A stretch of 33,919 nucleotides of DNA. Source: a virus. Taxonomy: Duplodnaviria; Heunggongvirae; Uroviricota; Caudoviricetes. The stretch lies in IMG/VR virus record IMGVR_UViG_2579778797_000012. One strand, written 5' to 3'. The notes under the pieces were generated by a model. The model ran no database searches. It saw only the letters and a list, made by a program, of their open reading frames with translations, and was not told the origin of the DNA. The translations under genes were made by a program, and so were the position numbers. Numbering within the stretch: the stretch's first letter is position 1; each line of letters begins with the position of its first letter. Of this stretch, positions 1 through 33,919 are shown one piece after another.

Positions 1-182
1 CGGGAGACTTTTTCGGAACGACTGCCGAAGTTCATCCGGCGGAGTTTATCCAGCTGCGCCTGCAGATGGTCTATTTCGCGCTCCCGGTTGCTCAGCTTTT
101 CCTGCAGGGCGTGGATCAGCGCTTCCTGTTCGGCCAGGCGCTGTTTCAGCAGGAAGATGTCGTCAGAAGAGATGTCGTTCAT
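1..182 (-). CDS. IS66-family transposase TnpC, N-terminal fragment (5' partial in window)
   Basis: Minus-strand ATG at 182-180 opens MNDISSDDIFLLKQRLAEQEALIHALQEKLSNREREIDHLQAQLDKLRRMNFG..., a recognisable IS66/ISEc8-type transposase N-terminus. The ORF runs off the window start. Confidence 0.75.
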   Translation of the reverse strand, partial: MNDISSDDIFLLKQRLAEQEALIHALQEKLSNREREIDHLQAQLDKLRRMNFGSRSEKVS

Positions 183-231
183 AAGCCCGTATTTTACCGG
201 GCTTATTCTGTGACAACCAGGATAAAGAGAT

Positions 232-579
232 TTACAGCATGGTCAGGGAGGTCAGCAGCCGCTTGGGCTGTCGCCAGTCGATACCTTCCAGCAGCATCGC
301 CAGCTGCGCCTGTGTAAGGAACACTTTGCCATCACGGGCTGACGGCCAGGCGAAGCGCCCACGCTCCAGCCGTTTGGTCAGGAGGCACAGTCCGTCACCG
401 GTGGACCACAGCAGTTTAACCTGACTGCCGCTGCGGCCCCGGAAGATAAAAACGTGACCTGACATCGGATCGTCTTTCAGCGCCGTCTGTACTTTCGCAG
501 CCAGGCCGTTGAAGCCATTTCTCATATCGGTGATACCGGCAACCAGCCAAATTTTGGTCCCGGAAGGTAACGGGATCAT
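232..579 (-). CDS. IS66-family accessory protein TnpB (Orf2)
   Basis: 115-aa ORF (MIPLPSGTKIWLVAGITDMRNGFNGLAAKVQ...) characteristic of IS66 Orf2. Its start overlaps the tnpA stop (576-579). Confidence 0.8.
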   Translation of the reverse strand: MIPLPSGTKIWLVAGITDMRNGFNGLAAKVQTALKDDPMSGHVFIFRGRSGSQVKLLWSTGDGLCLLTKRLERGRFAWPSARDGKVFLTQAQLAMLLEGIDWRQPKRLLTSLTML

Positions 580-977
580 CGCTTCAGTTCCTGTATCAGC
601 AGAGTCAGGAGCTTTTCGCTGACATTGCCATTGAAGCGGAGCGTCCCGTGCCGGAACGTTACCTCACAGCTGATACTGAGGGTTTTCGGGTCCTCTGCGA
701 GCGATTCTGGCTGTTCGGCAGCTGCATCGAGAGTCACAGGAAGTAGCTGGGGGCTCTCTGAAGAAGGTAATAGCAGCTTTCCCTCGCGCCATTGTTGTCG
801 CCATTTGAACAACAGATTGGCGTTAATGCCATTTTCAAGAGCAAGTTTTGAGATGGATATCCCGGGTTCACAGGAGGCAGCAACGAGCTGCTGTTTAAAT
901 TCGGGAGGATAATTAGGGCAGCCTTTTCGCCTGCCGGGAGTCACATTTTTCTGCATATCTGACACTTTGGTTCCCAC
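576..977 (-). CDS. IS66-family accessory protein TnpA (Orf1); true start may be an internal Met
   Basis: 133-aa ORF with a helix-turn-helix-like segment (ISKLALENGINANLLFKWRQQW), the first gene of the IS66 triad. Confidence 0.7.
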   Translation of the reverse strand: MGTKVSDMQKNVTPGRRKGCPNYPPEFKQQLVAASCEPGISISKLALENGINANLLFKWRQQWREGKLLLPSSESPQLLPVTLDAAAEQPESLAEDPKTLSISCEVTFRHGTLRFNGNVSEKLLTLLIQELKR

Positions 978-1044
978 TACTTATTTGGTGGACACCACTT
1001 TGTCTAATTCGTCAGATTCTGACCAGACGGTTCAGGCTGTACGC

Positions 1045-1452
1045 TTACACTGCTTCAGGAATTTTCCACGCATTTTTTGCCGGAACCACGGCATATTCAC
1101 TGAAACCACCGTCAGCGTGCACACCTAATACAGCCAGTGTCGTACAAACGTTCGGTTTACCTATAGAGCACGGATAGCAATGCCCACAGCTGACCACCGG
1201 ATCGACAGCAACACGTTCACCGACTCTGGCGCTTTCCACGCCTTCACCCACTGCATCAATGACGCCAAAGAATTCATGACCAATGACGCGCGGATATTTC
1301 GCAAAAGGATTATGCCCACGATAAATATGGCTATCTGAACCACAAATTCCGGCAAGTTTCACTTTTACTCGTACTTCACCCGCTGACGGGGTGGGTATTT
1401 CACGTTCGACAATCGCCAGTTGATTCGGTTTTTCAATTAATATGCTTTTCAT
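1045..1452 (-). pseudogene. rspB: rspB (starvation-sensing zinc-dependent dehydrogenase), 3'-truncated by the IS66-family element
   Basis: Translation MKSILIEKPNQLAIVEREIPTPSAGEVRVKVKLAGICGSDSHIYRGHNPF...KNAWKIPEAV matches the first ~135 residues of E. coli RspB (339 aa in K-12, from memory). The frame stops inside the IS terminus. Start taken at the internal Met (MKSIL). Confidence 0.8.
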
Positions 1453-1463
1453 TATCTTACTCC

Positions 1464-2677
1464 TTACCAGTTCCACAGCGTGCCATCTTCCAGACGTGCG
1501 ACTGGTAGATAAGCAGGTTCATAGGGATATTTCGCCGCCAGCTTTTCATCGAATTCGATACCAAGACCCGGTTTGTCTCCCGGATGCATATAGCCGTTAT
1601 CGAAAGTCCAGTTGTGCGGGAAGACTTCGAGCATTTGTTCGGAATAACCCATGTATTCCTGGACACCGAAATTGGGGACCCACAGATCAAAGTGCAGCGC
1701 CGCAGCCATGCAGACTGGTGACAAATCGGAAGGACCGTGTGAGCCAGTACGTACCTGATACAGCGAAGCAAAATCGGCAATCCGGCGCATACCGGTAATT
1801 CCGCCTGCATGGGTCAGCGTGGTGCGGATATAATCGATGAGTTGCTCTTCAATCAGTTGTTTGCAGTCCCAGATGCTGTTGAAGACTTCACCACTGCGAT
1901 GGGTGTGACGGTATGTTGGCGAATGAGACGGAAGCATTCCTGGTTTTCCGCAGGCGTCGGGTCTTCCATCCAGAACATGCGATAATCTTCAATGCTTTTA
2001 CCAAAGCGCGCCGCTTCAATAGGCGTTAAGCGATGGTGCAAGTCATGCAGCAGATGTTCATTAAAACCAAACTTGTTACGTACCGCGTCAAACAATTTCG
2101 GCATGAAATCGAGGTATTTCTCCGTCGACCACAGCTGCTCTTCCGGCCACTGTCCTTTGGTTGCGGGTTCATAAGCCAGACCTTTACCTTTCGACATGCC
2201 GTAGGTGGTTTTCATACCTGGGATTCCGCACTGCACGCGGATGGCTTTGAATCCCAGCTCCTGATGACGGGCATAATCATCCAGAGCTTCATCAATACTG
2301 TGACCGGTGGTATGGCAATAAACCATCACCCCTTCACGAGACGCGCCGCCGAGTAACTGGTAAAGCGGCATGTTGGCAGCTTTGGCTTTAATATCCCACA
2401 GCGCCATATCAACCGCTGAAATGGCCGACATCGTAACCGGACCGCGACGCCAGTAAGCACCTTTATAGAAAAACTGCCAGATATCTTCGATACGGTGCGC
2501 ATCGCGACCAATAAGCTGCGGACAAAGGTGATCCTGCAAATAAGAGGCCACGGAAAGCTCACGTCCATTGAGGGTGGCATCCCCAAGGCCCGTAATACCG
2601 TCCTCAGTGGTGATTTTTAATGTGACGAAATTACGCCCCGGACAGGTAACAAAAACTTCAGCCTTTACGATCTTCAT
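1464..2677 (-). pseudogene. rspA: rspA (mannonate/galactonate dehydratase-family enolase-superfamily protein) with an apparent 1-bp frameshift near 1890-1893
   Basis: Two overlapping minus-strand ORFs (1853..2710 and 1464..1937) together cover RspA ([30 protein letters not shown]... then ...[21 protein letters not shown]...[13 protein letters not shown]). The frame changes after ...TPIAV. The span is 1214 nt where 1215 is expected. Confidence 0.75.
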
Positions 2678-2882
2678 GTTCGATTCCTTGCATCGCTTGT
2701 CGTGATGCATGAAATCTACGCAACTGAGCCACTACCATACAAGTATGAAGATCGAAAAAAGCCGGAGTGATCACAAAAAAAGGCGTATATTTGCGCTGTG
2801 AATGGTTGACAAAAGATGAAATAGAATACCTTTTGTCAGCTGACACTTCCTCGTATCTTATTGATAAAATGGATTTATGTTC

Positions 2883-3209
2883 CTACGTGCGCCCCCAGCC
2901 CGCAACAATGATCAACATGCCGCAAAGCGCAATCAACGCACCCGTCCAGTCATAAAGAGTCAGTTTCACGCCATCCACAACGCGCAGCCACATCAACGCC
3001 GTGCAGACATAAACGCCACCATAAGCCGCGTAAACACGCCCACTCGCCGCAGGATGCAACGTTAACAACCAGACAAACAGCGCCAGTGAAATCCCCGCCG
3101 GAAGCAACAGCCAGATACTGGCGTTTCGTTTTAACCACAACCAGGGCAGAAAGCATCCAATAATTTCACACAGCGCAGTAGCAAAAAATAGTAACGTTGT
3201 TTTAATCAT
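2883..3209 (-). CDS. ynfA: YnfA, UPF0060-family inner-membrane protein
   Basis: [33 protein letters not shown]..., 108 aa from the internal Met. Hydrophobic four-helix pattern. Conserved K-12 neighbourhood (rspA-ynfA-ynfB-speG). Confidence 0.85.
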
Positions 3210-3343
3210 CTTTGTCACTTATTGACATCATGTATAGTTATAGGGCGACATAATATCATCAATATAAACACCCTCCTGGTACGTTTTGCGTTCGCAGTGG
3301 ATGGTGTAGAATCACCTTTAATCATTCATACAGGGAATGAATT

Positions 3344-3685
3344 ATGAAAATCACTCTCAGCAAACGAATCGGCCTGCTCGCTTTTCTGCTGCCTTGCGCA
3401 CTGGCATTGAGCACAACTGTTCATGCCGAAACTAACAAACTGGTGATTGAGTCTGGCGACAGTGCACAAAGCCGCCAGCACGCCGCTATGGAAAAAGAGC
3501 AATGGAATGACACGCGCAATCTGCGTCAGAAAGTGAATAAACGCACTGAAAAAGAGTGGGATAAAGCCGACGCCGCTTTTGATAACCGCGATAAATGTGA
3601 GCAAAGCGCCAACATCAATGCCTACTGGGAGCCCAATACTTTGCGCTGCCTGGACCGTCGAACTGGCCGCGTTATTACCCCCTAA
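3344..3685 (+). CDS. ynfB: YnfB, UPF0482-family secreted protein
   Basis: 113-aa ORF with signal peptide ([28 protein letters not shown]), matching K-12 YnfB. Confidence 0.85.
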
Positions 3686-3719
3686 CCTGTTATTGATTTA
3701 AGGAATGTAAGGACACGTT

Positions 3720-4280
3720 ATGCCAAGCGCCCACAGTGTTAAGCTACGCCCGCTGGAGCGTGAAGATTTACGCTATGTACATCAACTCGACAATAACGCC
3801 AGTGTGATGCGTTACTGGTTTGAGGAACCCTACGAAGCCTTTGTTGAACTCTCTGATCTGTATGATAAGCATATTCATGATCAGAGCGAACGGCGCTTTG
3901 TGGTGGAATGTGACGGCGAAAAAGCCGGTCTGGTGGAGCTGGTGGAAATTAACCATGTTCATCGCCGCGCAGAATTTCAGATAATTATCTCCCCGGAGTA
4001 TCAAGGGAAAGGTCTGGCAACCCGTGCCGCCAAATTAGCAATGGACTATGGCTTCACCGTTCTCAATCTCTATAAGCTGTATCTGATCGTTGATAAAGAG
4101 AATGAAAAAGCGATTCACATTTACCGCAAGCTTGGCTTTTCGGTTGAAGGTGAATTGATGCATGAGTTCTTTATTAATGGTCAATATCGTAATGCCATTC
4201 GCATGTGTATATTCCAGCATCAGTATCTGGCAGAGCACAAAACACCGGGTCAGACTCTCCTGAAGCCGACCGCACAATAG
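3720..4280 (+). CDS. speG: Spermidine N1-acetyltransferase SpeG (GNAT family)
   Basis: 186-aa ORF ([41 protein letters not shown]...) with a GNAT motif-A-like [18 protein letters not shown] segment. Confidence 0.9.
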
Positions 4281-4282
4281 CA

Positions 4283-4993
4283 TTAATAATAATCGATCGT
4301 ATTTTTGATGGTGTAAACCCGTTCGACGGCGGGTTTTACTCCTTCATCAACAATGATCAGCTGACAGTCCACCGGATTGGCGTGACTGTCATATTCACAG
4401 CTCTGTTTTACATTACCAACTCGTTGATTATTCAGTAAAGTAACCGCTGTGTAATCTAATTTTTTGATCGGGTCCGTTGATGGCGTGGCGCTGACAGATA
4501 ATGTTTTGTCGTTACTTTTCGTGGTTTTACCCAGTGGATAACCCTGATCATCATAGCGATATTCCATCTGCATTTGTTTGCTGCTGGCTTTAATCACGAA
4601 GCCATTATCATCGGTTTCCCAACTCACCCCGGCAGAAGGTAATTCTGCTAGCTGGCATTTTCCCTGTAAACGTACTCTCTTCTCCAGCGTCTCGGCATCA
4701 CGGTAATAATTGGCGTCCAGTACCAGAGCGACCACGGTATTATTTTCCAGATCCAGTAATTCGAGTGAATCAAAACAGCCTTCTTGCGACAAAGTCCCAG
4801 AAACACGTTTCGTCACTTCACCTTGCTCATCCATTAATGTCTGAGTGAAATCTTTTACCGGACCACGCAGCGGATCAAAATCGAATTCATTAGAGAAACT
4901 GGCCATCTCAGGGGTAAATGAAAGTGTTACCTCTGTGCGGTCACATCCTGTGAGGAATATCGCGAGTAAGCATGGTAGTAATTTGTATTTCAC
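4283..4993 (-). CDS. ynfC: YnfC, UPF0257-family lipoprotein
   Basis: Lipobox LTGC after a signal peptide (KYKLLPCLLAIFLTGCDRTEV). Start assigned to the GTG giving a 236-aa product as in K-12. The ATG 36 nt upstream is an alternative. Confidence 0.8.
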   Translation of the reverse strand: MKYKLLPCLLAIFLTGCDRTEVTLSFTPEMASFSNEFDFDPLRGPVKDFTQTLMDEQGEVTKRVSGTLSQEGCFDSLELLDLENNTVVALVLDANYYRDAETLEKRVRLQGKCQLAELPSAGVSWETDDNGFVIKASSKQMQMEYRYDDQGYPLGKTTKSNDKTLSVSATPSTDPIKKLDYTAVTLLNNQRVGNVKQSCEYDSHANPVDCQLIIVDEGVKPAVERVYTIKNTIDYY

Positions 4994-5100
4994 AACAGTC
5001 ACCAGAGAGTAGAGATGATTCTCAATCATAGTAGCAAATACAGTACTTTACACGTTAAATGCTATGCTTAAAGAAGTTATCTTCGCGTAAGGAGCTTATG

Positions 5101-5406
5101 ATGAAACTCTCAACCTGCTGTGCCGCGCTTCTGCTCGCCCTCGCCTCACCCGCAGTACTCGCCGCGCCGGGATCCTGTGAGCGCATACAGAGCGATATAT
5201 CACAGCGCATTATCAATAATGGCGTACCCGAAAGCAGCTTCACATTAAGTATTGTACCCAATGACCAGGTTGATCAGCCTGATTCCCAGGTCGTCGGGCA
5301 TTGTGCTAATGATACGCATAAAATTCTCTACACCCGCACCACCAGCGGTAACGTCTCTGCTCCCGCGCAGTCTACCCAGGATGGCGCGCCTGCCGAACCG
5401 CAGTAA
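5101..5406 (+). CDS. ynfD: YnfD, DUF1161-family secreted protein
   Basis: MKLSTCCAALLLALASPAVLAAPGSCERIQ..., 101 aa. AGGAG ribosome-binding site at 5089-5093. Confidence 0.8.
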   Translation: MKLSTCCAALLLALASPAVLAAPGSCERIQSDISQRIINNGVPESSFTLSIVPNDQVDQPDSQVVGHCANDTHKILYTRTTSGNVSAPAQSTQDGAPAEPQ

Positions 5407-5604
5407 TACATTATCGACTGAACGCCGGATACGACACATCCGGCGATTTGAACATACAACATAATCCCACCTTATTACTCATACCCTTCTATTGATATGG
5501 ATTAATAATTCTTAACCCAAAATGGGTAGACTCCCTCTATTGTTAGCGCGCTAAATATTCAATATATAAACTTTTATATAACGATAAAGAACAGGGAGTG
5601 AGTT

Positions 5605-8031
5605 ATGTCCAAAAATGAACGAATGGTGGGCATCAGCCGCAGAACACTCGTTAAATCTACCGCGATAGGTTCTCTGGCGCTGGCTGCAGGCGGTTTTTCT
5701 TTGCCGTTTACCCTGCGCAGTGCAGCAGCAGCGGTACAACAGGCCCGCGAAAAAGTGGTCTGGGGTGCCTGTTCCGTCAACTGTGGTAGCCGCTGTGCAC
5801 TTCGTCTACATGTTAAAGATAATGAAGTGACCTGGGTGGAAACTGACAATACCGGCAGCGATGAGTACGGCAACCATCAGGTACGCGCCTGTTTGCGCGG
5901 TCGCTCCATCCGCCGGCGTATTAATCATCCCGATCGCTTGAATTACCCAATGAAACGCGTGGGTAAACGCGGTGAAGGCAAATTCGAACGGATTAGCTGG
6001 GATGAAGCCCTGGATACTATCGCCAGTAGCCTGAAAAAAACCGTCGAACAATATGGCAATGAGGCTGTATATATTCAGTACTCTTCGGGGATTGTTGGCG
6101 GCAATATGACCCGCTCTTCGCCATCAGCCTCGGCGGTCAAACGCCTGATGAACTGCTACGGCGGTTCACTCAATCAGTATGGCTCCTACAGCACCGCGCA
6201 AATTTCCTGTGCCATGCCCTACACCTACGGCAGTAATGATGGCAACAGCACCACGGATATTGAAAACAGCAAGCTGGTCGTGATGTTTGGTAACAACCCG
6301 GCAGAAACCCGCATGAGCGGCGGTGGCATCACTTATCTTCTTGAAAAAGCGCGCGAGAAATCGAACGCCAAAATGATTGTTATCGATCCGCGATATACCG
6401 ATACGGCTGCTGGTCGTGAAGATGAATGGCTTCCTATTCGCCCGGGCACCGATGCCGCGCTGGTTGCGGGGATTGCCTGGGTATTGATTAACGAAAATCT
6501 CGTTGATCAACCTTTTCTCGATAAATACTGCGTCGGCTATGACGAAAAAACCTTACCCGCAGATGCACCCAAAAATGGTCACTATAAAGCCTATATTCTT
6601 GGTGAAGGTGACGATAAAACAGCGAAAACGCCGCAGTGGGCTTCGCAAATTACCGGTATCCCGGAGGACCGTATCATCAAACTGGCGCGTGAAATTGGCA
6701 CAGCAAAACCCGCTTATATCTGCCAGGGCTGGGGGCCACAACGCCAGGCAAACGGCGAACTGACTGCACGCGCTATTGCTATGTTACCTATTTTGACGGG
6801 CAATGTCGGCATCAGCGGCGGAAATAGTGGCGCGCGTGAATCGACCTATACCATTACCATAGAACGCCTGCCGGTGCTGGATAATCCGGTCAAAACGTCA
6901 ATCTCCTGCTTCAGCTGGACAGATGCTATCGATCATGGTCCGCAAATGACGGCAATCCGCGACGGCGTCCGCGGCAAAGATAAACTGGATGTGCCCATTA
7001 AGTTCATCTGGAACTACGCGGGAAATACCCTCGTTAATCAGCATTCTGACATCAACAAAACGCATGAAATTCTGCAGGACGAATCGAAATGCGAAATGAT
7101 TGTGGTCATCGAAAACTTTATGACCTCATCGGCAAAATATGCCGACATTCTGCTGCCAGACCTGATGACCGTTGAGCAGGAAGATATTATTCCTAACGAC
7201 TACGCCGGTAACATGGGATATCTCATTTTCCTCCAGCCTGTCACCAGCGAAAAATTCGAACGCAAACCGATTTACTGGATCCTGAGTGAAGTCGCGAAAC
7301 GTCTTGGACCTGACGTCTATCAAAAGTTCACAGAAGGTCGCACGCAGGAACAATGGTTACAACATCTGTACGCCAAAATGCTTGCCAAAGATCCGGCGTT
7401 ACCGTCTTACGACGAACTGAAAAAAATGGGTATCTATAAGCGTAAAGATCCCAATGGCCATTTTGTCGCCTACAAAGCATTTCGTGACGACCCCGAGGCA
7501 AATCCACTTAAAACGCCTTCCGGTAAGATTGAAATTTATTCCAGCAGGCTGGCGGAAATTGCCCGTACCTGGGAACTGGAAAAAGATGAAGTGATAAGCC
7601 CATTGCCAGTTTATGCCTCAACCTTTGAAGGCTGGAACTCCCCTGAACGTAGAACCTTCCCACTGCAACTGTTTGGTTTCCATTACAAATCCCGTACTCA
7701 CTCGACCTACGGCAATATTGATCTCCTGAAGGCTGCCTGCCGTCAGGAGGTGTGGATCAACCCTATAGATGCGCAGAAACGTGGGATTGCCAACGGCGAT
7801 ATGGTGCGGGTGTTTAACCATCGTGGCGAAGTTCGGCTACCAGCCAAAGTAACACCACGTATTCTCCCTGGAGTTAGCGCTATGGGCCAGGGAGCCTGGC
7901 ACGAGGCCAATATGTCTGGCGATAAAATCGACCATGGCGGCTGTGTGAATACGCTAACCACTCTGCGCCCTTCACCACTGGCGAAGGGAAACCCGCAGCA
8001 CACTAATCTGGTCGAGATCGAAAAAATATAA
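5605..8031 (+). CDS. ynfE: YnfE, Tat-exported DMSO-reductase-family molybdoenzyme catalytic subunit (putative selenate reductase)
   Basis: 808-aa ORF with a twin-arginine signal (SRRTLVKSTAIGSLALAAG), a Cys-rich N-terminal cluster (CSVNCGSRC) and full-length similarity to DmsA-type subunits. Confidence 0.9.
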   Translation: MSKNERMVGISRRTLVKSTAIGSLALAAGGFSLPFTLRSAAAAVQQAREKVVWGACSVNCGSRCALRLHVKDNEVTWVETDNTGSDEYGNHQVRACLRGRSIRRRINHPDRLNYPMKRVGKRGEGKFERISWDEALDTIASSLKKTVEQYGNEAVYIQYSSGIVGGNMTRSSPSASAVKRLMNCYGGSLNQYGSYSTAQISCAMPYTYGSNDGNSTTDIENSKLVVMFGNNPAETRMSGGGITYLLEKAREKSNAKMIVIDPRYTDTAAGREDEWLPIRPGTDAALVAGIAWVLINENLVDQPFLDKYCVGYDEKTLPADAPKNGHYKAYILGEGDDKTAKTPQWASQITGIPEDRIIKLAREIGTAKPAYICQGWGPQRQANGELTARAIAMLPILTGNVGISGGNSGARESTYTITIERLPVLDNPVKTSISCFSWTDAIDHGPQMTAIRDGVRGKDKLDVPIKFIWNYAGNTLVNQHSDINKTHEILQDESKCEMIVVIENFMTSSAKYADILLPDLMTVEQEDIIPNDYAGNMGYLIFLQPVTSEKFERKPIYWILSEVAKRLGPDVYQKFTEGRTQEQWLQHLYAKMLAKDPALPSYDELKKMGIYKRKDPNGHFVAYKAFRDDPEANPLKTPSGKIEIYSSRLAEIARTWELEKDEVISPLPVYASTFEGWNSPERRTFPLQLFGFHYKSRTHSTYGNIDLLKAACRQEVWINPIDAQKRGIANGDMVRVFNHRGEVRLPAKVTPRILPGVSAMGQGAWHEANMSGDKIDHGGCVNTLTTLRPSPLAKGNPQHTNLVEIEKI

Positions 8032-8091
8032 CCCACGACAACCATAAATTCTGGCATGACATTTTGTTTGAAAAGCAATAAGTGAGTAATG

Positions 8092-10515
8092 ATGAAAATC
8101 CATACCACAGAGGCGCTCATGAAGGCTGAAATCAGCCGTAGAAGTCTGATGAAAACCTCCGCACTTGGCAGTCTTGCGCTGGCAAGCAGTGCTTTCACTC
8201 TGCCATTTTCCCAAATGGTCCGGGCGGCAGAGGCTCCGGTAGAAGAGAAAGCGGTCTGGAGTTCCTGCACCGTTAACTGCGGGAGCCGCTGTCTGTTACG
8301 TTTGCATGTGAAAGATGACACCGTGTACTGGGTGGAGTCTGATACGACAGGTGACGACGTCTACGGTAATCATCAGGTTCGAGCGTGTTTACGCGGGCGC
8401 TCTATCCGCCGACGGATGAATCATCCTGATAGGTTGAAATATCCCATGAAGCGCGTCGGCAAGCGCGGTGAAGGTAAATTTGAACGGATAAGTTGGGACG
8501 AAGCCCTGGATACCATCAGTGATAATCTTCGGCGGATCCTGAAAGATTACGGCAATGAGGCTGTACATGTCCTGTACGGAACAGGCGTAGATGGCGGAAA
8601 CATCACCAACTCAAACGTCCCGTACCGTCTGATGAACTCTTGCGGTGGTTTTCTCAGTCGCTATGGCAGCTACAGTACCGCACAGATCAGTGCCGCAATG
8701 AGTTATATGTTCGGTGCCAATGATGGCAACAGCCCGGATGATATCGCCAATACGAAACTGGTCGTTATGTTCGGAAATAACCCGGCAGAAACGCGGATGA
8801 GCGGCGGTGGTGTCACTTACTACGTCGAGCAAGCCCGCGAACGTTCAAACGCACGCATGATCGTCATCGATCCACGTTATAACGACACTGCTGCCGGGCG
8901 TGAAGATGAATGGCTGCCCATTCGCCCTGGCACCGATGGCGCACTGGCCTGTGCGATTGCCTGGGTACTGATTACTGAAAACATGGTCGATCAGCCATTT
9001 CTCGACAAATATTGTGTTGGTTACGATGAAAAAACGCTGCCCGCCAACGCACCACGTAACGCGCATTATAAAGCCTATATTCTGGGCGAAGGGCCTGACG
9101 GCATAGCTAAAACGCCGGAATGGGCAGCAAAAATCACCAGCATCCCGGCAGAAAAAATTATCCAGTTGGCACGAGAGATCGGTTCAGCAAAACCTGCTTA
9201 TATTTGTCAGGGTTGGGGGCCACAACGACATTCCAACGGCGAGCAAACATCCCGCGCTATTGCCATGCTTTCCGTTCTCACCGGCAACGTCGGCATAAAC
9301 GGCGGCAACTCAGGCGTACGCGAAGGTAGCTGGGATCTGGGGGTAGAATGGTTCCCGATGCTCGAGAATCCTGTTAAAACGCAGATTTCCGTCTTTACAT
9401 GGACAGATGCCATCGACCATGGTACGGAAATGACCGCGACCCGTGATGGTGTTCGTGGAAAAGAAAAACTGGATGTCCCCATCAAGTTTTTATGGTGCTA
9501 CGCCAGTAACACATTGATCAATCAACATGGCGACATCAATCACACCCATGAGGTGCTTCAGGATGACAGCAAGTGCGAGATGATTGTTGGCATTGACCAC
9601 TTCATGACGGCCTCGGCTAAGTATTGCGATATCCTGTTGCCCGACCTGATGCCAACAGAGCAAGAAGACCTTATCTCTCATGAATCTGCAGGGAATATGG
9701 GCTATGTGATCCTCGCCCAACCCGCAACCTCAGCAAAATTTGAACGCAAACCCATCTACTGGATGCTGAGTGAAGTCGCCAAACGCTTAGGACCAGACGT
9801 TTATCAAACCTTTACTGAAGGTCGCAGTCAGCATGAATGGATCAAATATCTCCATGCGAAAACGAAGGAACGTAACCCTGAGATGCCCGACTACGAGGAG
9901 ATGAAAACGACCGGGATCTTTAAGAAAAAATGCCCGGAAGAACACTACGTCGCTTTCCGCGCATTCCGTGAAGATCCACAGGCAAACCCGTTGAAAACAC
10001 CTTCGGGGAAAATCGAAATTTATTCTGAACGACTGGCGAAGATTGCAGATACCTGGGAATTGAAAAAAGATGAAATTATTCATCCCCTTCCTGCGTATAC
10101 CCCAGGTTTTGATGGCTGGGACGATCCCCTGCGGAAAACCTATCCACTGCAGTTAACGGGCTTCCATTACAAAGCGCGTACCCACTCCAGCTACGGCAAT
10201 ATTGATGTGTTACAGCAGGCCTGCCCACAAGAGGTGTGGATCAACCCCATTGATGCTCAGGCACGCGGTATCCGTCATGGCGATACCGTGCGGGTATTTA
10301 ACAATAATGGAGAAATGCTGATTGCCGCAAAAGTGACTCCGCGTATTCTGCCTGGCGTTACCGCCATCGGGCAAGGTGCGTGGCTTAAAGCGGATATGTT
10401 TGGTGACCGGGTCGATCACGGCGGCAGTATCAATATTCTGACCTCTCACCGCCCTTCACCGCTGGCAAAGGGAAACCCGTCGCACAGCAATCTTGTCCAG
10501 ATCGAAAAGGTTTAA
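8092..10515 (+). CDS. ynfF: YnfF, Tat-exported DMSO-reductase-family molybdoenzyme catalytic subunit (paralog of ynfE)
   Basis: 807 aa from the second Met. Twin-arginine signal (SRRSLMKTSALGSLALA), CTVNCGSRC cluster, collinear with YnfE throughout. Confidence 0.9.
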   Translation: MKIHTTEALMKAEISRRSLMKTSALGSLALASSAFTLPFSQMVRAAEAPVEEKAVWSSCTVNCGSRCLLRLHVKDDTVYWVESDTTGDDVYGNHQVRACLRGRSIRRRMNHPDRLKYPMKRVGKRGEGKFERISWDEALDTISDNLRRILKDYGNEAVHVLYGTGVDGGNITNSNVPYRLMNSCGGFLSRYGSYSTAQISAAMSYMFGANDGNSPDDIANTKLVVMFGNNPAETRMSGGGVTYYVEQARERSNARMIVIDPRYNDTAAGREDEWLPIRPGTDGALACAIAWVLITENMVDQPFLDKYCVGYDEKTLPANAPRNAHYKAYILGEGPDGIAKTPEWAAKITSIPAEKIIQLAREIGSAKPAYICQGWGPQRHSNGEQTSRAIAMLSVLTGNVGINGGNSGVREGSWDLGVEWFPMLENPVKTQISVFTWTDAIDHGTEMTATRDGVRGKEKLDVPIKFLWCYASNTLINQHGDINHTHEVLQDDSKCEMIVGIDHFMTASAKYCDILLPDLMPTEQEDLISHESAGNMGYVILAQPATSAKFERKPIYWMLSEVAKRLGPDVYQTFTEGRSQHEWIKYLHAKTKERNPEMPDYEEMKTTGIFKKKCPEEHYVAFRAFREDPQANPLKTPSGKIEIYSERLAKIADTWELKKDEIIHPLPAYTPGFDGWDDPLRKTYPLQLTGFHYKARTHSSYGNIDVLQQACPQEVWINPIDAQARGIRHGDTVRVFNNNGEMLIAAKVTPRILPGVTAIGQGAWLKADMFGDRVDHGGSINILTSHRPSPLAKGNPSHSNLVQIEKV

Positions 10516-10525
10516 GGAGTAGCCC

Positions 10526-10639
10526 ATGACCACACAATATGGATTTTTTATCGATTCCAGCCGCTGTACTGGCTGTAAAACCTGCGAACTGGCGTGCAAA
10601 GATTTTAAAGTTGGTTACGTATCGTTTAAAATCAATTAG
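10526..10639 (+). pseudogene. ynfG: ynfG (4Fe-4S ferredoxin-type subunit), 5' fragment only; similarity ends about 10609
   Basis: MTTQYGFFIDSSRCTGCKTCELACKDFK matches the YnfG/DmsB N-terminus. The frame then reads VGYVSFKIN-stop instead of the expected DLGPEVSFRRIYEY..., and no remainder of ynfG is present downstream in the window. Confidence 0.85.
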
Positions 10640-10683
10640 ATAGCCCGTCATTTCTGCGCTCACACGTCCCAACATTGAAAAAC

Positions 10684-10717
10684 ATGCAAAGCTTTGTAAG
10701 CCGATGCAAAGCTTTGT
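10684..10717. promoter_or_regulatory. Two copies of ATGCAAAGCTTTGT (10684-10697, 10704-10717), each containing the 10-bp palindrome CAAAGCTTTG; candidate protein-binding sites
   Basis: Exact 14-bp direct repeat spaced 20 bp start to start, in non-coding DNA about 75 bp inside the ynfG junction. Confidence 0.35.
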
Positions 10718-11054
10718 GTGTCTCACTTTTGTCCCAATACCAATCCGAATCCACCCTTTGTCATCATTGAGAAATGGCAAGGAAGAAAAGGATGTTACTG
10801 CACGATTTGACAAATCCGCCAGAGCTATCGCATACTGATCGCACTGAACAAATAAGCGGTCTCCGCACCCGATAGCTTTGCGGCTTTTTTATGCCTGCAA
10901 TTTGGCATAGTTACATCCGTACAAAGGTCGGGTGGAGAGGCGTAATACAACACCCGCAAGGGGAATATGCCCAGAGCTTCTTATTTGGCTCAGTTGACAC
11001 CCGACCGCCAGCTACTAACTGGCGGTTATAAACTAAACAAATAAGGAGGTCATC

Positions 11055-11339
11055 ATGACCAGTCAACTCATCCCCGTATTCAACGGTTCTATCTCAAACC
11101 AAGCAGCCCTTCTATGCAATGCTCGCAATCTACACGCTTTCCTTGGGGTTGGTAAACGCTTTGCATCGTGGATAACAGAACGTATTGCTGAATATGGTTT
11201 CGTTGAAAATCAGGACTATATGATTGCTTCCCAAATTCGGGAAGCAAAAGGTAGAGGCGGTCACAACCGCAAGGAATACCACCTCACCCTCGACACAGCC
11301 AAAGAGCTTGCGATGGTTGACGACTGCGTCCAATACTGA
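11055..11339 (+). CDS. Short AntA/AntB-type antirepressor-domain protein (94 aa), paralog of the next gene
   Basis: MTSQLIPVFNGSISNQAALLCNARNLHAFLGVGKRFASWITERIAEYGFVENQDY... resembles the AntA N-terminal domain. Strong RBS (AAGGAGG, 11043-11049). The C-terminus (YHLTLDTAKELAMV) is shared with the downstream paralog. Confidence 0.5.
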   Translation: MTSQLIPVFNGSISNQAALLCNARNLHAFLGVGKRFASWITERIAEYGFVENQDYMIASQIREAKGRGGHNRKEYHLTLDTAKELAMVDDCVQY

Positions 11340-11588
11340 CTATACTCCGCGCCGAGGCCTCGAAAACCTCCCAAAAGCGGATTAAACCAACCCCGTCAGT
11401 GTTGGATTTTTTATGCCTGTTATTCAGTGATAGCACAGTGTGCGGTCACATCCCCGATCAATGTCGGGAGGGCGACGAATACAACACCCGCAAGGGGAAT
11501 AAGTCCGCGGTATCTTTTGGGCCGTTTCGAGCCTCCCGGCACCACATCTTGTGGTGGCATTTCTCGAAAAAAGCCAAAGGAGGTCATC

Positions 11589-12218
11589 ATGACCACTCAA
11601 CTCATCCCTGTGTTTGAAGGTACAATCTCAAATGAACCTACGCTTCTGGTGAACGCGCGTGATTTGCATGGATTTTTAGAGGTAGGTAAAGATTTTTCTA
11701 ACTGGATACGGGCCAGGCTAAACGAGTATGGATTCGTAGAAAATTTAGACTACATTCTATTTTCGCCAAATTTGGCGAAAACTCCAGGCCGCCGCCGCAA
11801 GGATTACCACCTCACCCTCGACACAGCCAAAGAGCTTGCGATGGTTGAACGTAACGAAAAAGGCCGCCAGATACGCCGCTACTTCATCGAGTGCGAAAAG
11901 AAACTTCGCAACATTCAGCCAGTACAAGCAGAACCACAGCCGCAATTCACAGCCGAGGAAATAATCCTCCTCTGCTACATGCAGCTCTGGATGGAAAAAG
12001 CCCAGGACCTTAGCAAGCAGCTGTACCCCATAATGAAAGAGCTGAACTCCTCATACACGAACAAGCTGTATGACATTGCGTTTGAGACTATCTACATGGT
12101 GACGAAGAACAGAGATGTGCTACTGAGAGAGGCGGCACGGCTTGACCAGTCGAGTTTCGTAGTTCAGCGGGCCAGACCAATGCTGAAAAGCCTGCGGGCA
12201 AGACAATTTGAATTCTGA
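11589..12218 (+). CDS. AntA/AntB-type antirepressor-domain protein (209 aa from the RBS-supported start)
   Basis: MTTQLIPVFEGTISNEPTLLVNARDLHGFLEVGKDFSNWIRARLNEYGFVENLDY... RBS AAAGGAGG directly upstream of the ATG at 11589. The track ORF starting at 11427 is an RBS-less upstream extension. Confidence 0.55.
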   Translation: MTTQLIPVFEGTISNEPTLLVNARDLHGFLEVGKDFSNWIRARLNEYGFVENLDYILFSPNLAKTPGRRRKDYHLTLDTAKELAMVERNEKGRQIRRYFIECEKKLRNIQPVQAEPQPQFTAEEIILLCYMQLWMEKAQDLSKQLYPIMKELNSSYTNKLYDIAFETIYMVTKNRDVLLREAARLDQSSFVVQRARPMLKSLRARQFEF

Positions 12219-12222
12219 TACC

Positions 12223-12247
12223 AAAGGAGCTTCGGCTCCTTTTTTTA
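12223..12247 (+). terminator. Rho-independent terminator after the second antA-like gene
   Basis: GGAGC-TTCG-GCTCC hairpin (12226-12239) followed by a 7-T run. Confidence 0.7.
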
Positions 12248-12414
12248 TACCTGAACGACAACGCCGCTGAAATCGAAGAGTTAATACAATAAAGAGAAGA
12301 GCTCAGTACATTAGATAAACATTTTTTATCATTATCTCATTGCCTTTATTCAAAAAAATAGTTACATAACGTTACTAGGTAAAATGCAAACCCTCGCTAT
12401 TTTTATCAGATTGT

Positions 12415-13641
12415 ATGCCGGTAACTATAACAAAAATCAGAACTGGAGAAGATGTTTTGTCAGCAGCCATTCACCGCATTGAATGGTTGTTTGAAACATT
12501 CTCTTCTGTATGTTTATCTTTTTCTGGCGGTAAAGATTCCACTGTACTTTTCCATCTTGTAGCCGAAGTGGCCTACAGGAAGAAACGTCGTTTTTCTGTA
12601 TTGTTCATTGACTGGGAAGCCCAGTATCAATGCACCATTGATCATATACAGAAGATGCGGATGATGTACCAAGATGTAACAGATACCTTTTACTGGGTTG
12701 CACTTCCCCTGACGACAGTAAATGGTGTCTCGCAGTTTCAGCCTGAGTGGATATGCTGGGAGCCCGGTGTAGAGTGGGTTCGACAGCCACCGGAAGATGC
12801 TATTACTGATATGGCGTATTTCCCCTTTTACCGCTACGCCATGACTTTTGAAGAATTTGTCCCAGCTTTTTCTTCCTGGTTCGCAAGTAACCAATGTAGC
12901 GTGGCAATACTGACTGGAGTCCGCGCGGATGAATCTCTTAACAGATTTATGGGACTGGTTTCCCAACGAAAACTGAGATATGCAGATGATAAACCCTGGA
13001 CCACGGCGTCACCTGAAGGTTTTTACTACACCATGTATCCGCTGTATGACTGGAAAACCAACGATATCTGGGTATATAACGCTAAAACCTGTGCAATCTA
13101 CAATCCTCTGTATGATTTGATGTACCGTGCAGGCATTCCTCTACATAATATGCGTGTCTGTGAGCCTTTTGGCCCGGAACAGCGTAAGGGACTATGGCTT
13201 TATCATGTTCTGGAGCCAGAAACTTGGGCACGGATGTGTGAACGAGTATCTGGTGCTGCCAGTGGGGCTCTTTATGCCAATGAAAGCGGGGCCTATTTTG
13301 CCCTGCGTAAACGGATGTCAAAACCATCCCATCATACATGGCGCAGCTATGCGTTCTTCCTGCTGGACGTAATGCCGGAAAGAACGGCTGAACACTACCG
13401 CAACAAGATAGCAGTCTACCTGCGCTGGTATCAGAACCGGGGATTCCCGGATGATATCCCGGATGAACAGGAAAATGATCTGGGCTGCCGGGATGTTCCC
13501 TCCTGGCGACGTATTTGTAAGACTCTCATAAAGAATGATTTCTGGTGCCGAACGCTCTCCTTCAGCCCCAACAAACCCCGGCACTATGAACGTTACCTGC
13601 AGCGTATGAATGAAAGGAGGAAGGAATGGGGAATTCTGTGA
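12415..13641 (+). CDS. ibrA: PAPS-reductase-like (PP-loop ATP pyrophosphatase fold) protein, IbrA/YbdN-like
   Basis: 408-aa ORF with the PP-loop motif SFSGGKDS near the N-terminus and a long C-terminal extension. Overlaps the downstream ParB-like gene by 16 nt. Gene symbol assigned by family resemblance only. Confidence 0.6.
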   Translation: MPVTITKIRTGEDVLSAAIHRIEWLFETFSSVCLSFSGGKDSTVLFHLVAEVAYRKKRRFSVLFIDWEAQYQCTIDHIQKMRMMYQDVTDTFYWVALPLTTVNGVSQFQPEWICWEPGVEWVRQPPEDAITDMAYFPFYRYAMTFEEFVPAFSSWFASNQCSVAILTGVRADESLNRFMGLVSQRKLRYADDKPWTTASPEGFYYTMYPLYDWKTNDIWVYNAKTCAIYNPLYDLMYRAGIPLHNMRVCEPFGPEQRKGLWLYHVLEPETWARMCERVSGAASGALYANESGAYFALRKRMSKPSHHTWRSYAFFLLDVMPERTAEHYRNKIAVYLRWYQNRGFPDDIPDEQENDLGCRDVPSWRRICKTLIKNDFWCRTLSFSPNKPRHYERYLQRMNERRKEWGIL

Positions 13642-14270
13642 CACCAGAGGTGGAGGTGCTGAGCAAGATGATTCGACAGTACTTCAGTCAGGAACAATCT
13701 GAAGAGAAAACCATACAGGCCCTGAACCATCTCCGCTGCGTACTCCATGAGATCAGCCCCTTTGCTCAAGAACCAGTGGACTGTGTGCTGTGGGTAAAAG
13801 CGGATGAAATTGTCGCTAACGATTATAATCCCAATGTCATGGCCCCAAGCGAAAAAAAATTACTGAAACAATCTCTGGAAAAAGACGGTTTTACTCAACC
13901 AATTGTTGTTTCGGAAGAAACAAGCCATTACCTGGTGGTGGATGGTTTTCATAGGCAGTTACTAGGTAGAAGAACAGTTACTGGAAAACGCCTGAAAGGC
14001 TGGCTACCAGTAACCTGTATTAATCCAGACCGAAAGGGACAAACCTCACGTATTGCCGCGACTATCCGACATAACAGAGCCAGGGGGAAACACCAGATAA
14101 CCTCAATGTCTGATATTGTCAGAGATCTTTCACGTCTTGGCTGGACTGATGAACGTATCGGAACAGAACTGGGGATGGACCAGGATGAAGTTCTGAGGTT
14201 AAAGCAGATTAGCGGGCTAACGGAGTTATTTCAGCAGGCAGATTTCAGCCCTGCATGGACTGTTACATAA
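13626..14270 (+). CDS. ibrB: ParB/sulfiredoxin-fold (ParB-like nuclease domain) protein, IbrB/YbdM-like
   Basis: 214-aa ORF with a DGFHR motif (VVDGFHRQLLG) typical of ParB/Srx-fold proteins. Strong RBS AGGAGG at 13615-13620. Translationally coupled to the upstream gene. Confidence 0.6.
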   Translation: MGNSVTPEVEVLSKMIRQYFSQEQSEEKTIQALNHLRCVLHEISPFAQEPVDCVLWVKADEIVANDYNPNVMAPSEKKLLKQSLEKDGFTQPIVVSEETSHYLVVDGFHRQLLGRRTVTGKRLKGWLPVTCINPDRKGQTSRIAATIRHNRARGKHQITSMSDIVRDLSRLGWTDERIGTELGMDQDEVLRLKQISGLTELFQQADFSPAWTVT

Positions 14271-14358
14271 AGTTAGGTTAGGCCTGTGGAGCCGGGGAAT
14301 CGGAATTAAACATCTTCCCTCCCCGGTAAATACAAATAAGGGCTGAACATCATCCCGA

Positions 14359-14883
14359 CTACCTCAGATCACCTAATAATATATCAAGATTATTTTGCGC
14401 ATTAATGCTATTCGCCATTACTGTTGCTGCTTCTGGCAACTTTCCAAGAGCAATAAATATATTCTTAAGGCTGATTGGAATTGATGAACCATGCGGATCG
14501 CGCCACTCACCGCAAATTCTGTGAGTTTCATCACAAAGCCTGAACGCATCCCAACCTCCATATTGACCAAAAATTATGTCCATTGACTCTATTTCTGCGG
14601 GCGATAACTCCCCCAGCTCATCAACAGAAGAAAATGTACGCCACATTTCAACCTTATGATCCGCTACATCAGATATCCATGATTCCCACGGACTGTACTC
14701 GTTTTCACTTCCATCCTTAACCAAAGAATATGTCTGCGATAAAACGGGTCCTTTGTTCATAGAGAAATAATGATCACCACTAATGGGAAAACCATACAAC
14801 TCCATTGCTTTGCGGTCAGAGAGATACATCAGCTTAATGAAACGCATAGATCCGCCATGTTTTTTCAGCAAATACGCTGCCAT
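14359..14883 (-). CDS. DUF4065 (Panacea/SocA-like) domain protein
   Basis: 174-aa ORF. FIKLMYLSDRKAMELYGFPISGDHYFSMNKGPVLSQTY fits the conserved KLqKLLY...GPV core of DUF4065 antitoxin-like proteins (from memory of the family profile). No strong RBS at the annotated start. Confidence 0.5.
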   Translation of the reverse strand: MAAYLLKKHGGSMRFIKLMYLSDRKAMELYGFPISGDHYFSMNKGPVLSQTYSLVKDGSENEYSPWESWISDVADHKVEMWRTFSSVDELGELSPAEIESMDIIFGQYGGWDAFRLCDETHRICGEWRDPHGSSIPISLKNIFIALGKLPEAATVMANSINAQNNLDILLGDLR

Positions 14884-15033
14884 TTACGCAACTTTTTCTT
14901 CATTAAACATAAATCGGCTCTCTGTCTCACATGAAATACTCTTTCTGACTATATGTTAATAGCTCCGGTTATTACAGGTTAATGTGTGTTTATTTCTTAA
15001 TCAGCCCCGCACTTCCGTACGGGGCCATTTCTG

Positions 15034-18000
15034 TTAATCCACTCCCACTTTTTTGTTGTACTCGCGGTTAAAGCGATCCACGGCAACCTTCATATCCCGC
15101 TCTACCGATTTCACCATCGCCGCCTGCTGCGCCAGACTGAGAGAACTGTCGGCATAAATGGCATCGCGCTGTTTGCGCAAATCCTTCAGTCTCTTCCGGG
15201 TATCCTGCATAAGCCCGTTCATCAACAATTTTCCGTTGTTCTCGTCAATGAACGCCGTTCTTTCTGCACCGGTCAGACTCTTCAGCTCTGCGTGATACTG
15301 CGCAACCTCTGTCATCCGGTCGTACATCTTCTGCTGGTCTGCATACGGCATCACCTCACCCGAAATTTTCCCCAGGAAGGGCACCTGCTGCTCCGGTATA
15401 TCAATACCGTTCAGCGATTTCACCGCCGCATCTGTGGTTTTGGAAATGAAGCGCCCTGTCCCTCCGGAGATATAGTCAATCCAGAATTTCAGCGATTCCG
15501 GTGTGATATCCACCGCGCCGGGACGATACTGGCTGCCACCTGAGAACGCATTCAGCCAGGATGCAAACGCCTTGTACGCCTCAGGCGTTGAACGTCTGCC
15601 CAGCTGGCTGTCCGGTTTCGGTGTGCCAAATGGCATGTTCTCCTGGTAAATCTGCGCCCCCATGAAGTTTTCATTCATGGCAAGGTTCGCAAACGGACGC
15701 AGAATGGTCGGCGCTGCATTTTTCAGCAATGCCCCGGACAGTGTTTCCGACGTTTCACTGCCCACAGGACTGAATGCCCCCAGGATACCACCGACAACAT
15801 TACCGGCAGCACGTGAAGCAGTCAGGTCGCCCGCTGCCACACCTTCAGCAGTATGCCCGAGCAGGAAGAAAACGTTGTACCCGTAAGGCAGAGGAATACT
15901 CCAGTACTCTCCGGCCTTGCCCCCGAACACCGATTTCATAATGACGAGGTTACGCTCTTTCACATGAGACGGCACCTTGTCATACCAGTTAACCCCGTCA
16001 TCATCCTCCCCCGCAACACTGCGGTTAAGCGAGCCAAGCAGATAACCCGCTCCCACAGCTGCAAGCGCGATTTTCTGCGGTACATTGAGATTCTTCCAGC
16101 GAAGGCGCTCCGGTAACGGCCCGTCGCCATTAAGATGTCCGAGCGTTCTCACCAGGTTTGCGGTCCCCTGAATGCTGGCGTTGGCAAACATATACAGCGA
16201 GTTCATCAGCGCTCCCTGCTCACCACGACGGTTAAAGTTCACCGTCATGTTTTTGGCAAGAGATGCCGCCTGCTGGCGTGACAAACCGGCATCACGGGCG
16301 TGTTTATAGGCAGAAAGACGCAGAGCGTTTTCAACCGCGCCGTTGGCATCCTCGACCAGGTTCAGGAACGAATGCCATGCACCGATACTCTGGCCTTTCC
16401 ATCCTCCCTTCGCCAGCGATACAAGGCGATCCATTTCCTTCTGCTGGCCTTCAAGGTCACCCATGTTAAACCAGCCGGTTTTACCTCCGTCCTCAACAAA
16501 CTCTTTCCACACCTTCTGCCACTGCGCACCGTTGCCCGTGAGGGTTTTACCACGCAGACTGGCGTATACGGCAGACATGGCAGACCGGCTGTCTTTCACC
16601 ACAGCCAGGGCGGATAAGTTATCCAGCCCTTTCAGTTTACCGTCGCTCCTTCCCTGCTCCGCCTTCAGGTTCATCACCGCCGTCTGCACGTCACGGATGA
16701 AGTTACTGACCAGGAATTCCGGGTTATACGACGTGTTCACCGTTGCCAGGAAGCGGTTAACTTTCCCCAGCGTGCGGATTACGGCGTTACTGGTTTCCGG
16801 TCCCATATTCTTCATCGCACGCATCAGGCGCGGATCATGGAGTTTGATGTAGTACGTTTTGCCGTTCTTTTTGGTGGTGAAGTACCGGTCTGCCATCATT
16901 GCCATCGGTACAGGACGTTCGACAACTTCGTGACGGGTTTCACCGGTTTCCGGAACAACACGCTCTGCAATCGCACGCATGGTGTCCGGTCGCTCATTGG
17001 TGAATACCTGCCAGTAATCCTTGTCTGGATTATCCTGTACCAGTTTCAGGAAGGCGTTACCTACTTCATTTTTGCGATTGCGGATCAGCGATTCGCTCAA
17101 GTCCTGTATCGCCTGAGTGGACGGAGACTGTGCGCGGGATGCACGCCCCATGGCCTGCCTGCTTTCACGTCCGCCGATAGTGAAGCCTTTACCTGTACGG
17201 GGCAGTGACACCACACCGTCAACATCCTGGCCTTTCAGAGGAACGTAGTAACGGTAGGCGTTCTGCCAGGCATCCACCACACCGCTCTCTTCCAGTCCGG
17301 CCTCACGGATAAGCTCACGGCGACGGGCCAGCATATCGTCAACAATCCCTGCCAGACGGTCATACTGTGCCTGTTTGCCACTGTTACGCACACGCTGCAT
17401 GATTTCCGCCGCTTCCGCGTTGGTCATCCCCGAACCGCCGTCCGGCATTTTCGGGTTGATTTTCGCGATATGCGCGTTACGTTCCGGCGCGTGACGGGCG
17501 TAGAGGTACTCATCCAGATCGGCCTGCGCAATTTTGTAGTCCGCCAGTAATTTAGCCAGCGGCTGAACATAGCGCTCCTTCATCACGTTCAGGTCGTTTT
17601 CCGCCTTCCCGTGGAAGAGTTCTTCCGCCATATAAGCGTTGTTACTGTCGTCTATTTTTCCGCCAGTTTTACGGATATTCTCCTGAACAGCTTTCAGCAC
17701 CTGGAATTTATCCTGCATCTGGCGCACAAAACGCGATGCAATTGTCTCTTCCGGTGTCAGACTGCTGGTACGGGAGTAATGCGGCCCCTTGCGAATATCT
17801 TCAGGATAGAGTATTTTATCCGCAGAGCCGCGATAAGAATGTTCCCCTTTGGGCAATTGGAGTCCTCTGTGCAGAAGGTTATCGCGGCTTAATTTTTCTC
17901 TCCGGTACAACGTTAACCCGGTCATTTCCATACTCTTCAGTTTTTTTCCATTTTCTGTACCGTAAACAGAAGCTACCTTGTTGATTTCCAGACGCGACCG

Positions 18001-21000
18001 GACAGCCTTCATGTGTACCGCTGACACCACCGGATCACCATTTTTATCCACGGCATCAAGCAGCATCACAACCGCATTTCTTTCTGTCGCTGAGTGGTAA
18101 ATTGCATCCGGATCGTGCATCAGTTCCGGTAGTCTCTCGATAACATCCATCGGCACCACATGTTTCACACCATTGGTGGCCTTACGCACAGTGTCGCGGG
18201 AGATAACCAGCGGCAAATCTGGTGCGCCAAGGTGACGCAATACCGGCGGCGTACGCCCGATGTTTACCGTTAAATCCGTTGAGCGCAGAGACTTCATCAT
18301 TCTGGCAAGGTCATCACGATAACGCTCGCCCTCACCTTCCGGCACTTTGAACGGATCAGGCTTACCGCTACGGGAGTACTGAGACGATGCGCCAGCGCCA
18401 TCCTCACGCGGCGTGTAACCTTCCCGCACACGCTGGCCTAACGTGCGAATAGTTTCGCGAACAAGTCTGATATCGTTCAGCTCTGTCGGCTTCAGTAACC
18501 CCGTGCGACGCAGTACCCCTTTGACCAGGGCAACAACACGCTCCCACGCCGCCACAAATTTATTCGGCTGTTTCTCCGCCATATGTGCCAGAAATTCACC
18601 CGCCTGCACTTCCGGTGATTCCTTACCATAAGACGCATCAACCTTACGCCAGGCTTCACGGATGGTGGCGTTATCACTGTCACGGGTTTTCAGCACGGTC
18701 TTAATAATCGTCTGATATTCCGCTGGCGTGACTACATGCTCCATTGCATGGTGGATAATCTCGTGACGCAGCTTCTCGCGAACGGTCCGCCCGTCAGGAA
18801 TGTTATCCGCCACCAGGACAATTTCACGTTTATCCGGACGATAGAACGCATGCCCCCTGCCGTAACCGTCGAACGATTCACCCGCCAGCGCTTCAGCCTC
18901 TTTCTGTGACTTCACCACGCGGACCTTCAGGTCACTGTCCTTAATGCCACTCATCACGCCACGGGCAACCGCTTCAACCTGCGGGACCGGGCTGCCTTTG
19001 GCTTCCGCACTGCGGTTAACATCCGAAATGAGATTGCCTTCAGGTGTGCGGGTCACGCCCTTACGGGAATAAAACGCAACGCCCTTGTCCGTCTCACGGG
19101 TTTTCAGCGTACTGAACAGGTGATCGAATGCATCACGAATACCGCCATCCAGTTCCGCATTCGTCGGATAAGCCCAGGTGTTATCTGTGTTGTGCTCAGG
19201 TGCCTTACGGATATTGACCAGATAATCATTCTCCACGCCAGCCGTACGCGCTTTATCCTGAACATAACGCTCAAAGGCACGCGCCGCCATTTCAACATCC
19301 GTTGACCAGTACGGTTTTGAGCGCACCTCATCGAGAAGCGCTGAACGACGCGGCATGTCACTGCTGTTGATCGCTTTCATCACGCCTTTAAACGCGTCGT
19401 AAACCTCCTGACGTACCGGATATTCCGCATCAACATATCTGCCGTCTTTAAATACGCGCCCGGCACGCTGTGCTTCCGTCATATAGTCGCCACCTGACGT
19501 GATCTTCCCGTCAGTGGAAACATCATAACGACCAAAATAATTATCCAGTGAATGGAACCATTCGTGGGCCAGCGCCCCCGGTCCGTTACCTTTTGTCAGG
19601 TTGATTGCCACCTCACCCGGCTCATAGTGTGCCGCCGCCTTACCCTTACCACGGGCACCAAAAGCAAGCCCAAGACGACCGTTCAGAGAAAGCGCTTTTG
19701 TCGGCACGTTCAGCACATCAGCCAGGTCATGCAGCGAGTCATAAGCCCGGTTCAAATCAGCCTGACGACGCGGACCTTCCACATAATTACCAAACTGCAC
19801 ACCACGAAAACCAAACGCATCACTGAACTGCTCCGGCGAAACATCCCCCTTGCGGCGTTCTGGTCCGGTACGATCGCGGTTGGTGGCGTTACGCTGCTCC
19901 TCACGCGAAATCTCCCGCATCTCCTTCACATGACGAACAAGCTCATCACGATGTGAATCAATGTACTTACGCGCATCACTGGCTGACTTAAAGCCACCTC
20001 TCACCCGCATTTTGTTTTTGCCATAAGCGATAAAAATATCGCCACTGCGGGTATTCCGGTAAACGTCAAAGCGGATTTTGTCATCCGGTGACGGTGCCGT
20101 TTTTTCATCTCCTTTCGCCTGTGACTTTTCCTCCAGCTCTGCAAACCAGACTTTCGCCTTTGTCAGTAATTCATCCCTGCTTTCCGAGAAAAAGAGGTTA
20201 GTCCCCTTATTGTCCTTATTGCGCAGTGAATAAAGTTTCTGTGGCGGATCGTAACGCTTCCCTCCTGCCGCCTGATACACACCCGATACCACCCGATAAG
20301 CAGAAGCCTTGTCCATCTGTGAGGGTGGCAGAGTGCGTAACAGTTGCCAGGTATCCGCGTAACGGGAGGGCATTCTGCCTTCCATCCATTCTGCGAGGCG
20401 TTTCGCGCTGACCGTTCCGTTCAGCATTTCCGATACACTGTGTCGTACTTTTTTTACGCTCTCCCCCCAGCCAGCCGTATTGTGTTTCGTCTTCGCCGGA
20501 ATATCGCTACGATACAGCGCTATCATTGCCAGGGTGTCAGCATCAGCCCCTTCGCTCGCCAGTTTTGCGTAGTCCGGTTTCGGGAACAGTTTGCTCAGCG
20601 GCTGCGTGGCATAATCCCTGTCTTCCAGCGTTTTACCCAGTGTTTCAGCAAGCTGTGCATAACGGTGTTTTGCCGCGCCCTTAATTTCTTCACCAAAGTC
20701 TTCAATTTTCGCACCACGCGCCTGCTGGTGAGTGCTCGGTTTATCTACCGGCATCGGCACCTCAGTATCCGGAACATCGGTTATGGTCTGGCGATTATCC
20801 CCGGTCTGTCTGCGTGCTTCTGCCTGCTGTGCCAGTTCCGGAAGGGAGTCACGAACCATACGAGGGAGTGATTCAGGCTGTGGCATATCAACCCCACGCT
20901 GACTTTCAGGTGCAGGAAGTCCTTCACGCACTGGTGCTGTGGCGTTCTGCTCATCCGGTGACGGCAGACCACGACGAACCGGTTCGCCCTCCAGTATTTC

Positions 21001-23397
21001 CCCCCGGCGACCAGCGGCATTTTCCGGTGCCTGCGCACGTCCTTTCTGGAAACTCTGGCCCTTCACCTCACCGGTTGTGGTAAAACGACCACCACGTCCG
21101 GCCTGATTTTCATCCGGCGTACGCGCCACTTCTCCCGGTAACGGATATCCCTGTCCGGGATGAATATCGCCGGGAGCGGGAAGGCGTGGACGCTCAGTTA
21201 ACTCCTGAGCTGTCGGACCGGCATCACCTTCAGCCATCTGTGAACGCACCAGCTCTTCCGCCGTCGGCACGTTGCCACGGGCAAGGCGGGCCTGCACTTC
21301 TGTATCATCTCCCGTAAAACCCCGGAATCGCGGGTCACGCATGAACGCTGGCTGCTCCATCGGATCAGCATCAGCAATACGCTCTCCGTCAGCCAGGGTG
21401 TTAATGGTTTCCGTTGCCACATCTTCAGAGAACGCAGGATTATCCATTTCAACGGCATACTGATTCTCACCTTTCTTCACTACGGACGGTTTCAGGCCGG
21501 TGGCGCTGGCATTGCGAAAAACATCGCTACCCATGGCGCTTTTCTCATCCGTGAAATAACGGTTGTCCGGACGCACCTTTTCAATGCGTTCTGCTGGTCT
21601 GGACGCACCACTCCCGTTAATTTCAATACGAACTTCATCCGGATCGCGGAACCGCACCGTCGGGTAAATACTCCCGTCGCCATCATCCGCATTTTCCGGC
21701 TGTGGCTGTGCCTCCGGTCTGGCCTCCTGCTGAGGGCGAAGCACATCACGGATAGCCTGTAACTGCTGCTCTTCAGTATCAGTACGCCCTTCCTTCAGGC
21801 TGAGTTTTCGGTATTCCTCAAGCAGTTCAGGGCGCGGCTTCGCCTTCAGCTCATCCATTACCGCCTGTCGCTTCGCCTGTTCATCCAGTTCATTCAACAG
21901 CTGGCTGGCGGCTTCCCGGCGATGAACGGCAGACGTGTCTCCCTCATGTGCCATATCCGCATCAGCATACTGTTCCAGAAGCTGCTCGCGATTCATCCCC
22001 TGCATGGATTCACGATGCTGTGCCACCGGATCAACCGGTTCGGGTTGCGGGGCTGCGTCGTCCTGCTGCACGGTTTCAGCATCACGCATGGCTGCTTCTT
22101 CTGCGGCCTGACGTCTGCCACGATATCCGGCAACCGCACCGAATGGAGCCCCCATCGCAGCACCAAAGGCTGCACCTTCGATCGTTGCGTCAGCCACGCC
22201 CTCCCACGGTGACACATCCATTCCGGCGGTCTCACGCAATGCCGTGTTTTCCTGATAGCGCGAATAGGCGTTCTGTGCCCCGTTAATTACGCCCTGTTCC
22301 GTGGCATTTCTGACAATGCCGCTTTTAACGGTCTTCGCTGTGCCTCGTGTCACCAGATTAAACAGTTGTGCGTCACCCAGTTTTGCCGCCATGGCATTCA
22401 CAGCCAGCAATTCAGGATCGGTTGCCAGCTGCGCGCGCACCTCATCGGCAACACGCTCTTTTGCCAGGTCCATTTTCTGGCGATCAGTAAGCTGTGCGTG
22501 CTGTGGATCTGCATCAATTGACAAAAACGTCTGCTGAAATTTCGGTGACTGCGCCAGCTCAGCGTAATCCGCATTAAGAACAGCATCTGCTGCCGACATT
22601 GCACTCTGCCCCTGTGCACTGGCTGTGGAATGGGTGATCAGGCCCGCATGGAAGAAATCCGTCATTTTTTTATCGACAGCTTCTGCTGCCAGTGCCGTGG
22701 CTCTTTCCGGCTGCACTCCTGCCGCGATGTATTTTTTCTCCAGCCCGGCGGTCAGCGTTCTTTTCAGTGCGACCTGTCCCACCTTTCTAACCACACCGCC
22801 AGCAACCAGATCAGGTACAAGCGCACCAATCAGGTTTACACCCTTCGTCAGCAAGACCGCAGAATCATCATAGCCTTCACTCATTGGCGTGTTCAGCGCA
22901 CGAACAGCACCCGGCGACATCTGATCTGTCAGCCATTCATCCGAGGCTTTGGCACCATCACTGACTGCCTTACCGGTTGCTTTCAGACCTTCACCGACAG
23001 TATCAGTGACCGCGTTTTTACCTGTTCCATCGGGAATGTTTTTAATCGCATCTCCAACAGAAGGTGGCGCGCCCAGTTCCTTTTGCGTGGAGGAAGGCGG
23101 CATGTAAACATCCGTCATGAAAGACGACAACCCGGCAAGCGTTTTTACAGGATTATTTACAAATCCATCACCGAGTCCACGGACCATCTCCCCTGTTCCC
23201 CGGACGGACTGGGCGAAACCTTTACCCATTGTTGGCAATACATCACCGAGGCTGAACGATGTGCTGTGATCAATGGCATTCTGCGGGTTGCTGAAAAAAT
23301 CCTGCCAGTAATTTTCTCCCGGCTGCTTAATGTTCAGGCTGCTGCGGTTCTGGTTACCCAATTGCGCTTCAGGGCGCTGCTCATCTGAAAAAGCCAT
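15034..23397 (-). CDS. Giant multidomain protein (2,787 aa) with two HExxH metallopeptidase-like motifs; putative phage polyvalent or effector protein
   Basis: Single uninterrupted ORF with GGAG 8 nt upstream of the ATG. HEWFH at nt 19552-19566 (about residues 1278-1282) and HEIIHH at nt 18748-18765 (about residues 1545-1550). Low-complexity A/Q/E/P-rich N-terminal third. Function inferred only. Confidence 0.6.
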   Translation of the reverse strand: MAFSDEQRPEAQLGNQNRSSLNIKQPGENYWQDFFSNPQNAIDHSTSFSLGDVLPTMGKGFAQSVRGTGEMVRGLGDGFVNNPVKTLAGLSSFMTDVYMPPSSTQKELGAPPSVGDAIKNIPDGTGKNAVTDTVGEGLKATGKAVSDGAKASDEWLTDQMSPGAVRALNTPMSEGYDDSAVLLTKGVNLIGALVPDLVAGGVVRKVGQVALKRTLTAGLEKKYIAAGVQPERATALAAEAVDKKMTDFFHAGLITHSTASAQGQSAMSAADAVLNADYAELAQSPKFQQTFLSIDADPQHAQLTDRQKMDLAKERVADEVRAQLATDPELLAVNAMAAKLGDAQLFNLVTRGTAKTVKSGIVRNATEQGVINGAQNAYSRYQENTALRETAGMDVSPWEGVADATIEGAAFGAAMGAPFGAVAGYRGRRQAAEEAAMRDAETVQQDDAAPQPEPVDPVAQHRESMQGMNREQLLEQYADADMAHEGDTSAVHRREAASQLLNELDEQAKRQAVMDELKAKPRPELLEEYRKLSLKEGRTDTEEQQLQAIRDVLRPQQEARPEAQPQPENADDGDGSIYPTVRFRDPDEVRIEINGSGASRPAERIEKVRPDNRYFTDEKSAMGSDVFRNASATGLKPSVVKKGENQYAVEMDNPAFSEDVATETINTLADGERIADADPMEQPAFMRDPRFRGFTGDDTEVQARLARGNVPTAEELVRSQMAEGDAGPTAQELTERPRLPAPGDIHPGQGYPLPGEVARTPDENQAGRGGRFTTTGEVKGQSFQKGRAQAPENAAGRRGEILEGEPVRRGLPSPDEQNATAPVREGLPAPESQRGVDMPQPESLPRMVRDSLPELAQQAEARRQTGDNRQTITDVPDTEVPMPVDKPSTHQQARGAKIEDFGEEIKGAAKHRYAQLAETLGKTLEDRDYATQPLSKLFPKPDYAKLASEGADADTLAMIALYRSDIPAKTKHNTAGWGESVKKVRHSVSEMLNGTVSAKRLAEWMEGRMPSRYADTWQLLRTLPPSQMDKASAYRVVSGVYQAAGGKRYDPPQKLYSLRNKDNKGTNLFFSESRDELLTKAKVWFAELEEKSQAKGDEKTAPSPDDKIRFDVYRNTRSGDIFIAYGKNKMRVRGGFKSASDARKYIDSHRDELVRHVKEMREISREEQRNATNRDRTGPERRKGDVSPEQFSDAFGFRGVQFGNYVEGPRRQADLNRAYDSLHDLADVLNVPTKALSLNGRLGLAFGARGKGKAAAHYEPGEVAINLTKGNGPGALAHEWFHSLDNYFGRYDVSTDGKITSGGDYMTEAQRAGRVFKDGRYVDAEYPVRQEVYDAFKGVMKAINSSDMPRRSALLDEVRSKPYWSTDVEMAARAFERYVQDKARTAGVENDYLVNIRKAPEHNTDNTWAYPTNAELDGGIRDAFDHLFSTLKTRETDKGVAFYSRKGVTRTPEGNLISDVNRSAEAKGSPVPQVEAVARGVMSGIKDSDLKVRVVKSQKEAEALAGESFDGYGRGHAFYRPDKREIVLVADNIPDGRTVREKLRHEIIHHAMEHVVTPAEYQTIIKTVLKTRDSDNATIREAWRKVDASYGKESPEVQAGEFLAHMAEKQPNKFVAAWERVVALVKGVLRRTGLLKPTELNDIRLVRETIRTLGQRVREGYTPREDGAGASSQYSRSGKPDPFKVPEGEGERYRDDLARMMKSLRSTDLTVNIGRTPPVLRHLGAPDLPLVISRDTVRKATNGVKHVVPMDVIERLPELMHDPDAIYHSATERNAVVMLLDAVDKNGDPVVSAVHMKAVRSRLEINKVASVYGTENGKKLKSMEMTGLTLYRREKLSRDNLLHRGLQLPKGEHSYRGSADKILYPEDIRKGPHYSRTSSLTPEETIASRFVRQMQDKFQVLKAVQENIRKTGGKIDDSNNAYMAEELFHGKAENDLNVMKERYVQPLAKLLADYKIAQADLDEYLYARHAPERNAHIAKINPKMPDGGSGMTNAEAAEIMQRVRNSGKQAQYDRLAGIVDDMLARRRELIREAGLEESGVVDAWQNAYRYYVPLKGQDVDGVVSLPRTGKGFTIGGRESRQAMGRASRAQSPSTQAIQDLSESLIRNRKNEVGNAFLKLVQDNPDKDYWQVFTNERPDTMRAIAERVVPETGETRHEVVERPVPMAMMADRYFTTKKNGKTYYIKLHDPRLMRAMKNMGPETSNAVIRTLGKVNRFLATVNTSYNPEFLVSNFIRDVQTAVMNLKAEQGRSDGKLKGLDNLSALAVVKDSRSAMSAVYASLRGKTLTGNGAQWQKVWKEFVEDGGKTGWFNMGDLEGQQKEMDRLVSLAKGGWKGQSIGAWHSFLNLVEDANGAVENALRLSAYKHARDAGLSRQQAASLAKNMTVNFNRRGEQGALMNSLYMFANASIQGTANLVRTLGHLNGDGPLPERLRWKNLNVPQKIALAAVGAGYLLGSLNRSVAGEDDDGVNWYDKVPSHVKERNLVIMKSVFGGKAGEYWSIPLPYGYNVFFLLGHTAEGVAAGDLTASRAAGNVVGGILGAFSPVGSETSETLSGALLKNAAPTILRPFANLAMNENFMGAQIYQENMPFGTPKPDSQLGRRSTPEAYKAFASWLNAFSGGSQYRPGAVDITPESLKFWIDYISGGTGRFISKTTDAAVKSLNGIDIPEQQVPFLGKISGEVMPYADQQKMYDRMTEVAQYHAELKSLTGAERTAFIDENNGKLLMNGLMQDTRKRLKDLRKQRDAIYADSSLSLAQQAAMVKSVERDMKVAVDRFNREYNKKVGVD

Positions 23398-23409
23398 ACA
23401 GACTCCAGT

Positions 23410-23437
23410 AAAAAAAAGCCCGACACGATGGTCGGGC
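23410..23437 (-). terminator. Rho-independent terminator 13-40 nt upstream of the giant ORF start
   Basis: Minus-strand GCCCGAC-CATCGT-GTCGGGC hairpin (23418-23437) followed by T8 (complement of the A-run at 23410-23417). Confidence 0.7.
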
Positions 23438-23482
23438 GTAAGTGAACGATATTAACGGGGAGCGCGTTACTGCCGCGTAACT

Positions 23483-24745
23483 TTACTTCATCCAGCCTCT
23501 GATCTCTTCGGCTGATGCAGCAGCGCTATAATTCTTCGCTTTTTCCTGTTCGGCTTTTTTATCCCGGAGGTGATTCTGGTACCAAATTTCCAGTTCCTTT
23601 TCACGCCCCGGTTCCAGCAAGGCTGGCATATTGGCGGCAGTCGCTTTGACAAACTCCAGTTTGACCGGATCGCCCTCCGCCCAGGTCTGCCCCTTCTGTA
23701 AAAGCTGTTCAAATTTCTGTTGCTGAATTTTCTGCTGATATTCCGGTAAACCATGCGCAGCTAAAAATTCATCCCTCGCAGCCTGAGCATTACCGCCGTT
23801 CTTGATCGCTTCCGCTGCTACCTGGCTGGCTTCTTTCTGAATATCTTTCAGAGAAAGCCCCTCCTGCTTCGGCGTGAAATAACCGAAATTTTTCGAAATT
23901 TCCGCGAATTTACTGCGATCCCTGACAAGCTCAACAGCCTTATCAACAGGCACCGCCAGCACGGTTTGATCATCAGGGTGCGCACTGCCGTATTCTGTTA
24001 CAGGTTTATGCGCGGTGGAGCCATCGCTGTATGTGAGATCAAGGCCAATAAGTACGTACCCTTCCTGCTGCGCCGGTACGATACTGCCAATCCTGGCCTC
24101 TTTTATCGTTTTTTCCCCGGTTGAATCAGGCATGCCAATACGCTGTTGTAGTTCCGGGGCAAACACGCCGGAAAGCACATCGAGATTTTCCGGGGTATTC
24201 AGCGAAGCAATCGCCCTGTCCGGCTTATCATCAAAGATTTTCTGCAGGTTGTTCACGGCCTGACCCGCTTTCGCAGCATAGCCTACCGTTGACATCATCT
24301 TAAGCGGATTGGCGTCCGATAATTTACCGAACAGATGAGAAGCCGCATCATGGTCACCCGCATCAATCGCTTTTCCCAGCGCCGCCATCACAGGCTGATC
24401 GCGCGCCAGCATATCGTTATACTCAAGCCGTCGCTGGTTGTATTTCTGCAACTGGAGTCGTTGCTGTTCCATCCCCAGCGACGCATTCCGGTAATTCTGG
24501 TTGGCGTTAAACTCCCTTTCCTGCAGTGTGTAATTGCGGTCATCAACTTTGGCTCTGTAATCAAAGTTCCGCTGATCAACGTCTTTATTATGTTCAAACT
24601 GAGACTGCGCAAATTCAAAATCGCGCTCGTTATTTTTCTGTTGCTGAGCAAGCTGTGCTTCTCGCAAACCAAGCTCCTTACGACGGGTCATTGCCTGGTC
24701 AACAGTGCTGAATCCGGCAAGTAACCCCTGTGCAAATCCGCTCAT
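23483..24745 (-). CDS. Hypothetical protein, Q/E/K-rich coiled-coil-like (420 aa)
   Basis: Long ORF, tightly packed with neighbours. Composition (QQQK, EQEKAK runs) suggests coiled coil. No recognisable catalytic motif. Confidence 0.45.
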   Translation of the reverse strand: MSGFAQGLLAGFSTVDQAMTRRKELGLREAQLAQQQKNNERDFEFAQSQFEHNKDVDQRNFDYRAKVDDRNYTLQEREFNANQNYRNASLGMEQQRLQLQKYNQRRLEYNDMLARDQPVMAALGKAIDAGDHDAASHLFGKLSDANPLKMMSTVGYAAKAGQAVNNLQKIFDDKPDRAIASLNTPENLDVLSGVFAPELQQRIGMPDSTGEKTIKEARIGSIVPAQQEGYVLIGLDLTYSDGSTAHKPVTEYGSAHPDDQTVLAVPVDKAVELVRDRSKFAEISKNFGYFTPKQEGLSLKDIQKEASQVAAEAIKNGGNAQAARDEFLAAHGLPEYQQKIQQQKFEQLLQKGQTWAEGDPVKLEFVKATAANMPALLEPGREKELEIWYQNHLRDKKAEQEKAKNYSAAASAEEIRGWMK

Positions 24746-24755
24746 TCACCACTCC

Positions 24756-25007
24756 TTAAAACAACGAACCAGCAAGACCACCGATGACTGCACCAATAGC
24801 GGCACCGGGAAGGCCACCAACGGCAGCCCCCACAGCAGCACCGCTACCAATTCCCGTTCCAATATTCTGCTTGTGCTGTGCTTTCTGTTGCGCCGCCATC
24901 ATCTTGTTTGACGCCTCAATTTCTTCACGTCGTCTGTCTGCATCACTTATTCCCTGTAATGCCTCACGCCGTGACTGATTCGCAATATCCAGTAAACCGT
25001 ATCCCAT
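24756..25007 (-). CDS. Hypothetical small protein with C-terminal glycine-zipper membrane segment (83 aa)
   Basis: C-terminus GIGSGAAVGAAVGGLPGAAIGAVIGGLAGSLF is a glycine-zipper-type hydrophobic segment. 9-10 nt gaps to both neighbours. Confidence 0.45.
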   Translation of the reverse strand: MGYGLLDIANQSRREALQGISDADRRREEIEASNKMMAAQQKAQHKQNIGTGIGSGAAVGAAVGGLPGAAIGAVIGGLAGSLF

Positions 25008-25016
25008 ATTTCCTCC

Positions 25017-25469
25017 TTACGCTGACACCAGTTGTCCGCCAACACTCAGTTGCTGTCTTGCAGGTGCAGAAGCCCCCGTCAGTATGTTCATCTGACGATC
25101 CTGCTCTGCTTCACGGATACCATTTTTCGCGCCAGCAATTGCCAGGGCATTACGTAACCCCAGCGTATTACTGTTGGGATTATCAGGTCGGTTAACGCCA
25201 TATCGTGCCATCTGGTTATCCTGCGCCATCTGCGCTGTACGGAGACTGGAAGTGGCAAGGCCGCCCACCCGGGCAAGCTGCGCATTCATCAGGCTGTTGT
25301 TCTCGCCAAGGTCAGCCAGCCTTGCCACGCGGGGCAAATATCTGGTTCGCCAGTCGTCGTATTGTTGGCGTGTCAGCGCTGCTGACGTCTGCCAGTCACC
25401 CTGTGGGCGGGCTGCGCCTGAATAACCAGCCCTTGCGAGAGTTTCGTATTTACCGTACTCCATAATCAC
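25017..25469 (-). CDS. Hypothetical protein (150 aa), Q/A/R-rich
   Basis: ORF overlapping the start of the upstream gene by 4 nt (translational coupling). No recognisable domain. Confidence 0.4.
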   Translation of the reverse strand: MIMEYGKYETLARAGYSGAARPQGDWQTSAALTRQQYDDWRTRYLPRVARLADLGENNSLMNAQLARVGGLATSSLRTAQMAQDNQMARYGVNRPDNPNSNTLGLRNALAIAGAKNGIREAEQDRQMNILTGASAPARQQLSVGGQLVSA

Positions 25470-26122
25470 AGTCTCCAGTTCTGAGCCTGATGCTGAATGG
25501 CATTAGCGCCGGTGCCAGGTGTTTTAGCACCGCCACTTCCTCCGCTACCGCCAGCCTTATGCATCGCATATGCACCAACCGCACCCAGACCAGCGCCAAC
25601 AAGAGAGGCTCGCCCCTGCTGTTTCGTAAACGCAGCCTGTGCGTCCGATTTAGCTTTTGCCAGACTGCTGTCTGCCAGCGAGTTAAAACTCTGTAACGCA
25701 TCTGCCTTCTGACCGGAACCGAGAGCCGCAACATCCTGTAGCCCGGCAATATATTTATCTGCCTGCGATACCTGCCCCCGTGTGGTCGTGTCAATCTGCC
25801 CGATCACCTGGTCGCTTTGATTTGCATCCATTACTGCATTAAAACGACCACTGGATGGGTCAACGCCGGACTGAGCAAGATTACCCGCCAGCTCCCTTCG
25901 CGCTTCACCAAACTGTTTCTGATACCCAAGATTTGTTGTGCCTGCGATATTTTCGTACTGCTGCTCACTGTTAAGGTCATCGACCTTTTTCATGAAGTTA
26001 TCTTCTGCCGGACGGAGAATATTTTTGTAATCCTGCCACCCTTTCCAGGCCACCTCTTCCTGTGCTATTTGCGCTGCTGTTGGTTTTACTTTGGTATCAC
26101 CACCACCTTTACTTCCGCCCAT
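25466..26122 (-). CDS. Hypothetical protein (218 aa), G/A/Q-rich with Gly-rich termini
   Basis: Starts MGGSKGGGDTK and ends in a GAGLGAVGAYAMHKAGGSGGSGGAK segment. First gene of a tightly packed four-gene set. Confidence 0.4.
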   Translation of the reverse strand: MGGSKGGGDTKVKPTAAQIAQEEVAWKGWQDYKNILRPAEDNFMKKVDDLNSEQQYENIAGTTNLGYQKQFGEARRELAGNLAQSGVDPSSGRFNAVMDANQSDQVIGQIDTTTRGQVSQADKYIAGLQDVAALGSGQKADALQSFNSLADSSLAKAKSDAQAAFTKQQGRASLVGAGLGAVGAYAMHKAGGSGGSGGAKTPGTGANAIQHQAQNWRL

Positions 26123-26140
26123 AATGGCTCCTCAGATAAC

Positions 26141-26162
26141 AAAAAACCCTGCCGGAGCAGGG
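26141..26162 (-). terminator. Rho-independent terminator downstream of the 133-aa gene
   Basis: Minus-strand CCCTGC-TCCG-GCAGGG hairpin (26147-26162) followed by T6 (complement of 26141-26146). Confidence 0.65.
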
Positions 26163-26215
26163 TCAGAATGTGAATTGCAATGTGGGTTTACGCTCGATGA
26201 TGAATACAGTGGCAG

Positions 26216-26617
26216 TCAGACTGCTATCCTGAACACCATGAAGCCATCCTCATCATCCGGCATTCGCTCAAAGCCCAGACGTTTTCCCAGCCGGATAAAT
26301 CCTCGTCTTGCCGTATGAAATTCGGCCCAGCGTCCGCCAGCCAGGCGGGTTAATGTCTTCACCTCCGGCAGATAACGCTCAACACTCTTACTCCCCGTAC
26401 ACACGCCCAGTAACACCAGAACATAAGGGATACCATCGTCACTGAGCACAGAACGCAGCACCAGAAAACCATCCGGCGCTTCAAAGCAAAACGCCTGCTT
26501 TTTAAGGCAGGCGTCTTTAACTTCATTCATAAATTCAGGGTTGCGGGAATTTCTCACAACACGCTGCATATACCGGAGAATTTTGTCGTCCATTCTCTCA
26601 CCTGAAACGGGTGCCAT
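26216..26617 (-). CDS. Hypothetical protein (133 aa), independently transcribed moron-like gene
   Basis: ORF bracketed by intrinsic terminators on both sides. No signal peptide and no recognisable motif. Alternative start at the internal Met (MDDKILRY). Confidence 0.45.
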   Translation of the reverse strand: MAPVSGERMDDKILRYMQRVVRNSRNPEFMNEVKDACLKKQAFCFEAPDGFLVLRSVLSDDGIPYVLVLLGVCTGSKSVERYLPEVKTLTRLAGGRWAEFHTARRGFIRLGKRLGFERMPDDEDGFMVFRIAV

Positions 26618-26995
26618 ATCGGCTGAACCTCAGCAACCAGTTGACGGGGACTTTCGTCCCCGTCGCGGTTTTCCTACTGCTTACACTGTAAGAACGCCGC
26701 AAACTCCGCTCCCCACAAATTCAGCCGGAACTCACACAACGAGCCGTGTAACATCCAGATGGTGAAGATTACCGTCATACAAATTGTGACGGTGATGAGC
26801 GATTTTTGCGACATAACGCTTGTCTCCTGAGTGGAGAGGCGCTAACCTACTACTTGTGAAGGTTGTACGGTCAGGGCCTCGGGTTAACATTAAAGTTGAC
26901 TCGGGGCCTTTCCACATCAGGCCTTCAGGTTCACCTTCCAGCCATCAGCCGAAAGGCACCCGCGCATAATCTACGATTTTTGCCCTGCACGGGCA

Positions 26996-27021
26996 ACAAA
27001 AAACCCGCCATCACAGCGGGT
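26996..27021 (-). terminator. Rho-independent terminator downstream of the lom-like gene
   Basis: Minus-strand ACCCGC-loop-GCGGGT hairpin (27003-27021) followed by a T-run (complement of the A-run at 26996-27002). Confidence 0.65.
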
Positions 27022-27044
27022 TATGACATGTTGTCGGATACAGA

Positions 27045-27776
27045 TCAGAATTTCAGGCCAATACCTACAACAACCCCGCTCGTGCGCCAGTCACCAGATC
27101 CGGAGCTTTCATACGCGACATCCATAGCAACACTTTCATTCAGGTTAAATTGTGCACCAGCAGCCCATGCAAGTGCTGTTTTTTTCGTACTGTTGCTTTC
27201 AGAAAATCCACCGGTACTGTTAATGTTGTCCTTAATTTTCAGGTCAGCGGTAACTTTAGCTACGCCCATACCAGCCATTGCATACACACTGAGGTATTCG
27301 TTAAACCGCCACGAAGGACCCGCTAACAGGCTCCAGTAATTCGCTCTGATATCTGTTCTTCCTGAAGCTGCCGGATTTTTAACCTCTCTGGATTCATCTC
27401 CTGGGTTAATATCAATAAATGCCTGCGCATTAGTCATAGAACGCGCCCATGTAAAAGATGTTATAACACCAATCTCATCCGTTATCTCATAACGATACCT
27501 GATGCTCATCCCCTGAGGAGATTTGCCTTTGCCATCATGCCCCCGGACAGAAGCATCTGCATATTCGCCTGAATTGAAGTAGTGTCTGTTTGTAAAACGG
27601 TTAAAAGTATCAAGATTATAAAGACTTAAATCCTTAACAAAATTGTTCAGTCCAGAGAGCTGAAGATGAGCGTATCCGAAAGAAACTGTACTGTCACCTT
27701 GTGCTGCACAGGCAGGGGCTGCTACAAAACTCATCACAAAAGTTGTGCACGCAAAAATAATTCTGGTATGTTTCAT
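27045..27776 (-). CDS. lom: Lom/Ail/PagC-family outer-membrane beta-barrel protein
   Basis: Signal peptide (MKHTRIIFACTTFVMSFVAAPACAAQG) and a C-terminal ...YESSGSGDWRTSGVVVGIGLKF closely resembling the lambda Lom / Ail-family terminal strand. Confidence 0.75.
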   Translation of the reverse strand: MKHTRIIFACTTFVMSFVAAPACAAQGDSTVSFGYAHLQLSGLNNFVKDLSLYNLDTFNRFTNRHYFNSGEYADASVRGHDGKGKSPQGMSIRYRYEITDEIGVITSFTWARSMTNAQAFIDINPGDESREVKNPAASGRTDIRANYWSLLAGPSWRFNEYLSVYAMAGMGVAKVTADLKIKDNINSTGGFSESNSTKKTALAWAAGAQFNLNESVAMDVAYESSGSGDWRTSGVVVGIGLKF

Positions 27777-27862
27777 TTTTAGACTTTTCCTATAATAAAA
27801 TAACCCCGTATTATCTAAGATGAATTTAGTTTTATTACTTAATATTCATACTGACAGGCATA

Positions 27863-28489
27863 TCAGTCATACATTGATGAATTAATGACCAACACTTTAT
27901 CTATATACGGCTTCCGAATATCCCATGTTGCACGACCGGAATAATGCTCACAGGAATATATTTTATTTCCTGTAGCCCCCGTTGATGTGGTGTAAATCGG
28001 TCGGTCATAAGGTGTACGCTGCCAGTTATAATACCCAACCAGTGCAGGCATAATTGCGCATGGATATCCAAGATCCTTCTCAAACTTGATATCAACTGGT
28101 ATTAACTTCGCGTCAAGCAGCATCATTTCGCCATGGTAAATCATCTCACCCGACGGGTTATACATGGCAATACCATACTCAGAAGGTTGAGTAACCATAT
28201 TCGCAAAAGCATAAACAGTCGTAACACCAGGATTCGTTCCCCTGACAATTTGATGAAGCCTTAAGGCATGATATCCATCAATCTGTTCATGTGTGTACAT
28301 GACATCGGCCTTTTTCTCTGTTCTGATAAAGAAAAAACAACTTTTTCCTGACGGGATTGATGTTTTAAAAAAAGCCTTCTCAGTCGCCGGAATAGTTCCC
28401 TTATTGATCAGACACTGAGGCGTAAACCCCGGGCTTATCCACAAGCTGCCATCTGGTTTCGTAATGCTTAAACCATACATACAACTCAC
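27863..28489 (-). CDS. Hypothetical protein (208 aa)
   Basis: ORF overlapping the upstream 93-aa gene by 4 nt. No recognised domain. Confidence 0.4.
   Translation of the reverse strand: MSCMYGLSITKPDGSLWISPGFTPQCLINKGTIPATEKAFFKTSIPSGKSCFFFIRTEKKADVMYTHEQIDGYHALRLHQIVRGTNPGVTTVYAFANMVTQPSEYGIAMYNPSGEMIYHGEMMLLDAKLIPVDIKFEKDLGYPCAIMPALVGYYNWQRTPYDRPIYTTSTGATGNKIYSCEHYSGRATWDIRKPYIDKVLVINSSMYD

Positions 28490-33919: not shown

Follow-up and report, generated by a model that had tools for sequence, protein, structure and literature searches.

The window analysed here corresponds to contig JJLO01000115.1 (assembly GCA_000627155.1) over its full 33,919 bp; the contig comes from a gut isolate that the depositor named Escherichia coli 1-250-04_S4_C1. 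NCBI taxonomy contains seven isolates from the same subject, which include the sister colony 1-250-04_S4_C2 and also S1_C1 to C3, S3_C1 and S3_C2; our literature search found no paper that names strain 1-250-04. The genes follow each other in the order IS66 element, truncated rspB, rspA, ynfA, ynfB, speG, ynfC, ynfD, ynfE, ynfF, truncated ynfG and a prophage-like region. The features of the IS66 element and of the rspAB operon are as follows:

1-1048, minus strand: left 1,048 bp of a 2,442-bp IS66-family element; the contig breaks inside the IS
1-183, minus strand: 5′ end of tnpC (first 61 codons), within the IS
232-579, minus strand: tnpB (NF033819, 120 bits; cut-off 50)
576-977, minus strand: tnpA (NF047595, 97.3 bits; cut-off 74)
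ending at 1048, minus strand: IS terminal repeat GTAAGCGTACAGCC, at the junction with rspB
1049-1056, minus strand: left copy of the target-site duplication, GAAGCAGT (rspB nt 397-404); the same 8 bp lie past the other IS end
1045-1452, minus strand: truncated rspB, nt 1-404 running from 1452 down to 1049; 135 aa versus the normal 339
1464-2677, minus strand: rspA pseudogene (D-mannonate dehydratase-type, enolase superfamily), 1,214 nt versus 1,215
1853-1855, minus strand: premature stop in the shifted rspA frame, 12 codons past the deletion; product of 274 aa
1891-1892, minus strand: 1-bp deletion, CC versus CCC in all references; the GGG of codon 263 (Gly), right before Glu264, is reduced to GG on the gene strand
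2707-2746, minus strand: rspA promoter/operator, with the start site at 2707, the RspR box at 2737-2746 and T>C at 2730

The closest complete genome is that of PK8277, from which window positions 1049-10600 differ at 2 of 9,552 nt, namely a missing C at 1891 and a substitution at 2730. Further along the contig, a prophage-like element that extends from approximately 10527-10640 to position 33919 interrupts ynfG, which encodes the iron-sulfur subunit in the ynfEFGH selenate reductase operon, after about its first 28 codons. Besides antirepressor and tail-fibre genes, this element contains a PAPS reductase/IbrB-like pair and a 2,787-aa ORF (15034-23397), annotated in relatives as LPD5/LPD38 domain. 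At least 63 complete genomes match at least 80% of window positions 1049-25000, a stretch that includes the ynfG junction.

The left end of the window has the layout of an IS66-family element. Its tnpA, tnpB and tnpC genes are co-oriented, and the C-terminal 260 aa of tnpC, with the Pfam domain DDE_Tnp_IS66 of the DDE transposase, lie on a second stretch from the same assembly (L017, contig JJLO01000113.1). The ends are inverted repeats of the GTAAGCG type, GTAAGCGTACAGCC on the left and GTAAGCGTGCAGCA on the right, and an 8-bp duplication flanks both of them. Over its left 1,048 bp the element is 100% identical to complete 2,442-bp copies in the chromosome of E. coli cS76a and in plasmid pMTY14664_IncFII, and its right 869 bp (L017 1-869) are 99.1-99.2% identical to these same full-length copies. 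The matches fit a single element of about 2,442 bp, of which about 525 bp would be unassembled. Compared with named elements it is a mosaic: the left part shows 98.7% identity to ISEc8 (the copy in JP538) and 92% to ISEc22, and the right part 99.9% to ISEc22 and 85.7% to ISEc8. The presence of two different elements, one ISEc8-like on the left and one ISEc22-like on the right, was considered and rejected because complete 2,442-bp copies elsewhere carry both parts.

According to the initial annotation rspB stops after about residue 135, exactly at the terminus of the IS66-family element, and both this end point and the gene coordinate of 1045 proved correct. The minus-strand ORF at 1045-1476 matches NF007489 (Zn-dependent oxidoreductase) over profile positions 1-135 of 339 only, with 283.5 bits and thus below the cut-off of 376, and the IS ends at window position 1048. 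Read across the junction, the gene continues as CCTGAAGCAGT followed directly by GTAAGCGTACAGCC; it is collinear with intact rspB through nt 404/405, and IS sequence occupies the position from there. The IS end completes codon 135 of rspB and supplies the TAA stop of the stub (1045-1047), which lies inside the IS terminal repeat. The GroES-like and nucleotide-binding domains of RspB (about 339 aa; PRK10083, medium-chain dehydrogenase/reductase family) are therefore not joined in a single polypeptide. To our knowledge, no substrate has been established for RspB.

The exact 135-aa stub has been deposited twice, as EZJ40607.1 and EZJ55789.1, from S4_C1 and S4_C2. The junction at rspB nt 404/405 was absent from all 5,426 complete E. 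coli genomes that we searched. A look-up of the stub returned many contigs from unrelated samples, and a wide spread of the junction was considered on this basis; it was rejected, as these matches are partial gene calls. Loci L004 and L006-L012 end at GCAGTG(G) and are free of IS sequence, and the junction occurs only in the window and in L005, a Logan re-assembly of run SRR1186797.

The rest of rspB, for which the region past the window start had been proposed as the place to look, is present in the same assembly, on contig JJLO01000113.1 behind the second IS end. Here the C-terminus of the IS66 transposase precedes the junction, which reads GCTGCACGCTTAC, GAAGCAGT and GGCCGATCAATATG in succession. 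The copy of GAAGCAGT at L017 870-877 adjoins the IS end, and rspB resumes there with nt 405-1020; in all, nt 397-1020 on this contig show 100% identity to rspB of PK8277. This 3′ fragment consists of 205 codons and holds the nucleotide-binding part of the protein (Pfam ADH_zinc_N). A C-terminal fragment of 205 aa, beginning at the GTG of codon 135, had been predicted before it was found, by modelling a simple insertion with an 8-bp duplication like that of ISEc8 in JP538 rspB (duplication GGAAAAAG). The predicted protein was then found, under accessions EZJ40685.1 and EZJ55871.1, in S4_C1 and S4_C2. The perfect 8-bp duplication of GAAGCAGT at both IS ends indicates simple transposition, in which no rspB sequence was lost.

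Directly downstream of rspB on the same stretch, a Qin-like prophage that encodes an integrase and homologues of DicB and YdfE interrupts the MFS transporter gene ydfJ after codon 31 (L017 1550-2961). This split is consistent with a cluster that may already have been under relaxed constraint.

For rspA, the initial annotation described a switch of reading frame after TPIAV and a span of 1,214 instead of 1,215 nt, attributed to one base missing from a C/G run at about 1890-1893. Alignment to the reference alleles of both genes bore out the IS junction in rspB as well as a single-base gap in rspA, the latter in the CC at 1891-1892. Both lesions are read directly against orthologous DNA and require no model of chance. 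The references read TTCACCCACTG and the window TTCACCACTG, and this is the sole gap in the alignments to JP538 and PK8277; against JP538, five substitutions accompany it. The reference protein contains TPIAVGEVFNS, and the rspA of the window leaves the frame after TPIAV, so that 262 native residues are followed by 12 foreign ones. This shifted product is carried by the ORF at 1853-2710, and in the deposited assembly rspA is called as two proteins of 274 aa and 108 aa.

Profile matches divide at the same point, one frame covering positions 1-262 of NCBIfam NF011654 and the other 263-404. The two pieces together still span the whole dehydratase model, which indicates that the decay is recent. 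Neither piece reaches the cut-off of 550 for full-length NF043051 (474.7 bits for the N-terminal and 250.7 bits for the C-terminal piece), and for the broader NF011654 only the N-terminal piece exceeds the cut-off (523.1 versus 430). With the missing base added, the restored RspA has 404 aa, is identical to the PK8277 allele and matches PDB 4IL2 ‘Starvation sensing protein rspA’ end to end with E = 1.7e-289. Judged by its sequence, the gene at 1464-2677 is rspA by descent and not an intact member of the ManD family.

For a ManD enzyme of the enolase superfamily one expects, besides the C-terminal strands of the barrel, three acidic residues that bind metal where barrel strands 3-5 end. In the window, residues 263-404 of RspA are out of frame, including Glu264 of TPIAVGE, which is presumably the third metal ligand; a literature search for the metal-ligand residues of ManD returned nothing relevant. 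A different rspA frameshift was seen in an unrelated sample (L011 1517, Logan ERR8007805), in which a 1-bp deletion at nt 530 with substitutions nearby splits the gene into calls of 216 aa and 192 aa. Both a real mutation and an assembly error are possible in that sample.

Transcription of both rspA and rspB proceeds from an RspR-repressed promoter, with the rspA start site 30 bp upstream of the ATG and an RspR box of the form ATACnnGTAT upstream of rspA (PMC8249747). The start site maps to window position 2707, and the box is present as ATACAAGTAT at 2737-2746. A promoter scan found nothing on the rspA strand, and the published start site was used instead. The T>C substitution at 2730 corresponds to position -23, is located 7 nt from the RspR box and probably falls inside the 31-bp footprint published for RspR. 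No other substitution separates the 9.55 kb from PK8277, and T is found at this position in each of the 11 other loci for which a check was possible. Within the operon rspA comes first, and 11 nt separate it from rspB. Since the IS in the downstream gene would not silence rspA, the frameshift represents a separate second hit.

Taken together, our results are best explained by strain-private pseudogenisation of rspAB through two independent, ordinary mutations, an IS insertion in rspB and a 1-bp deletion in rspA (probability about 0.9). According to this model, a 2.44-kb IS66-family element would have transposed between nt 404 and 405 of rspB, duplicated GAAGCAGT and split the gene. The 5′ piece would then encode a 135-aa stub with the N-terminal GroES-like catalytic domain only, and the 3′ piece a 205-codon fragment of the nucleotide-binding domain that would have neither a promoter nor a start signal of its own. 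In rspA, one G would have been lost from the GGG in codon 263, shifting the frame before Glu264 and ending it 12 codons on, so that the last 142 residues, the rest of the barrel domain, would not be made. The second hit may have come about through relaxed selection. Both lesions were found only together, in S4_C1 and S4_C2. The claim that rspAB is doubly inactivated therefore stands: both lesions lie where they had been placed, and each alone should abolish its product. From the truncations, loss of both enzyme activities is to be expected. An IS66-family insertion with an 8-bp duplication and a single-base frameshift are already known routes to pseudogenes, and what we describe is ordinary gene decay.

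Complete E. coli genomes contain IS66-family elements at five further positions in rspB: nt 520 in O103 ML775, nt 563 in the O121 group, nt 584 in 2014C-3011 and cattle strains, nt 604 in JP538, and approximately nt 970 in APEC_AN-25. Three of these five insertions are simple and have 8-bp duplications. An apparent orientation bias, with all rspB insertions sharing one orientation, was rejected because the query could join hits in that orientation only.

The recurrence of such insertions in other lineages bears on the question of whether loss or deregulation of rspAB was selected in this strain instead of being neutral. The IS, the frameshift and the T>C change at -23 all fall into one 2.4-kb operon, and the two point differences from PK8277 in 9.55 kb both affect rspA or its promoter. 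The C allele at 2730 is rare, occurring in 3 of the 5,323 complete E. coli genomes in which this region is present, and the dosage of rspAB is reported to affect stationary-phase physiology and protein production (PMC13034041). However, three events are a very small post hoc sample, and the two point changes would both fall into about 1.4 of the 9.55 kb by chance in about 2% of cases, a rough and uncorrected estimate for a region chosen afterwards. Moreover, neither of these exact lesions was seen to have recurred independently, the annotation gives an intact rspA in every other strain with an IS in rspB, and an operon that is already broken gathers further hits neutrally. We therefore regard selection as unlikely. 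Slightly more doubtful still is the narrower proposal that the lesions are adaptive, as three private changes that arose in one child’s gut in a clone otherwise near-identical to PK8277 over the region. If true, it would, together with the repeated IS66 hits in rspB, suggest that some host settings select against rspAB activity, possibly by way of the reported effect of rspAB on entry into stationary phase.

The initial annotation had left open whether the rspA deletion reflects gene decay or a sequencing error. If it were a homopolymer miscall or an assembly artefact, rspA would be intact in the living strain and only rspB inactivated. In the references the site is a short homopolymer, CCC, the assembly is a draft from 2014, and the evidence consists of assemblies and not of raw reads, so that a systematic platform error common to both libraries is possible. 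Yet the run has merely 3 bases, and the same deletion is present in the Logan re-assembly of SRR1186797 (L005/L014), which was assembled independently. In addition, colonies S4_C1 and S4_C2, which were sequenced separately, have the identical 274-aa frameshift product among their deposits, and the remainder of the 9.55-kb backbone is one substitution away from PK8277, which indicates high consensus quality. The deletion was found in none of the 5,050 complete E. coli genomes (of 5,426) that hold the corresponding 81-bp region; the best identity is 98.8%, so that every one of them has the third base. A random read or assembly error thus appears very unlikely, and intact rspA in the living strain is highly improbable. 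As far as assemblies can tell, the question is largely answered in favour of a real mutation, given the two colonies and the independent re-assembly.

Equally remote is a larger rearrangement, in which recombination between IS66 copies after the insertion inverted or moved a segment and left the rspB halves no longer adjacent: although both contigs terminate inside the IS with about 525 bp missing between them, related elements are multicopy (median of 3 places per genome) and O121 RM8352 and 2014C-3011 have a rearranged far side of the IS in rspB, the same 8-bp duplication occurs here at both junctions with rspB resuming at exactly the next base, and the contig numbers are neighbouring and the protein accessions close (EZJ40607 and EZJ40685); contiguity is proved neither by the junctions nor by the numbering.

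With both genes read as products of ordinary decay, rspA and rspB should be marked as pseudogenes and not as the four protein-coding genes of the deposited assembly. The strain is probably unable to run the sugar-acid pathway of the rspR-ydfI-ydfJ-rspBA cluster. The case also illustrates that public data can be sufficient, with no new sequencing, to resolve both a frameshift in a draft genome and a gene that seemingly ends where its contig stops. Beyond correct annotation, the finding is of little importance.

Finally, we compared the locus with known systems. In E. coli K-12 the Qin prophage is located in ydfJ (PMC8249747), and 1-250-04_S4_C1 has the same arrangement, with a Qin-like prophage, directly downstream of rspB; however, rspA and rspB are intact in K-12 and both lost here. 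The restored protein resembles E. coli RspA (PDB 4IL2, D-mannonate dehydratase subgroup), whereas the frame actually encoded breaks at codon 263. Like ISEc8/ISEc22-type insertions in E. coli genes, the element is 2,442 bp long, with the gene order tnpA-tnpB-tnpC and GTAAGCG repeats, and is flanked by an 8-bp duplication; it differs from them by its mosaic make-up and by its site in rspB, absent from the 5,426 complete genomes searched. JP538 also carries a closely related 2,442-bp ISEc8 copy with an 8-bp duplication in rspB, but at a different site.

Follow-up and report, generated by a model that had tools for sequence, protein, structure and literature searches.

We conclude that the seven bases at positions 10604-10610 of the window, the 33,919-nt stretch of DNA analyzed here, are very probably the attL core of a phiPOC-J13-type prophage of the Sepvirinae, site-specifically integrated in ynfG. 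The host genes are undisturbed up to this point. The first gene of the ynfEFGH-dmsD operon, ynfE (5605-8031, +), identified as an ORF and by the annotation at the colinear position of E. coli G6/7, and ynfF (8089-10515, +), read from the ATG at 8089, with the PGAP-annotated start corresponding to 8092, are both intact ORFs of 808 aa, as the preliminary description had held for this part of the operon. The ynfG start codon follows at 10526, 10 nt past the ynfF stop, and nt 1-85 of K-12 MG1655 ynfG are identical base for base (100%) to window 10526-10610, with only random similarity beyond 10610. When the K-12 ynfE'-ynfF-ynfG-ynfH-dmsD-clcB locus was used as a BLAST query against the whole window, a single HSP was returned, in which positions 1-3075 of the locus align at 100% with window 7536-10610 and end exactly at 10610. 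No ynfG 3' part, ynfH or dmsD was found in the window by this search, in line with the earlier claim that these genes are missing up to the window end. The preliminary description had also tied its reading to a coincidence of the junction with the loss of ynfG identity, and the alignment with K-12 places both exactly at 10610.

The break leaves a truncated ynfG fusion ORF (10526-10639, +), which consists of 28 YnfG codons, nine phage-derived codons (VGYVSFKIN) and a TAG stop at 10637-10639; its 37-aa product reads MTTQYGFFIDSSRCTGCKTCELACKDFK followed by VGYVSFKIN. This bears out the proposal that ynfG similarity is lost after about codon 28 and is followed by a short foreign tail and a stop. 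Similarity had been thought to end at about 10609; the break site stands, but the exact base has to be moved, as nucleotide identity reaches 10610, one base past the K28 codon. In place of an intact ynfG with all four Cys groups, the window therefore holds codons 1-28 with Cys group I only, and the counterpart of this ORF in G6/7 carries the PGAP label "4Fe-4S binding protein, incomplete, missing C-terminus". A tRNA scan detected no tRNA in the window, so the element is not a tRNA-targeted island.

The crossover region of attL is a 7-bp common core, TTTAAAG (10604-10610, +), which is equivalent to ynfG nt 79-85. We aligned attB from K-12, attL from the window, attR from G6/7 and attP from the IMG/VR contig IMGVR_UViG_2579778634_000010 (L008). 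In this four-way alignment TTTAAAG is the sole block common to all four sites, and on both sides of it the very next base already differs between attB and attP. Seven base pairs is the overlap length typical of lambda-type tyrosine integrases. The core in attB is flanked, over 7 bp on each side, by the imperfect inverted repeat CAAAGAT / ATCTTGG, an arrangement suggestive of candidate core-type sites. The attP sequence was predicted by joining the left arm of the G6/7 attR, the core and the right arm from the window, giving 601 nt, and an exact-pattern scan of IMG/VR located it as one contiguous sequence (601/601) in L008. The same contig is 100% identical to window 10604-11959. A contiguous attP is present in no record of the phage collection, because the relevant records are linearised at att. 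Since the predicted attP does exist as a contiguous sequence in IMG/VR, all four sites of a reciprocal exchange are accounted for and, judged from their alignment, attB, attL, attR and attP fit integrase-mediated exchange within TTTAAAG.

Related genomes provide a view of the far end of the element. Several complete E. coli genomes match window 10300-11100 (801 nt) with 100% identity, G6/7 (801/801) among them. In G6/7, attL is followed by a 62-kb prophage whose last gene encodes a 388-aa site-specific integrase, and the ynfG 3' part starts 53 nt after the integrase gene, followed by ynfH, dmsD and clcB. At this attR, identity to K-12 ynfG begins at nt 79, with 528/528 matches over nt 91-618. 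The G6/7 integrase is identical at 387/388 residues to the POCJ13 integrase and at 388/388 to that of PhiR5_2. It had been suggested that the recombinase lies at the far end; in the relatives the 388-aa integrase does adjoin the ynfG 3' part, and the window's own far end lies beyond 33919. The other main proposal, an integration junction inside ynfG with phage cargo up to the window end, proves correct for all the related genomes that were inspected. Across the prophage, the window has no identical counterpart among complete RefSeq E. coli genomes, the best of which reaches 97% coverage and 96.8% identity, so the far end could differ, although we infer that in the window's own genome it would be the same as in these relatives.

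Together this suggests the following sequence of events. A temperate, 933W-like short-tailed lambdoid phage (Sepvirinae) would have entered ynfG by means of its tyrosine integrase, through exchange between attP and the host site at the identical 7-bp TTTAAAG core. Integration would have fused ynfG codons 1-28 to nine phage codons at attL, and would have displaced ynfG nt 79-618, ynfH and dmsD to the other side of a prophage of about 60 kb, beside the integrase gene at attR and past the window end. Past 33919 the prophage would be predicted to go on for about 35-40 kb, with head, lysis, Q, replication, immunity and recombination genes. We would expect the far attR to read GAGCAACAAC TTTAAAG ATCTTGGCC and to follow the gene for the 388-aa integrase, with ynfG nt 86-618, ynfH and dmsD coming next. 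Precise excision would restore ynfG.

To place the junction among sequenced strains, we used a 200-nt attL query made up of 100 nt of host sequence (the ynfF end and the ynfG start) and 100 nt of phage sequence. The attL junction occurs once per genome in 82 of 5,426 complete E. coli genomes, and the int-attR-ynfG' junction, likewise once per genome, in 89 of 5,426, O104:H4 outbreak strains included. Eight genomes were compared by coordinates. The distance from attL to attR is 59-62 kb in seven of them (G1/2, G8, SCU-104, EC2, SW071611, JNEC-KY204 and NCTC9112) and 31 kb in LZHX12, where the element is presumably a decayed copy of the prophage.

A different reading of the junction is that it marks a replacement or a deletion, with the phage DNA a remnant whose far end was deleted along with the ynfG 3' part, ynfH and dmsD, in which case these genes would be lost as opposed to displaced. 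The three are indeed missing from the window, which ends 23.3 kb into the prophage, decay at the ynfG site does occur, as the roughly 31 kb between attL and attR in LZHX12 illustrate, and IS elements are found in related prophages, such as IS1 in G6/7. A deletion nevertheless seems quite unlikely to us, given that the junction falls exactly at the integrase core, that attL and attR are both present in 8/8 of the genomes compared by coordinates, that the genome-wide counts of the two junctions are similar (82 for attL vs 89 for attR), and that the visible 23.3 kb are colinear with full-length phages. The preliminary description had spoken of "integration or replacement". Of the two, integration is upheld; in the relatives the missing genes lie about 60 kb downstream, so replacement is not needed.

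The ynfG fragment could instead be a duplicated remnant, with a full-length ynfG elsewhere in the genome. This is extremely unlikely, as the fragment, 100% identical to K-12, immediately follows ynfF, where ynfG belongs, and the 200-nt attL query has a single match in each of the 5,318 genomes that it matches at all. The BLAST search with the K-12 locus likewise revealed no second ynfG copy or duplicated remnant in the window, and the ynfG 5' region occurs once per genome among the E. coli genomes of the collection with a match, so the duplication envisaged in the preliminary description finds no support. We also give almost no weight to an assembly chimera, in which host and phage sequence were mis-joined: 82 complete genomes that were assembled independently have the identical junction, and this junction coincides with the experimentally mapped phiPOC-J13 site. 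We thus return to site-specific integration of a phiPOC-J13-type prophage.

The ynfG site has been described before. By PCR, every stx1a-positive S. flexneri isolate was shown to carry phiPOC-J13 in S1742 (Gray et al. 2014, PMC4193171), and new phiPOC-J13 lysogens carry the phage in S1742 in strain 2457T and in ynfG in E. coli MG1655 (PMC4193171). Phage 75/02 Stx uses the same site as phiPOC-J13 (PMC5447701), and the Stx1a prophage of E. coli RM10410 is in ynfG (PMC10562709). The integration site of phiPOC-J13, a Stx1a phage classified as Diegovirus POCJ13 in the Sepvirinae, is the same as that of the window to the nucleotide. The ends of the POCJ13 GenBank record are exactly window 10611 (reverse-complemented) and the base before CTTTAAAG, which are the junction positions. 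The two elements also share the att-proximal arm and the overall order of late and accessory genes; they differ in cargo, with ead/Ea22-like and DUF551-type genes in POCJ13 at the place that is taken in the window by an ibrA/ibrB pair and a Panacea-domain gene. PhiR5_2 (PV340546.1, with K-12 MG1655 given as the host) has IbrA, IbrB and Lom in common with the window and a record that is linearised at the same att site, but leaves about 8% of the phage part of the window uncovered. A non-Stx ynfG prophage of the O104:H4 outbreak strains has the same int-attR-ynfG' junction at 99.8% identity. The 75/02 Stx, RM10410 and O104:H4 prophages differ from the window in cargo and immunity modules, as expected for mosaic lambdoid phages. 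No stx gene is annotated in PhiR5_2 or in the G6/7 prophage, the closest relatives of the window, and the window's own Q-stx-lysis region lies beyond 33919. The system parallels the Int/att system of phage lambda, in that a tyrosine integrase gene lies beside attP, the identical core is short (7 bp, like the lambda overlap), and attL and attR are reciprocal. Lambda and 933W differ from the ynfG prophage in integrase and target; 933W, which inserts in wrbA, has the phage type in common with it. The site, the phage type and the integrase have thus all been described already, and the window is one more instance.

The visible 23.3 kb of the prophage (10611-33919) comprise the att-proximal accessory region and the distal tail genes of a 933W-like short-tailed lambdoid phage (Sepvirinae). 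The best phage match to window 10610-33919 is Escherichia phage PhiR5_2, at 92% coverage and 96.8% identity, and POCJ13, 75/02 Stx and dozens of Stx1- or Stx2-converting phages match at about 76-77% coverage and about 91% identity. Both Sepvirinae phages and E. coli prophages are colinear with the phage part of the window, whose Pfam content fits this assignment. Nearest to the core is a short AntA-domain ORF of 94 aa (11055-11339, +; Pfam AntA, E = 1.8e-25), which by module alignment is a truncated paralogue of the next gene and whose G6/7 counterpart is annotated as a pseudogene. That next gene encodes an antirepressor with AntA N-terminal and P22_AR_C domains by Pfam (11589-12218, +). An ibr pair follows (12415-14270, +), with an ibrA-like gene at 12415-13641 (PAPS reductase and DUF3440 domains by Pfam) and an ibrB-like gene at 13626-14270; IbrA and IbrB are annotated in PhiR5_2, and an "IbrB-like domain-containing protein" in G6/7. 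The IbrB-like partner is ParB-like and gave no Pfam match. The gene after the pair, on the opposite strand, encodes a Panacea (SocA-like antitoxin) domain protein (14359-14883, -; Pfam SocA_Panacea, E = 2.5e-19), and the module 12415-14883 is present in PhiR5_2 and absent from POCJ13 at this place.

A single ORF (15034-23397, -) takes up a quarter of the window and encodes a large polyvalent protein of 2,787 aa with LPD5, LPD1, MuF_C and LPD38 domains by Pfam. This is the segment most divergent from related prophages: compared with G6/7, window 18347-23019 has about 94% identity, and about 17863-18346 has no alignment of at least 300 nt. Beyond it, Pfam identified an Ail/Lom outer-membrane protein (27045-27776, -), a tail tip fiber protein (28782-30050, -) and a YadA-anchor, trimeric autotransporter-like protein (32594-33706, -). 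A 46-aa Hok/Gef-like ORF, MSQKSLITVTICMTVIFTIWMLHGSLCEFRLNLWGAEFAAFLQCKQ, lies between phage genes at 26674-26814 (-), and the G6/7 annotation assigns its homologue to the Hok/Gef family; no Rfam match to a sok/hok RNA reached the gathering score at this ORF.

Mobile elements are also found on the other side of the ynf genes. The left end of the window (1-1047) is an IS66-family (ISEc8-like) element in rspB, with tnpA- and tnpB-type ORFs on the minus strand, so that rspB is the second host gene disrupted by a mobile element in these 34 kb. G6/7 has the rspB 3' part at this position and is colinear with the window from 1048 only. In that genome, a Qin-like defective prophage (dicA, dicB, dicC, exonuclease, xis, int) ends beside rspB, and the 10-kb host segment rspBA-ynfABCD-speG-ynfEF is sandwiched between two prophages.

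Between the core and the first antirepressor-type ORF lies the non-coding phage arm of attL (10611-11054, +), which is the P' arm of attP and contains repeats, a hairpin and an element of the sRNA-Xcc1 family. Its first 120 nt, judged by eye, match one end of the POCJ13 record once this end is reverse-complemented. Two exact direct repeats of ATGCAAAGCTTTGT are located at 10684-10697 and 10704-10717 (+), 20 bp apart and 74-107 bp from the core, and are also able to pair as a long hairpin; a related ATGCAAAG is present in the other attP arm, at the int 3' end. In a shuffle test of ATGCAAAG-type repeats, at least three matches were obtained in 9 of 100 shuffles, so enrichment is not significant. 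The ATGCAAAGCTTTGT repeats are candidate arm-type integrase binding sites that the shuffle test does not distinguish from chance. At about 10816-10893 (+), folding predicts a strong hairpin with a U run after it (-30.8 kcal/mol, z = -3.3). In the circular phage, the int stop codon would be about 200-280 nt upstream of this hairpin, with attP in between. We speculate that the hairpin resembles, in position, the lambda sib/tI retroregulator, which integration cuts off from int.

The same arm holds one of two full-length Rfam matches to sRNA-Xcc1 (RF02221), at 10926-11014 and 11463-11548 (+), which scored 69.1 and 73.4 bits, where the gathering score is 53. Each element is about 40 nt upstream of an AntA-domain antirepressor ORF (starting at 11055 and 11589), and the two leader-plus-antA modules are diverged tandem paralogues in which the core of the RNA element is conserved. 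A paper on APSE phage places the same RNA family upstream of an ORF6N-domain gene. From its placement, the element may not be a free sRNA but a leader that acts in cis on phage antirepressor-type genes.

What integration means for the host enzyme can be predicted from the position of the break. The electron-transfer subunit YnfG is proposed to connect catalytic YnfE with YnfH, which oxidises quinol, and the ynf operon ends with dmsD (PMC5203670). K-12 YnfG has 16 Cys in four groups, of which group I (C14, C17, C20 and C24) alone lies left of the junction, with groups II-IV at attR. Integration would therefore part the first Cys group of this four-cluster ferredoxin subunit from the other three, and would cut ynfH and dmsD off from the ynfE promoter by about 60 kb. 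Because the Fe-S subunit YnfG is split, we expect the cell to have no working YnfE/F-G-H selenate/DMSO-type reductase as long as the prophage stays integrated. Both ends were inspected for phage sequence that could make up for the missing part of ynfG, and this possibility was rejected: the attL frame stops after nine foreign codons, and at attR the phage provides 15 nt in frame (GTG GTG AGC AAC AAC) before ynfG codon 27, with no Cys motif. An N-terminally truncated ORF of 184 aa with a GTG start at attR is a PGAP-annotated CDS in O104:H4. It has no Cys group I, and its product is predicted to be unable to bind the first cluster.

Read-through from the co-oriented integrase gene into ynfH-dmsD is conceivable. 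DmsD is also needed for assembly of DMSO reductase. Cross-complementation between paralogous systems was reportedly observed by Lubitz and Weiner in 2003, and DmsB and DmsC might in part take over from YnfG and YnfH. It has further to be considered whether the ynfG prophage acts as a reversible genetic switch ("active lysogeny"), in which precise excision at TTTAAAG would make ynfG whole again and bring ynfH-dmsD back under the ynfE promoter, which is induced anaerobically, and transcription leaving int could keep dmsD expressed in the lysogen. Such a switch can be conceived, as excision would leave no scar and int points the same way as the genes downstream of it, yet we regard it as very unlikely. 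With the ynfG insertion taken as a conventional phiPOC-J13-type prophage, a lysogen is predicted to lack YnfG-dependent selenate/DMSO-type reductase activity, and its expression of ynfH and dmsD may be altered.

For annotation, 10526-10639 is best described as the 5' ynfG remnant at attL of a phiPOC-J13-type prophage and not as the gene of a small 4Fe-4S protein. Since it serves Stx1a phages of both Shigella and E. coli, the ynfG site matters for epidemiology; it is occupied in about 1.5% of complete E. coli genomes, and occupancy could affect the acquisition of Stx1a phages.

Follow-up and report, generated by a model that had tools for sequence, protein, structure and literature searches.

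The two identical 14-mers at positions 10684–10717 of the window, which is the 33,919-nucleotide stretch of viral DNA analysed here, are probably the strongest units of an array that is bound and bent by the phage excisionase (Xis) for excision. The array would fill a spacer of constant length in the int-distal arm of a P22-type attachment site, at the edge of a lambdoid prophage that interrupts the host gene ynfG. The feature is real and non-random, yet ordinary and largely understood, and it connects the sequence at the edge of ynfG prophages, including Shigella and E. coli Shiga-toxin phages, with a well-studied recombination architecture.

The 14-mer ATGCAAAGCTTTGT is found twice on the + strand of the window, at 10684–10697 and 10704–10717, with starts 20 bp apart, and both copies contain the perfect palindrome CAAAGCTTTG (at 10687 and 10707). 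The first-pass annotation, which had described two identical palindrome-bearing 14-mers 20 bp apart, is therefore correct on this point, as the copies starting at 10684 and 10704 are exact. A third copy is absent from the window, even with up to two mismatches allowed. The complete element was searched for further copies, as that annotation had proposed, using the full prophage copy of E. coli 06-00048 (NZ_CP015229.1, loci L001 and L002), and no other site with fewer than three mismatches was observed on either strand of the same prophage. ATGCAAAGCTTTGT is the only exact 14-mer of the window that is repeated within 60 bp. Any exact 14-mer pair within 60 bp was obtained in 2 of 300 shuffles of the window, and such a pair is thus rare by chance. 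The palindromes are unremarkable alone, as 33 palindromes of 10 bases are observed in the window against an expectation of ∼33.

The repeats lie close to the junction between the bacterial chromosome and the prophage. Two ynfE/ynfF-type reductase genes (5605–10515) are followed, from 10526, by the 28 initial codons of ynfG, which are labelled '4Fe-4S binding protein, missing C-terminus' in RefSeq. The ynfG frame is broken after TTTAAAG, and the sequence continues into a lambdoid prophage, whose late region, on the − strand, is of a short-tailed, Stx-phage-like type. This junction was found in 55 complete genomes of E. coli. The far end of the prophage contains a Xis-like ORF and a 387-aa tyrosine integrase, and the remaining 3′ part of ynfG is located there, at the end opposite to the 5′ part. 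TTTAAAG is the sole sequence common to both junctions (window 10604–10610 and L002 17718–17724; L002 is the locus of the NZ_CP015229.1 prophage copy that covers the int end). On the bacterial sides, AAGAT (window 10599–10603) and ATCTT (L002 17725–17729) form 5-bp inverted half-sites around a 7-bp overlap, and the uninterrupted ynfG target, as read from the two junctions only, would be AAGAT-TTTAAAG-ATCTT. The repeats are positioned 74–107 bp into the prophage from the crossover, within attR and on the arm away from int, which bears out the earlier placement just inside the ynfG junction. The repeat-bearing arm corresponds to the P arm of lambda. The features of the arm, together with the int-side sites at the other end of the prophage, are listed below; arm-type sites are putative, and the matching P22 positions refer to L003, the P22 locus used for hexamer coordinates.

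10526–10610, + strand: 5′ stub of ynfG (MTTQYGFFIDSSRCTGCKTCELACKDFK) up to the crossover, from the ORF list and RefSeq annotation
10599–10615, no strand assigned: attR core, comprising AAGAT (10599–10603), the overlap TTTAAAG (10604–10610) and the phage half-site TTGGT (10611–10615)
10625–10742, + strand: homology to the int-distal attachment-site arm of P22, 82–85% identity over 118 bp
10630–10642, + strand: IHF-like site AATCAATTAGATA, a partial match to the IHF consensus WATCAANNNNTTR
10666–10671, + strand: core-proximal arm-type site, GTCCCA (P22 L003 1642)
10672–10719, + strand: spacer and proposed Xis array (ACATTGAAAA, ACATGCAAAG, CTTTGTAAGC, CGATGCAAAG, CTTTGTGT)
10682–10721, no strand assigned: inverted repeat made of both copies and their flanks, which forms a hairpin of 17 pairs around a 6-nt loop
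10684–10697, + strand: 14-mer copy 1, whose left half plus the C before it makes up unit 2, CATGCAAAG
10704–10717, + strand: 14-mer copy 2, whose left half plus the G before it makes up unit 4, GATGCAAAG
10720–10725, + strand: distal arm-type site 1, GTCTCA (P22 L003 1696)
10731–10736, + strand: distal arm-type site 2, GTCCCA (P22 L003 1707)
L002 17615: int-side arm-type site 1 (P22 L003 1477)
L002 17626: int-side arm-type site 2 (P22 L003 1488)

At the int end, the 3′ part of ynfG is joined in frame to a GTG start codon contributed by phage DNA (L002 17706–18257). The resulting ORF is annotated in RefSeq as a 183-aa 'DMSO/selenate family reductase complex B subunit', and its product is without the N-terminal residues, including the cysteines, that are encoded in the 5′ stub.

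The arm is homologous to that of P22 and its relatives. The 82–85% identity of 10625–10742 holds for P22, ST64T, phage L, epsilon34 and many others. The recombination proteins, read from NZ_CP015229.1 and not from the window, are also of the P22 type: the prophage Int shares 71% identity with P22 Int, and the prophage Xis, encoded at 2169274–2169645 of NZ_CP015229.1, shares 72% with P22 Xis across 116 aa and has a Pfam HTH_17 match. A 236-bp stretch of P22 (L003 1477–1712) carries five GTCCCA hexamers, all oriented alike: two are located within the 3′ end of int, and the other three belong to the int-distal arm. This ∼236-bp span, which includes the P22 equivalent of the spacer at ∼2938–2981 of AF217253, agrees with the size of 260 bp given for the P22 attachment site in PMC4111918. 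The arm-type hexamers are spaced by 11, 54 and 11 bp in both P22 and this phage; the distal hexamers (10720–10736) start 11 bp apart, 54 and 65 bp past the proximal site. By coordinate arithmetic, the distance from int-side site 2 to the proximal site is 154 bp in P22 as well as in the reconstructed attachment site. Because the GTCCCA/GTCTCA hexamers are present on both arms and are conserved, we infer that they are integrase arm-type sites. The 14-mers were also considered as integrase arm-type sites and were rejected because they are absent from the int-proximal arm, whereas GTCCCA is found on both arms.

Adjacency to the core, homology of Int and Xis, hexamer spacing and DNA homology together identify the segment, at the level of sequence comparison, as a P22-type attachment-site arm. 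Of the two roles suggested by the first-pass annotation, that of recombination-related sites inherited from the attachment region is supported by the homology to the P22 int-distal arm and by arm-type sites at conserved spacing; the other role, that of operators, is considered below with the units. P22 has twin ATGCAAAG units between its arm sites, as here, but they are the imperfect palindromes CAAAGCCTTG and CAAAGATTTG, whereas both are perfect in this prophage. P22 also has GTCCCA at the distal position where this phage has its one GTCTCA, and it integrates at a tRNA gene, in contrast to the TTTAAAG core inside ynfG; unlike P22, the host phage of the repeats is a Stx-phage-like podovirus. 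AATCAATTAGATA at 10630–10642 may be an IHF site, and a (T/A)CAA-N4-(T/A)TA motif is retained at the same position in related arms.

The closest relatives of the arm are found in phages that use the same target. ynfG is a published integration site of the Stx phages 75/02 Stx and POCJ13 (PMC5447701), and the Stx1a prophage of strain RM10410 is also integrated in ynfG (PMC10562709). The arms of 75/02 Stx and POCJ13 are 100% identical to the window over 10611–10800, and that of PhiR5_2 is 100% identical from 10627 to 10800; the PhiR5_2 Int is 99.5% identical to the Int of the prophage studied. These three phages do not differ from the prophage at the site but carry different cargo genes. No description of the arm sites in 75/02 Stx, POCJ13 or PhiR5_2 was found, and their GenBank records annotate nothing there.

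The conserved element of the spacer was revealed by more distant arms. Related arms were searched for in viral contigs with an anchor on the proximal arm site (CTCACANGTCCCA...) and not on the repeats. The search yielded 83 distinct sequences, nearly all of which are related arms, and the context GCGCTCACACGTCCCA of the proximal GTCCCA is kept in almost all of the 83. Viral contigs were also searched with the Int protein, but the prophage fragments obtained stop immediately behind int and contain no arms. In 75 of the 78 measurable arms, the next hexamer starts exactly 54 bp after the proximal one, which leaves a 48-bp spacer. Despite this constant length, the spacer sequences fall into at least 15 types at <75% identity. 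In 15 divergent spacer types, the unit (G/C)ATGnAAA is arranged four times head-to-tail, once every 10 bp. A occupancy has an autocorrelation of 0.66 at lag 10, a value reached at any lag from 5 to 15 by 2 of 20000 column permutations. In the stacked units, AA is invariant or nearly so, position 2 is G or C, and A, T and G at positions 3, 4 and 5 have frequencies of 0.72, 0.82 and 0.57, respectively. In the window, units 2 and 4, which lie in the 14-mers, are full matches, and units 1 and 3 are weaker. Judged from the aligned spacers, the palindromes are specific to this lineage, and the conserved feature is the asymmetric unit. A further consensus unit, GATGCAAAG, is located in the int-side arm at L002 17648–17656, within the last int codons and ∼65 bp from the core; neither P22 nor epsilon34 conserves this unit, which may be a chance occurrence.

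These comparisons bear on the proposal that the repeats are dyad-symmetric sites of a cooperatively acting dimer. Since the family unit is asymmetric and head-to-tail and the P22 units are imperfect palindromes, a symmetric-dimer reading is unsupported. It is very improbable that the repeats are operators of a dimeric regulator, such as a LuxR-like or AntA-like protein or a repressor, or sites for IHF, Fis or CII. In favour of such sites, the perfect 10-bp palindromes of the window are 20 bp apart, CAAAGCTTTG agrees with the IHF consensus in its CAA-N4-TTG portion, and the − strand reads TTGC-N6-TTAC-N6-TTGC at a place where the epsilon34 record annotates a 'putative CII-binding site'. However, the dyad symmetry within the unit is not conserved in P22 or in the family, and the motif occurs nowhere else in the element. 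The suggestion of operators for LuxR-like or AntA-like proteins also finds no promoter-like site overlapping the repeats; the scan detected none at 10650–10760, and the nearest are at 10604–10632, on both strands across the core, and at 10807–10836. The TTGC-N6-TTGC pattern of the epsilon34 'CII' site is the complement of the GCAA period, and the non-hairpin spacer types carry GAAA, not GCAA, which argues against CII. A CII-activated promoter was rejected separately, as the middle tetrad is TTAC rather than TTGC and no −10-like element is present at the CII-promoter distance (∼12 nt).

The arrangement of the units is the one usual for a directionality-factor array. The typical targets of recombination directionality factors are direct repeats spaced by one helical turn, and the repeats of the spacer are head-to-tail at approximately that interval. 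Direct repeats one turn apart, their location in the int-distal arm and the adjoining arm sites together point to an Xis array, with Xis as the protein that would read the units. For P22 Xis, specific binding to att DNA and bending of that DNA are reported in PMC7498355. Upon induction, the P22-like Xis, an HTH_17 protein, would bind cooperatively along one face of the helix, starting at the two strong units and then filling the weaker ones between and beside them. The arm would be sharply bent, and Int bound at the flanking GTCYCA arm sites could then reach the core TTTAAAG, so that excision would be favoured and re-integration disfavoured. Four (G/C)ATGnAAA units in a fixed 48-bp slot would provide a comparative definition of the P22-family excisionase unit, and this reading predicts which bases control excision.

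A similar order of binding is known from the X1, X1.5 and X2 sites of lambda, which the proposed filling by Xis resembles. The lambda Xis sites consist of two strong sites 20 bp apart with a weaker one between them; Xis binds them cooperatively and bends the DNA. The X1-X1.5-X2 sites in the P arm are likewise direct repeats in the int-distal arm beside an Int arm-type site. Lambda differs in that its Xis family and motif are unrelated to those here and the order of sites in the arm is not the same; in addition, no evidence of a Fis site was found in this arm. Details of the lambda Xis sites are in part those given in PMC7498355.

Covariation of Xis and spacer could be compared in only 12 loci that contain both a P22-like Xis and the arm. 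Near-identical helix-turn-helix regions of Xis (L253 and L300) are paired with quite different spacers, in which only the degenerate unit is kept. Similar Xis proteins with differing spacers imply either that recognition is degenerate or that the spacer mainly provides phased A-tract curvature. The second case, in its strict form, is a passive spacer with phased A-tracts, intrinsic curvature and fixed length, in which no protein reads the 14-mers specifically; it would be compatible with the fixed 48 bp, with AAA every 10 bp in all spacer types and with the combination of one Xis type with differing spacer sequences. This is nevertheless improbable, as the unit keeps A, T and G at positions 3–5 and G or C at position 2, none of which is needed for curvature alone, and the specific binding and bending reported for P22 Xis also speaks against it.

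The same DNA may have a second role, as an RNA hairpin or terminator. The long hairpin, like the perfect palindromes, is a feature of this lineage in particular. The inverted repeat is predicted to fold as RNA with −22.7 kcal/mol (z −4.6) on the + strand, which is int-sense, and with −16.7 kcal/mol on the − strand. In the excised phage, the hairpin lies downstream of int and beyond the core, and integration parts it from int. The same geometry is seen for the tI/sib hairpin of lambda, which is also located downstream of int beyond the core and is parted from int upon integration. It is conceivable, although rather unlikely, that the pair is mainly such an RNA hairpin, that is, a terminator or a lambda sib/tI-like retroregulator at the 3′ end of the int transcript. 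The strong fold is terminator-like in the scan, the − strand has a UUUUU run directly after the stem, and a terminator is annotated at the corresponding position in the GenBank entries for both phage L and epsilon34. Compensatory pairs are present in the hairpin-type P22 arms, in which one pair is CG in 9, GC in 7 and AU in 1, and in the P22-type arms of this hairpin subclass 86.5% of cells are paired, compared with 17–51% when the partners are slid. Outside P22-type phages, the element follows, in the same orientation, integrase genes unrelated to P22 Int at 3–30 nt, and it also lies 306 nt after lambda int, just past tI, although the match to lambda DNA is weak (E=7).

Several properties do not fit a terminator as the main function. 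A stable hairpin is present, but an int-sense U tract adjacent to the stem is not: the U run on the + strand begins 5 nt past the stem, which is followed by CUCACUUUUG, and is non-canonical, in contrast to lambda tI/sib. The structure is not conserved across homologous arms, as more than half of the 15 spacer types lack a significant fold (z ∼0 or higher) and form no hairpin whatever in the 48-bp slot. Among 76 variants, no consistent strand preference is observed, with mean values of −17.7 on the + strand and −19.2 on the − strand. A sample taken downstream of IntS-type genes displays mostly one-sided, pair-breaking changes, and versions collapsed to a single unit occur. The hairpin is missing in many P22-type arms, which is a further difference from lambda tI/sib, and in lambda the tI/sib hairpin and the phage's own copy of the repeat, which sits just past tI, are separate elements. 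The only match to an Rfam family at the repeats was a spurious one to mir-19.

The twin inverted repeat is distributed beyond P22-type attachment sites. Its consensus is AGCACAAAGCCTTGCAA(T/A)CC(A/G)(G/A)TGCAAAGCTTTGTGTGTCTCAGTTTTGTCTCA, and at least 95 distinct versions are present in viral contigs; it has no Rfam entry. The repeat and a nearby upstream integrase-sized ORF are almost always in the same orientation. It is found 3–30 nt after the stop codon of integrase-sized ORFs that are mostly of the IntS type; behind P22-type int genes the distance is 136 nt and spans the core. Behind IntS-type genes, the twin repeat is usually followed by GTCTCA-N5-GTCTCA, and the inverted repeat with this distal GTCTCA pair thus also occurs behind non-P22 integrase genes, away from attachment sites. 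In E. coli K-12, a copy is located between intS and yfdG of KplE1 (L089 3001–3050). IntS and P22 Int are essentially unrelated, with E = 0.03 when compared directly, and the attachment site of KplE1 is upstream of intS (PMC2951348). A P22-type Xis cannot explain this copy, given its position between intS and yfdG. In mEp234, the repeat is found beside a fossil intS 3′ end (L087 2001–2047). The lambda copy noted above (L085 1501–1537, ∼lambda 27473–27506) lies just beyond the tI/sib hairpin, and the record of phage DN1 annotates an 'antisense RNA' across it. Further hairpins are observed at the ends of IntS-type genes. IntS-type int genes terminate in a perfect inverted repeat of 8 bp whose loop contains the stop codon, AAGGTGGA-GTGA-TCCACCTT (∼L089 2955–2985 and related sequences), and other IntS-type members have a hairpin resembling lambda tI (CATTAGCGCAAG...GCGCTAATTTTTT) immediately behind int.

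The repeat is kept in approximately half of the 103 sequences that form an unbiased sample downstream of IntS-type genes, and the changes in these copies, as stated above, are mostly one-sided, with some copies reduced to one unit. The IntS-associated copies could be remnants of P22-type arms left after swaps of the integrase module, or they could be a portable hairpin with a function of its own. A broader, tentative reading, to which we give a low probability, is that the repeat and the two GTCTCA sites form a portable int-distal module shared by phages of the P22, IntS (KplE1 and the mEp234 fossil) and lambda types, which would act in a terminator- or sib-like manner on int transcripts and serve in addition as an excisionase array in P22-type phages. 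If so, one sequence would carry two overlapping codes. The presence of the repeat behind unrelated integrase genes may interest phage geneticists, and the ordinary nature of the finding is unchanged by it.

Beyond the arm, the prophage sequence contains other features in the direction of the AntA-like ORFs. A promoter-like site, TTGACA-18-CATACT, is located at 10807–10836, with a weak hairpin and a T run near 10863–10893. A candidate small RNA at 10838–10895 was rejected, as it folds no better than shuffled sequence. The segment 10798–10925 is 92–100% identical in many Stx1/Stx2 phages that use other integration sites. Two full-length matches to sRNA-Xcc1 (RF02221) are present on the + strand at 10926–11014 and 11463–11548, with 69.1 and 73.4 bits, respectively, against a gathering score of 53. 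They lie just upstream of AntA-like ORFs (starts at 11055 and ∼11586), in the manner of a 5′ leader, and the first match has a predicted fold of −35.8 kcal/mol (z −3.2).

What the first reader, a model, noticed from the sequence alone, without database searches (positions are those of the whole stretch)
10880..12250. Tandem AntA-like antirepressor paralogs with duplicated, diverged leader sequences
Two co-oriented genes (94 aa and 209 aa) share N-terminal AntA-like sequence (M-T-[ST]-QLIPVF) and a C-terminal YHLTLDTAKELAMV segment. Each is preceded by a leader of about 100 bp with a shared core (TTTTTATGCCTG ... AATACAACACCCGCAAGGGGAATA, with a possible GCAA-tetraloop mini-hairpin) and the same AAGGAGGTCATCATG start context. 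The upstream copy lacks the middle and C-terminal parts present in the longer one. This could be a decaying duplicate or a short dominant variant, and the conserved leader suggests shared regulation.
Basis: seen in the sequence. Interest (0 to 1): 0.5.

Follow-up and report, generated by a model that had tools for sequence, protein, structure and literature searches.

The report
Antisense RNA switches guarding antirepressor genes
The two "leaders" are copies of a known but functionally unexplained small RNA (sRNA-Xcc1), and comparison of more than 200 loci shows each sits in a self-contained cassette whose variable loop is complementary to the ribosome-binding site of the next gene and to a decoy copy of that site upstream, so it most likely acts as an RNA lock on phage antirepressor-type genes.

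Summary
Two co-oriented AntA-domain genes (11055-11339, 94 aa; 11589-12218, 209 aa) each follow a conserved leader. The leaders are not just duplicated 5' UTRs. Both are above-threshold members of Rfam RF02221 (sRNA-Xcc1), at 10926-11014 and 11463-11548.

In about 120 species genomes and about 120 viral contigs, this RNA sits at a fixed distance upstream of antirepressor-type genes (Bro-N, Rha, AntA, P22 Ant, ORF6N, KilA-N) or SymE toxins. Its variable segment (P3 loop plus the junction 5' of P1) is locus-specifically complementary to two sites:
- the region covering the Shine-Dalgarno sequence of the downstream gene;

Cognate pairs beat non-cognate pairs at z = 10-20, and this was replicated in an independent viral set.

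This target / processed-antisense / target layout matches P1 a1b1-c4-a2b2, P4 seqA-CI-seqC and Gifsy-1 IsrK-STnc1160-orf45/anrP, but the RNA fold is different. The two window cassettes carry different specificity segments. The 94-aa gene is a maintained short form, not fresh decay. The mechanism is inferred, not demonstrated.

The parts
10807..10836 (+). Cassette 1 promoter-like site (-35 TTGACA 10807-10812, 18-nt spacer, -10 CATACT 10831-10836). Predicted start is near 10843.
   Evidence: Consensus scan, 10 of 12 matches. TTGAC lies at -154 to -114 from P1 in 78 of 106 loci, against 5 of 106 on the opposite strand. 72 of those 78 also have a -10-like hexamer. The same TTGACAAATCCGC heads the third cassette in L003.
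10843..10859 (+). Cassette 1 upstream target copy (decoy): X'1 ACTGAA 10843-10848, T1 CAAATAAG 10849-10856, then the conserved GCGG.
   Evidence: T1 is identical to the downstream target 11038-11045 and complementary to the P3 loop at 10980-10987. Duplex with the antisense segment is -15.8 kcal/mol.
10863..10897 (+). Cassette 1 conserved hairpin (CCGCA / TGCGG, loop CCCGATAGCTT), U6 run 10885-10890 and ATGCCTG. It is the proposed terminator of a short upstream RNA.
   Evidence: The same motif (variable stem, loop CCCGNNAG, U-run, RYGCC) lies a median of 45 nt before P1 in most loci across phyla. It was not flagged by the terminator scan because the loop exceeds 8 nt.
10926..11014 (+). sRNA-Xcc1 copy 1. 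P1 is 10926-10934 / 10998-11006, the invariant core is 10945-10965, and the tail after P1 is GCCA at 11007-11010.
   Evidence: Rfam RF02221, 69.1 bits (gathering score 53), E = 1e-10, full model 1-87. P1 covariation across 64 sequences.
10980..10996 (+). Cassette 1 antisense (specificity) segment: P3 loop CTTATTTG 10980-10987 and junction X TCAGTTG 10990-10996.
   Evidence: Complementary to 11038-11045 and 11016-11022 downstream, and to 10849-10856 and 10843-10847 upstream.
11005..11025 (+). Small hairpin after sRNA copy 1 (CCGCCAG / CTGGCGG). X'2 lies partly in its loop and 3' arm.
   Evidence: The stem covaries in related loci: CACCCAA/TTGGGTG, CTACCAG/CTGGTAG, CTTCCAG/CTGGAGG.
11016..11049 (+). 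Cassette 1 downstream target: X'2 TAACTGG 11016-11022, T2 CAAATAAG 11038-11045 overlapping the SD AAGGAGG at 11043-11049.
   Evidence: 8-nt Watson-Crick match to the P3 loop at -17 to -10 of the ATG. Duplex -20.9 kcal/mol. MFE of the 5'-processed RNA pairs the loop with T2 and the SD.
11055..11339 (+). Gene 1: AntA-domain-only protein, 94 aa, ending ELAMVDDCVQY.
   Evidence: PF08346, E = 1.8e-25. Annotated as a truncated pseudogene by PGAP. The ORF length and end are conserved in at least 12 diverged variants. dN/dS 0.34.
11317..11346 (+). Cassette 2 promoter-like site (-35 TTGACG 11317-11322, -10 TATACT 11341-11346), lying inside the last codons of gene 1. Predicted start is near 11353.
   Evidence: Consensus scan, 10 of 12 matches. 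Family-wide promoter position. Homology of gene 1 to gene 2 ends at GGTTGA, exactly where this -35 begins.
11354..11380 (+). Cassette 2 upstream target copy: small hairpin GAGG / CCTC presenting X'1 CTCGAAA 11359-11365, T1 CCCAAAAG 11370-11377, then GCGG.
   Evidence: Complementary to X at 11525-11531 and to the P3 loop at 11513-11520. Duplex -27.7 kcal/mol. The MFE of the full transcript pairs the antisense segment with this site and leaves the SD free.
11387..11419 (+). Cassette 2 conserved hairpin (CCAAC / GTTGG, loop CCCGTCAGT), U6 run 11407-11412 and ATGCCTG.
   Evidence: Same motif as 10863-10897, with compensatory stem changes between the two copies and across loci.
11463..11548 (+). 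sRNA-Xcc1 copy 2. P1 is 11463-11471 / 11532-11540, the core is 11479-11499, and the tail after P1 is ACCA at 11541-11544.
   Evidence: Rfam RF02221, 73.4 bits, E = 9.6e-12.
11513..11531 (+). Cassette 2 antisense segment: P3 loop TCTTTTGG 11513-11520 and X TTTCGAG 11525-11531.
   Evidence: Pairs with CCAAAGGA 11574-11581 (one G-U pair) and CTCGAAA 11563-11569.
11540..11556 (+). Small hairpin after sRNA copy 2 (CACCACA / TGTGGTG), followed by GCATTTCT.
   Evidence: Read from the sequence. It forms in all MFE predictions.
11563..11583 (+). Cassette 2 downstream target: X'2 CTCGAAA 11563-11569, T2 CCAAAGGA 11574-11581 overlapping the SD AAGGAGG at 11577-11583.
   Evidence: Duplex -19.8 kcal/mol with its own antisense segment, against -16.0 with the other cassette's segment. 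In the 5'-processed RNA the MFE masks the SD.
11589..12218 (+). Gene 2: AntA plus P22_AR_C protein, 209 aa.
   Evidence: PF08346 E = 1.1e-26, PF10548 E = 4.7e-8. 100% identical to the 'antirepressor protein' of Escherichia phage PhiR5_2. dN/dS 0.08 against the L003 ortholog.
12223..12252 (+). Ordinary intrinsic terminator after gene 2 (AAAGGAGC-TTCG-GCTCCTTT plus T7). Its TTTTTATACCTG only resembles the cassette motif.
   Evidence: Terminator scan. Homology to the three-cassette strain L003 ends right after the gene 2 stop codon.

Best explanation
Each 'leader plus gene' is one copy of a portable RNA control cassette with a fixed order:
1. a sigma-70-type promoter;
2. a short 5' RNA segment carrying a copy of the target sequence (X'1 plus T1);
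3. a conserved hairpin plus U-run, read as a leaky terminator;
4. the sRNA-Xcc1 three-way junction;
5. the real target (X'2 plus T2), which overlaps the Shine-Dalgarno sequence of the AntA gene.

What is shown: the variable part of the sRNA (P3 loop, beginning with an anti-SD CU/CC, plus the junction just 5' of the P1 3' strand) is complementary, locus by locus, to both target copies.

What is inferred:
- The sRNA is released from read-through transcripts. Its G1-C pair followed by an N-CC(A) tail suggests RNase P processing, as for C4 and CI RNA.
- It pairs with the downstream target, in cis or in trans. This masks the ribosome-binding site and keeps the antirepressor-type gene silent.
- The upstream target copy competes for the antisense segment, either as part of the unprocessed precursor or as the short terminated RNA acting in trans. 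That frees the ribosome-binding site.
- The balance between termination, read-through and processing then sets a threshold for expression of a potentially dangerous protein.

The two cassettes in this prophage have different specificity segments, so they are probably separately controlled locks. The first guards a maintained AntA-domain-only protein. The second guards a full AntA plus P22_AR_C protein.
For: Family identity:
- Both leaders match RF02221 at 73.4 and 69.1 bits against a gathering score of 53.
- All 17 sampled foreign loci are also above threshold.

Fixed leader geometry:
- 111 of 125 loci have an SD-preceded ORF starting a median of 91 nt (IQR 86-101) after the core.

Downstream genes (111 proteins):
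- Bro-N 24, Rha 11, SymE 7, AntA 6, P22_AR_N 5, ORF6N 3, KilA-N 2.

Locus-specific complementarity (longest Watson-Crick stem, cognate versus non-cognate):
- P3 region versus -35 to +6 of the start codon: 6.08 vs 4.27, z = 18.7. Junction X versus the downstream leader: 5.60 vs 4.03, z = 17.3.
- Against reversed targets, Wilcoxon p = 4e-9 and 1e-10. The matches cluster at -17 to -9 of the AUG.
- Antisense segment versus the 160 nt upstream: 8.14 vs 5.82, z = 20, p = 2.5e-16.
- After reduction to 30 dissimilar loci: upstream 8.37 vs 5.63 (z = 13), downstream 6.67 vs 4.61 (z = 10.8), with 0 of 5000 permutations reaching the observed value.
- The upstream and downstream regions share locus-specific words (7.33 vs 5.77, z = 8.1).
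- Independent replication in IMG/VR contigs, 33 dissimilar representatives: z = 10.1 and 11.2.

Conserved flanks:
- Promoter.
- Hairpin plus U-run.

This window:
- Cognate duplexes are -15.8 and -20.9 kcal/mol (cassette 1) and -27.7 and -19.8 (cassette 2). Cross pairs range from -10.2 to -16.0.
- For cassette 2, the MFE of the full transcript pairs the antisense segment with the upstream copy and leaves the SD free. After removal of the 5' part, the antisense segment pairs with the SD region.

Precedent for the layout:
- P4 seqA-CI-seqC and Gifsy-1 IsrK-STnc1160-orf45/anrP (PMC4825925).
- P1 C4 repression of icd/ant (PMC8198154).

Expression of family members:
- An 88-nt RNA in X. campestris (PMC2996969).
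- An abundant, ribosome-poor RNA in EHEC (PMC5331693).
Against: - There is no experiment on this locus. The sign of regulation, cis versus trans action, and processing are all inferences.
- The upstream hairpin has a 5-bp stem and a 9-11-nt loop. It is a weak terminator by standard rules and was not flagged.
- In cassette 1 the X / X' pairings are short (5-7 bp, with G-U pairs), X'2 is partly buried in a hairpin, and the full-transcript MFE does not pair the antisense segment with the upstream copy.
- MFE folding ignores pseudoknots.
- About a fifth of the loci show no clear complementarity, for example L031, L068 and L113.
- The function of the invariant P2 module is unexplained.
- Published work calls sRNA-Xcc1 a trans-acting virulence-linked sRNA. 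This is taken from the title of Chen et al. 2011, which could not be read.
Confidence: 0.7

Rival explanations
1. The element is a purely cis-acting sensor, like a riboswitch or protein-binding leader. The invariant P2 module binds a ligand or host factor. Binding decides whether the anti-SD loop pairs with the ribosome-binding site. No separate sRNA function is needed.
For: The core is nearly invariant across phyla, with 18 invariant columns. The distance to the start codon is fixed. The anti-SD sits in the P3 loop. Alternative MFE states exist.
Against: This does not explain the conserved second target copy, its own promoter, or the hairpin plus U-run upstream. Family members accumulate as discrete RNAs of about 88 nt. 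The layout matches known antisense systems. The idea is compatible with the main model as an added layer.
Confidence: 0.15
2. sRNA-Xcc1 is chiefly a trans-acting regulator of unlinked host or virulence genes, as proposed for Xanthomonas and Xylella. Its position in front of antA would then be incidental.
For: Literature framing. High abundance in EHEC.
Against: The variable segments covary with the adjacent gene's translation-initiation region, not with any common host target. The invariant parts of the RNA are paired or structural. Target lists in the literature are predictions only.
Confidence: 0.05
3. This is a simple local tandem duplication in decay. Leader similarity reflects common descent only, and the 94-aa ORF is a dead remnant.
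For: PGAP marks gene 1 as incomplete. Gene 1 lacks P22_AR_C. The gene 1 / gene 2 homology breaks exactly at the next promoter.
Against: dS between the two AntA domains is about 1.4. The leader is an Rfam family spread over many phyla. The short ORF is intact in at least 12 variants at 69-87% identity, and dN/dS is 0.34. The same arrangement is present in an isolated phage.
Confidence: 0.04
4. This is a type III-like toxin-antitoxin pair. The RNA would bind and neutralise the downstream protein directly rather than its mRNA.
For: The RNA precedes the gene with a hairpin in between, as in ToxIN. Some partners are SymE toxins.
Against: The downstream proteins belong to many unrelated folds, whereas the RNA core is invariant. 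The variable RNA parts track the mRNA sequence, not the protein family.
Confidence: 0.03

Closest known systems
sRNA-Xcc1 (Rfam RF02221; X. campestris integron-borne sRNA)
   Same: Both leaders are full-length, above-threshold matches. They share the three-way junction and the invariant AUACAA-ACCC-GNAA-GGGGAA core.
   Different: None in the RNA itself. What is added here is the context: own promoter, upstream target copy, hairpin plus U-run, and a downstream target over the SD. I found none of this described in the 24 papers of the library that mention the family. [quoted passage not shown]
Phage P1/P7 immI: a1b1 - C4 antisense RNA - a2b2 - icd - ant
   Same: - An antisense RNA encoded upstream of, and on the same strand as, an antirepressor operon.
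- Two short recognition segments.
- Target copies both upstream and downstream of the RNA.
- The downstream copy covers a ribosome-binding site.
- Allele-specific (hetero-immune) recognition.
- P1 background.
   Different: There is no covariance-model similarity. RF01695 gives no hit here even at E <= 10. The fold and conserved core are different.
Satellite phage P4 immunity: seqA - CI RNA (seqB) - seqC
   Same: A processed RNA from an untranslated leader pairs with complementary sequences upstream and downstream of itself (as summarised in PMC4825925).
   Different: P4 CI acts by causing premature transcription termination. Here the downstream target overlaps the SD, which points to translational masking. 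There is no sequence or CM similarity.
Gifsy-1 IsrK - STnc1160 - orf45 - anrP
   Same: - A short RNA ends at a leaky terminator.
- Read-through gives an mRNA whose ribosome-binding site can be sequestered.
- A stable processed RNA lies downstream of the terminator.
- The short RNA shares complementarity with it and switches on translation of an antirepressor.
- Pseudomonas cassettes even have a coupled uORF like orf45.
   Different: The isrK model RF01394 does not match. Which state is ON and which is OFF is not established here. For cassette 2, the MFE of the full transcript leaves the SD free, which is the opposite of the Gifsy-1 default.
P22 ant / sar and SymE-SymR (type I style antisense control)
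   Same: Antisense RNA control of an antirepressor or of a SymE toxin at the translation-initiation region.
   Different: sar and SymR are transcribed from the opposite strand and overlap their target. sRNA-Xcc1 is on the same strand, upstream, and only partly complementary.

Membership tests
sRNA-Xcc1 (RF02221) | Covariance-model score at or above the gathering score (53 bits) over the full model | tested here: met
   73.4 bits (11463-11548) and 69.1 bits (10926-11014), model positions 1-87 of 87.
sRNA-Xcc1 (RF02221) | Three-way junction supported by covariation | tested here: met
   P1: 9 of the predicted pairs have compensatory changes across 64 sequences. One pair, for example, shows AU 36, UA 15, GC 4, CG 3. 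The GNRA-capped CCC/GGG helix is invariant. P3 was not resolved by RNAalifold on the MAFFT alignment. The two window copies differ by compensatory changes in P1.
sRNA-Xcc1 (RF02221) | Accumulates as a discrete RNA of about 88 nt | not testable with these tools
   Only literature on homologs is available: an 88-nt RNA by RACE and Northern in Xcc, and an abundant low-ribosome RNA in EHEC EDL933.
AntA/AntB antirepressor domain (PF08346) | HMM match above the curated cut-off (27 bits) | tested here: met
   89.8 bits (gene 1) and 93.6 bits (gene 2).
AntA/AntB antirepressor domain (PF08346) | Antirepressor activity (binds or inactivates a phage repressor) | not testable with these tools
   The name comes from annotation only. 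No functional data exist for these proteins.
P22 Ant-type antirepressor (P22_AR_C, PF10548) | C-terminal domain present | tested here: met
   Met for gene 2 only: 33.4 bits against a cut-off of 22.4. Gene 1 has no such domain and ends at residue 94.
C4 antisense RNA (RF01695) / P1 immI | Covariance-model match to C4 | tested here: not met
   No RF01695 hit in 10800-12400 even at E <= 10.
C4 antisense RNA (RF01695) / P1 immI | Recognition segments complementary to sites both upstream and downstream of the RNA, the downstream one at a ribosome-binding site | tested here: met
C4 antisense RNA (RF01695) / P1 immI | 5' end made by RNase P (tRNA-like acceptor end) | tested here: inconclusive
   P1 of 9-10 bp starts with G and is followed by GCCA or ACCA in the window. 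CC occupies tail positions 2-3 in 77 and 84 of 107 loci. No processing data are available.
IsrK / P4 seqA-type upstream RNA (RF01394) | Covariance-model match | tested here: not met
   No hit at E <= 10.
IsrK / P4 seqA-type upstream RNA (RF01394) | Short promoter-proximal RNA ending at a hairpin plus U-run, complementary to a processed RNA downstream | tested here: inconclusive
   Sequence features are present and conserved. Termination and the existence of the short RNA have not been shown.
Type I toxin-antitoxin (SymE-SymR type) | Antitoxin RNA transcribed antisense to, and overlapping, the toxin mRNA | tested here: not met
   The RNA is on the same strand, upstream, with only 7-10-nt complementary blocks.

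The most novel reading that the evidence does not exclude
sRNA-Xcc1 cassettes are a phylum-spanning, sequence-programmable RNA lock made of a promoter, a decoy RNA and a processed antisense RNA. Phages, integrons and islands bolt this lock onto any hazardous gene. The invariant P2 module (AUACAA-ACCC-GNAA-GGGGAAU), which pairs with nothing in the mRNA, would be a receptor for a host factor or small molecule that decides when the lock opens. That would make it a sensor coupling host physiology directly to antirepressor or toxin release and prophage induction. Tandem cassettes with orthogonal specificity would give one prophage several independently triggered outputs.
Probability: 0.2. Interest if true: 0.85.

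Novelty: new variant of a known kind. Interest (0 to 1): 0.65.

Why it matters
sRNA-Xcc1 has been in Rfam since about 2012 and is routinely reported in genome annotations of E. coli, Xanthomonas, Xylella, Haemophilus, Aeromonas and aphid-symbiont phages. It is discussed only as a possible virulence sRNA with predicted distant targets.

The comparative evidence here gives it a concrete, testable job. It would be the antisense core of a self-contained translational lock on the neighbouring gene, built on the same logic as the classic P1 C4, P4 CI and Gifsy-1 IsrK systems but with a different fold and a far wider host range (at least seven phyla, plus many viral contigs).

Consequences if this holds:
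- It would explain how many prophages keep antirepressor-type and SymE-type genes silent.
- It predicts the real target of each family member from sequence alone.
- It suggests that tandem cassettes are orthogonal.
- It offers compact, reprogrammable regulatory parts.
- It cautions against reading host or plant 'targets' into this RNA.

Tried and rejected
1. Homology to C4 or IsrK. A permissive Rfam scan (E <= 10) of 10800-12400 found neither, so I claim only the same logic, not family membership.
2. The third TTTTTATACCTG at 12241-12252 as a remnant of a third cassette. Rejected: it is an ordinary terminator, and homology to the three-cassette strain ends at the gene 2 stop codon.
3. Pairing between the sRNA 5' strand and the perfectly conserved 44-nt coding block (11277-11320 and 11805-11848). 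By eye this is only 7 of 10 positions, so I dropped it. The block stays unexplained (recombination joint or gene conversion).
4. The loop of the upstream hairpin (CCCG) pairing with the P1 5' strand (CGGG). Loci with altered P1 (CGAG, CGAC) keep CCCG in the loop, so there is no covariation. Rejected.
5. RNAalifold on the upstream motif gave no consensus because of MAFFT gaps. The stem covariation was therefore read from the alignment only.
6. A first ORF picker based on the longest ORF produced spurious high-GC ORFs. It was replaced by an SD-based picker.
7. Chen et al. 2011 (PMC3256417) and a 2026 preprint could not be opened.
8. The search for homologous proteins returned only proteins of 165 aa or less for the 94-aa query. 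The ratio of short to full-length relatives therefore could not be measured.
Full report
**1. What is in the window**

The window is E. coli chromosome. ynfE and ynfF are followed by a ynfG remnant (10526 to about 10609) that is interrupted by a prophage end.

The first prophage genes are two co-oriented AntA-domain ORFs, followed by ibrA/ibrB, a Panacea-domain gene and a 2787-aa LPD38 protein. The same block, with a 100% identical second AntA protein, lies at the end of the complete genome of Escherichia phage PhiR5_2, so it belongs to a bona fide temperate phage. Thirty-six complete E. coli genomes carry at least 80% of the 1.8-kb region, and 560 of 5426 carry parts of it.

**2. Checking the observation**

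- The ORFs, the shared N-terminal and C-terminal motifs and the exact leader blocks are as reported.
- Both proteins match Pfam AntA. Only the long one has P22_AR_C.
- Similarity between the two units is mosaic: sRNA 71%, SD to codon 11 87%, middle of AntA 63%, a 44-nt perfectly identical block at the end of the AntA domain (11277-11320 and 11805-11848), and background similarity between the sRNA end and the SD.
- dS between the two AntA domains is about 1.4. These are old, diverged modules, not a fresh duplication.

**3. Identity of the leaders**

An Rfam scan of the whole window gives exactly two hits, both to RF02221 sRNA-Xcc1: 11463-11548 (73.4 bits) and 10926-11014 (69.1 bits), against a gathering score of 53.

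What the searchable literature says about the family:
- It was found as an 88-nt RNA in X. campestris.
- It is abundant and ribosome-poor in EHEC EDL933.
- It lies upstream of an ORF6N gene in APSE phages.
- It lies upstream of symE in the commonest Xanthomonas integron cassette.
- It occurs as five tandem copies about 381 nt apart in a Xylella island.
- No paper in the searchable library assigns it a mechanism.

**4. Comparative set**

These include Pseudomonadota, Desulfovibrionaceae, Bacteroidota, Acidobacteriota, Planctomycetota, Gemmatimonadota and Verrucomicrobiota. All 17 loci re-scanned with Rfam were above threshold. The rescan also revealed extra copies, including a third cassette in front of a BRO gene in E. 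coli O22:H8.

In 111 of 125 cases an SD-preceded ORF starts a median of 91 nt after the core (IQR 86-101). Pfam assigns these ORFs mainly to the shuffled family of phage 'antirepressor-like' DNA-binding proteins, plus SymE toxins: Bro-N 24, Rha 11, SymE 7, AntA 6, P22_AR_N 5, ORF6N 3, KilA-N 2. AntA is thus one of many interchangeable cargoes.

**5. The new anatomy**

The alignment showed that two variable parts of the RNA covary with sequences outside the Rfam model.

- The junction X, about 8 nt just 5' of the P1 3' strand, pairs with X', which lies 20-35 nt before the AUG. Examples: TTTCGAG/CTCGAAA, TTTCTTAG/CTAAGAAA, GTTTACGAA/TTCGTAAAT.
- The P3 loop begins with CU or CC (an anti-SD) and continues with a variable stretch. 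It is Watson-Crick complementary over 6-10 nt to positions -17 to -9 of the downstream gene, meaning the first bases of the SD plus the variable bases before it. Examples: CCTCTGTGTG/CACACAGAGG, TCCTGTAGC/GCTACAGGA.
- A second copy of the same target lies 60-105 nt upstream of the RNA. It is usually followed by GCGG. X'1 is often displayed in the loop of a small hairpin.
- Between this copy and the RNA lies a conserved hairpin (variable stem, loop CCCGNNAG) followed by 4-7 U and RYGCC, a median of 45 nt before P1.
- Further upstream lies a sigma-70-type promoter. TTGAC is at -154 to -114 in 78 of 106 loci, against 5 of 106 on the opposite strand, and 72 of the 78 have a -10-like hexamer. The window's two sites score 10 of 12.

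**6. Statistics**

The measure is the longest Watson-Crick stem, comparing each locus's own partner with partners from other loci.

| Comparison | Cognate | Non-cognate | z |
|---|---|---|---|
| P3 region vs translation-initiation region | 6.08 | 4.27 | 18.7 |
| Junction X vs downstream leader | 5.60 | 4.03 | 17.3 |
| Antisense segment vs upstream 160 nt | 8.14 | 5.82 | 20 |
| 30 dissimilar loci, upstream | 8.37 | 5.63 | 13 |
| 30 dissimilar loci, downstream | 6.67 | 4.61 | 10.8 |
| Shared words, upstream vs downstream | 7.33 | 5.77 | 8.1 |
| Viral set (33 representatives), upstream | 7.42 | 5.56 | 10.1 |
| Viral set (33 representatives), downstream | 7.21 | 5.12 | 11.2 |

- Within-locus controls with reversed targets gave p = 4e-9, 1e-10 and 2.5e-16. 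This excludes a base-composition artefact.
- In the 30-locus set, 0 of 5000 permutations reached the observed value. The cognate target was best or tied-best in 24 (upstream) and 19 (downstream) of 30 loci.
- In the viral set, which was not used to form the hypothesis, 0 of 5000 permutations reached the observed value.
- P1 of the RNA itself shows abundant compensatory change.

**7. The window's two cassettes**

Coordinates were checked.

| Element | Cassette 1 | Cassette 2 |
|---|---|---|
| Promoter (-35 / -10) | 10807-10812 / 10831-10836 | 11317-11322 / 11341-11346 |
| Upstream target | 10843-10856 | 11359-11377 |
| Hairpin, U-run and ATGCCTG | 10863-10897 | 11387-11419 |
| sRNA | 10926-11014 | 11463-11548 |
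| P3 loop | 10980-10987 | 11513-11520 |
| Junction X | 10990-10996 | 11525-11531 |
| Downstream target (incl. SD) | 11016-11049 | 11563-11583 |
| ATG | 11055 | 11589 |

The cassette 2 promoter lies inside the last codons of gene 1.

Duplex energies favour cognate partners:
- AS1: -20.9 with its own downstream target and -15.8 with its own upstream target, against -16.0 and -10.2 with cassette 2's targets.
- AS2: -19.8 and -27.7 with its own targets, against -14.0 and -12.8 with cassette 1's targets.

For cassette 2:
- The MFE of the whole transcript pairs the antisense segment with the upstream copy and leaves the SD open.
- The MFE of an RNA starting at P1 pairs the loop with T2 and the SD, and X with X'2.
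- The sRNA alone folds into the Rfam junction.

Cassette 1 behaves the same after 5' removal, but its full transcript does not show the upstream pairing.

**8. Interpretation**

A processed RNA flanked by an upstream and a downstream copy of its target is the hallmark of P4 immunity (seqA-CI-seqC) and of the Gifsy-1 isrK locus. [quoted passage not shown] In P1 the C4 RNA blocks icd/ant expression.

I therefore read the sRNA-Xcc1 cassette as a third structural solution to the same problem.
- Shown: the RNA family, the conserved geometry, the promoter, the hairpin plus U-run, and the three-way locus-specific complementarity that includes the SD.
- Inferred: that pairing masks the SD and represses translation; that the upstream copy (in cis or as a short RNA) relieves this; that the sRNA is excised.
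- A G-started P1 of 9-10 bp followed by N-CC(A) is reminiscent of RNase P substrates: GCCA and ACCA in this window, and CC in 77-84 of 107 loci. This is only a lead.

Membership in the C4 or IsrK families is not claimed, because their covariance models do not match.

**9. The short gene**

Gene 1 stops where homology to gene 2 meets the -35 of cassette 2 (GGTTGA|CGAC...). Its last residues, DDCVQY, are therefore encoded by promoter DNA. PGAP calls it truncated.

Three results argue for a maintained AntA-domain-only protein rather than recent decay:
- 94-95-aa ORFs with the same end occur in at least 12 variants at 69-87% identity, one of them on 866 contigs.
- dN/dS between two such variants is 0.34, at dS 0.54.
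- The phage PhiR5_2 carries it.

Recombination with full-length genes through the conserved flanking blocks could also keep the ORF open. That cannot be excluded here.

**10. Limits**

- No transcript or reporter data exist for this locus.
- Pseudoknots are not modelled.
- Sampling used an exact core pattern.
- About one locus in five shows no convincing pairing.
- The roles of the invariant P2 module and of the CCCGNNAG loop remain open.
- AntA 'antirepressor' is an annotation, not a tested activity.

**11. Verdict**

- The element is a member of a known RNA family, placed here in a previously undescribed (as far as the searchable literature shows) but well-supported regulatory architecture. 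That architecture works like the C4, CI and IsrK systems.
- Novelty: new variant of a known kind.
- Interest: 0.65.

Noticed in passing
window 10684-10697 and 10704-10717: Two direct copies of ATGCAAAGCTTTGT, each containing the perfect 10-bp palindrome CAAAGCTTTG, with centres 20 bp apart. They lie between the ynfG/prophage junction and the cassette 1 promoter. They look like paired operator sites. Only these 2 matches occur in the window at up to 2 mismatches; 6 of 100 shuffles also reached 2 or more.
   Followed up: partly
window 10526-10612: ynfG (4Fe-4S subunit) is cut after about 28 codons by the prophage. The prophage end matches the complete phage PhiR5_2 (PV340546), so ynfG is its integration site in this strain.
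   Followed up: partly
window 11277-11320 and 11805-11848: A 44-nt block encoding YHLTLDTAKELAMV is 100% identical between the two genes, although the rest of the AntA domain is about 63% identical and dS is about 1.4. It could be a recombination joint, gene conversion or a nucleic-acid-level constraint. Unexplained.
   Followed up: partly
window 12415-14270, 14359-14883 (-), 15034-23397 (-): ibrA (PAPS-reductase plus DUF3440) and ibrB (ParB-like), a SocA/Panacea-domain gene, and an intact 2787-aa LPD38 'polyvalent' protein follow the cassettes. The giant gene is frameshifted in strain G1/2 but open here.
   Followed up: no
L003 5617-6516 (E. coli O22:H8 strain 154): A third sRNA-Xcc1 copy (5740-5830, 68.6 bits) with its own TTGACAAATCCGC promoter precedes a BRO-family gene. 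This makes a three-cassette array. Arrays also occur in L049, L091, L189 and L195.
   Followed up: partly
L004, L007, L035, L060, L064 and other Pseudomonas loci: The antisense target is the SD of an upstream ORF of about 30 codons that runs into the Bro-N start codon. This resembles the orf45-anrP translational coupling of Gifsy-1.
   Followed up: partly
L011, L021, L028, L073, L092 and 11 other Xanthomonadales loci: An unannotated protein family of about 200-255 aa (MSTFDxDDLETxGYFLPEDSQ...) with no Pfam match is the cargo downstream of sRNA-Xcc1.
   Followed up: no
window 10868-10878 and 11392-11400, and the same position in most loci: The loop of the upstream hairpin (CCCGNNAG) resembles the invariant P2 core CCCGNAAG(GGG) of the sRNA. 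It does not covary with P1. Its function is unknown.
   Followed up: partly
L077 (Kocuria contig of 406 nt) vs L070 (Cupriavidus): The only actinobacterial hit is a 406-nt, low-coverage contig nearly identical to a Cupriavidus locus. It is probably assembly contamination.
   Followed up: no

What the first reader, a model, noticed from the sequence alone, without database searches (positions are those of the whole stretch)
12415..14270. Overlapping PAPS-reductase-like and ParB/Srx-fold gene pair (ibrA/ibrB-like) with a DndC/DndB-like domain logic
The first gene encodes a PP-loop protein (SFSGGKDS) with a long C-terminal extension. The second, overlapping by 16 nt and with a strong RBS, encodes a ParB-like protein with a DGFHR motif. 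A PP-loop ATP pyrophosphatase paired with a ParB/DGQHR-type DNA-binding protein is the same domain pairing as DndC/DndB in DNA phosphorothioation systems. IbrA/IbrB-type pairs have been described genetically as activators of prophage eib genes in E. coli, and an Eib-like gene lies 18 kb away in this window, but their biochemical activity is unresolved. The pair could be a nucleic-acid-modifying or conflict module carried as phage cargo rather than a conventional transcription factor.
Basis: partly seen in the sequence, partly recalled or inferred. Interest (0 to 1): 0.7.

Follow-up and report, generated by a model that had tools for sequence, protein, structure and literature searches.

The report
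Phage-borne ibrA/ibrB enzyme pair
This is the already-named ibrA/ibrB gene pair, carried as swappable cargo at the end of an E. coli prophage; it is annotated in databases, but its chemistry is unknown, and its conservation across phages points to an enzyme acting on DNA, not an ordinary gene switch.

Summary
Two overlapping genes lie at 12415-13641 and 13626-14270: a PP-loop PAPS-reductase-like protein with a DUF3440 tail, and a ParB/Srx-fold protein with DGFHR.

It is a known family. The proteins are 91%/87% identical to the E. coli O157 island IbrA/IbrB and 57%/61% to K-12 YbdN/YbdM. The DNA is 99.7% identical to phage PhiR5_2, where the genes are labelled IbrA/IbrB. The pair sits in a variable cargo slot of a 933W-like prophage inserted in ynfG.

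New here:
- The pair is adjacent in 75 of 76 evaluable viral contigs (either gene order), 79 of 79 enterobacterial loci, and 8 of 8 cultured phages from four bacterial phyla.
- It usually lies among replication, DNA-methylase or terminase genes. Recurrent extras are an SNF2 helicase, a second ParB, a small methyltransferase-like protein, GNAT, an EctC-cupin fusion and an unknown protein X.
- IbrA has an invariant PP-loop but no family-conserved cysteine, so it is neither DndC-like nor CysH-like.
- IbrB's motifs, including the helix-turn-helix-like tail, are nearly invariant across phyla. That is unlike a site-specific regulator.

Best reading (about 0.4): a DNA-directed ATP-dependent modification module, with eib activation as a side effect. 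The biochemistry remains untested. The gene family is already known, and interest is moderate.

The parts
12223..12242 (+). Intrinsic terminator ending the upstream ant (antirepressor) gene; it makes ibrAB a separate transcription unit.
   Evidence: 8-bp stem AAAGGAGC-TTCG-GCTCCTTT followed by TTTTAT. The ant ORF ends at 12218 (AntA/P22_AR_C domains).
12243..12414 (+). AT-rich intergenic leader and presumed weak or regulated promoter of ibrAB. A -10-like TAAAAT lies at 12380-12385; there is no good -35 and no clear Shine-Dalgarno for ibrA.
   Evidence: Sequence read directly. GC is 0.40 in 12200-12799. The consensus scan found no strong sigma-70 site here. The promoter assignment is inference only.
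12415..13641 (+). ibrA: 408-aa PP-loop ATP-pyrophosphatase-type enzyme. The PAPS-reductase/FAD-synthase-like domain covers about aa 17-238, and the helical DUF3440 domain covers aa 240-408.
   Evidence: AlphaFold model pLDDT 73. Foldseek hits to the FAD synthase PAPS domain, CysH, CysD and TtuA at E~1e-7 cover the N-terminal part only. 91% identical to O157 IbrA and 57% to K-12 YbdN.
12517..12540 (+). PP-loop motif SFSGGKDS (aa 35-42), the ATP alpha/beta-phosphate binding site.
   Evidence: S37, G39, K40, D41 and S42 are conserved in 76-78 of 80 full-length family representatives. D66/E68 are conserved in 80 of 80, and R170/E173/S174 in 78 of 80 (alignment A3).
13132..13638 (+). DUF3440 C-terminal domain of IbrA: helical, with conserved R247, W271, R277, W364 and D375. 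Function unknown; possibly a substrate- or partner-binding domain.
   Evidence: Pfam PF11922 3.3e-33. Conservation. No solved homologue by profile search. Model confidence is low here.
13615..13620 (+). Shine-Dalgarno AGGAGG for ibrB, inside the 3' end of ibrA; indicates translational coupling.
   Evidence: Sequence. A 16-nt overlap is the commonest arrangement in Enterobacterales (34 of 76 loci; 28 nt in 22 more, as in K-12 ybdNM).
13626..14270 (+). ibrB: 214-aa ParB/Srx-fold protein (core about aa 50-155) with a C-terminal helix-turn-helix-like region (about aa 160-200) and an N-terminal helical extension.
   Evidence: 87% identical to O157 IbrB and 61% to K-12 YbdM. The exact protein occurs on at least 1000 contigs.
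13941..13955 (+). DGFHR motif (aa 106-110). It aligns with the GERR box of ParB and is the Srx/DndB-type 'GxHR' variant, a presumed NTP-phosphate binding site.
   Evidence: D106, G107, H109 and R110 are invariant in alignment A5, which spans phages of four phyla. Aligned to GERR of ParB 4UMK.
14067..14093 (+). RHNRARGKH motif (aa 148-156), the family signature of IbrB-like proteins.
   Evidence: R148, H149, N150, R151, A152, R153, G154 and H156 are invariant in A5. The actinophage and Bacillus-phage orthologues have RINRAKGTH.
32594..33706 (-). YadA-anchor trimeric autotransporter (Eib-like) on the same prophage. It is a candidate regulatory target by analogy with published eib activation; no link was shown here.
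   Evidence: YadA_anchor 3.8e-16. Weak match to EibD 2XZR, 8.5e-8. No shared repeat or parS-like motif with the ibrAB region.

Best explanation
The two genes are ibrA and ibrB (identity confidence above 0.95). They are carried as an autonomous cargo cassette near the end of a 933W-like prophage inserted in ynfG.

Proposed mechanism, inferred and not shown:
1. IbrB is a ParB/Srx-fold protein with a conserved NTP-type pocket (DGFHR, RHNRARGxH) and a helix-turn-helix-like tail. It binds DNA without much sequence specificity and recruits or activates IbrA.
2. IbrA is a cysteine-independent PP-loop enzyme. It spends ATP (giving AMP + PPi) to adenylate a group on the DNA, either a base carbonyl as TilS does on RNA, or a phosphate as CysD and FAD synthase do on small molecules. 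A nucleophile can then replace the adenylate.
3. In other phages, accessory enzymes (a methyltransferase-like protein, GNAT, an EctC-type cupin, an SNF2 helicase, a second ParB) elaborate or assist the reaction.

The resulting mark would protect phage or island DNA from host restriction or defence systems. As a by-product it would change transcription of silenced horizontally acquired genes, which would explain the published activation of prophage eib genes.

Shown: folds, motifs, pairing, distribution and genomic contexts. Inferred: the substrate (DNA), the chemistry and the biological pay-off.
For: Identity:
- 99.7-99.8% DNA identity to RefSeq E. coli prophages and to phage PhiR5_2, where the genes are annotated IbrA/IbrB.
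- 91%/87% protein identity to the O157 island pair.

Enzyme character:
- The PP-loop and PAPS-reductase motifs are near-invariant in 80 family representatives.
- The fold matches adenylyl-transferring or nucleotide-binding PAPS-clade enzymes.

Obligate pairing:
- IbrB is adjacent in 75 of 80 viral loci. Four of the others are cut by a contig end and one has a deletion.
- Gene order can be A-B or B-X-A.
- 79 of 79 enterobacterial loci are paired.
- 8 of 8 cultured phages of Proteobacteria, Firmicutes, Actinobacteria and Bacteroidetes are paired.

DNA-metabolism context:
- Neighbours include Dcm, a ParB-N6/N4 methylase, NinG, RusA, ERF, SNF2 and DUF1376 (Pfam), plus DnaB-like and SSB-like genes identified by eye only.
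- In actinophages and Bacillus phages the cassette sits next to terminase, with a second ParB and a small SAM-methyltransferase-like gene.
- Orthologous SNF2 helicases lie upstream in Flavobacterium, Streptococcus and gut phages.
- An EctC-cupin is fused to IbrB in phage Gaia.
- A Gp111-like domain appears fused to IbrA in P0242, judged by eye only; Pfam did not call the N-terminal domain.

Against a site-specific regulator:
- IbrB, including its helix-turn-helix-like tail, is 40-60% identical across phyla, with 38 invariant positions.

Precedents:
- A vibriophage PAPS-domain/Dam fusion is part of an anti-Dnd determinant (bioRxiv 10.1101/2021.05.05.442762).
- A phage ParB is required for a thymine dioxygenase to act on dsDNA (PMC13229309).
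- DpdB and DndB are ParB-like partners of DNA-modifying enzymes.

Cargo status:
- The same slot in Stx phage POCJ13 holds unrelated genes.
- The cassette has its own upstream terminator.
Against: - No modified nucleoside, substrate or activity is known for any family member.
- The only published phenotype is transcriptional activation of eib (Sandt et al. 2002, recalled from memory and cited in PMC7649339).
- The ParB/Srx fold also occurs in small-molecule kinases; SbnI was a weak hit at 0.023. The substrate therefore need not be DNA.
- Chromosomal copies such as citR-ybdNM in K-12 (repressed by CitR, PMC9068703) and Listeria lmo1309/1310 suggest a cellular role not tied to phage DNA.
- The E. 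coli version lacks all the accessory enzymes.
- The IbrB structure prediction failed (pLDDT 44), so the pocket is inferred from sequence only.
- Neighbourhood associations were not tested against a background frequency.
Confidence: 0.4

Rival explanations
1. Regulatory switch. IbrB is a VirB/KorB/ParB-like nucleotide-dependent DNA clamp that counter-silences H-NS-repressed, AT-rich horizontally acquired genes such as eib. IbrA makes, loads or recycles its nucleotide-type ligand, or otherwise licenses it. No covalent nucleic-acid modification is involved.
For: - The only published phenotype is transcriptional activation requiring both genes (Sandt 2002, from memory; restated in PMC7649339).
- IbrB has a ParB N-domain plus an HTH-like tail.
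- An Eib-like gene is on the same prophage.
- Canonical ibrAB islands carry a PerC-family regulator immediately downstream.
- K-12 ybdNM is under CitR control, and that paper reports citR as H-NS-regulated.
- PAPS-clade enzymes such as CysD and FAD synthase make adenylylated small molecules.
Against: - The pair is conserved in virulent phages of Gram-positive bacteria and Bacteroidetes, which lack H-NS-type targets.
- The ParB box II GERRxR is replaced by DGFHRQ.
- No parS-like repeat is shared between the ibrAB region and the eib-like gene region.
- Partition-ParB models score far below cutoff (TIGR00180 11.9 vs 58.45).
- The association with methylases, terminase and helicases fits DNA chemistry better.
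Confidence: 0.22
2. Host-protective conflict module. The prophage or island uses IbrAB as a defence, superinfection-exclusion or toxin-antitoxin-like system against other phages, for example by modifying or depleting a nucleotide or by marking self DNA for an unlinked effector.
For: - It occupies a variable cargo slot at the prophage end beside a Panacea/SocA gene and a polyvalent LPD protein.
- Canonical ibrAB islands also carry NotI restriction-modification and AAA/ATP-dependent nuclease genes.
- TASmania lists the Listeria pair as a candidate toxin-antitoxin system by guilt by association.
- ParB-superfamily proteins act in several defence systems.
Against: - No PADLOC model matches IbrB. 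IbrA gives only weak superfamily hits to BrxP and DndC.
- No nuclease or other effector domain is present.
- The pair is common in virulent phages, inside replication or packaging modules, which is typical of counter-defence or DNA metabolism, not host defence.
- Syntenic chromosomal copies are found across Enterobacterales.
Confidence: 0.12
3. RNA-directed enzyme. IbrA modifies a tRNA or another RNA, as TilS, TtuA or ThiI do, with IbrB as a specificity or activating subunit. This would retune translation or evade RNA-targeting defences.
For: - Most characterised PP-loop enzymes that act on nucleic acids are tRNA-modifying. TtuA, TilS and NcsA are among the structural neighbours, and TilS_N gives a weak hit.
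- No conserved cysteine is compatible with TilS-like amination chemistry.
Against: - The closest structural neighbours are the PAPS/FAD-synthase clade, not the tRNA enzymes.
- No recognisable RNA-binding domain (THUMP, PUA, TilS C-terminal) was found.
- The ParB partner and the methylase, terminase and helicase neighbourhoods point to DNA.
Confidence: 0.1
4. Auxiliary metabolic gene. IbrA is a genuine PAPS or APS reductase that boosts sulfur assimilation during infection, as the database name 'phosphoadenosine phosphosulfate reductase' implies.
For: - RefSeq and PHROG names.
- The Pfam PAPS_reduct domain.
- Some virome papers treat phage PAPS reductases as sulfur auxiliary metabolic genes.
Against: - CysH and APS-reductase equivalog scores are 21-33 bits against cutoffs of 154-254.
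- No cysteine is conserved in the family, so the catalytic thiol is missing.
- There is an obligate ParB-like partner and a DUF3440 domain.
- No other sulfur-assimilation gene is nearby.
Confidence: 0.02

Closest known systems
IbrA/IbrB of E. coli ECOR-9 and O157:H7 genomic islands (Sandt, Hopper & Hill 2002, J Bacteriol 184:3640; recalled from memory, the paper was not held)
   Same: Same two-gene operon, same domain architecture and the same 16-nt overlap. 91%/87% protein identity to the O157 island copy. Databases already call this pair IbrA/IbrB.
   Different: This allele is the rare one: 19 of 5426 E. coli genomes at >=99% identity, against 1920 at about 84% nucleotide identity. It is carried on an inducible 933W-like phage next to ant genes, not on an IS-flanked island with a perC-like gene. 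An Eib-like gene is on the same element.
YbdN/YbdM of E. coli K-12 (citR-ybdNM locus)
   Same: Paralogous pair with the same architecture and overlapping genes. 57%/61% identity. Function also unknown.
   Different: It is chromosomal and syntenic in about 27 of 79 enterobacterial loci examined. It is repressed by the adjacent LysR regulator CitR (PMC9068703) and is not phage-borne.
DndC/DndB (and SspD/SspE) of DNA phosphorothioation systems
   Same: A PP-loop PAPS-reductase-superfamily enzyme encoded with a ParB-superfamily protein carrying a DGxHR-type motif. That system acts on DNA.
   Different: - IbrA scores far below the DndC cutoffs (17.8 vs 290.4 bits).
- IbrA lacks the Fe-S cysteines and Cys dyad that define DndC (PMC10853773).
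- No DndA/D/E or Ssp partners are nearby.
- IbrB is not detected by the PADLOC models at E<=0.01.
- DUF3440 is specific to IbrA.
Vibriophage PAPS-domain/Dam fusion protein p0018 (Piel et al., bioRxiv 10.1101/2021.05.05.442762; Nat Microbiol 2022)
   Same: A phage-encoded PAPS-reductase-domain protein physically linked to DNA-methylase function and swapped as cargo. Experimentally it is part of a determinant that lets the phage escape a host Dnd system. Relatives of IbrA in Arthrobacter and Bacillus phages are likewise followed by a small methyltransferase-like gene.
   Different: The architecture differs: a single 479-aa fusion, with no ParB partner reported. Its relationship to the DUF3440 clade was not tested here. 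Its chemistry is also unknown.
ParB-dependent phage thymine dioxygenase (5mYOX176/ParB176, PMC13229309) and DpdA/DpdB
   Same: A phage or island DNA-modifying enzyme that needs a dedicated ParB-like partner to act on double-stranded DNA. This is the same logic proposed here for IbrB and IbrA.
   Different: The catalytic partners are unrelated: an Fe/2OG dioxygenase and a tRNA-guanine-transglycosylase-type enzyme, as against a PP-loop enzyme. ParB176 lacks an obvious DNA-binding domain, whereas IbrB has an HTH-like tail.
VirB/KorB/Noc-type CTP-dependent ParB-like regulators (from general knowledge)
   Same: A ParB N-domain plus an HTH. The output is transcriptional activation or counter-silencing of horizontally acquired genes, which is the phenotype class reported for ibrAB.
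   Different: IbrB has DGFHR in place of the GERRxR CTP-binding box. It needs a PP-loop enzyme partner, and no parS-like site was found.

Membership tests
IbrA/IbrB (YbdN/YbdM) family | IbrA architecture: PP-loop PAPS_reduct domain followed by DUF3440 | tested here: met
   PF01507 1.5e-16 and PF11922 3.3e-33, both above their gathering scores. PHROG 2302 6.5e-86 and PHROG 15645 1.7e-147.
IbrA/IbrB (YbdN/YbdM) family | IbrB-type ParB/Srx protein with NPN, DG(F/Y)HR and RHNRARGxH motifs and an HTH-like tail | tested here: met
   All motifs are present and invariant in alignment A5. PHROG 2159 4.9e-91. RefSeq names the identical protein 'IbrB-like domain-containing'.
IbrA/IbrB (YbdN/YbdM) family | The two genes are adjacent, co-oriented and translationally coupled | tested here: met
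   16-nt overlap with AGGAGG. The same arrangement occurs in 79 of 79 genome loci and 75 of 76 evaluable viral loci.
IbrA/IbrB (YbdN/YbdM) family | High identity to the named ibrAB genes | tested here: met
   91%/87% to the O157:H7 island pair. 99.7% DNA identity to PhiR5_2 IbrA/IbrB. The ECOR-9 sequences themselves were not available.
IbrA/IbrB (YbdN/YbdM) family | Activates expression of prophage eib genes | not testable with these tools
   This is a genetic phenotype. It is only known that a YadA-anchor Eib-like gene lies on the same prophage.
DndC/DndB DNA phosphorothioation | DndC equivalog-level sequence match | tested here: not met
   TIGR03183 17.8 bits against a cutoff of 290.4. PADLOC DndC 20.6 and 17.6 bits, with no stretch significant on its own.
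DndC/DndB DNA phosphorothioation | Conserved cysteines: a 3-Cys 4Fe-4S centre and a sulfur-relay Cys dyad | tested here: not met
   None of IbrA's 10 cysteines is conserved in more than 50% of 80 family representatives. The one common Cys column (86%) is Ala96 in this protein. The feature definition comes from PMC10853773.
DndC/DndB DNA phosphorothioation | Companion genes dndA/iscS, dndD, dndE (or sspABC) in the locus | tested here: not met
   The RefSeq annotation of the 99.8%-identical region lists only ant, Panacea, LPD38 and phage structural genes. None was seen as a recurrent neighbour in 159 related loci.
DndC/DndB DNA phosphorothioation | DndB-type ParB protein (DGQHR family) | tested here: not met
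   IbrB has DGFHR but matches no PADLOC family at E<=0.01. It shares only the superfamily fold.
Assimilatory PAPS/APS reductase (CysH) | Equivalog-level match and a catalytic C-terminal cysteine | tested here: not met
   NF002537 33.1 vs 154 bits, TIGR02057 32 vs 254.2 bits, TIGR02055 21.2 vs 235.3 bits. No conserved Cys.
Partition-type ParB (CTP-dependent clamp) | GERRxR CTP box, parS site, ParA partner, family-level score | tested here: not met
   TIGR00180 11.9 vs 58.45 bits and Noc 22.7 vs 315 bits. GERR is replaced by DGFHR. No ParA is annotated nearby. No candidate parS repeat was found.
BREX type 4 (BrxP) | BrxP-level match with BREX companion genes | tested here: not met
   PADLOC BrxP 28 bits, covering only the PP-loop region (aa 17-96) of a 779-position model. 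No BREX genes are in the locus.
Any catalogued anti-phage defence system (PADLOC-DB v2) | Both proteins match models of one system | tested here: not met
   IbrB has 0 families and IbrA only superfamily-level hits. The library dates from 2023.

The most novel reading that the evidence does not exclude
IbrA/IbrB (and K-12 YbdN/YbdM) install a so-far-undescribed covalent mark on DNA. The proposed route is ATP-dependent adenylation by a cysteine-free PP-loop enzyme that is guided or activated by a dedicated ParB/Srx-fold partner. This would be a new class of epigenetic and anti-restriction chemistry, shared by phages of at least four bacterial phyla and by enterobacterial chromosomes, with lineage-specific tailoring enzymes: a methyltransferase-like protein, GNAT, an EctC-cupin and protein X.
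Probability: 0.3. Interest if true: 0.85.

Novelty: already known. Interest (0 to 1): 0.45.

Why it matters
The genes themselves are catalogued: ibrAB was named in 2002, and Pfam DUF3440, 'IbrB-like' and PHROG families exist. About a third of E. coli genomes carry a close copy.

No paper found in the searches explains what the pair does, and K-12 itself carries a paralogue (ybdNM). The survey here shows the pair is an obligate, very strongly conserved two-protein unit in phages of Proteobacteria, Firmicutes, Actinobacteria and Bacteroidetes. It is embedded in DNA-replication, DNA-methylation and packaging gene sets, and it lacks the cysteines needed for the sulfur chemistry its database name implies.

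If it is a DNA-modifying machine, three things would follow:
- a new enzymatic route to modified DNA;
- an explanation for an old observation, that prophage virulence-associated eib genes are switched on by ibrAB;
- a correction to the current labelling of many phage 'PAPS reductases' as sulfur-metabolism genes.

The question is directly testable in E. coli with an isolated phage (PhiR5_2) that carries this exact allele.

Tried and rejected
- AlphaFold of IbrB with a 34-sequence alignment gave pLDDT 44.
- The DUF3440 half of the IbrA model is low-confidence. A profile of that half found no solved relative. The domain stays unassigned.
The closer alignment A1 was used, which biased the 79 loci towards Enterobacterales.
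- An apparent IbrA-GNAT fusion (P0287) was rejected. Pfam finds no GNAT, and the C-terminus looks like a frameshifted translation. GNAT is supported only as a neighbour in 10 loci.
- Protein X, the Gp111-like protein and GNAT were searched for in the window and are absent. X has no Pfam, PHROG, NCBIfam or PDB relative. X, the Gp111-like protein and GNAT are unrelated to one another.
- A search for a shared repeat or parS-like site between the ibrAB region and the rest of the prophage found only chance-level matches and an ant duplication.
- The consensus promoter scan found nothing convincing upstream of ibrA.
- Literature: the terms IbrA/IbrB mostly returned retina (iBRB) papers. Sandt 2002, Piel 2022 (journal version) and Iyer 2013 are not held. 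Statements about Sandt 2002 and Iyer 2013 rest on memory.
- Silas et al. 2025 contains nothing on this pair.
- The sulfur auxiliary-metabolic-gene reading, and membership of Dnd, BREX-4 or partition-ParB families, were considered and rejected on the tests listed above.


Full report
**Observation**

Two co-oriented ORFs are present exactly as described. ORF A is 12415..13641 (408 aa) and carries SFSGGKDS at residues 35-42. ORF B is 13626..14270 (214 aa) and carries VVDGFHRQ. They overlap by 16 nt, and AGGAGG (13615-13620) lies 5 nt before the second ATG.

- ORF A matches Pfam PAPS_reduct (1.5e-16) and DUF3440 (3.3e-33).
- ORF B alone matches ParB_N only weakly (1.6e-3, below the gathering score). 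It matches PHROG 2159 'ParB-like' at 4.9e-91.
- A 15-sequence profile of ORF B hits solved ParB (2.4e-6) and Noc (4.6e-4), aligning DGFHR with the GERR box.

**Identity and setting**

The 2.2-kb region is 99.6-99.8% identical to prophages in E. coli chromosomes, where RefSeq calls the genes 'phosphoadenosine phosphosulfate reductase' and 'IbrB-like domain-containing protein'. It is 99.7% identical to the isolated phage PhiR5_2, where the genes are labelled IbrA and IbrB.

- The proteins are 91%/87% identical to the pair on an O157:H7 genomic island.
- They are 57%/61% identical to K-12 YbdN/YbdM.
- The exact allele is rare: 19 of 5426 complete E. coli genomes at >=99% identity. About 1900 genomes carry the roughly 84%-identical island type.

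In the window the pair lies 1.5-3.7 kb inside the end of a 933W-like short-tailed prophage inserted in ynfG, downstream of ynfEF. The local gene order is: a truncated ant, a full ant, ibrA-ibrB, then on the opposite strand a Panacea/SocA gene and a 2787-aa polyvalent LPD protein.

An intrinsic terminator follows ant (12223-12242), so ibrAB is its own transcription unit. The leader is AT-rich. The related Stx phage POCJ13 has unrelated genes in the same slot between ant and the LPD gene. The pair is therefore exchangeable cargo.

A YadA-anchor autotransporter with weak similarity to EibD lies 18.3 kb away on the same prophage.

**IbrA**

The N-terminal roughly 240 residues model confidently (overall pLDDT 73). 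They resemble the PAPS-reductase clade of PP-loop enzymes: the FAD synthase PAPS domain, APS/PAPS reductases, CysD, and more distantly TtuA and TilS, at E around 1e-7. All curated equivalogs (CysH, CysD, DndC, TilS) score 17-38 bits against cutoffs of 94-1086.

The family holds 327 representatives of 50%-identity clusters at E<=1e-30. In 80 full-length representatives:

- The PP-loop residues S37, G39, K40, D41 and S42, together with D66/E68, GxRxxES (R170, E173, S174), the PIYDW motif and R247, are conserved in 74-80 of 80.
- No cysteine of this protein is conserved in more than half the family.
- The one frequent cysteine column (86%) is Ala96 in this protein.

The family-defining chemistry therefore cannot be the thiol or Fe-S sulfur chemistry of CysH or DndC. 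What remains is ATP-pyrophosphatase or adenylyl-transfer chemistry.

The helical DUF3440 half has conserved Arg and Trp residues but no detectable solved relative.

**IbrB**

Orthologues were aligned from E. coli, environmental phages, Streptococcus phage PY2, mycobacteriophage Gaia and a Flavobacterium phage. They share 40-60% identity and 38 invariant positions. These include NPN, DG(F/Y)HR, T(I/V)RHNRARGxH and much of the C-terminal helix-turn-helix-like segment (LGM..DE..R...G).

Such conservation across phyla suggests a protein that handles a universal ligand, such as a nucleotide, generic DNA or IbrA. A regulator that reads element-specific operators would be expected to diverge more.

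The DGxHR variant of the ParB box is the one seen in Srx and DndB-type members. A weak hit to the ParB-fold serine kinase SbnI (0.023) is a reminder that the fold is not restricted to DNA work.

**Pairing and distribution**

- Of 80 viral-contig loci found with IbrA, 75 have IbrB next to it. Four of the rest are cut by a contig end, and one has a 1.2-kb deletion fusing the neighbouring gene to the last residues of IbrB.
- Gene order is A then B (23 loci) or B then A (50 loci). In 46 of the loci a conserved 130-aa protein X of unknown family lies between B and A.
- In one-genome-per-species bacterial genomes, 246 stretches encoded a relative, mostly in Enterobacterales. All 79 loci examined are A then B. 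About 27 of them are syntenic with K-12 citR-ybdNM-ybdL.
- Among cultured phages, 220 records carry a relative, with hosts including Flavobacterium, Mycobacterium, Streptococcus, Arthrobacter, Bacillus, Lactobacillus, Clostridium and Listeria.
- All eight cultured phages inspected have a ParB-like gene adjacent.
- In the distant actinophage and Bacillus-phage versions the flanking gene is a clear IbrB orthologue, at 1e-38 to 1e-43 against the IbrB profile.

**Neighbourhoods**

- In environmental phages the pair sits among replication and recombination genes: Dcm, a ParB-fused N6/N4 methylase, NinG, RusA, ERF, SNF2 and DUF1376 by Pfam, plus DnaB-like and SSB-like genes identified by eye.
- In Phaedrus, Laroye and Bacillus phage 022DV001 it sits beside terminase or at the genome end. 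There it has a second, canonical ParB and a small Rossmann methyltransferase-like protein.
- Orthologous SNF2 helicases precede it in Flavobacterium, Streptococcus and gut phages; an annotated DNA helicase precedes it in the Clostridium phage.
- Gaia fuses an ectoine-synthase-type cupin to IbrB.
- A Gp111-like protein precedes IbrA in five loci and appears fused to it in P0242, judged by eye.
- GNAT genes flank IbrA in ten loci.
- None of these extras is present in the window.

The associations were not tested against a background frequency.

**Literature**

- No paper found in the searches gives a biochemical activity for IbrAB or YbdNM.
- ybdNM is repressed by the adjacent LysR regulator CitR (PMC9068703).
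- ibrB is treated as an 'immunoglobulin-binding regulator' following Sandt et al. 2002 (PMC7649339). The original paper was not held.
- A vibriophage PAPS-domain/Dam fusion is part of an experimentally shown anti-Dnd determinant.
- Aca-regulated phage PAPS reductases were recently proposed as anti-defence genes.
- ParB-like partners are required by, or associated with, several DNA-modifying enzymes: 5mYOX176, DpdA and DndC.
- From memory, Iyer et al. 2013 (NAR 41:7635) predicted PP-loop-based, lysidine-like DNA modifications in phages. The paper was not held, so whether it names this pair could not be checked.

**Mechanism**

The best-supported reading is a DNA-directed, ATP-dependent modification module. 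IbrB binds and prepares DNA and activates IbrA. IbrA adenylates a DNA group for substitution. The mark protects mobile-element DNA and incidentally alters transcription, hence eib activation.

- Shown: folds, invariant catalytic-type motifs, obligate pairing, phylum-wide spread and DNA-metabolism contexts.
- Inferred: substrate, chemistry and benefit.

I put this at about 0.4. The rivals are:

- a VirB-like nucleotide-switch counter-silencer with IbrA as ligand-maker (0.22);
- a host-protective defence or toxin-antitoxin-like module (0.12);
- an RNA-modifying enzyme (0.10);
- a true sulfur-assimilation gene (0.02).

**Comparison and verdict**

Membership of the IbrA/IbrB (YbdN/YbdM) family is met on every testable feature. 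Membership of Dnd, CysH, partition-ParB, BREX-4 or any PADLOC system is tested and not met. The Dnd analogy is a superfamily-level resemblance in logic only.

The finding is a correct recognition of an already-known, already-annotated gene pair whose mechanism is an open question.

Noticed in passing
window 10516-10900: Prophage-chromosome junction. ynfE (5605-8031) and ynfF (8089-10515) are intact. Only an 84-nt fragment of the next gene (ynfG, a 4Fe-4S protein) remains before phage DNA starts, so the prophage is inserted in ynfG.
   Followed up: partly
window 10876-11340 and 11404-11870: Tandem duplication of about 530 bp covering the leader and 5' part of the ant antirepressor gene. Repeats D1, D4 and D11 have spacings of 522-534 nt. 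It leaves a truncated ant copy (11055-11339) ahead of the full one (about 11589-12218).
   Followed up: no
window 14359-14883 (-): Panacea/SocA antitoxin-domain gene (2.5e-19), convergent with ibrB and directly downstream of the giant gene. No obvious toxin partner is present. Whether it neutralises a domain of the giant protein or anything related to ibrAB is unknown.
   Followed up: no
window 15034-23397 (-): A 2787-aa polyvalent protein with LPD5, LPD1, MuF_C and LPD38 domains and an HEWFH zincin-like motif seen by eye. It is probably an injected anti-defence protein typical of 933W-like phages. The homologous gene in POCJ13 is annotated as an LPD5 domain-containing protein.
   Followed up: no
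window about 26690-26830 (-) and 27045-27776 (-): A Hok/Gef-family toxin gene and an Ail/Lom outer-membrane gene are annotated in the near-identical RefSeq prophage. They are further lysogenic-conversion cargo between tail genes.
   Followed up: no
L023:7598-7987 (and 45 other viral loci): Conserved roughly 130-aa protein 'X' always inserted between ibrB and ibrA in the B-X-A arrangement. Its motif is EW..SCE.NL....AWLG.AAC....ED..R.AW..L...Q...AN. It has no Pfam, PHROG, NCBIfam or PDB relative. It is absent from E. coli.
   Followed up: partly
L022:4690-5100; protein P0242 residues 1-136: A Gp111-like small protein (weak PF07410 hit, 3.6e-4) lies immediately upstream of ibrA in five A-B type phage loci. 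It appears fused to the N-terminus of IbrA in P0242, judged by eye; Pfam did not call that N-terminal domain.
   Followed up: partly
L088:6296-7192 (mycobacteriophage Gaia gp104): IbrB orthologue fused to an N-terminal ectoine-synthase-type cupin (PF06339, 1.3e-32). This hints that small-molecule tailoring chemistry is attached to the system in some phages.
   Followed up: no
L170:1854-4684 (Arthrobacter phage Laroye gp5-gp8); L171:1742-5032; L169:73-2606: Extended cassette next to terminase: a canonical ParB, a PAPS-like enzyme, an IbrB orthologue and a small Rossmann methyltransferase-like protein. The last is homologous between the Arthrobacter and Bacillus phages by eye and has no Pfam hit.
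   Followed up: partly
protein P0363 residues about 225-460: An IbrA homologue is interrupted by what looks like an intein with a LAGLIDADG-type motif (LGGIYDGEGS). It is inserted exactly in the conserved YN|xxYD motif, starting with Cys and ending ...SSN|S. This was seen by eye only; Pfam did not call it.
   Followed up: no
L083:10912-11846; L084:10909-11843: In the common island type of ibrAB, a PerC-family regulator and a 214-aa hypothetical gene always follow ibrB. AAA or ATP-dependent nuclease genes, and in one strain a NotI restriction-modification system, lie upstream.
   Followed up: no
L089:4748-11319 (E. coli K-12): K-12 ybdNM lies next to dsbG (sulfenic-acid reductase) and ahpCF (peroxiredoxin). 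This synteny is shared by roughly 16-27 enterobacterial loci. It is curious given the sulfiredoxin-like fold of YbdM, but it may be mere synteny.
   Followed up: no

Follow-up and report, generated by a model that had tools for sequence, protein, structure and literature searches.

A giant late gene and a Panacea antitoxin gene as probable chance neighbours at the right end of a 933W-like prophage

The giant open reading frame and the small Panacea (DUF4065) gene that follows it in a viral stretch of 33,919 nucleotides (IMG/VR record IMGVR_UViG_2579778797_000012; hereafter the window) are known parts that have most probably (about 0.8) become neighbours by chance and are not partners: the best explanation for their arrangement is that two unrelated genes lie side by side in the right-hand end of a short-tailed prophage of the 933W type, inserted in ynfG. 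The first-pass annotation, made from the sequence alone, had proposed that they form an effector/immunity pair. Such a pairing, if true, would be the first described immunity partner of a phage polyvalent protein and would extend the reach of the Panacea antitoxin domain to giant virion effectors.

The giant gene and its relatives

Both reading frames (2,787 aa and 174 aa) are present on the same strand with 150 bp between them, as had been annotated. The larger one ends the virion operon, with genes for the tail fibre, Lom and the phrog_601/594/596/611 families upstream; the lom-like (27045-27776) and tail-fibre (28782-30050) genes run in the same direction, which confirms the gene order that was proposed initially, i.e. 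a giant gene downstream of tail-protein and lom-like genes. The lambdoid frame in which this order had been judged was misleading: the prophage is of the short-tailed 933W-like type (Sepvirinae), without a tape-measure gene. A tape-measure identity for the giant ORF was dropped because the 933W-like phages are podophages. No stx locus was seen in the window.

The giant ORF is already known as the conserved final late gene of the 933W-like podophages (Sp5 ORF80, phi24B gp47). A DNA identity of at least 90% to the gene was found in 186 phage records, 933W, VT2-Sakai and phi24B-type phages included, and over the full gene the identity to Sp5 ORF80, phi24B gp47 and the large ORF of 933W was 90-97%. 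The phi24B protein is abundant in virions according to mass spectrometry, was not seen in the cryo-EM map and has been proposed to be an ejection protein. Deletion of Sp5 ORF80 abolishes plaque formation and lysogenisation, while heads and DNA packaging are normal and complementation in trans works. JC1 gp69, a distant homologue, is also virion-associated by mass spectrometry. The final position in the structural operon recurs in distant phages, and podophages of Vibrio, Ralstonia, Burkholderia and Bacillus carry the C-terminal module of the protein in their last virion gene. The Pfam domains described below and the virion data on phi24B gp47, JC1 gp69 and Sp5 ORF80 thus support the initial suggestion of a large polyvalent protein that would be delivered together with the DNA; the basis for a role as ejection protein is the proteomics and genetics of homologues, and one preprint. 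The protein has the features of the phage-type polyvalent class, in that it combines unrelated domains (MPTase, PBECR/MuF-C, LPDs) and is encoded among virion genes.

Domain architecture of the giant protein

The features of the giant gene are as follows.

15034..23397, minus strand: giant late gene, 2,787 aa (ORF call; end-to-end match to phrog_616)
19816..20265, minus strand: LPD5 domain, aa 1045-1194 (Pfam PF18799, E 2.3e-45)
19105..19872, minus strand: zincin-like metallopeptidase region, CLCA_X-like, aa 1176-1431, with HEWFH (NCBIfam NF041907, E 5.5e-44; the match falls below the whole-protein cut-off)
18448..18990, minus strand: second putative zincin-like unit, aa ~1470-1650, with HEIIHH (motif and AF2 topology)
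17899..18168, minus strand: MuF_C / PBECR domain, aa 1744-1833 (Pfam PF18819, E 1.7e-17)
15037..17889, minus strand: conserved C-terminal module, aa 1837-2787, found also in giant podophage virion proteins (Vibrio, Ralstonia, Burkholderia, Bacillus)
15373-15990, minus strand: LPD38, aa 2470-2675, within the C-terminal module (Pfam)

The profile search of the giant ORF yielded LPD5, LPD1, MuF_C and LPD38, which all exceed the Pfam cut-offs. LPD5 is possibly enzymatic according to Iyer et al. (PMC5512222) and is replaced by a variant with only 63-75% identity in some E. coli copies; LPD1 (aa 1355-1434; E 2.1e-23) makes up the C-terminal end of the zincin-like region. The two HExxH motifs that had been reported at nt 19552-19566 (HEWFH, aa 1278-1282) and nt 18748-18765 (HEIIHH, aa 1545-1550) are both real, and they are not there by chance, because the composition of the protein predicts only 0.05 of such motifs. 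For the second motif, the putative zincin-like unit around it (aa ~1470-1650) gave no match in the profile libraries and nothing significant in Foldseek; its AF2 model (pLDDT 60-85) consists of a helix, three strands, the HExxH helix and a further helix, a likeness in topology only. The N-terminal half of the protein, where a long low-complexity region had been noted, does show compositional bias, but a moderate one only (15% A in aa 1-460; 8-11% each of A, E, R and P in aa 460-1000).

The MuF_C domain, assigned to the PBECR class (PMC5512222), is the sole toxin-like module of the protein; it is predicted to be an RNase-like effector with a BECR fold. The aligned variants all have an N-terminal His (K/R/E/D-H), a His in the middle (A-x-H) and, within ASVYG, the Ser, and these conserved His and Ser residues are putative catalytic residues. 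A conserved GLQLPK, a candidate cleavage site, follows the domain. The AF2 model of aa 1150-1840 had a low overall confidence (pLDDT 55), and a Foldseek search with it gave no significant result; the targets with the best TM-scores (0.41-0.49, small domains) were RelE/HigB-type toxins. Across E. coli copies aa ~1700-1900 form a recombination mosaic, and the MuF-C/PBECR segment is a recombination hot spot in E. coli prophages that are nearly identical elsewhere. The best-conserved part is formed by the C-terminal ~950 aa, with 96-100% identity among E. coli copies and homology across phyla; the module has a confident structure model without a solved structural relative, and is a reasonable target for studying DNA ejection by short-tailed Stx phages. 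Searches of the PDB by sequence and of the PADLOC defence-system models gave no match for the giant protein, nor for the Panacea protein, and Pfam recovered no helicase or methylase (DarB-type) module in the giant protein.

A polymorphic toxin (MuF-type or other), which had been put forward as a second reading of the architecture, was rejected: the segments that vary lie inside the protein, its last 950 aa are conserved instead of ending in a variable tip, and the downstream ORF is not conserved. We rather envisage a polyvalent internal virion or ejection protein, which would be synthesized late, packed in the capsid and released through the tail together with the DNA. The mostly helical C-terminal module would serve in packaging and/or as a trans-envelope conduit, one or two zincin-type peptidase units might process a polyprotein or cut envelope components, and the internal, recombining MuF-C/PBECR RNase-like cassette would, with LPD5, act on the newly infected cell. 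An immunity protein would then be unnecessary, because the late operon is silent in the lysogen (as in lambdoid phages) and the producing cell lyses.

The Panacea gene: a broken frame and a missing partner

Beyond the giant gene the following features are found.

15003..15026, minus strand: GC-rich 10-bp hairpin without U tract (fold), starting 8 nt past the stop of the giant gene
14884..14910, minus strand: ancestral Panacea 5' end, with ATG at 14908-14910, MFNEEKVA (eight sense codons) and TAA at 14884-14886
14359..14883, minus strand: 174-aa Panacea (DUF4065, PanA-type antitoxin) ORF, starting at the conserved Met10 (Pfam; phrog_1281)
10611..14270, plus strand: accessory end region of the prophage, convergent with the Panacea gene (Pfam)
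11055-11339 and 11427-12218, plus strand: two AntA/AntB antirepressor-like genes (Pfam)
12415-13641, plus strand: IbrA-like PAPS reductase/DUF3440 (Pfam)
13626-14270, plus strand: IbrB-like ParB_N (Pfam)

The prophage/host junction lies at ~10610, within ynfG. The 174-aa ORF is a true Panacea/DUF4065 protein, in line with its first assignment: it matches SocA_Panacea (PF13274) with an E-value of 2.5e-19 and 70.7 bits (cut-off 25.7) over profile positions 2-112 of 113, the domain covers aa 16-127 (nt 14503-14838), and RefSeq names the ORF 'Panacea domain-containing protein'. As a gene it was recognized only in part: the ORF is there, but it is not the whole gene, as the ancestral start is found 27 nt upstream of the listed one and codon 9, which is CAA (Gln9) in relatives, is TAA here; with CAA restored the frame would encode 183 aa. 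Panacea homologues keep the N-terminal sequence MFxEEKxAQM. The TAA is present in 7/7 full-length copies, and the deleted copies have retained CAA; the full-length copies constitute a single lineage with a common IbrB flank, and the TAA therefore represents one event and not repeated decay. The two full-length alleles differ by 4 nt, all nonsynonymous, which is too few for an inference of relaxed selection. Synonymous sites are saturated with respect to the outgroups. The TAA is located upstream of the entire Pfam domain and a shortened product is therefore still possible; the 174-aa protein, with its full domain, may yet be made and be active.

In every non-Sepvirinae relative that we examined (YeP2, a Klebsiella phage, Lys8385Vzw, L012 and L203-L207; 38-69% identity), a conserved gene of ~134 aa overlaps or closely follows the stop of the Panacea gene, and its product is likely the cognate toxin of the Panacea protein. 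The family (phrog_19071) has no assigned function, and searches of Pfam, PADLOC and the PDB yielded nothing significant for it; it is a candidate, and a likely one, for a PanT toxin. Here, the co-oriented adjacent small toxin gene is missing: only 88 bp separate the Panacea stop from the convergent IbrB gene, and a six-frame HMM search of the window for a homologue of the partner returned noise (best E 1.8). The Panacea ORF would be what is left, namely the antitoxin half, of a type II PanA-PanT cassette that once resided in the accessory (moron) region past the late operon and of which the ~134-aa partner has gone. The remaining frame is broken by the nonsense codon 9, although re-initiation at the ATG adjoining the TAA could yield a 174-aa product. 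In most sister phages the gene has been reduced to 27-37 codons.

The decay of the gene is extensive among relatives. Full-length Panacea was found in 18 of the 425 E. coli genomes with this junction, one of the 18 carrying an IS1 insertion, and another copy has an IS3-associated deletion; in ~96% of the junction-bearing genomes, as well as in 933W, VT2-Sakai and 75/02, the gene is cut to 27-37 codons. Two independent deletion alleles are involved: in one, codons 28-158 were removed with a frameshift, and in the other everything beyond codon 37 was lost. Among 933W-like phage records a single full-length match was obtained (PhiR5_2, host K-12 MG1655 according to its record, with the same accessory-end arrangement), as against the 186 records that match the giant gene. 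These podophages thus have, just beyond their final late gene, an accessory slot in which toxin-antitoxin cassettes arrive and decay.

The rival to be weighed here is that the orphan Panacea protein is functional by itself and independent of the giant protein: expressed by re-initiation or, in the lysogen, from a promoter of its own, it would serve as a solo antitoxin against PanT-type toxins that the host or rival prophages encode (an anti-abortive-infection or anti-addiction role). We consider this unlikely, and the more specific version, in which the 174-aa protein is made by TAA-ATG re-initiation at the end of the Q-dependent late transcript and acts as a solo phage-borne antitoxin, more doubtful still; in that form it could block PanT-type abortive-infection toxins of hosts or rival prophages. 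The retention of the entire Pfam domain argues for a functional orphan, as do the family-wide conservation of Met10, immediately after the stop, the fact that the 174-aa form represents a cluster of 137 sequences and is carried by the sequenced phage PhiR5_2, and the report that few substitutions can switch the toxin specificity of a Panacea domain (PMC8832971). Nevertheless, nine conserved N-terminal residues are missing, the 150-bp spacer has no scoring sigma-70-like promoter, and the gene is dispensable, given its deletion in most E. coli copies and in well-studied infectious phages. Moreover, when 5,426 complete E. coli genomes were searched by megablast with the closest intact PanA-PanT cassette (69% identity), nothing matched, and a close cognate toxin is therefore rare in E. 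coli.

Association of the two genes across phages

Under the proposed pairing, the giant protein would contain a toxic module (e.g. MuF-C/PBECR) for which Panacea is the cognate immunity protein, shielding the producing cell until packaging; we regard this as very improbable. As same-strand neighbours, the two genes might be co-transcribed: the promoter scan of the spacer found no sigma-70-like promoter and one terminator-like match at chance level, the hairpin is not scored as an intrinsic terminator, and Rfam recognized no known RNA family between the genes. The predicted RNase-like domain with its conserved His and Ser is also compatible with a need for immunity, and Panacea antitoxins neutralise many toxin folds, RNases included (PMC8832971).

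The distribution of the genes points the other way. The giant gene is intact and functional where Panacea is deleted (most of the E. coli genomes with this junction, 933W, VT2-Sakai and 75/02), giant genes that are 96-100% identical in the C-terminal half persist beside a deleted Panacea domain, and Sp5, whose ORF80 is functional and can be supplied in trans, retains only a Panacea remnant; the copy in the window itself has the premature stop. The giant protein therefore functions without such a partner. Among 101 distant homologues of the giant protein, 5 have a Panacea gene within 2.5 kb. That it lies within 2 kb in all five could be taken in favour of a pairing, but in 5/5 it is on the opposite strand and followed by its own small ORF, and the other 96, the nearest included (Salmonella, Citrobacter, 72-75%), have none nearby. 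Halomonas-type relatives have different Panacea genes at the same accessory position, each of them followed by its own small ORF. The co-occurrence check thus speaks against a pair, both in E. coli and at the distant loci. The covariation expected of toxin and immunity alleles is absent as well: MuF-C alleles of 100, 92, 93 and 44% identity occur together with a single Panacea sequence (97-100% identical), and the same alleles are also found alongside deleted Panacea. Finally, the regular partner of the Panacea family is the separate 134-aa protein, for which hhalign found no counterpart within the giant protein (probability 0.2%). A version in which the 174-aa protein buffers leaky expression of the PBECR RNase-like cassette in lysogens is less likely than one in which it blocks PanT-type toxins.

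Comparison with known systems

The Panacea gene resembles PanA-PanT (Kurata et al. 2022, PMC8832971) in its complete domain and in that the non-Sepvirinae relatives examined are two-gene operons with a small downstream partner. It differs from them by lacking the partner and by the stop at codon 9 of the antitoxin frame; for phrog_19071, the partner family, the libraries searched gave no family of known function. With the MuF polymorphic toxins of temperate phages (Jamet et al. 2017, PMC5576092) the giant protein shares the head association, the toxin-like domains and a small same-strand ORF next to the gene; unlike in those, no N-terminal MuF head domain was detected, the portal gene is not adjacent, the toxin-like domain is internal with a conserved C-terminus, and the downstream ORF is lost in relatives.

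The phage-type polyvalent proteins (Iyer, Burroughs, Anand, de Souza and Aravind 2017, PMC5512222) are a closer match: they are giant multidomain proteins encoded by the last gene of the structural operon, with zincin MPTase, MuF-C/PBECR and LPD domains. Those compared (Bcep22 gp75, BcepIL02 gp70, JC1 gp69, i.e. the 'DarB-like' proteins, and the giants of Ralstonia GP4-like phages) have the LPD38-containing C-terminal module in common with the protein described here (27-42% identity), whereas the payload domains differ and a helicase or methylase (DarB-type) module was not detected. The giant protein of the Sepvirinae Stx phages has the same Pfam domains and the same place as last late gene, after lom and the phrog_601 gene. 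Relative to those phages, the prophage described here resides in ynfG, has a different accessory end (IbrAB and a full-length Panacea ORF) and carries allelic variants of the MuF-C and LPD5 segments.

The giant gene and its prophage setting

Up to position 10610 the window is E. coli chromosome (rspA-like, DUF1283, GNAT, UPF0257, ynfE and ynfF), and in ynfG the match to uninterrupted genomes stops ~28 codons in, at the prophage/host junction (~10610). The DNA beyond is prophage. Its late region shares ≥90% identity with 186 phage records, among them 933W, VT2-Sakai, Shigella phage 75/02 Stx and further Stx phages; as these Sepvirinae are short-tailed, a tape-measure gene is not expected. The ynfG junction is common to 82 of 5,426 complete E. 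coli genomes.

Features of the prophage end and the giant protein (Pfam unless stated)
11055-11339, plus: AntA/AntB-type gene, accessory
11427-12218, plus: second AntA/AntB-type gene, accessory
12415-14270, plus: IbrA-like PAPS reductase/DUF3440 gene and IbrB-like ParB_N gene, accessory
14359..14883, minus: Panacea ORF, 174 codons
15034..23397, minus: giant ORF, 2,787 codons
aa 1045-1194, minus: LPD5
aa 1176-1431, minus: CLCA_X-like zincin region, contains HEWFH (NCBIfam)
aa 1278-1282 (19552-19566), minus: HEWFH
aa 1355-1434, minus: LPD1
aa 1545-1550 (18748-18765), minus: HEIIHH
aa 1744-1833, minus: MuF_C
aa 2470-2675, minus: LPD38

The giant ORF, its two HExxH motifs (0.05 expected by chance from the protein composition) and the small same-strand ORF across a 150-bp spacer are all present as the first-pass annotation had described them, and its DUF4065 assignment was borne out by a Pfam SocA_Panacea match over nearly the entire profile (E 2.5e-19). 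RefSeq already labels the giant gene 'LPD38/LPD5 domain-containing protein' and its small neighbour 'Panacea domain-containing protein', and published genetics and proteomics exist for the giant protein.

The plus-strand accessory genes separate the junction from the Panacea ORF and are convergent with the latter. Two Rfam copies of sRNA-Xcc1 (RF02221; 69 and 73 bits, gathering score 53) occur at this prophage end: 10926-11014 (+), immediately upstream of the first AntA/AntB-like gene, and 11463-11548 (+), overlapping the 5' end of the ORF listed for the second. PAPS-reductase-like genes near the giant virion gene recur across unrelated podophages: the window encodes the IbrA-like form (PAPS_reduct and DUF3440) with its IbrB-like ParB_N neighbour, Ralstonia phage Gerry has cysH two genes upstream of the giant gene (L042 1-517), and Burkholderia JC1 has a PAPS reductase (gp65) within its virion module (PMC9144972). 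The IbrA-like protein also weakly matches the BrxP and DndC models.

Domains and function of the giant protein

The giant protein matches phrog_616 (PHROGs) end to end, and domains of the LPD5, LPD1, MuF_C and LPD38 type are marks of phage-type polyvalent proteins, in which zincin MPTase units are proposed to process the polyprotein and MuF-C is classed as PBECR, a BECR-fold, RelE/colicin-like predicted RNase (Iyer et al. 2017, PMC5512222). The predicted model of aa 1150-1840 was poor overall (pLDDT 55); its HEIIH stretch forms a helix, three strands, the HExxH-bearing helix and a further helix (pLDDT 60-85), and the only small-domain fold matches, to RelE/HigB-type toxins, were not significant.

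Sp5 (VT2-Sakai) requires its homologue, ORF80 (2,793 aa), to form plaques and to lysogenise; when ORF80 is deleted, head shape and DNA packaging stay normal, and the deletion is complemented in trans. In phi24B the homologue is gp47 (2,811 aa), which has the same domains; a 2026 preprint detected it in abundance by mass spectrometry of virions, found it missing from the cryo-EM map, and proposed an encapsidated ejection protein. In the Burkholderia group, JC1 gp69 is likewise virion-associated (51 unique peptides). The last ~950 aa match giant proteins that end the virion operon in several podophage groups: Vibrio phages (42% identity), Bacillus phage Dartukuta (32%), Ralstonia Gerry/GP4-like phages (27%), Burkholderia BcepIL02 (27%) and Bacillus Page-like phages (22%). 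Ahead of this conserved C-terminal module homologues exchange payload domains (P0223, P0255, P0246), with Phage_lysozyme in one Salmonella copy, ART-PolyVal (PF18760) in several, and methyltransferases or LPD3 in others.

Co-occurrence of Panacea with the giant gene

The two genes had been proposed to form an effector/immunity pair, and their distribution leaves this pairing unsupported. Most of the Panacea gene is kept in only 18 of the 425 complete E. coli genomes with the giant-gene/Panacea junction, and a full-length match occurs in one 933W-like phage record (PhiR5_2), against 186 records matching the giant gene. In 933W, VT2-Sakai and their kind, deletion of Panacea codons 28-158 and a frameshift leave a 31-codon remnant, and in 75/02, POCJ13 and their kind the gene is lost after codon 37. 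The giant gene of these Panacea-deleted phages, which include the Sp5 in which it proved essential and complementable, is intact, and its C-terminal half is 96-100% identical.

Alleles do not track each other either. Close relatives have a mosaic MuF-C segment, with identities to the window at aa 1701-1800/1801-1900 of 100/100, 98/99, 96/85, 93/80, 92/89 and 44/60%. Four of these MuF-C alleles, the 44% one among them, occur together with full-length Panacea (97-100% identical), and the alleles found with it are also found with deleted Panacea. Every aligned variant keeps the putative catalytic His and Ser of the PBECR domain. The segment looks like an exchangeable effector cassette. The mosaic (window 17700-18300, aa ~1700-1900; L003, L019, L090, L100) falls to 44% in E. 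coli copies with 96-100% identity elsewhere, and the domain is followed by a conserved GLQLP(K/E). LPD5 is a second variable block (window 19800-20400, aa 1001-1200), 63-75% identical in some E. coli copies (L014, L020, L046 and others) and 99% on its flanks.

Beyond the clade we took 101 loci from IMG/VR and one genome per species (giant-gene identity <80%, at least 700 bp downstream), and scanned 255 ORFs (100-400 aa, within 2.5 kb downstream of the giant gene) against Pfam. Five of these, at 5 of the 101 loci, are Panacea, and a local iterated HMM found the same five; the second Pfam batch gave the best 25 of 49 families, so that a single weak Panacea match could be hidden below these, and the local HMM found none in that batch. 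All five lie in Halomonas-type prophages, 0.7-2 kb away on the strand opposite to the giant gene, each followed by its own small ORF, either 135-aa and soluble or 141-155-aa and hydrophobic with a likely membrane-spanning stretch. These prophages (L105, L135, L136; L107, L108) hold two other Panacea cassettes in the same slot, one with the probably membrane-spanning protein and one with the different 135-aa protein. In the nearest relatives outside E. coli (Salmonella, Citrobacter; 72-75%) the slot is occupied by other cargo. This slot past the last late gene forms the accessory end of these prophages, where integrases, repressors, antirepressors and toxin-antitoxin cassettes are found, and Panacea cassettes arrived in it at least three separate times.

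The late operon of lambdoid phages depends on Q antitermination, so the giant gene is silent in lysogens of a prophage such as this one. A cell expressing the protein would lyse, and we conclude that the giant protein needs no immunity partner.

The broken Panacea gene and its partner family

Aligning the spacer with Shigella phage 75/02 located the ancestral Panacea start at ATG 14908-14910; codon 9 is TAA in the window versus CAA in 75/02. The TAA is present in 7 of 7 readable full-length copies, namely those of the window, of PhiR5_2 and of five IMG/VR contigs. In one of these copies (L009) an IS1 has also inserted at codon 7/8, and in L208 (NZ_CP145707.1), as a further decay allele, an IS3-family element deletes the Panacea 5' part and the giant gene 3' end. 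MFxEEKxAQMAAYLL is retained in the relatives examined outside Sepvirinae, which makes the nine lost residues the most conserved N-terminal stretch, and the start ATG of the 174-aa ORF is the conserved Met10. No called protein above ~70% identity in a 5.8-billion-protein database has the ancestral N-terminus; the closest relative with it (P0004, 69%) is intact at the DNA level. The 174-aa form represents a cluster of 137 member sequences, and it is improbable, though conceivable from the sequence, that this product is still made, e.g. by re-initiation at TAA-ATG, and acts usefully alone. Four nucleotide changes, all of them nonsynonymous and in the last 34 codons, distinguish the two full-length alleles, a number too small for a judgement on selection.

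In every relative examined outside Sepvirinae a conserved ~134-aa gene (phrog_19071) follows Panacea, with a 4-bp stop overlap or a few bases downstream; two of these genes, missing from the gene calls, were picked up by HMM (E 3e-59 and 4.5e-74).

Panacea genes followed by the partner gene (identity to the window)
E. coli P2-like prophage (L203): 69%
Salmonella lambdoid prophage (L204): 59%
Mixta and related contigs (L205-L207): 58%
Yersinia phages YeP1-3: 50%
Klebsiella phage: 47%
IMG/VR contig (L012): 41%
E. coli phage Lys8385Vzw: 38%
Partner gene coordinates: L004 5558-5965; L005 5568-5975; L006 5570-5989; L203 ~6546-6941; L204 4473-4877; L206 6143-6547

The cassettes belong to prophages of unrelated types, and none in the relatives examined adjoins a giant gene. 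The family has the motifs HLHIICNDP, VLVVNI and GDHPFIKHPSY, no significant match in Pfam, PDB or PADLOC, and no detectable similarity to the giant protein; no homologue was found in any frame of the window. The Panacea gene is a broken orphan: in the E. coli lineage the antitoxin half of the cassette is decaying and the toxin half is gone. The partner family is probably an uncharacterised PanT toxin, and its order with Panacea in the relatives is the same classic two-gene arrangement as that of PanA-PanT (Kurata et al. 2022, PMC8832971).

What the first reader, a model, noticed from the sequence alone, without database searches (positions are those of the whole stretch)
23398..23482. Strong intrinsic terminator placed 13-40 nt upstream of the giant ORF start codon
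A 7-bp GC-rich hairpin with T8 (23410-23437, minus strand) sits between the stop of the 420-aa gene and the ATG of the giant ORF, with the giant ORF's GGAG ribosome-binding site directly after the T-run. Transcription entering the giant gene would have to read through this terminator or start in the remaining ~13 nt. That suggests expression is gated, for example by late-gene antitermination, consistent with a potentially toxic or tightly dosed product.
Basis: seen in the sequence. Interest (0 to 1): 0.5.

Follow-up and report, generated by a model that had tools for sequence, protein, structure and literature searches.

The report
Internal terminator before giant phage gene
A real, conserved transcription-terminator hairpin sits just before the giant virion-protein gene of a Shiga-toxin-type prophage, but it is one of several ordinary terminators inside a late operon that the phage's Q antiterminator lets RNA polymerase read through.

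Summary
On the minus strand a 7-bp hairpin (GCCCGAC-CATCGT-GTCGGGC, 23437-23418, -12.4 kcal/mol) is followed by T8 (23417-23410), then AC-TGGAG-TCTGT-ATG of the 2787-aa ORF. No site this good appeared in 588 shuffles. All ~50 relatives covering the junction keep it, with compensatory stem changes.

The context is the far end of the late operon of a 933W/Sp5/phi24B-type short-tailed lambdoid prophage. The giant ORF is a polyvalent protein (LPD5, LPD1, MuF_C, LPD38). In phi24B it is abundant in virions. In Sp5 both it and the 420-aa neighbour are essential for infectious particles. There is no promoter-like site and no room for one, so transcription must cross the hairpin. Relatives have Q and about 40 kb of same-strand late genes ending at this gene. 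In phi24B, induction raises transcripts 7.3-fold upstream and 5.6-fold downstream of the hairpin.

The terminator is not special to this gene. Five such sites lie on this strand in the window, 7 of 22 junctions in Sp5 and 5 of 23 in lambda, including one just before J. Distant Aeromonas and Vibrio relatives also have a terminator at this junction.

Readthrough by antitermination is supported as a general operon property. A dedicated gate on a toxic or scarce product is not. Interest is low.

The parts
23418..23437 (-). Terminator stem-loop GCCCGAC-CATCGT-GTCGGGC (7 bp, 6 G-C; -12.4 kcal/mol)
   Evidence: conserved with compensatory changes
23410..23417 (-). T8 tract (U-tract of the terminator); 7-9 T in relatives
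23403..23406 (-). GGAG Shine-Dalgarno of the giant ORF, 5 nt before the ATG; GGAGTCTGTATGGC is invariant in relatives
15034..23397 (-). Giant ORF, 2787 aa: polyvalent virion protein (LPD5, LPD1, MuF_C, LPD38). Homolog of Sp5 ECs_1242/ORF80 and phi24B gp47 (vb_24B_48). It is the last structural gene on the late strand in the window; only a 174-aa SocA/Panacea-domain ORF (14359-14883) follows it there, and in relatives (PhiR12_3, UCPROB-002) it is the last late gene.
23483..24745 (-). 420-aa ORF (PHROG 601, no Pfam). Homolog of Sp5 ECs_1241/ORF79 and phi24B gp48 (vb_24B_47). Found in virions and essential for infectivity. It is the last gene of the tightly packed 218/150/83/420-aa block that the hairpin closes.
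26139..26164 (-). Sister terminator: GACCCTGCTCCGGCAGGGTT + T-run, followed by GAGGAGCCATT-ATG of the 218-aa gene. Same 'terminator then RBS then ATG' layout.
26996..27022 (-). Sister terminator directly after the lom/ail-like gene (AACCCGCTGTGATGGCGGGTT + T-run)
32534..32568 (-). Sister terminator CGGCAGGCGCAGGACTCTGGTCTGCCG + TTTTTCAT (-16.9 kcal/mol), between the YadA-anchor gene and the 166-aa ORF

Best explanation
This is a functional-looking intrinsic (Rho-independent) terminator inside the Q-dependent late operon of a 933W/Sp5/phi24B-type lambdoid podovirus prophage. It marks the boundary between a tightly packed block of virion (probably internal or ejection) protein genes (218, 150, 83 and 420 aa) and the last structural gene, an 8.4-kb gene for the giant polyvalent virion protein. 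Shown: the structure, its conservation, its position, the absence of any promoter-like site, and the fact that the downstream gene is essential and abundantly expressed. Inferred: during lytic growth, RNA polymerase that was modified by Q at PR' about 40 kb upstream ignores this hairpin, as it ignores tR' and the other internal terminators, so the giant gene is transcribed as the distal end of the late transcript. Unmodified polymerase stops here. Such polymerase could come from constitutive lom or hok/sok-type insert promoters upstream, or from spurious starts in the prophage. The result is that the 8.4-kb gene stays silent in lysogens. Likely secondary roles (inferred): the hairpin protects the upstream mRNA from 3'-exonucleases, and the U8 tract serves as a U-rich leader just before the ribosome-binding site.
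For: Structure and significance. Conservation with compensatory changes in about 50 relatives. No promoter-like site in 23300-24800. No known RNA family at the site. Q plus an unbroken same-strand late region ending at the giant gene in PhiR12_3 (giant N-terminus 100% identical to the window) and in Sp5. PR'/Q antitermination in Stx phages: PMC7547250. Giant protein abundant in phi24B virions. ECs1241 and ECs1242 each essential for infectious Sp5 and complementable in trans. Induced transcripts on both sides of the hairpin (7.3-fold and 5.6-fold). The same design elsewhere in the operon and in lambda (D|E, E|FI, I|J, J|lom, lom|stf). A terminator at the same junction in the lambdoid Aeromonas phage phiARM81mr and in Vibrio phages. 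No Hfq-bound sRNA listed at this junction in lysogenic Sakai.
Against: Termination and Q-dependent readthrough at this particular site have never been measured. The Q gene and PR' lie outside the window, so they are known only from relatives. The phi24B fold-changes are ratios from one time point, are not significant for the giant gene (p = 0.31), and may be blurred by antisense RNA in that gene. The Vibrio relatives keep a terminator here but have an extra spacer of about 80 nt with a weak promoter-like match. The common denominator across lineages could therefore be 'separate transcription unit' rather than 'antitermination'.
Confidence: 0.62

Rival explanations
1. It is a partial terminator or attenuator that works during lytic growth as well. 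A fixed fraction of polymerases stops here, lowering giant-gene mRNA relative to the upstream block. The hairpin also stabilises the 3' end of the upstream message. This would be a stoichiometry and mRNA-stability device like T7 T-phi after the capsid gene, and it needs no antitermination.
For: Terminator-like hairpins sit at the same few junctions (after portal, around the major capsid gene, before the giant gene) in three distant lineages. The Vibrio phages have one here too. There is a slight drop in induction ratio across the site, 7.3 to 5.6. Spectral counts per residue in phi24B are about 1.6 times higher for gp48 than for gp47 (a crude measure).
Against: In lambdoid phages Q-modified polymerase is known to be broadly terminator-resistant (established knowledge; PMC7547250 for Stx phages). 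The expression decline along the phi24B late operon is a smooth distance gradient rather than steps at terminators. The giant protein is abundant in virions. This rival is compatible with the best explanation as a secondary role.
Confidence: 0.25
2. One reading: a dedicated gate that keeps a toxic or very tightly dosed giant protein off until a specific late signal arrives.
For: The terminator is strong (T8, -12.4 kcal/mol) and there is no promoter after it. The junction terminator is conserved across E. coli, Aeromonas and Vibrio relatives.
Against: The site is one of many equivalent terminators in the same operon and in lambda. The protein is abundant in virions and essential, not scarce. 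No toxin-type domain was found, only LPD5, LPD1, MuF_C and LPD38. ECs1242 could be supplied in trans for complementation, which argues against strong toxicity. There is no alternative leader structure or known regulatory RNA.
Confidence: 0.07
3. The hairpin is the 3' end of a small regulatory RNA derived from the 3' end of the 420-aa gene and bound by Hfq, like other short prophage sRNAs of EHEC.
For: The hairpin plus long U-tail is the typical Hfq-binding 3' module. A TTAATA motif 15 nt upstream of the hairpin is kept in all three sequence variants. Stx prophages encode many short Hfq-bound sRNAs (PMC4104026).
Against: No EcOnc sRNA is listed at the ECs1241/ECs1242 junction in the Hfq crosslinking data from lysogenic Sakai. 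The only entry nearby, EcOnc36, is antisense inside the giant gene. There is no promoter-like site upstream and no Rfam match.
Confidence: 0.04

Closest known systems
Internal terminator-like hairpins of the phage lambda late operon (D|E, E|FI, I|J, J|lom, lom|stf junctions), read through by Q-modified RNA polymerase from PR'
   Same: The type of phage regulation is the same (relatives have Q, and late genes form one long same-strand unit). The element is the same kind, a compact GC hairpin plus T-run in an intergenic gap. The layout is the same: at lambda I|J the hairpin and T-run are followed at once by GGAG..GAGGA-ATG of J, the largest virion gene. The frequency is similar, 5 of 23 junctions in lambda against 7 of 22 in Sp5.
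   Different: The phage morphotype differs (podovirus of the Sepvirinae/Traversvirus type) and so do the genes. The sequence is unrelated. Here the downstream gene is an 8.4-kb polyvalent protein gene at the very end of the operon.
tR' and Q antitermination of Stx phages (933W, Sp5)
   Same: Same phages and same operon. An intrinsic terminator blocks unmodified polymerase and is bypassed once Q is made (PMC7547250).
   Different: tR' lies immediately after PR' and is the actual on/off switch; it also yields the sRNA StxS. The present site is about 40 kb downstream and has no promoter of its own. No sRNA is recorded there.
T7 T-phi terminator after the major capsid gene 10 (from general knowledge, not tested here)
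   Same: It is a terminator inside a late structural gene cluster with essential virion genes directly downstream that depend on readthrough. It sets relative expression and gives the upstream message a stable 3' end.
   Different: T7 uses its own RNA polymerase and relies on incomplete termination rather than an antiterminator. T-phi follows the capsid gene, whereas here the upstream gene is a 420-aa virion protein.
Moron cassettes of lambdoid phages (promoter, gene, terminator; Juhala et al. 2000, as cited in PMC4104026)
   Same: These are terminators embedded in a Q-antiterminated late region. The window has such terminators after lom and in the hok/sok-like region.
   Different: The gene closed by this hairpin is not an insert. 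It is an essential virion gene present in all relatives, including Aeromonas and Vibrio phages that lack lom and hok.

Membership tests
Intrinsic (Rho-independent) terminator | GC-rich stem-loop immediately followed by a U-tract on the transcribed strand | tested here: met
   7-bp stem (6 G-C), 6-nt loop, -12.4 kcal/mol, T8 with no gap. 0 of 588 shuffles gave an equal site.
Intrinsic (Rho-independent) terminator | Structure, rather than sequence, is maintained in evolution | tested here: met
   Three stem variants keep 100% of cells paired, against 29-43% when slid. Two pairs change on both sides. Only about 3 independent lineages exist, so the statistics are thin.
Intrinsic (Rho-independent) terminator | Causes transcript 3' ends at the U-tract in vitro or in vivo | not testable with these tools
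   Needs Term-seq, 3' RACE or in vitro transcription.
Internal terminator of a Q-antiterminated lambdoid late operon | Phage encodes Q, and late genes lie on one strand downstream of PR' with the site inside that unit | tested here: met
   Met in relatives: PhiR12_3 has Q at 20537-20962 and the giant gene ends at 61861 of 61979; in Sp5, Q is ECs_1203 and the unit runs to ECs_1242. The window itself ends before Q.
Internal terminator of a Q-antiterminated lambdoid late operon | No promoter between the terminator and the downstream gene, which is nevertheless expressed in lytic growth | tested here: met
   The T-run is separated from the ATG by 12 nt. No promoter-like match in 23300-24800. gp47 is abundant in virions, ECs1242 is essential, and vb_24B_48 is induced 5.6-fold.
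Internal terminator of a Q-antiterminated lambdoid late operon | Readthrough depends on Q | not testable with these tools
   Requires Q-deficient and Q-proficient transcription assays.
Moron (promoter-gene-terminator insert) | The terminator closes an accessory gene with its own promoter that is variably present among relatives | tested here: not met
   The 420-aa gene is essential and present in all relatives, including Aeromonas and Vibrio phages. No promoter-like site upstream.
Leader attenuator or riboswitch | Alternative antiterminator structure, leader peptide or aptamer upstream of the terminator | tested here: not met
   The fold of 23380-23500 is no more stable than shuffles (z = -0.15) and has no competing helix. 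Rfam gives only a sub-threshold chance hit (17.7 bits against a 49.5-bit threshold). The 45 nt upstream of the hairpin differ between variants.
Hfq-dependent 3'-derived sRNA | Discrete Hfq-bound RNA ending at the terminator | tested here: not met
   No EcOnc entry at the ECs1241/1242 junction in Tree et al. 2014 supplementary tables. Only lysogenic conditions were sampled.

The most novel reading that the evidence does not exclude
The terminator in front of the giant polyvalent-protein gene is not just one of many. It is a specifically conserved checkpoint of this whole class of podoviruses (E. coli Sepvirinae, Aeromonas phiARM81mr, Vibrio 1.205.O and D-type phages, with under 30% protein identity between them). 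It would make the 8-9 kb gene a separately controlled unit. Expression would occur only through processive antitermination in the lambdoid members, or from a private promoter in the Vibrio members, so that this very costly ejection protein is made last or in a set ratio. It is the only junction that carries a terminator in all three lineages (2/14 x 5/22 x 7/22 gives about 0.01 if placement were random; this is a rough figure, and the lineages are not independent).
Probability: 0.15. Interest if true: 0.4.

Novelty: new member of a known kind. Interest (0 to 1): 0.2.

Why it matters
The finding mainly helps annotation and the interpretation of Stx-phage biology. It fixes the true start of the giant gene at the ATG after GGAG. 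Several database records start the gene inside the hairpin. In phi24B the translated terminator was even read as a signal peptide, and the protein length is given as 2811 aa. It shows that expression of the essential giant virion protein depends on transcription running about 40 kb from PR' through a series of terminators, which is a concrete illustration of how completely these phages rely on Q. It also gives a testable site for asking whether internal terminators in late operons only insulate the prophage, or also tune protein ratios and mRNA stability. It does not reveal a new mechanism.

Tried and rejected
1. The 420-aa gene as major capsid gene, with the hairpin as a capsid-gene terminator. 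This was suggested by 'N4-family major capsid protein' and 'bacteriocin' labels in some records. I rejected it: those labels are shifted or spurious. The capsid gene is about 13 kb upstream (ECs_1223), and the 420-aa protein has no Pfam hit.
2. A special hairpin family with a CAYYGT loop shared by late-operon terminators of E. coli and Aeromonas phages. One Aeromonas hairpin is 18/18 identical to an E. coli variant. A scan of IMG/VR gave at least 120 hits in many unrelated contigs, and only 7 of 82 were at this junction. It is a generic terminator shape, not a specialised element. No control loop pattern was scanned, so enrichment of that loop is untested. A first scan used a mis-specified pattern and found nothing.
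3. Reaching distant homologs through the large protein database. All 120 listed hits were E. coli proteins at 76% identity or more. The genome-contig scan gave only a 552-bp contig. tblastn against phages was what reached the Vibrio and Aeromonas relatives.
4. An sRNA at the junction. No entry in the EcOnc tables.
5. Copy numbers of gp47 and gp48 from the phi24B preprint. Table 1 is an image, so only raw spectral counts were readable.
6. Structure prediction of the 420-aa protein was not attempted, because it would not bear on the terminator.

Full report
**1. The observation.** Reading the minus strand gives the following. The 420-aa ORF ends with TAA at 23485-23483. After 45 nt comes GCCCGAC-CATCGT-GTCGGGC (23437-23418), then eight T (23417-23410), then AC-TGGAG-TCTGT and the ATG at 23397 of a 2787-aa ORF (15034-23397).

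The consensus scan ranks this as the best minus-strand terminator-like site, and the hairpin folds at -12.4 kcal/mol. On the late strand of the window there are 4 sites with dG <= -11 and at least 6 T in 8. Dinucleotide-preserving shuffles (588 of them) gave 0.26 +/- 0.51 such sites, and none contained a site as good as this one.

**2. Genomic context.** The region is 93-94% identical to E. coli prophages and to phage PhiR12_3, and 80-90% identical to about 180 Stx-converting phages. These are short-tailed lambdoid phages of the 933W/Sp5/phi24B type (Sepvirinae). Gene order on the late (minus) strand of the window is:
- a 567-aa internal virion protein and a 422-aa tail-tip protein;
- two small genes, a Lom/Ail protein and a hok-like region;
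- genes of 133, 218, 150, 83 (Gly-zipper) and 420 aa;
- the giant ORF.

In relatives the giant gene is the last late gene, next to the host flank. In the window only a small SocA/Panacea ORF follows it on that strand, and host ynfE/ynfF-like genes begin below about 10.5 kb.

The giant protein carries LPD5, LPD1, MuF_C and LPD38 domains, which makes it a 'polyvalent protein'. The 420-aa protein has no Pfam domain and belongs to a PHROG of unknown function. Labels such as 'major capsid protein' or 'bacteriocin' in some records are shifted or spurious.

**3. What is known about the two genes.**
- In phi24B, cryo-EM plus proteomics found the giant protein (gp47) abundant in purified virions but invisible in the map, and the authors propose it is an ejection protein (bioRxiv 10.64898/2026.04.10.717836).
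- The supplementary proteome of that preprint also detects the 421-aa neighbour (gp48) and the homologs of the 218-, 150- and 83-aa genes. In the batch sample the counts were 179 spectra for gp48, 746 for gp47 and 101 for portal.
- In Sp5, in-frame deletions of ORF79 (ECs1241) or ORF80 (ECs1242) abolish plaque formation and lysogenisation. DNA packaging and heads stay normal, and both deletions are complemented in trans (PMC5155283).

The giant gene is therefore essential and well expressed in every productive cycle. It is not a rare or obviously toxic product.

**4. Conservation.** I collected 48 IMG/VR loci plus annotated genomes. Every locus that covers the junction has the hairpin, a run of 7-9 T, GGAG and the ATG. 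Three stem variants exist:
- GCCCGAC/GTCGGGC (the window's variant);
- GCCCGGC/GCCGGGT;
- ACCCGGT/GCCGGGT.

All cells stay paired, against 29-43% when the 3' arm is slid. Two pairs change on both sides. The sequence between the stop codon and the hairpin differs between variants, whereas GGAGTCTGTATGGC is invariant.

In the commonest variant an ATG inside the hairpin is in frame with the giant ORF. As a result, some records start the gene there. The conserved RBS and ATG after the T-run, used by RefSeq for ECs_1242, are the credible start. The 'leader peptide' is the translated terminator.

**5. How transcription reaches the giant gene.**
- Only 12 nt separate the T-run from the ATG. No sigma-70-like match occurs anywhere in 23300-24800 on either strand.
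- The nearest complete relative, PhiR12_3, has a giant N-terminus 100% identical to the window's. It has Q at 20.5 kb and then only same-strand late genes up to the giant gene, which ends 118 nt before the genome end.
- Sp5 shows the same layout, from Q (ECs_1203) through stx2, lysis, head and tail genes to ECs_1242, about 38 kb.
- Late transcription of Stx phages starts at PR' and depends on Q antitermination at tR' (PMC7547250).
- In phi24B RNA-seq, norfloxacin induction ratios fall smoothly along this operon: S 134, stx 96, small terminase 75, portal 30, capsid 32, then 22, 15.5 and about 8. They are 7.3 for the 421-aa gene (vb_24B_47) and 5.6 for the giant gene (vb_24B_48).

Induced transcription therefore crosses the hairpin with at most a modest loss. 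These are ratios from one time point, and the value for the giant gene is not significant (p = 0.31), so this is supportive evidence and not decisive.

**6. The site is not unique.** An energy-based scan finds compact GC hairpins plus T-runs at five places on the late strand of the window: T-runs starting at 32541, 27003, 26491, 26146 and 23417. It finds about a dozen along the Sp5 late strand, nearly all in intergenic gaps.

A junction-by-junction census of the structural operons gives these counts:
- Sp5, 7 of 22 junctions: after portal, after the capsid gene, after ECs_1224, after ECs_1229, after lom, after ECs_1237 and before the giant gene.
- Aeromonas phage phiARM81mr, 5 of 22.
- Vibrio phage 1.205.O, 2 of 14.

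Several of these lie directly before an RBS and ATG. One example is the window site at 26146, before the 218-aa gene.

Phage lambda, scanned in the same way, has 5 of 23.

**7. Deep conservation of the junction.** tblastn reached two distant groups with the same synteny: small genes, a coiled-coil protein of about 440-470 aa, then a gene of roughly 3100-3700 codons at the end of the structural operon.
- In the lambdoid Aeromonas phage phiARM81mr the junction holds GCCCCGA…TCGGGGC (-18 to -22 kcal/mol) plus TTTTCTTTT, then 21 nt with GAGGA and an ATG. The ORF is interrupted in that record, and the annotated start lies 1.7 kb further on.
- In Vibrio phages 1.205.O and D96a the junction holds AAGCCCGC-CTAGT-GCGGGTTT plus TCTTTT. 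An AT-rich spacer of about 80 nt follows, with one 9/12 promoter-like match, before the RBS. A strong terminator also follows the giant gene there.

The giant-gene junction is the only one carrying a terminator in all three lineages. This hints at some selected role for this boundary, and I keep that as the 'novel case'. The number of independent lineages is only three.

**8. Readings tested and set aside.**
- The hairpin shape with a CAYYGT loop looked like a family. One Aeromonas terminator after the portal gene is 18/18 identical to an E. coli variant of this one. However, the pattern has at least 120 hits across unrelated IMG/VR contigs, and only 7 of 82 are this junction. It is a generic terminator shape.
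- No Rfam family matches. The leader has no alternative structure.
- No Hfq-bound sRNA is listed at the junction in lysogenic Sakai.
- The 420-aa gene is not an accessory insert.

**9. Mechanism.** The most likely account (confidence about 0.6) is an intrinsic terminator that stops unmodified polymerase and is ignored by Q-modified polymerase. It keeps the 8.4-kb gene silent in the prophage, despite constitutive lom and hok/sok-type promoters upstream, while allowing full expression late in infection.

A partial-terminator or mRNA-stabiliser role during lytic growth (about 0.25) is compatible with this and may coexist with it. A dedicated gate for a toxic or scarce product (about 0.07) is contradicted by the abundance and essentiality of the protein and by the many equivalent sites.

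**10. Verdict.** The element is a new, well-conserved member of a known kind. Interest is low (0.2). The practical yields are the corrected gene start and the cross-genus conservation of this operon boundary.

Noticed in passing
window about 17375-17456 (+) and about 17760-17850 (+), antisense to the giant ORF: In lysogenic E. coli O157 Sakai the Sp5 homolog of the giant gene (ECs1242) ranks 17th among Hfq-crosslinked coding sequences, almost entirely from antisense reads. An sRNA candidate, EcOnc36, is listed antisense inside it (PMC4104026). By position it would map to roughly 17760-17850 on the window's + strand. Separately, the window has a + strand promoter-like site at 17375-17403 (TTGCCA-17-CATGAT), followed by the hairpin CCCGAACCGCCGTCCGGCATTTTCGGG and a T-rich tail that begins at 17456. 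This pair is conserved in Sp5.
   Followed up: partly
phi24B HM208303 49148 (L181 21149); junction equivalent to window 23398-23440: Several database records start the giant gene at an in-frame ATG inside the terminator hairpin. They therefore translate the hairpin and T-run (MPGHCAGFFYGVC…). In HM208303 this stretch is annotated as a putative signal or leader peptide, and the 2026 phi24B preprint gives 2811 aa. The conserved RBS and ATG lie after the T-run.
   Followed up: yes
window 10926-11014 (+) and 11463-11548 (+): There are two matches above the gathering score to Rfam sRNA-Xcc1 (RF02221; 69 and 73 bits). They lie at the prophage/host boundary region, and the second overlaps the start of the AntA-type antirepressor ORF (11427-12218).
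   Followed up: no
L058 (Aeromonas phage phiARM81mr) 32778-34637 and 21972-23605: The giant gene of phiARM81mr is annotated from 49636 only, which leaves about 1.86 kb unannotated. The N-terminal homology lies in that stretch in shifted frames, pointing to a frameshift or sequencing error. The same structural operon carries a retron-type reverse transcriptase gene (p59) next to tail genes.
   Followed up: partly
L003 (Xanthomonas pisi DSM 18956 contig NZ_JPLE01000287.1, 552 bp): A 552-bp contig of a Xanthomonas assembly encodes the first 136 residues of the 420-aa protein at 93% identity. This is most likely contamination of that assembly by E. coli prophage DNA.
   Followed up: no
window 26470-26670, both strands: The hok/sok-like region between lom and the 133-aa gene has facing terminator-like hairpins: + strand 26491-26514 and 26642-26665, and minus strand 26512-26491. 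The minus-strand hairpin CGCCTGCC-TTAAAAA-GCAGGCG lies inside the 133-aa ORF. It is also present in the homologous Aeromonas gene p64, so it may be coding-sequence conservation rather than a terminator.
   Followed up: no
It is very often followed within 10-25 nt by an RBS and ATG. Whether the CAYYGT loop is over-represented relative to other loops was not tested.
   Followed up: partly
phi24B Table S4 of PMC4651098 (genes mapped through L181): Induction ratios fall about 20-fold along the phi24B late operon, from S at 134-fold to the giant gene at 5.6-fold at the sampled time. The decline is a smooth distance gradient rather than steps at the internal terminators.
   Followed up: partly

Follow-up and report, generated by a model that had tools for sequence, protein, structure and literature searches.

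A cysteine-free gene cassette at the late end of a 933W/phi24B-type prophage probably encodes ejection proteins

Introduction

Podoviruses keep the genes for their ejection proteins in operons that share a common grammar, with the order needle-gp14-gp7-gp20-gp16 in P22, gp13-gp14-gp15-gp16 in T7 and gp52-gp51-gp50 in N4 (reviewed in PMC8954989). For the N4-like phage DEV (Schitoviridae; gp73-gp72-gp71) the giant protein has been established as an ejection protein, and the absence of cysteine has been described as a signature of such proteins (PMC11445570). Polyvalent proteins, defined as very large proteins of the virion module that carry several LPD or effector domains, are predicted to be injected effectors (Iyer et al. 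2017, PMC5512222).

Close relatives of the prophage analysed here have been studied both structurally and genetically. The particle of phi24B has a T=9 capsid and a short, 22-nm tail, the model of which consists of the portal, two adaptors, the nozzle, the fibres and the needle, and nothing else; no ordered internal core was reported in the map, and diffuse density in the tail lumen is gone from ejected particles (bioRxiv 10.64898/2026.04.10.717836). We found no function assigned to the homologues of the four small proteins described below in either this work or the genetic study of Sp5 (PMC5155283), and the main text of the former does not mention gp48-gp51.

Results

The window (the whole stretch of DNA analysed, 33,919 nucleotides; IMG/VR record IMGVR_UViG_2579778797_000012) corresponds to the late end of a short-tailed prophage of the 933W/phi24B/Sp5 type and adjoins ynfF. 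The head genes of this prophage fall outside the window; closely related prophages at the ynfG site have terminase, portal and capsid genes. All features considered here lie on the minus strand. The genes for the tail nozzle (30047..31750, 567 aa) and the central needle (28782..30050, 422 aa, Pfam Phage_Tail_Tip), whose phi24B homologues gp57 and gp56 were resolved as nozzle and needle, are followed by a conserved gene for a cysteine-containing protein, p133 (26216..26617), which lies just upstream of the cassette. A terminator-like hairpin with a T-run (26145..26164) then precedes the genes for p218 (25466..26122, 218 aa), p148 (25017..25463), p83 (24756..25007, 83 aa) and p420 (23483..24745, 420 aa). 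The gaps between them are 2, 9 and 10 nt, the first becoming a 4-nt overlap with the alternative GTG start of p148. A further 85 nt, containing a terminator-like hairpin with a T8 run (23418..23437), separate the p420 gene from that of a giant protein of 2,787 aa (15034..23397). Each gene is preceded by a Shine-Dalgarno-like sequence.

The sequence-only reading, which had placed four tightly packed open reading frames directly upstream of the giant gene, was thus correct as to their positions. For the second frame its existence held, its length probably not: the mechanical reading frame extends to a GTG at 25469 (150 aa), but a start at ATG 25463 (148 aa) is more likely, given that the homologues in Sp5, ArgO145 and phi24B are annotated with 148 aa and that a TGGAGA ribosome-binding site precedes this codon. 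The four frames match PHROG families 611, 596, 594 and 601 (E 1e-41 to 1e-189) and the DNA of the region is 80-95% identical in 186 Stx-type phage records; judged by this conservation, they are genuine genes and not chance reading frames. The bias in composition noted earlier was also borne out, with 12-18% Ala, 6-18% Gly and 7-10% Gln in the small proteins; to call all four low-complexity was an overstatement, as p420 folds confidently in prediction (see below). phi24B gp47-gp51 and Sp5 ORF76-ORF80 are the direct homologues of the cassette, with unchanged gene order and 77-97% amino-acid identity.

We compared the surroundings of the cassette in more distant phages. Aeromonas phiARM81mr and Vibrio D288 each have a cassette of six genes, homologous pair by pair, immediately behind the genes for nozzle and needle, and in Ralstonia GP4 a related arrangement comes after the nozzle, where the structural operon ends. 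Genes for lom, hok and other morons lie close to the cassette; as the Aeromonas and Vibrio phages have it immediately behind the nozzle and needle genes, lom and hok are insertions. The earlier statement that the cassette follows a lom-like gene rather than sitting in a head or tail module therefore holds locally, and fails in the relatives that lack lom. The cassette thus forms one operon behind the tube, nozzle and needle genes, with products rising in size from small through medium to very large, like the ejection operons of podoviruses, and in the Aeromonas, Vibrio and Ralstonia relatives it closes the structural operon, which parallels P22, T7 and N4. p133 (133 aa, three cysteines) has similarly placed homologues in the Aeromonas and Vibrio phages, and its phi24B homologue has no peptides among the entries considered in the proteome table of that phage; it may be a non-virion assembly factor. 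We found the p133 family to resemble neither the P22 gp14 family nor the GNAT acetyltransferase gp72 of GP4, so that its analogy to P22 gp14 and T7 gp13 is one of position alone.

The cassette is devoid of cysteine. None occurs among its 3,656 residues, including the 2,787 of the giant protein, versus 1.26% in the 12 other proteins of the window (P ~8e-21). The cassettes of ArgO145, of the Aeromonas and Vibrio phages and of GP4 are likewise without cysteine; cysteine is missing from 121 of the 123 p420-family members (0.012% over 58,944 residues). The same is true of the reference proteins P22 gp7, gp20 and gp16, T7 gp15 and gp16, and N4 gp50-52. Absence of cysteine fits unfolded passage through the tail and the oxidising periplasm.

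The homologues of the cassette proteins are found in virions. According to the virion proteome supplement of the phi24B preprint (bioRxiv 10.64898/2026.04.10.717836), from which all copy numbers are taken, each particle contains about 19-35 copies of gp47 (the giant protein), 30-56 of gp48 (421 aa, homologue of p420), 36-73 of gp50 (148 aa) and 22-41 of gp51 (218 aa). The structure column of the same table reads 'ND' for all four and the cryo-EM model is without them, so that, as far as this table goes, these homologues are in the virion yet outside its resolved capsid shell and tail. The signal of gp49 (83 aa) was weak (6, versus 82-179 for the others) and the authors filed it as a contaminant. 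In close homologues, then, the cassette proteins other than p83 have been shown to lie inside the T=9 head in tens of copies each, outside the capsid shell and tail. Virion proteomics, proposed earlier as a check, thus finds the homologues of p420, p218, p148 and the giant protein in purified particles, with that of p83 weak in the listed data.

Genetic data from Sp5 (PMC5155283) show what some of these proteins are needed for. Deletion of ORF79 (421 aa, homologue of p420) or of ORF80 (the giant protein) left neither plaques nor lysogens, and the mutants packaged DNA normally and had normal-looking heads. Both genes were essential even when Sp5 grown on K-12 infected K-12. Deletion of ORF76 (218 aa) strongly reduced infectivity, and ORF77 (p148) and ORF78 (p83) are outside the set of nine essential genes. 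A requirement for infection and not for DNA packaging has thus been shown for close homologues of p420 and the giant protein; it holds in part for p218 and not for p148 or p83. The study assigned ORF79 and ORF80 to tail formation because an anti-fibre antibody left the mutant particles unlabelled, a result that a pure ejection role does not predict.

p218, the first of the cysteine-free proteins, matches PHROG 611 (E 3.5e-119) and also phrog_8003, 'virion structural protein', and is 95.4% identical to phi24B gp51. It begins with MGGSKGGGD, has a Gly-rich hydrophobic segment towards its C-terminus (residues 172-190) and GGSGGSGG near its end. p148 (PHROG 596, E 2e-83; 96.6% identity to phi24B gp50; no cysteine) aligned with the p218 family over 101 columns in hhalign (probability 93%, E 3e-7); by this profile match it is a paralogue of the p218 core, minus the hydrophobic tail. 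p83 consists of an N-terminal polar helix and a C-terminal glycine zipper with a GSLF end, residues 50-82 matching Pfam PF13441 Gly-zipper_YMGG (29.6 bits, cut-off 28.9; E 5.5e-7), which makes it a candidate membrane-inserting peptide. The Gly-rich ends of p218 and the zipper of p83 agree with the earlier description. Several database records annotate the p83 gene as 'bacteriocin'. We reject this label, as the match to class IIc bacteriocins (PF10439 Bacteriocin_IIc) scores 18.4 bits, below the cut-off of 27.1 (E 0.0022), and the gene belongs to a virion module, not to an export or immunity locus.

At the level of profiles and motifs, p218, p148 and p83 together resemble a split P22 gp7 ejection protein. 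A combined profile of p218, p148 and GP4 gp71 aligned with the gp7-family profile collinearly over ~180 columns (hhalign E 1.1e-4, probability 56%), both profiles being shallow (Neff ~2.7). The score was 36.3, against 11.0 ± 2.0 for shuffled profiles (0 of 120 reached it) and 14.5 for the reversed profile. The likeness extends to the extreme ends: p218 has the N-terminal GGxKGGxD motif of mature gp7 and p83 has its C-terminal glycine zipper with GSLF, the last 18 residues of p83 and P22 gp7 being 67% identical (hhalign probability 89%), although glycine zippers are compositionally simple. Pfam PF25688 P22_gp7 matched neither p218 and p83 (E<=0.1) nor GP4 gp71; the gp7 proteins of P22, APSE-1 and Lumpael all matched. 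phmmer searches of PDB sequences with P22 gp7, p218 and p148 gave no match, and hhalign comparisons of p148, p218 and p83 with N4 gp52, T7 gp13, T7 gp14 and P22 gp14 were not significant. We propose that p218 is an envelope-inserting ejection protein of the gp7/gp14 kind.

p420 was predicted with confidence by AF2 (pLDDT 85.7). Residues 2-128 form a single predicted helix of 127 residues, ~190 Å long, and the remainder of the model consists of a small alpha/beta domain and helical C-terminal segments. The N-terminal motif G-x-L-A-G-F is conserved; the C-terminal third is only 42-60% identical to that of phi24B. Grouped at 50% identity, the family comprises 555 clusters. Pfam has no entry for it, and 100 diverse members scanned against Pfam had no family in common. 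phmmer found no match among PDB sequences; Foldseek with the first p420 model found nothing in the PDB at E<0.001 and in BFVD returned its own family alone, and the p420 family is one without a known fold. hhalign comparisons of the family with N4 gp51, T7 gp15, T7 gp16, P22 gp20 and P22 gp16 were not significant, and we found no sequence, profile or fold similarity of p420 to Pfam PF16928 Inj_translocase (P22 gp20), T7 gp15 or DEV gp72. The sole detectable likeness to P22 gp20 is a 9-residue N-terminal motif. p420 is a candidate conduit or adaptor protein.

The giant protein fits the definition of a polyvalent protein, with multiple LPD and effector domains: LPD38 (3.5e-48), LPD5 (2.3e-45), LPD1 (2.1e-23) and MuF_C (1.7e-17). 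The phi24B preprint describes MuF-C as a metallopeptidase; we do not follow this, since Iyer et al. define it as an RNase-like PBECR domain (PMC5512222). The C-terminal region, and only this part, matches a 'DarB-like antirestriction' PHROG (E 6e-30), and relatives carry this annotation. With relaxed Pfam thresholds the unannotated stretches of the protein contained no peptidoglycan hydrolase and no SLT domain; the same scan gave sub-threshold hints of Gly-zipper and Peptidase_M76. The Ralstonia GP4 homologue has an N-terminal SLT lytic transglycosylase domain. We propose that the giant protein is an internal, ejected protein in the slot of the cassette that gp16 or the virion RNA polymerase (vRNAP) takes elsewhere.

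Among the described systems, P22 has the same layout: after the needle come a small gene for a cysteine-containing protein, cysteine-free genes of ~220 and 420-470 aa, and a larger gene. Copy numbers are also in the same range (~10-70 per virion), P22 injecting ~12, 12 and 30 copies (PMC8402733), to be set beside the estimates in the phi24B supplement. The cassette differs from P22 in that the gp7-like unit is apparently split and duplicated over three genes, in that it matches neither P22_gp7 nor Inj_translocase of Pfam, and in its last gene, which encodes a polyvalent protein of 2,787 aa versus the 609 aa of P22 gp16. With the N4-like phages the Stx-type relatives share an N4-gp56-family capsid protein and a T=9 capsid, and the operons of both end in a ~150-aa protein, a mid-sized protein (all-helical in the N4-like phages) and a cysteine-free giant of ~3,000 aa or more. 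In contrast, there is no sequence or profile similarity between them, the cassette has two extra small proteins, p420 has a beta-sheet domain and so is not all-helical, and the giant is without RNA polymerase domains, having LPD38, LPD5, LPD1 and MuF_C instead. T7 gp13-gp16 also follow the tail-tube genes with sizes rising, gp15 and gp16 being cysteine-free, and the largest T7 protein has a lytic transglycosylase at its N-terminus, as does the GP4 homologue of the giant; however, we found no sequence or fold similarity, and no SLT domain was detected in the giant protein of the window. The GP4 capsid paper contains no data on internal proteins.

Discussion

The above results suggest that the four small genes and the giant gene make up a module of ejection proteins ('E-proteins', ejectosome) that closes the late structural operon of a short-tailed temperate phage of the 933W/phi24B type. 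We consider this reading probable, expulsion itself being inferred; the one indirect hint of it is the tail-lumen density that ejected phi24B particles lack. The phi24B proteomics, the Sp5 genetics and synteny likewise favour the suggestion made from the sequence that the proteins are internal to the virion or ejected, the giant one being injected cargo. After release of the central needle, the cassette proteins would pass out through the tail before the DNA and reassemble as a path across the envelope. p218, p148 and p83 might then act as a split component of the P22 gp7/T7 gp14 type, their Gly-rich hydrophobic ends inserting in the outer membrane or envelope; p420, with its ~190 Å helix, could be the periplasm-spanning or adaptor component of the gp20/gp15/gp72 type; and the giant, in the slot of gp16 or the N4 vRNAP, would reach the inner membrane and bring its effector domains to the cytoplasm. 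Besides the unlabelled ORF79 and ORF80 particles of Sp5, the non-essential homologues of p148 and p83, the weak gp49 signal, the unmatched P22_gp7 family and the lack of a hydrolase domain in the giant count against this scheme.

Alternatively, the four proteins could sit inside the head to load, organise or chaperone a giant effector, as in the Dar system of P1, with anti-defence cargo and no DNA conduit. The DarB-like match of the giant protein, the internal location and similar copy numbers of all the proteins in the phi24B table, and the dispensability of p148 and p83 in Sp5 are all compatible with this. P1 Dar proteins, however, are dispensable on non-restricting hosts, and ORF79 and ORF80 were essential from K-12 to K-12, where a restriction barrier is absent. 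Polyvalent proteins being predicted injected effectors (PMC5512222) also suits a Dar-like role, but the short 22-nm tail requires a conduit, for which the module leaves no other candidate genes, and the gp7-like ends and the SLT domain in GP4 point to envelope penetration. We therefore regard the Dar-like explanation as unlikely.

Still less probable, in our view, is the conclusion that the Sp5 study drew for ORF79 and ORF80, on which the proteins would serve tail assembly or completion and be required for building or attaching the tail, not for ejection. It would account directly for the DNA-filled heads that the anti-tail-fibre antibody failed to label, but the negative immunogold result was given as 'data not shown' (PMC5155283), and the phi24B cryo-EM model explains the whole tail without these proteins, which the proteome table reports as abundant in the same preparation. 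Depletion of cysteine and gp7-like features would be unexpected of chaperones; the candidate chaperones p133 and P22 gp14 contain cysteine. On these grounds we reject 'tail formation' as the role of ORF79 and ORF80. That the four are unrelated accessory (moron) genes beside lom, such as a bacteriocin gene and its partners, with no role in the virion, is suggested by the annotations of the 83-aa gene, its weak Bacteriocin_IIc match and the morons nearby, and is effectively refuted by that match falling below the cut-off, by a gene order kept in distant phages without the morons, by the abundance of three of the four proteins in the phi24B table and by the Sp5 genetics, in which two of the four matter, one being essential and the other important for infection, so that we give it hardly any weight.

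On the ejection-protein reading, a broader proposal, for which we hold only a tentative belief, is that the cassette and the P22 E-protein operon are truly homologous, the cassette being the expanded form. One ancestral ejectosome module might then be spread across P22-like, GP4/Stx-like and perhaps N4-like podoviruses, its gp7-type outer-membrane part encoded by one gene (P22, GP4 gp71) or by three (p218, p148, p83), and its last position an open 'expansion slot' for gp16, a virion RNA polymerase or a 2,800-aa polyvalent effector. The glycine zipper ending in an aromatic residue (...GSLF) may act like the C-terminal signal of outer-membrane proteins, which, if true, would be notable since the receptor of these phages is BamA.

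Most of the underlying facts had already been published for close relatives; the paralogy of p148 and p218, the resemblance to a split gp7, and a p420 family lacking a Pfam entry or known fold are new here. The analysis proposes a function for four 'hypothetical' genes that hundreds of EHEC prophages carry, replaces a 'bacteriocin' label that misleads and makes the absence of cysteine available as a simple marker by which ejected proteins could be recognised in further podoviruses. Short-tailed Stx phages spread Shiga toxin genes, and the route of their DNA across the envelope has not been described. If the five proteins are the ejection machinery, they would be natural targets of superinfection exclusion, as in P22, where mutations that escape SieA exclusion map to the ejection proteins gp20 and gp16 (PMC10461980), and they would also decide which strains can become toxin producers.

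Organization of the cassette

The four small genes lie on the minus strand, followed after p420 by the gene for the giant, a 2,787-aa polyvalent protein (15034-23397, -). The gene for p218 (25466-26122, -; 218 aa, starting with MGGSKGGGD) is followed by a second gene (25017-25469, -) that encodes 150 aa when read from a GTG. The ATG at 25463, which gives a 148-aa product (p148), is most likely its start, because the Sp5, ArgO145 and phi24B annotations agree and a ribosome-binding site precedes the ATG. Next come the genes for p83 (24756-25007, -; 83 aa) and p420 (23483-24745, -; 420 aa). With the ATG start, neighbouring small genes are 2, 9 and 10 nt apart and the p420 gene lies 85 nt from the giant gene; a Shine-Dalgarno-like sequence stands ahead of each cassette gene. 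Terminator-like hairpins with T-runs are found just upstream of p218 (26145-26164, -) and within the 85-nt gap (23418-23437, -). The cassette proteins are rich in Ala, Gly and Gln, and p83 scores above the Pfam Gly-zipper_YMGG threshold. The four small proteins fall into PHROGs 611, 596, 594 and 601 (E 1e-41 to 1e-189), which all carry the label 'unknown function'. These data confirm what had been read from the sequence alone, namely four packed ORFs of biased composition, one of them with a glycine zipper.

The region is shared, at 80-95% DNA identity, by 186 records of Stx-converting or related Escherichia or Shigella podophages. ArgO145 and phi24B have a common late gene order, running from terminase, portal, capsid, adaptors and tail fibre to nozzle, needle, two small genes, lom, the gene for a conserved 133-aa protein (p133), the four cassette genes and the giant gene; in ArgO145 the last adjoins attR, where the record ends. 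Amino-acid identity to phi24B is 95.4% for p218, 96.6% for p148, 86.7% for p83, 77.4% for p420 and 91.3% for the giant. Similar prophages occupy the ynfG site in 16 complete E. coli genomes (best identity 97%); the one inspected in detail, in SW071611, has terminase, portal and N4-gp56-type capsid genes upstream. Because the annotation of that prophage marks the lateral tail-fibre gene incomplete and an IS1 adjoins lom (L005 39355-40812), some members of this lineage may be defective; in the present prophage the corresponding stretch falls outside the window.

Window positions 1-10515, next to the prophage end, are host DNA; two paralogues encoded there, ynfE and ynfF, are 808-aa molybdopterin oxidoreductases. 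This part also holds genes for a GNAT protein and a UPF0257 protein, two short ORFs, one of 285 aa (MR/MLE-type) and one of 143 aa (ADH_N only), and a transposase HTH fragment (576-977); ynfG is interrupted by related prophages. Between lom and the p133 gene, a 61-aa ORF (26732-26917, -; product MSQKSLITVTICMTVIFTIWMLHG...) is flanked on either side by terminator-like hairpins. Relatives are annotated at this position as Hok/Gef family or MokW-like host killing, and a Pfam scan of the ORF at E<=0.001 gave no match. Upstream of the nozzle gene, a 370-aa protein (32594-33706, -) has a YadA-like membrane anchor, and we take it to resemble an Eib-type trimeric autotransporter. The opposite prophage end carries genes for a PAPS-reductase/DUF3440 protein (12415-13641, +) and a ParB_N-like protein (13626-14270, +), the latter annotated as IbrB-like in a relative; the pair resembles the IbrAB regulators of eib.

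Synteny and cysteine depletion

Homologues of p218 and p420 are found in about 100 Vibrio phage records, and Aeromonas phage phiARM81mr also has a p218 homologue. Vibrio D288 and phiARM81mr each have counterparts of p133, p218, p148, p83, p420 and the giant, all pairwise homologous to those of the window and arranged in the same order. The nozzle and needle genes directly precede this six-gene set in both, so the genes found between them in Stx phages (lom, hok and two other small ones) are insertions. The cassette thus closes the structural operon at its distal end, in agreement with the proposal that it encodes virion proteins.

Among solved virions, that of Ralstonia phage GP4 is closest to phi24B. 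Its nozzle gene is followed by a gene of 106 aa, one of the GNAT family, gp71 (277 aa), a PAPS reductase-like gene lying within the cassette, gp69 (509 aa) and finally a giant of 3,224 aa. GP4 gp71 is homologous to p218 (reciprocal PHROG matches 8e-9 and 4e-10) and ends, as p83 does, in a glycine zipper; gp69 shares a Gly/Phe-rich starting motif with p420. The GP4 giant (L007 9050-18724) opens with an SLT lytic transglycosylase domain (E 4.5e-10), as does T7 gp16.

The five cassette proteins contain no Cys in 3,656 residues, against an average of 1.26% in 12 other window proteins (P about 8e-21). The cassette is also Cys-free in ArgO145, Aeromonas, Vibrio and GP4, where enzymes encoded between the cassette genes, and the product of the p133-type gene, contain Cys. 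In the p420 family, 121 of 123 diverse members lack it (0.012% overall). P22 gp7/gp20/gp16, T7 gp15/gp16 and N4 gp50/51/52 are likewise Cys-free, whereas P22 gp14 and T7 gp13, unlike the ejection proteins, have Cys. Such depletion has been described as a mark of proteins crossing the periplasm in a study of phage DEV (PMC11445570).

p133 itself (26216-26617, -) contains Cys and keeps its position in Aeromonas and Vibrio phages. It stands where gp14 stands in P22 and gp13 in T7, a likeness of position; no similarity to these or to the GP4 GNAT protein was found. Its homologue had no entry among the phi24B proteome table rows examined.

Homologues in Sp5 and phi24B virions

In-frame deletions in Sp5 were made by Mondal et al. 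2016, whose supplement lists ORF76, 77, 78, 79 and 80 at 218, 148, 83, 421 and 2,793 aa (PMC5155283). Mutants in ORF79 or ORF80, the homologues of p420 and the giant, gave neither plaques nor lysogens and could be complemented in trans, while packaging DNA normally into normal-looking heads. The ORF76 (p218) mutant was markedly less infective, and the nine essential genes exclude ORF77 and ORF78. A loading and cargo system like that of P1 Dar is weakened as an explanation, because essentiality was seen on a non-restricting host. The Sp5 authors assigned ORF79 and ORF80 to tail formation because an anti-fibre antibody left the particles unlabelled (PMC5155283). This reading as tail-assembly factors is weakened by the phi24B virion structure and proteome (2026 preprint, 10.64898/2026.04.10.717836), where portal, two adaptor rings, nozzle, six fibres and needle make up the whole tail.

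In the preprint's supplement, virions are estimated to hold about 19-35 copies of gp47 (the giant, 2,811 aa), 30-56 of gp48 (421 aa), 36-73 of gp50 (148 aa) and 22-41 of gp51 (the 218-aa homologue), all with structure 'ND'; for gp49 (83 aa) the signal was weak, and the protein was set aside as a contaminant because it is annotated 'bacteriocin'. The main text puts forward gp47 alone as an ejection protein, and gp48-gp51 are nowhere named in it. The preparation comprised about 52,000 full and 36,000 ejected particles, and in the ejected ones the diffuse density of the adaptor lumen is gone (10.64898/2026.04.10.717836). In close homologues, then, cassette proteins are internal virion proteins, two of them essential for infection though dispensable for packaging and one further protein important for infection. 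This supports the sequence-only reading of ejection proteins, and effectively excludes accessory genes.

Relation to known ejection proteins

The gene grammar of the cassette fits P22 (needle-gp14-gp7-gp20-gp16), T7 (gp13-gp14-gp15-gp16) and N4 (gp52-gp51-gp50); a review puts the three slots at 196-240, 431-982 and 609-1,337 aa (PMC8954989). We found that p148 and the core of p218 are paralogous (hhalign probability 93%, E 3e-7, 101 columns). A combined p218/p148/GP4-gp71 profile aligned with a gp7-family profile built from eight P22-like phages over ~180 collinear columns (E 1.1e-4, probability 56%), scoring 36.3 versus 11.0 +/- 2.0 for a column-shuffle null (0/120) and 14.5 for the reversed profile. 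P22 gp7 loses its first 20 residues by cleavage (GenBank note), so the mature protein begins with the segment holding GGKGGAD (positions 22-28); Gly-rich starts are likewise seen in the APSE-1 homologue (MGGSSGD), p218 and GP4 gp71 (MGGKGGGD). The last 18 residues of gp7 (TPWGAAIGGGIGLLGSLF) and p83 (LPGAAIGAVIGGLAGSLF), each at the extreme C-terminus, are 67% identical, with the caveat that glycine zippers are compositionally simple. For this reason, and because neither p218 nor p83 reached Pfam P22_gp7, we rate homology with gp7 as probable.

The p420 family (555 clusters at 50% identity, E<=1e-3) has no Pfam model. An AlphaFold2 model from 100 sequences (pLDDT 85.7, pTM 0.53) predicts a single helix at residues 2-128, ~190 Å long by our arithmetic (1.5 Å per residue). 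A helical region follows; residues 213-266 form a small beta-sheet domain that holds the best-conserved residues, and further helices make up the C-terminal part. Comparisons of sequence, profile and fold gave no match to P22 gp20, T7 gp15, N4 gp51 or other solved structures. The C-terminal third of p420 (23483-23850, -) is 42-60% identical to phi24B, p218 and p148 being at least 95% identical, and by tblastn some Stx phages match p420 only from residue 82 or 105. In P22, SieA-escape mutations map to gp20 and gp16 (PMC10461980), and the mosaicism of p420 would fit selection by exclusion systems.

The giant has LPD38, LPD5, LPD1 and MuF_C domains. Residues 181-199, 406-424 (glycine-zipper-like) and 2443-2461 are hydrophobic, and the C-terminal 900 residues are conserved; in DEV, gp72 has been pulled down with gp71-C. 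Polyvalent proteins, its class, are predicted to be packaged and injected (Iyer et al., PMC5512222). Whereas the GP4 homologue has its N-terminal SLT domain, a Pfam scan detected no peptidoglycan hydrolase domain in the window's giant. The phi24B preprint gives the role of opening the cell wall to a 'MuF-C metallopeptidase' (10.64898/2026.04.10.717836); MuF-C is a PBECR RNase-like domain according to Iyer et al. (PMC5512222). Immediately downstream of the giant gene, a SocA/Panacea-domain gene (14359-14883, -; Pfam E 2.5e-19) may be antitoxin-type or defence-related cargo.

Proposed role in infection

We propose that, upon needle release, the cassette proteins would be expelled and would build the route by which DNA crosses the envelope. 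Together, p218, p148 and p83 would form a split membrane-inserting part of the gp7/gp14 type, p420 a periplasm-spanning or adaptor part, and the giant the component of the gp16/vRNAP slot, which would also deliver effector domains. The paralogy of p148 with p218 and the profile link to the gp7 family are new results; the principal facts had already been published for near-identical phages.
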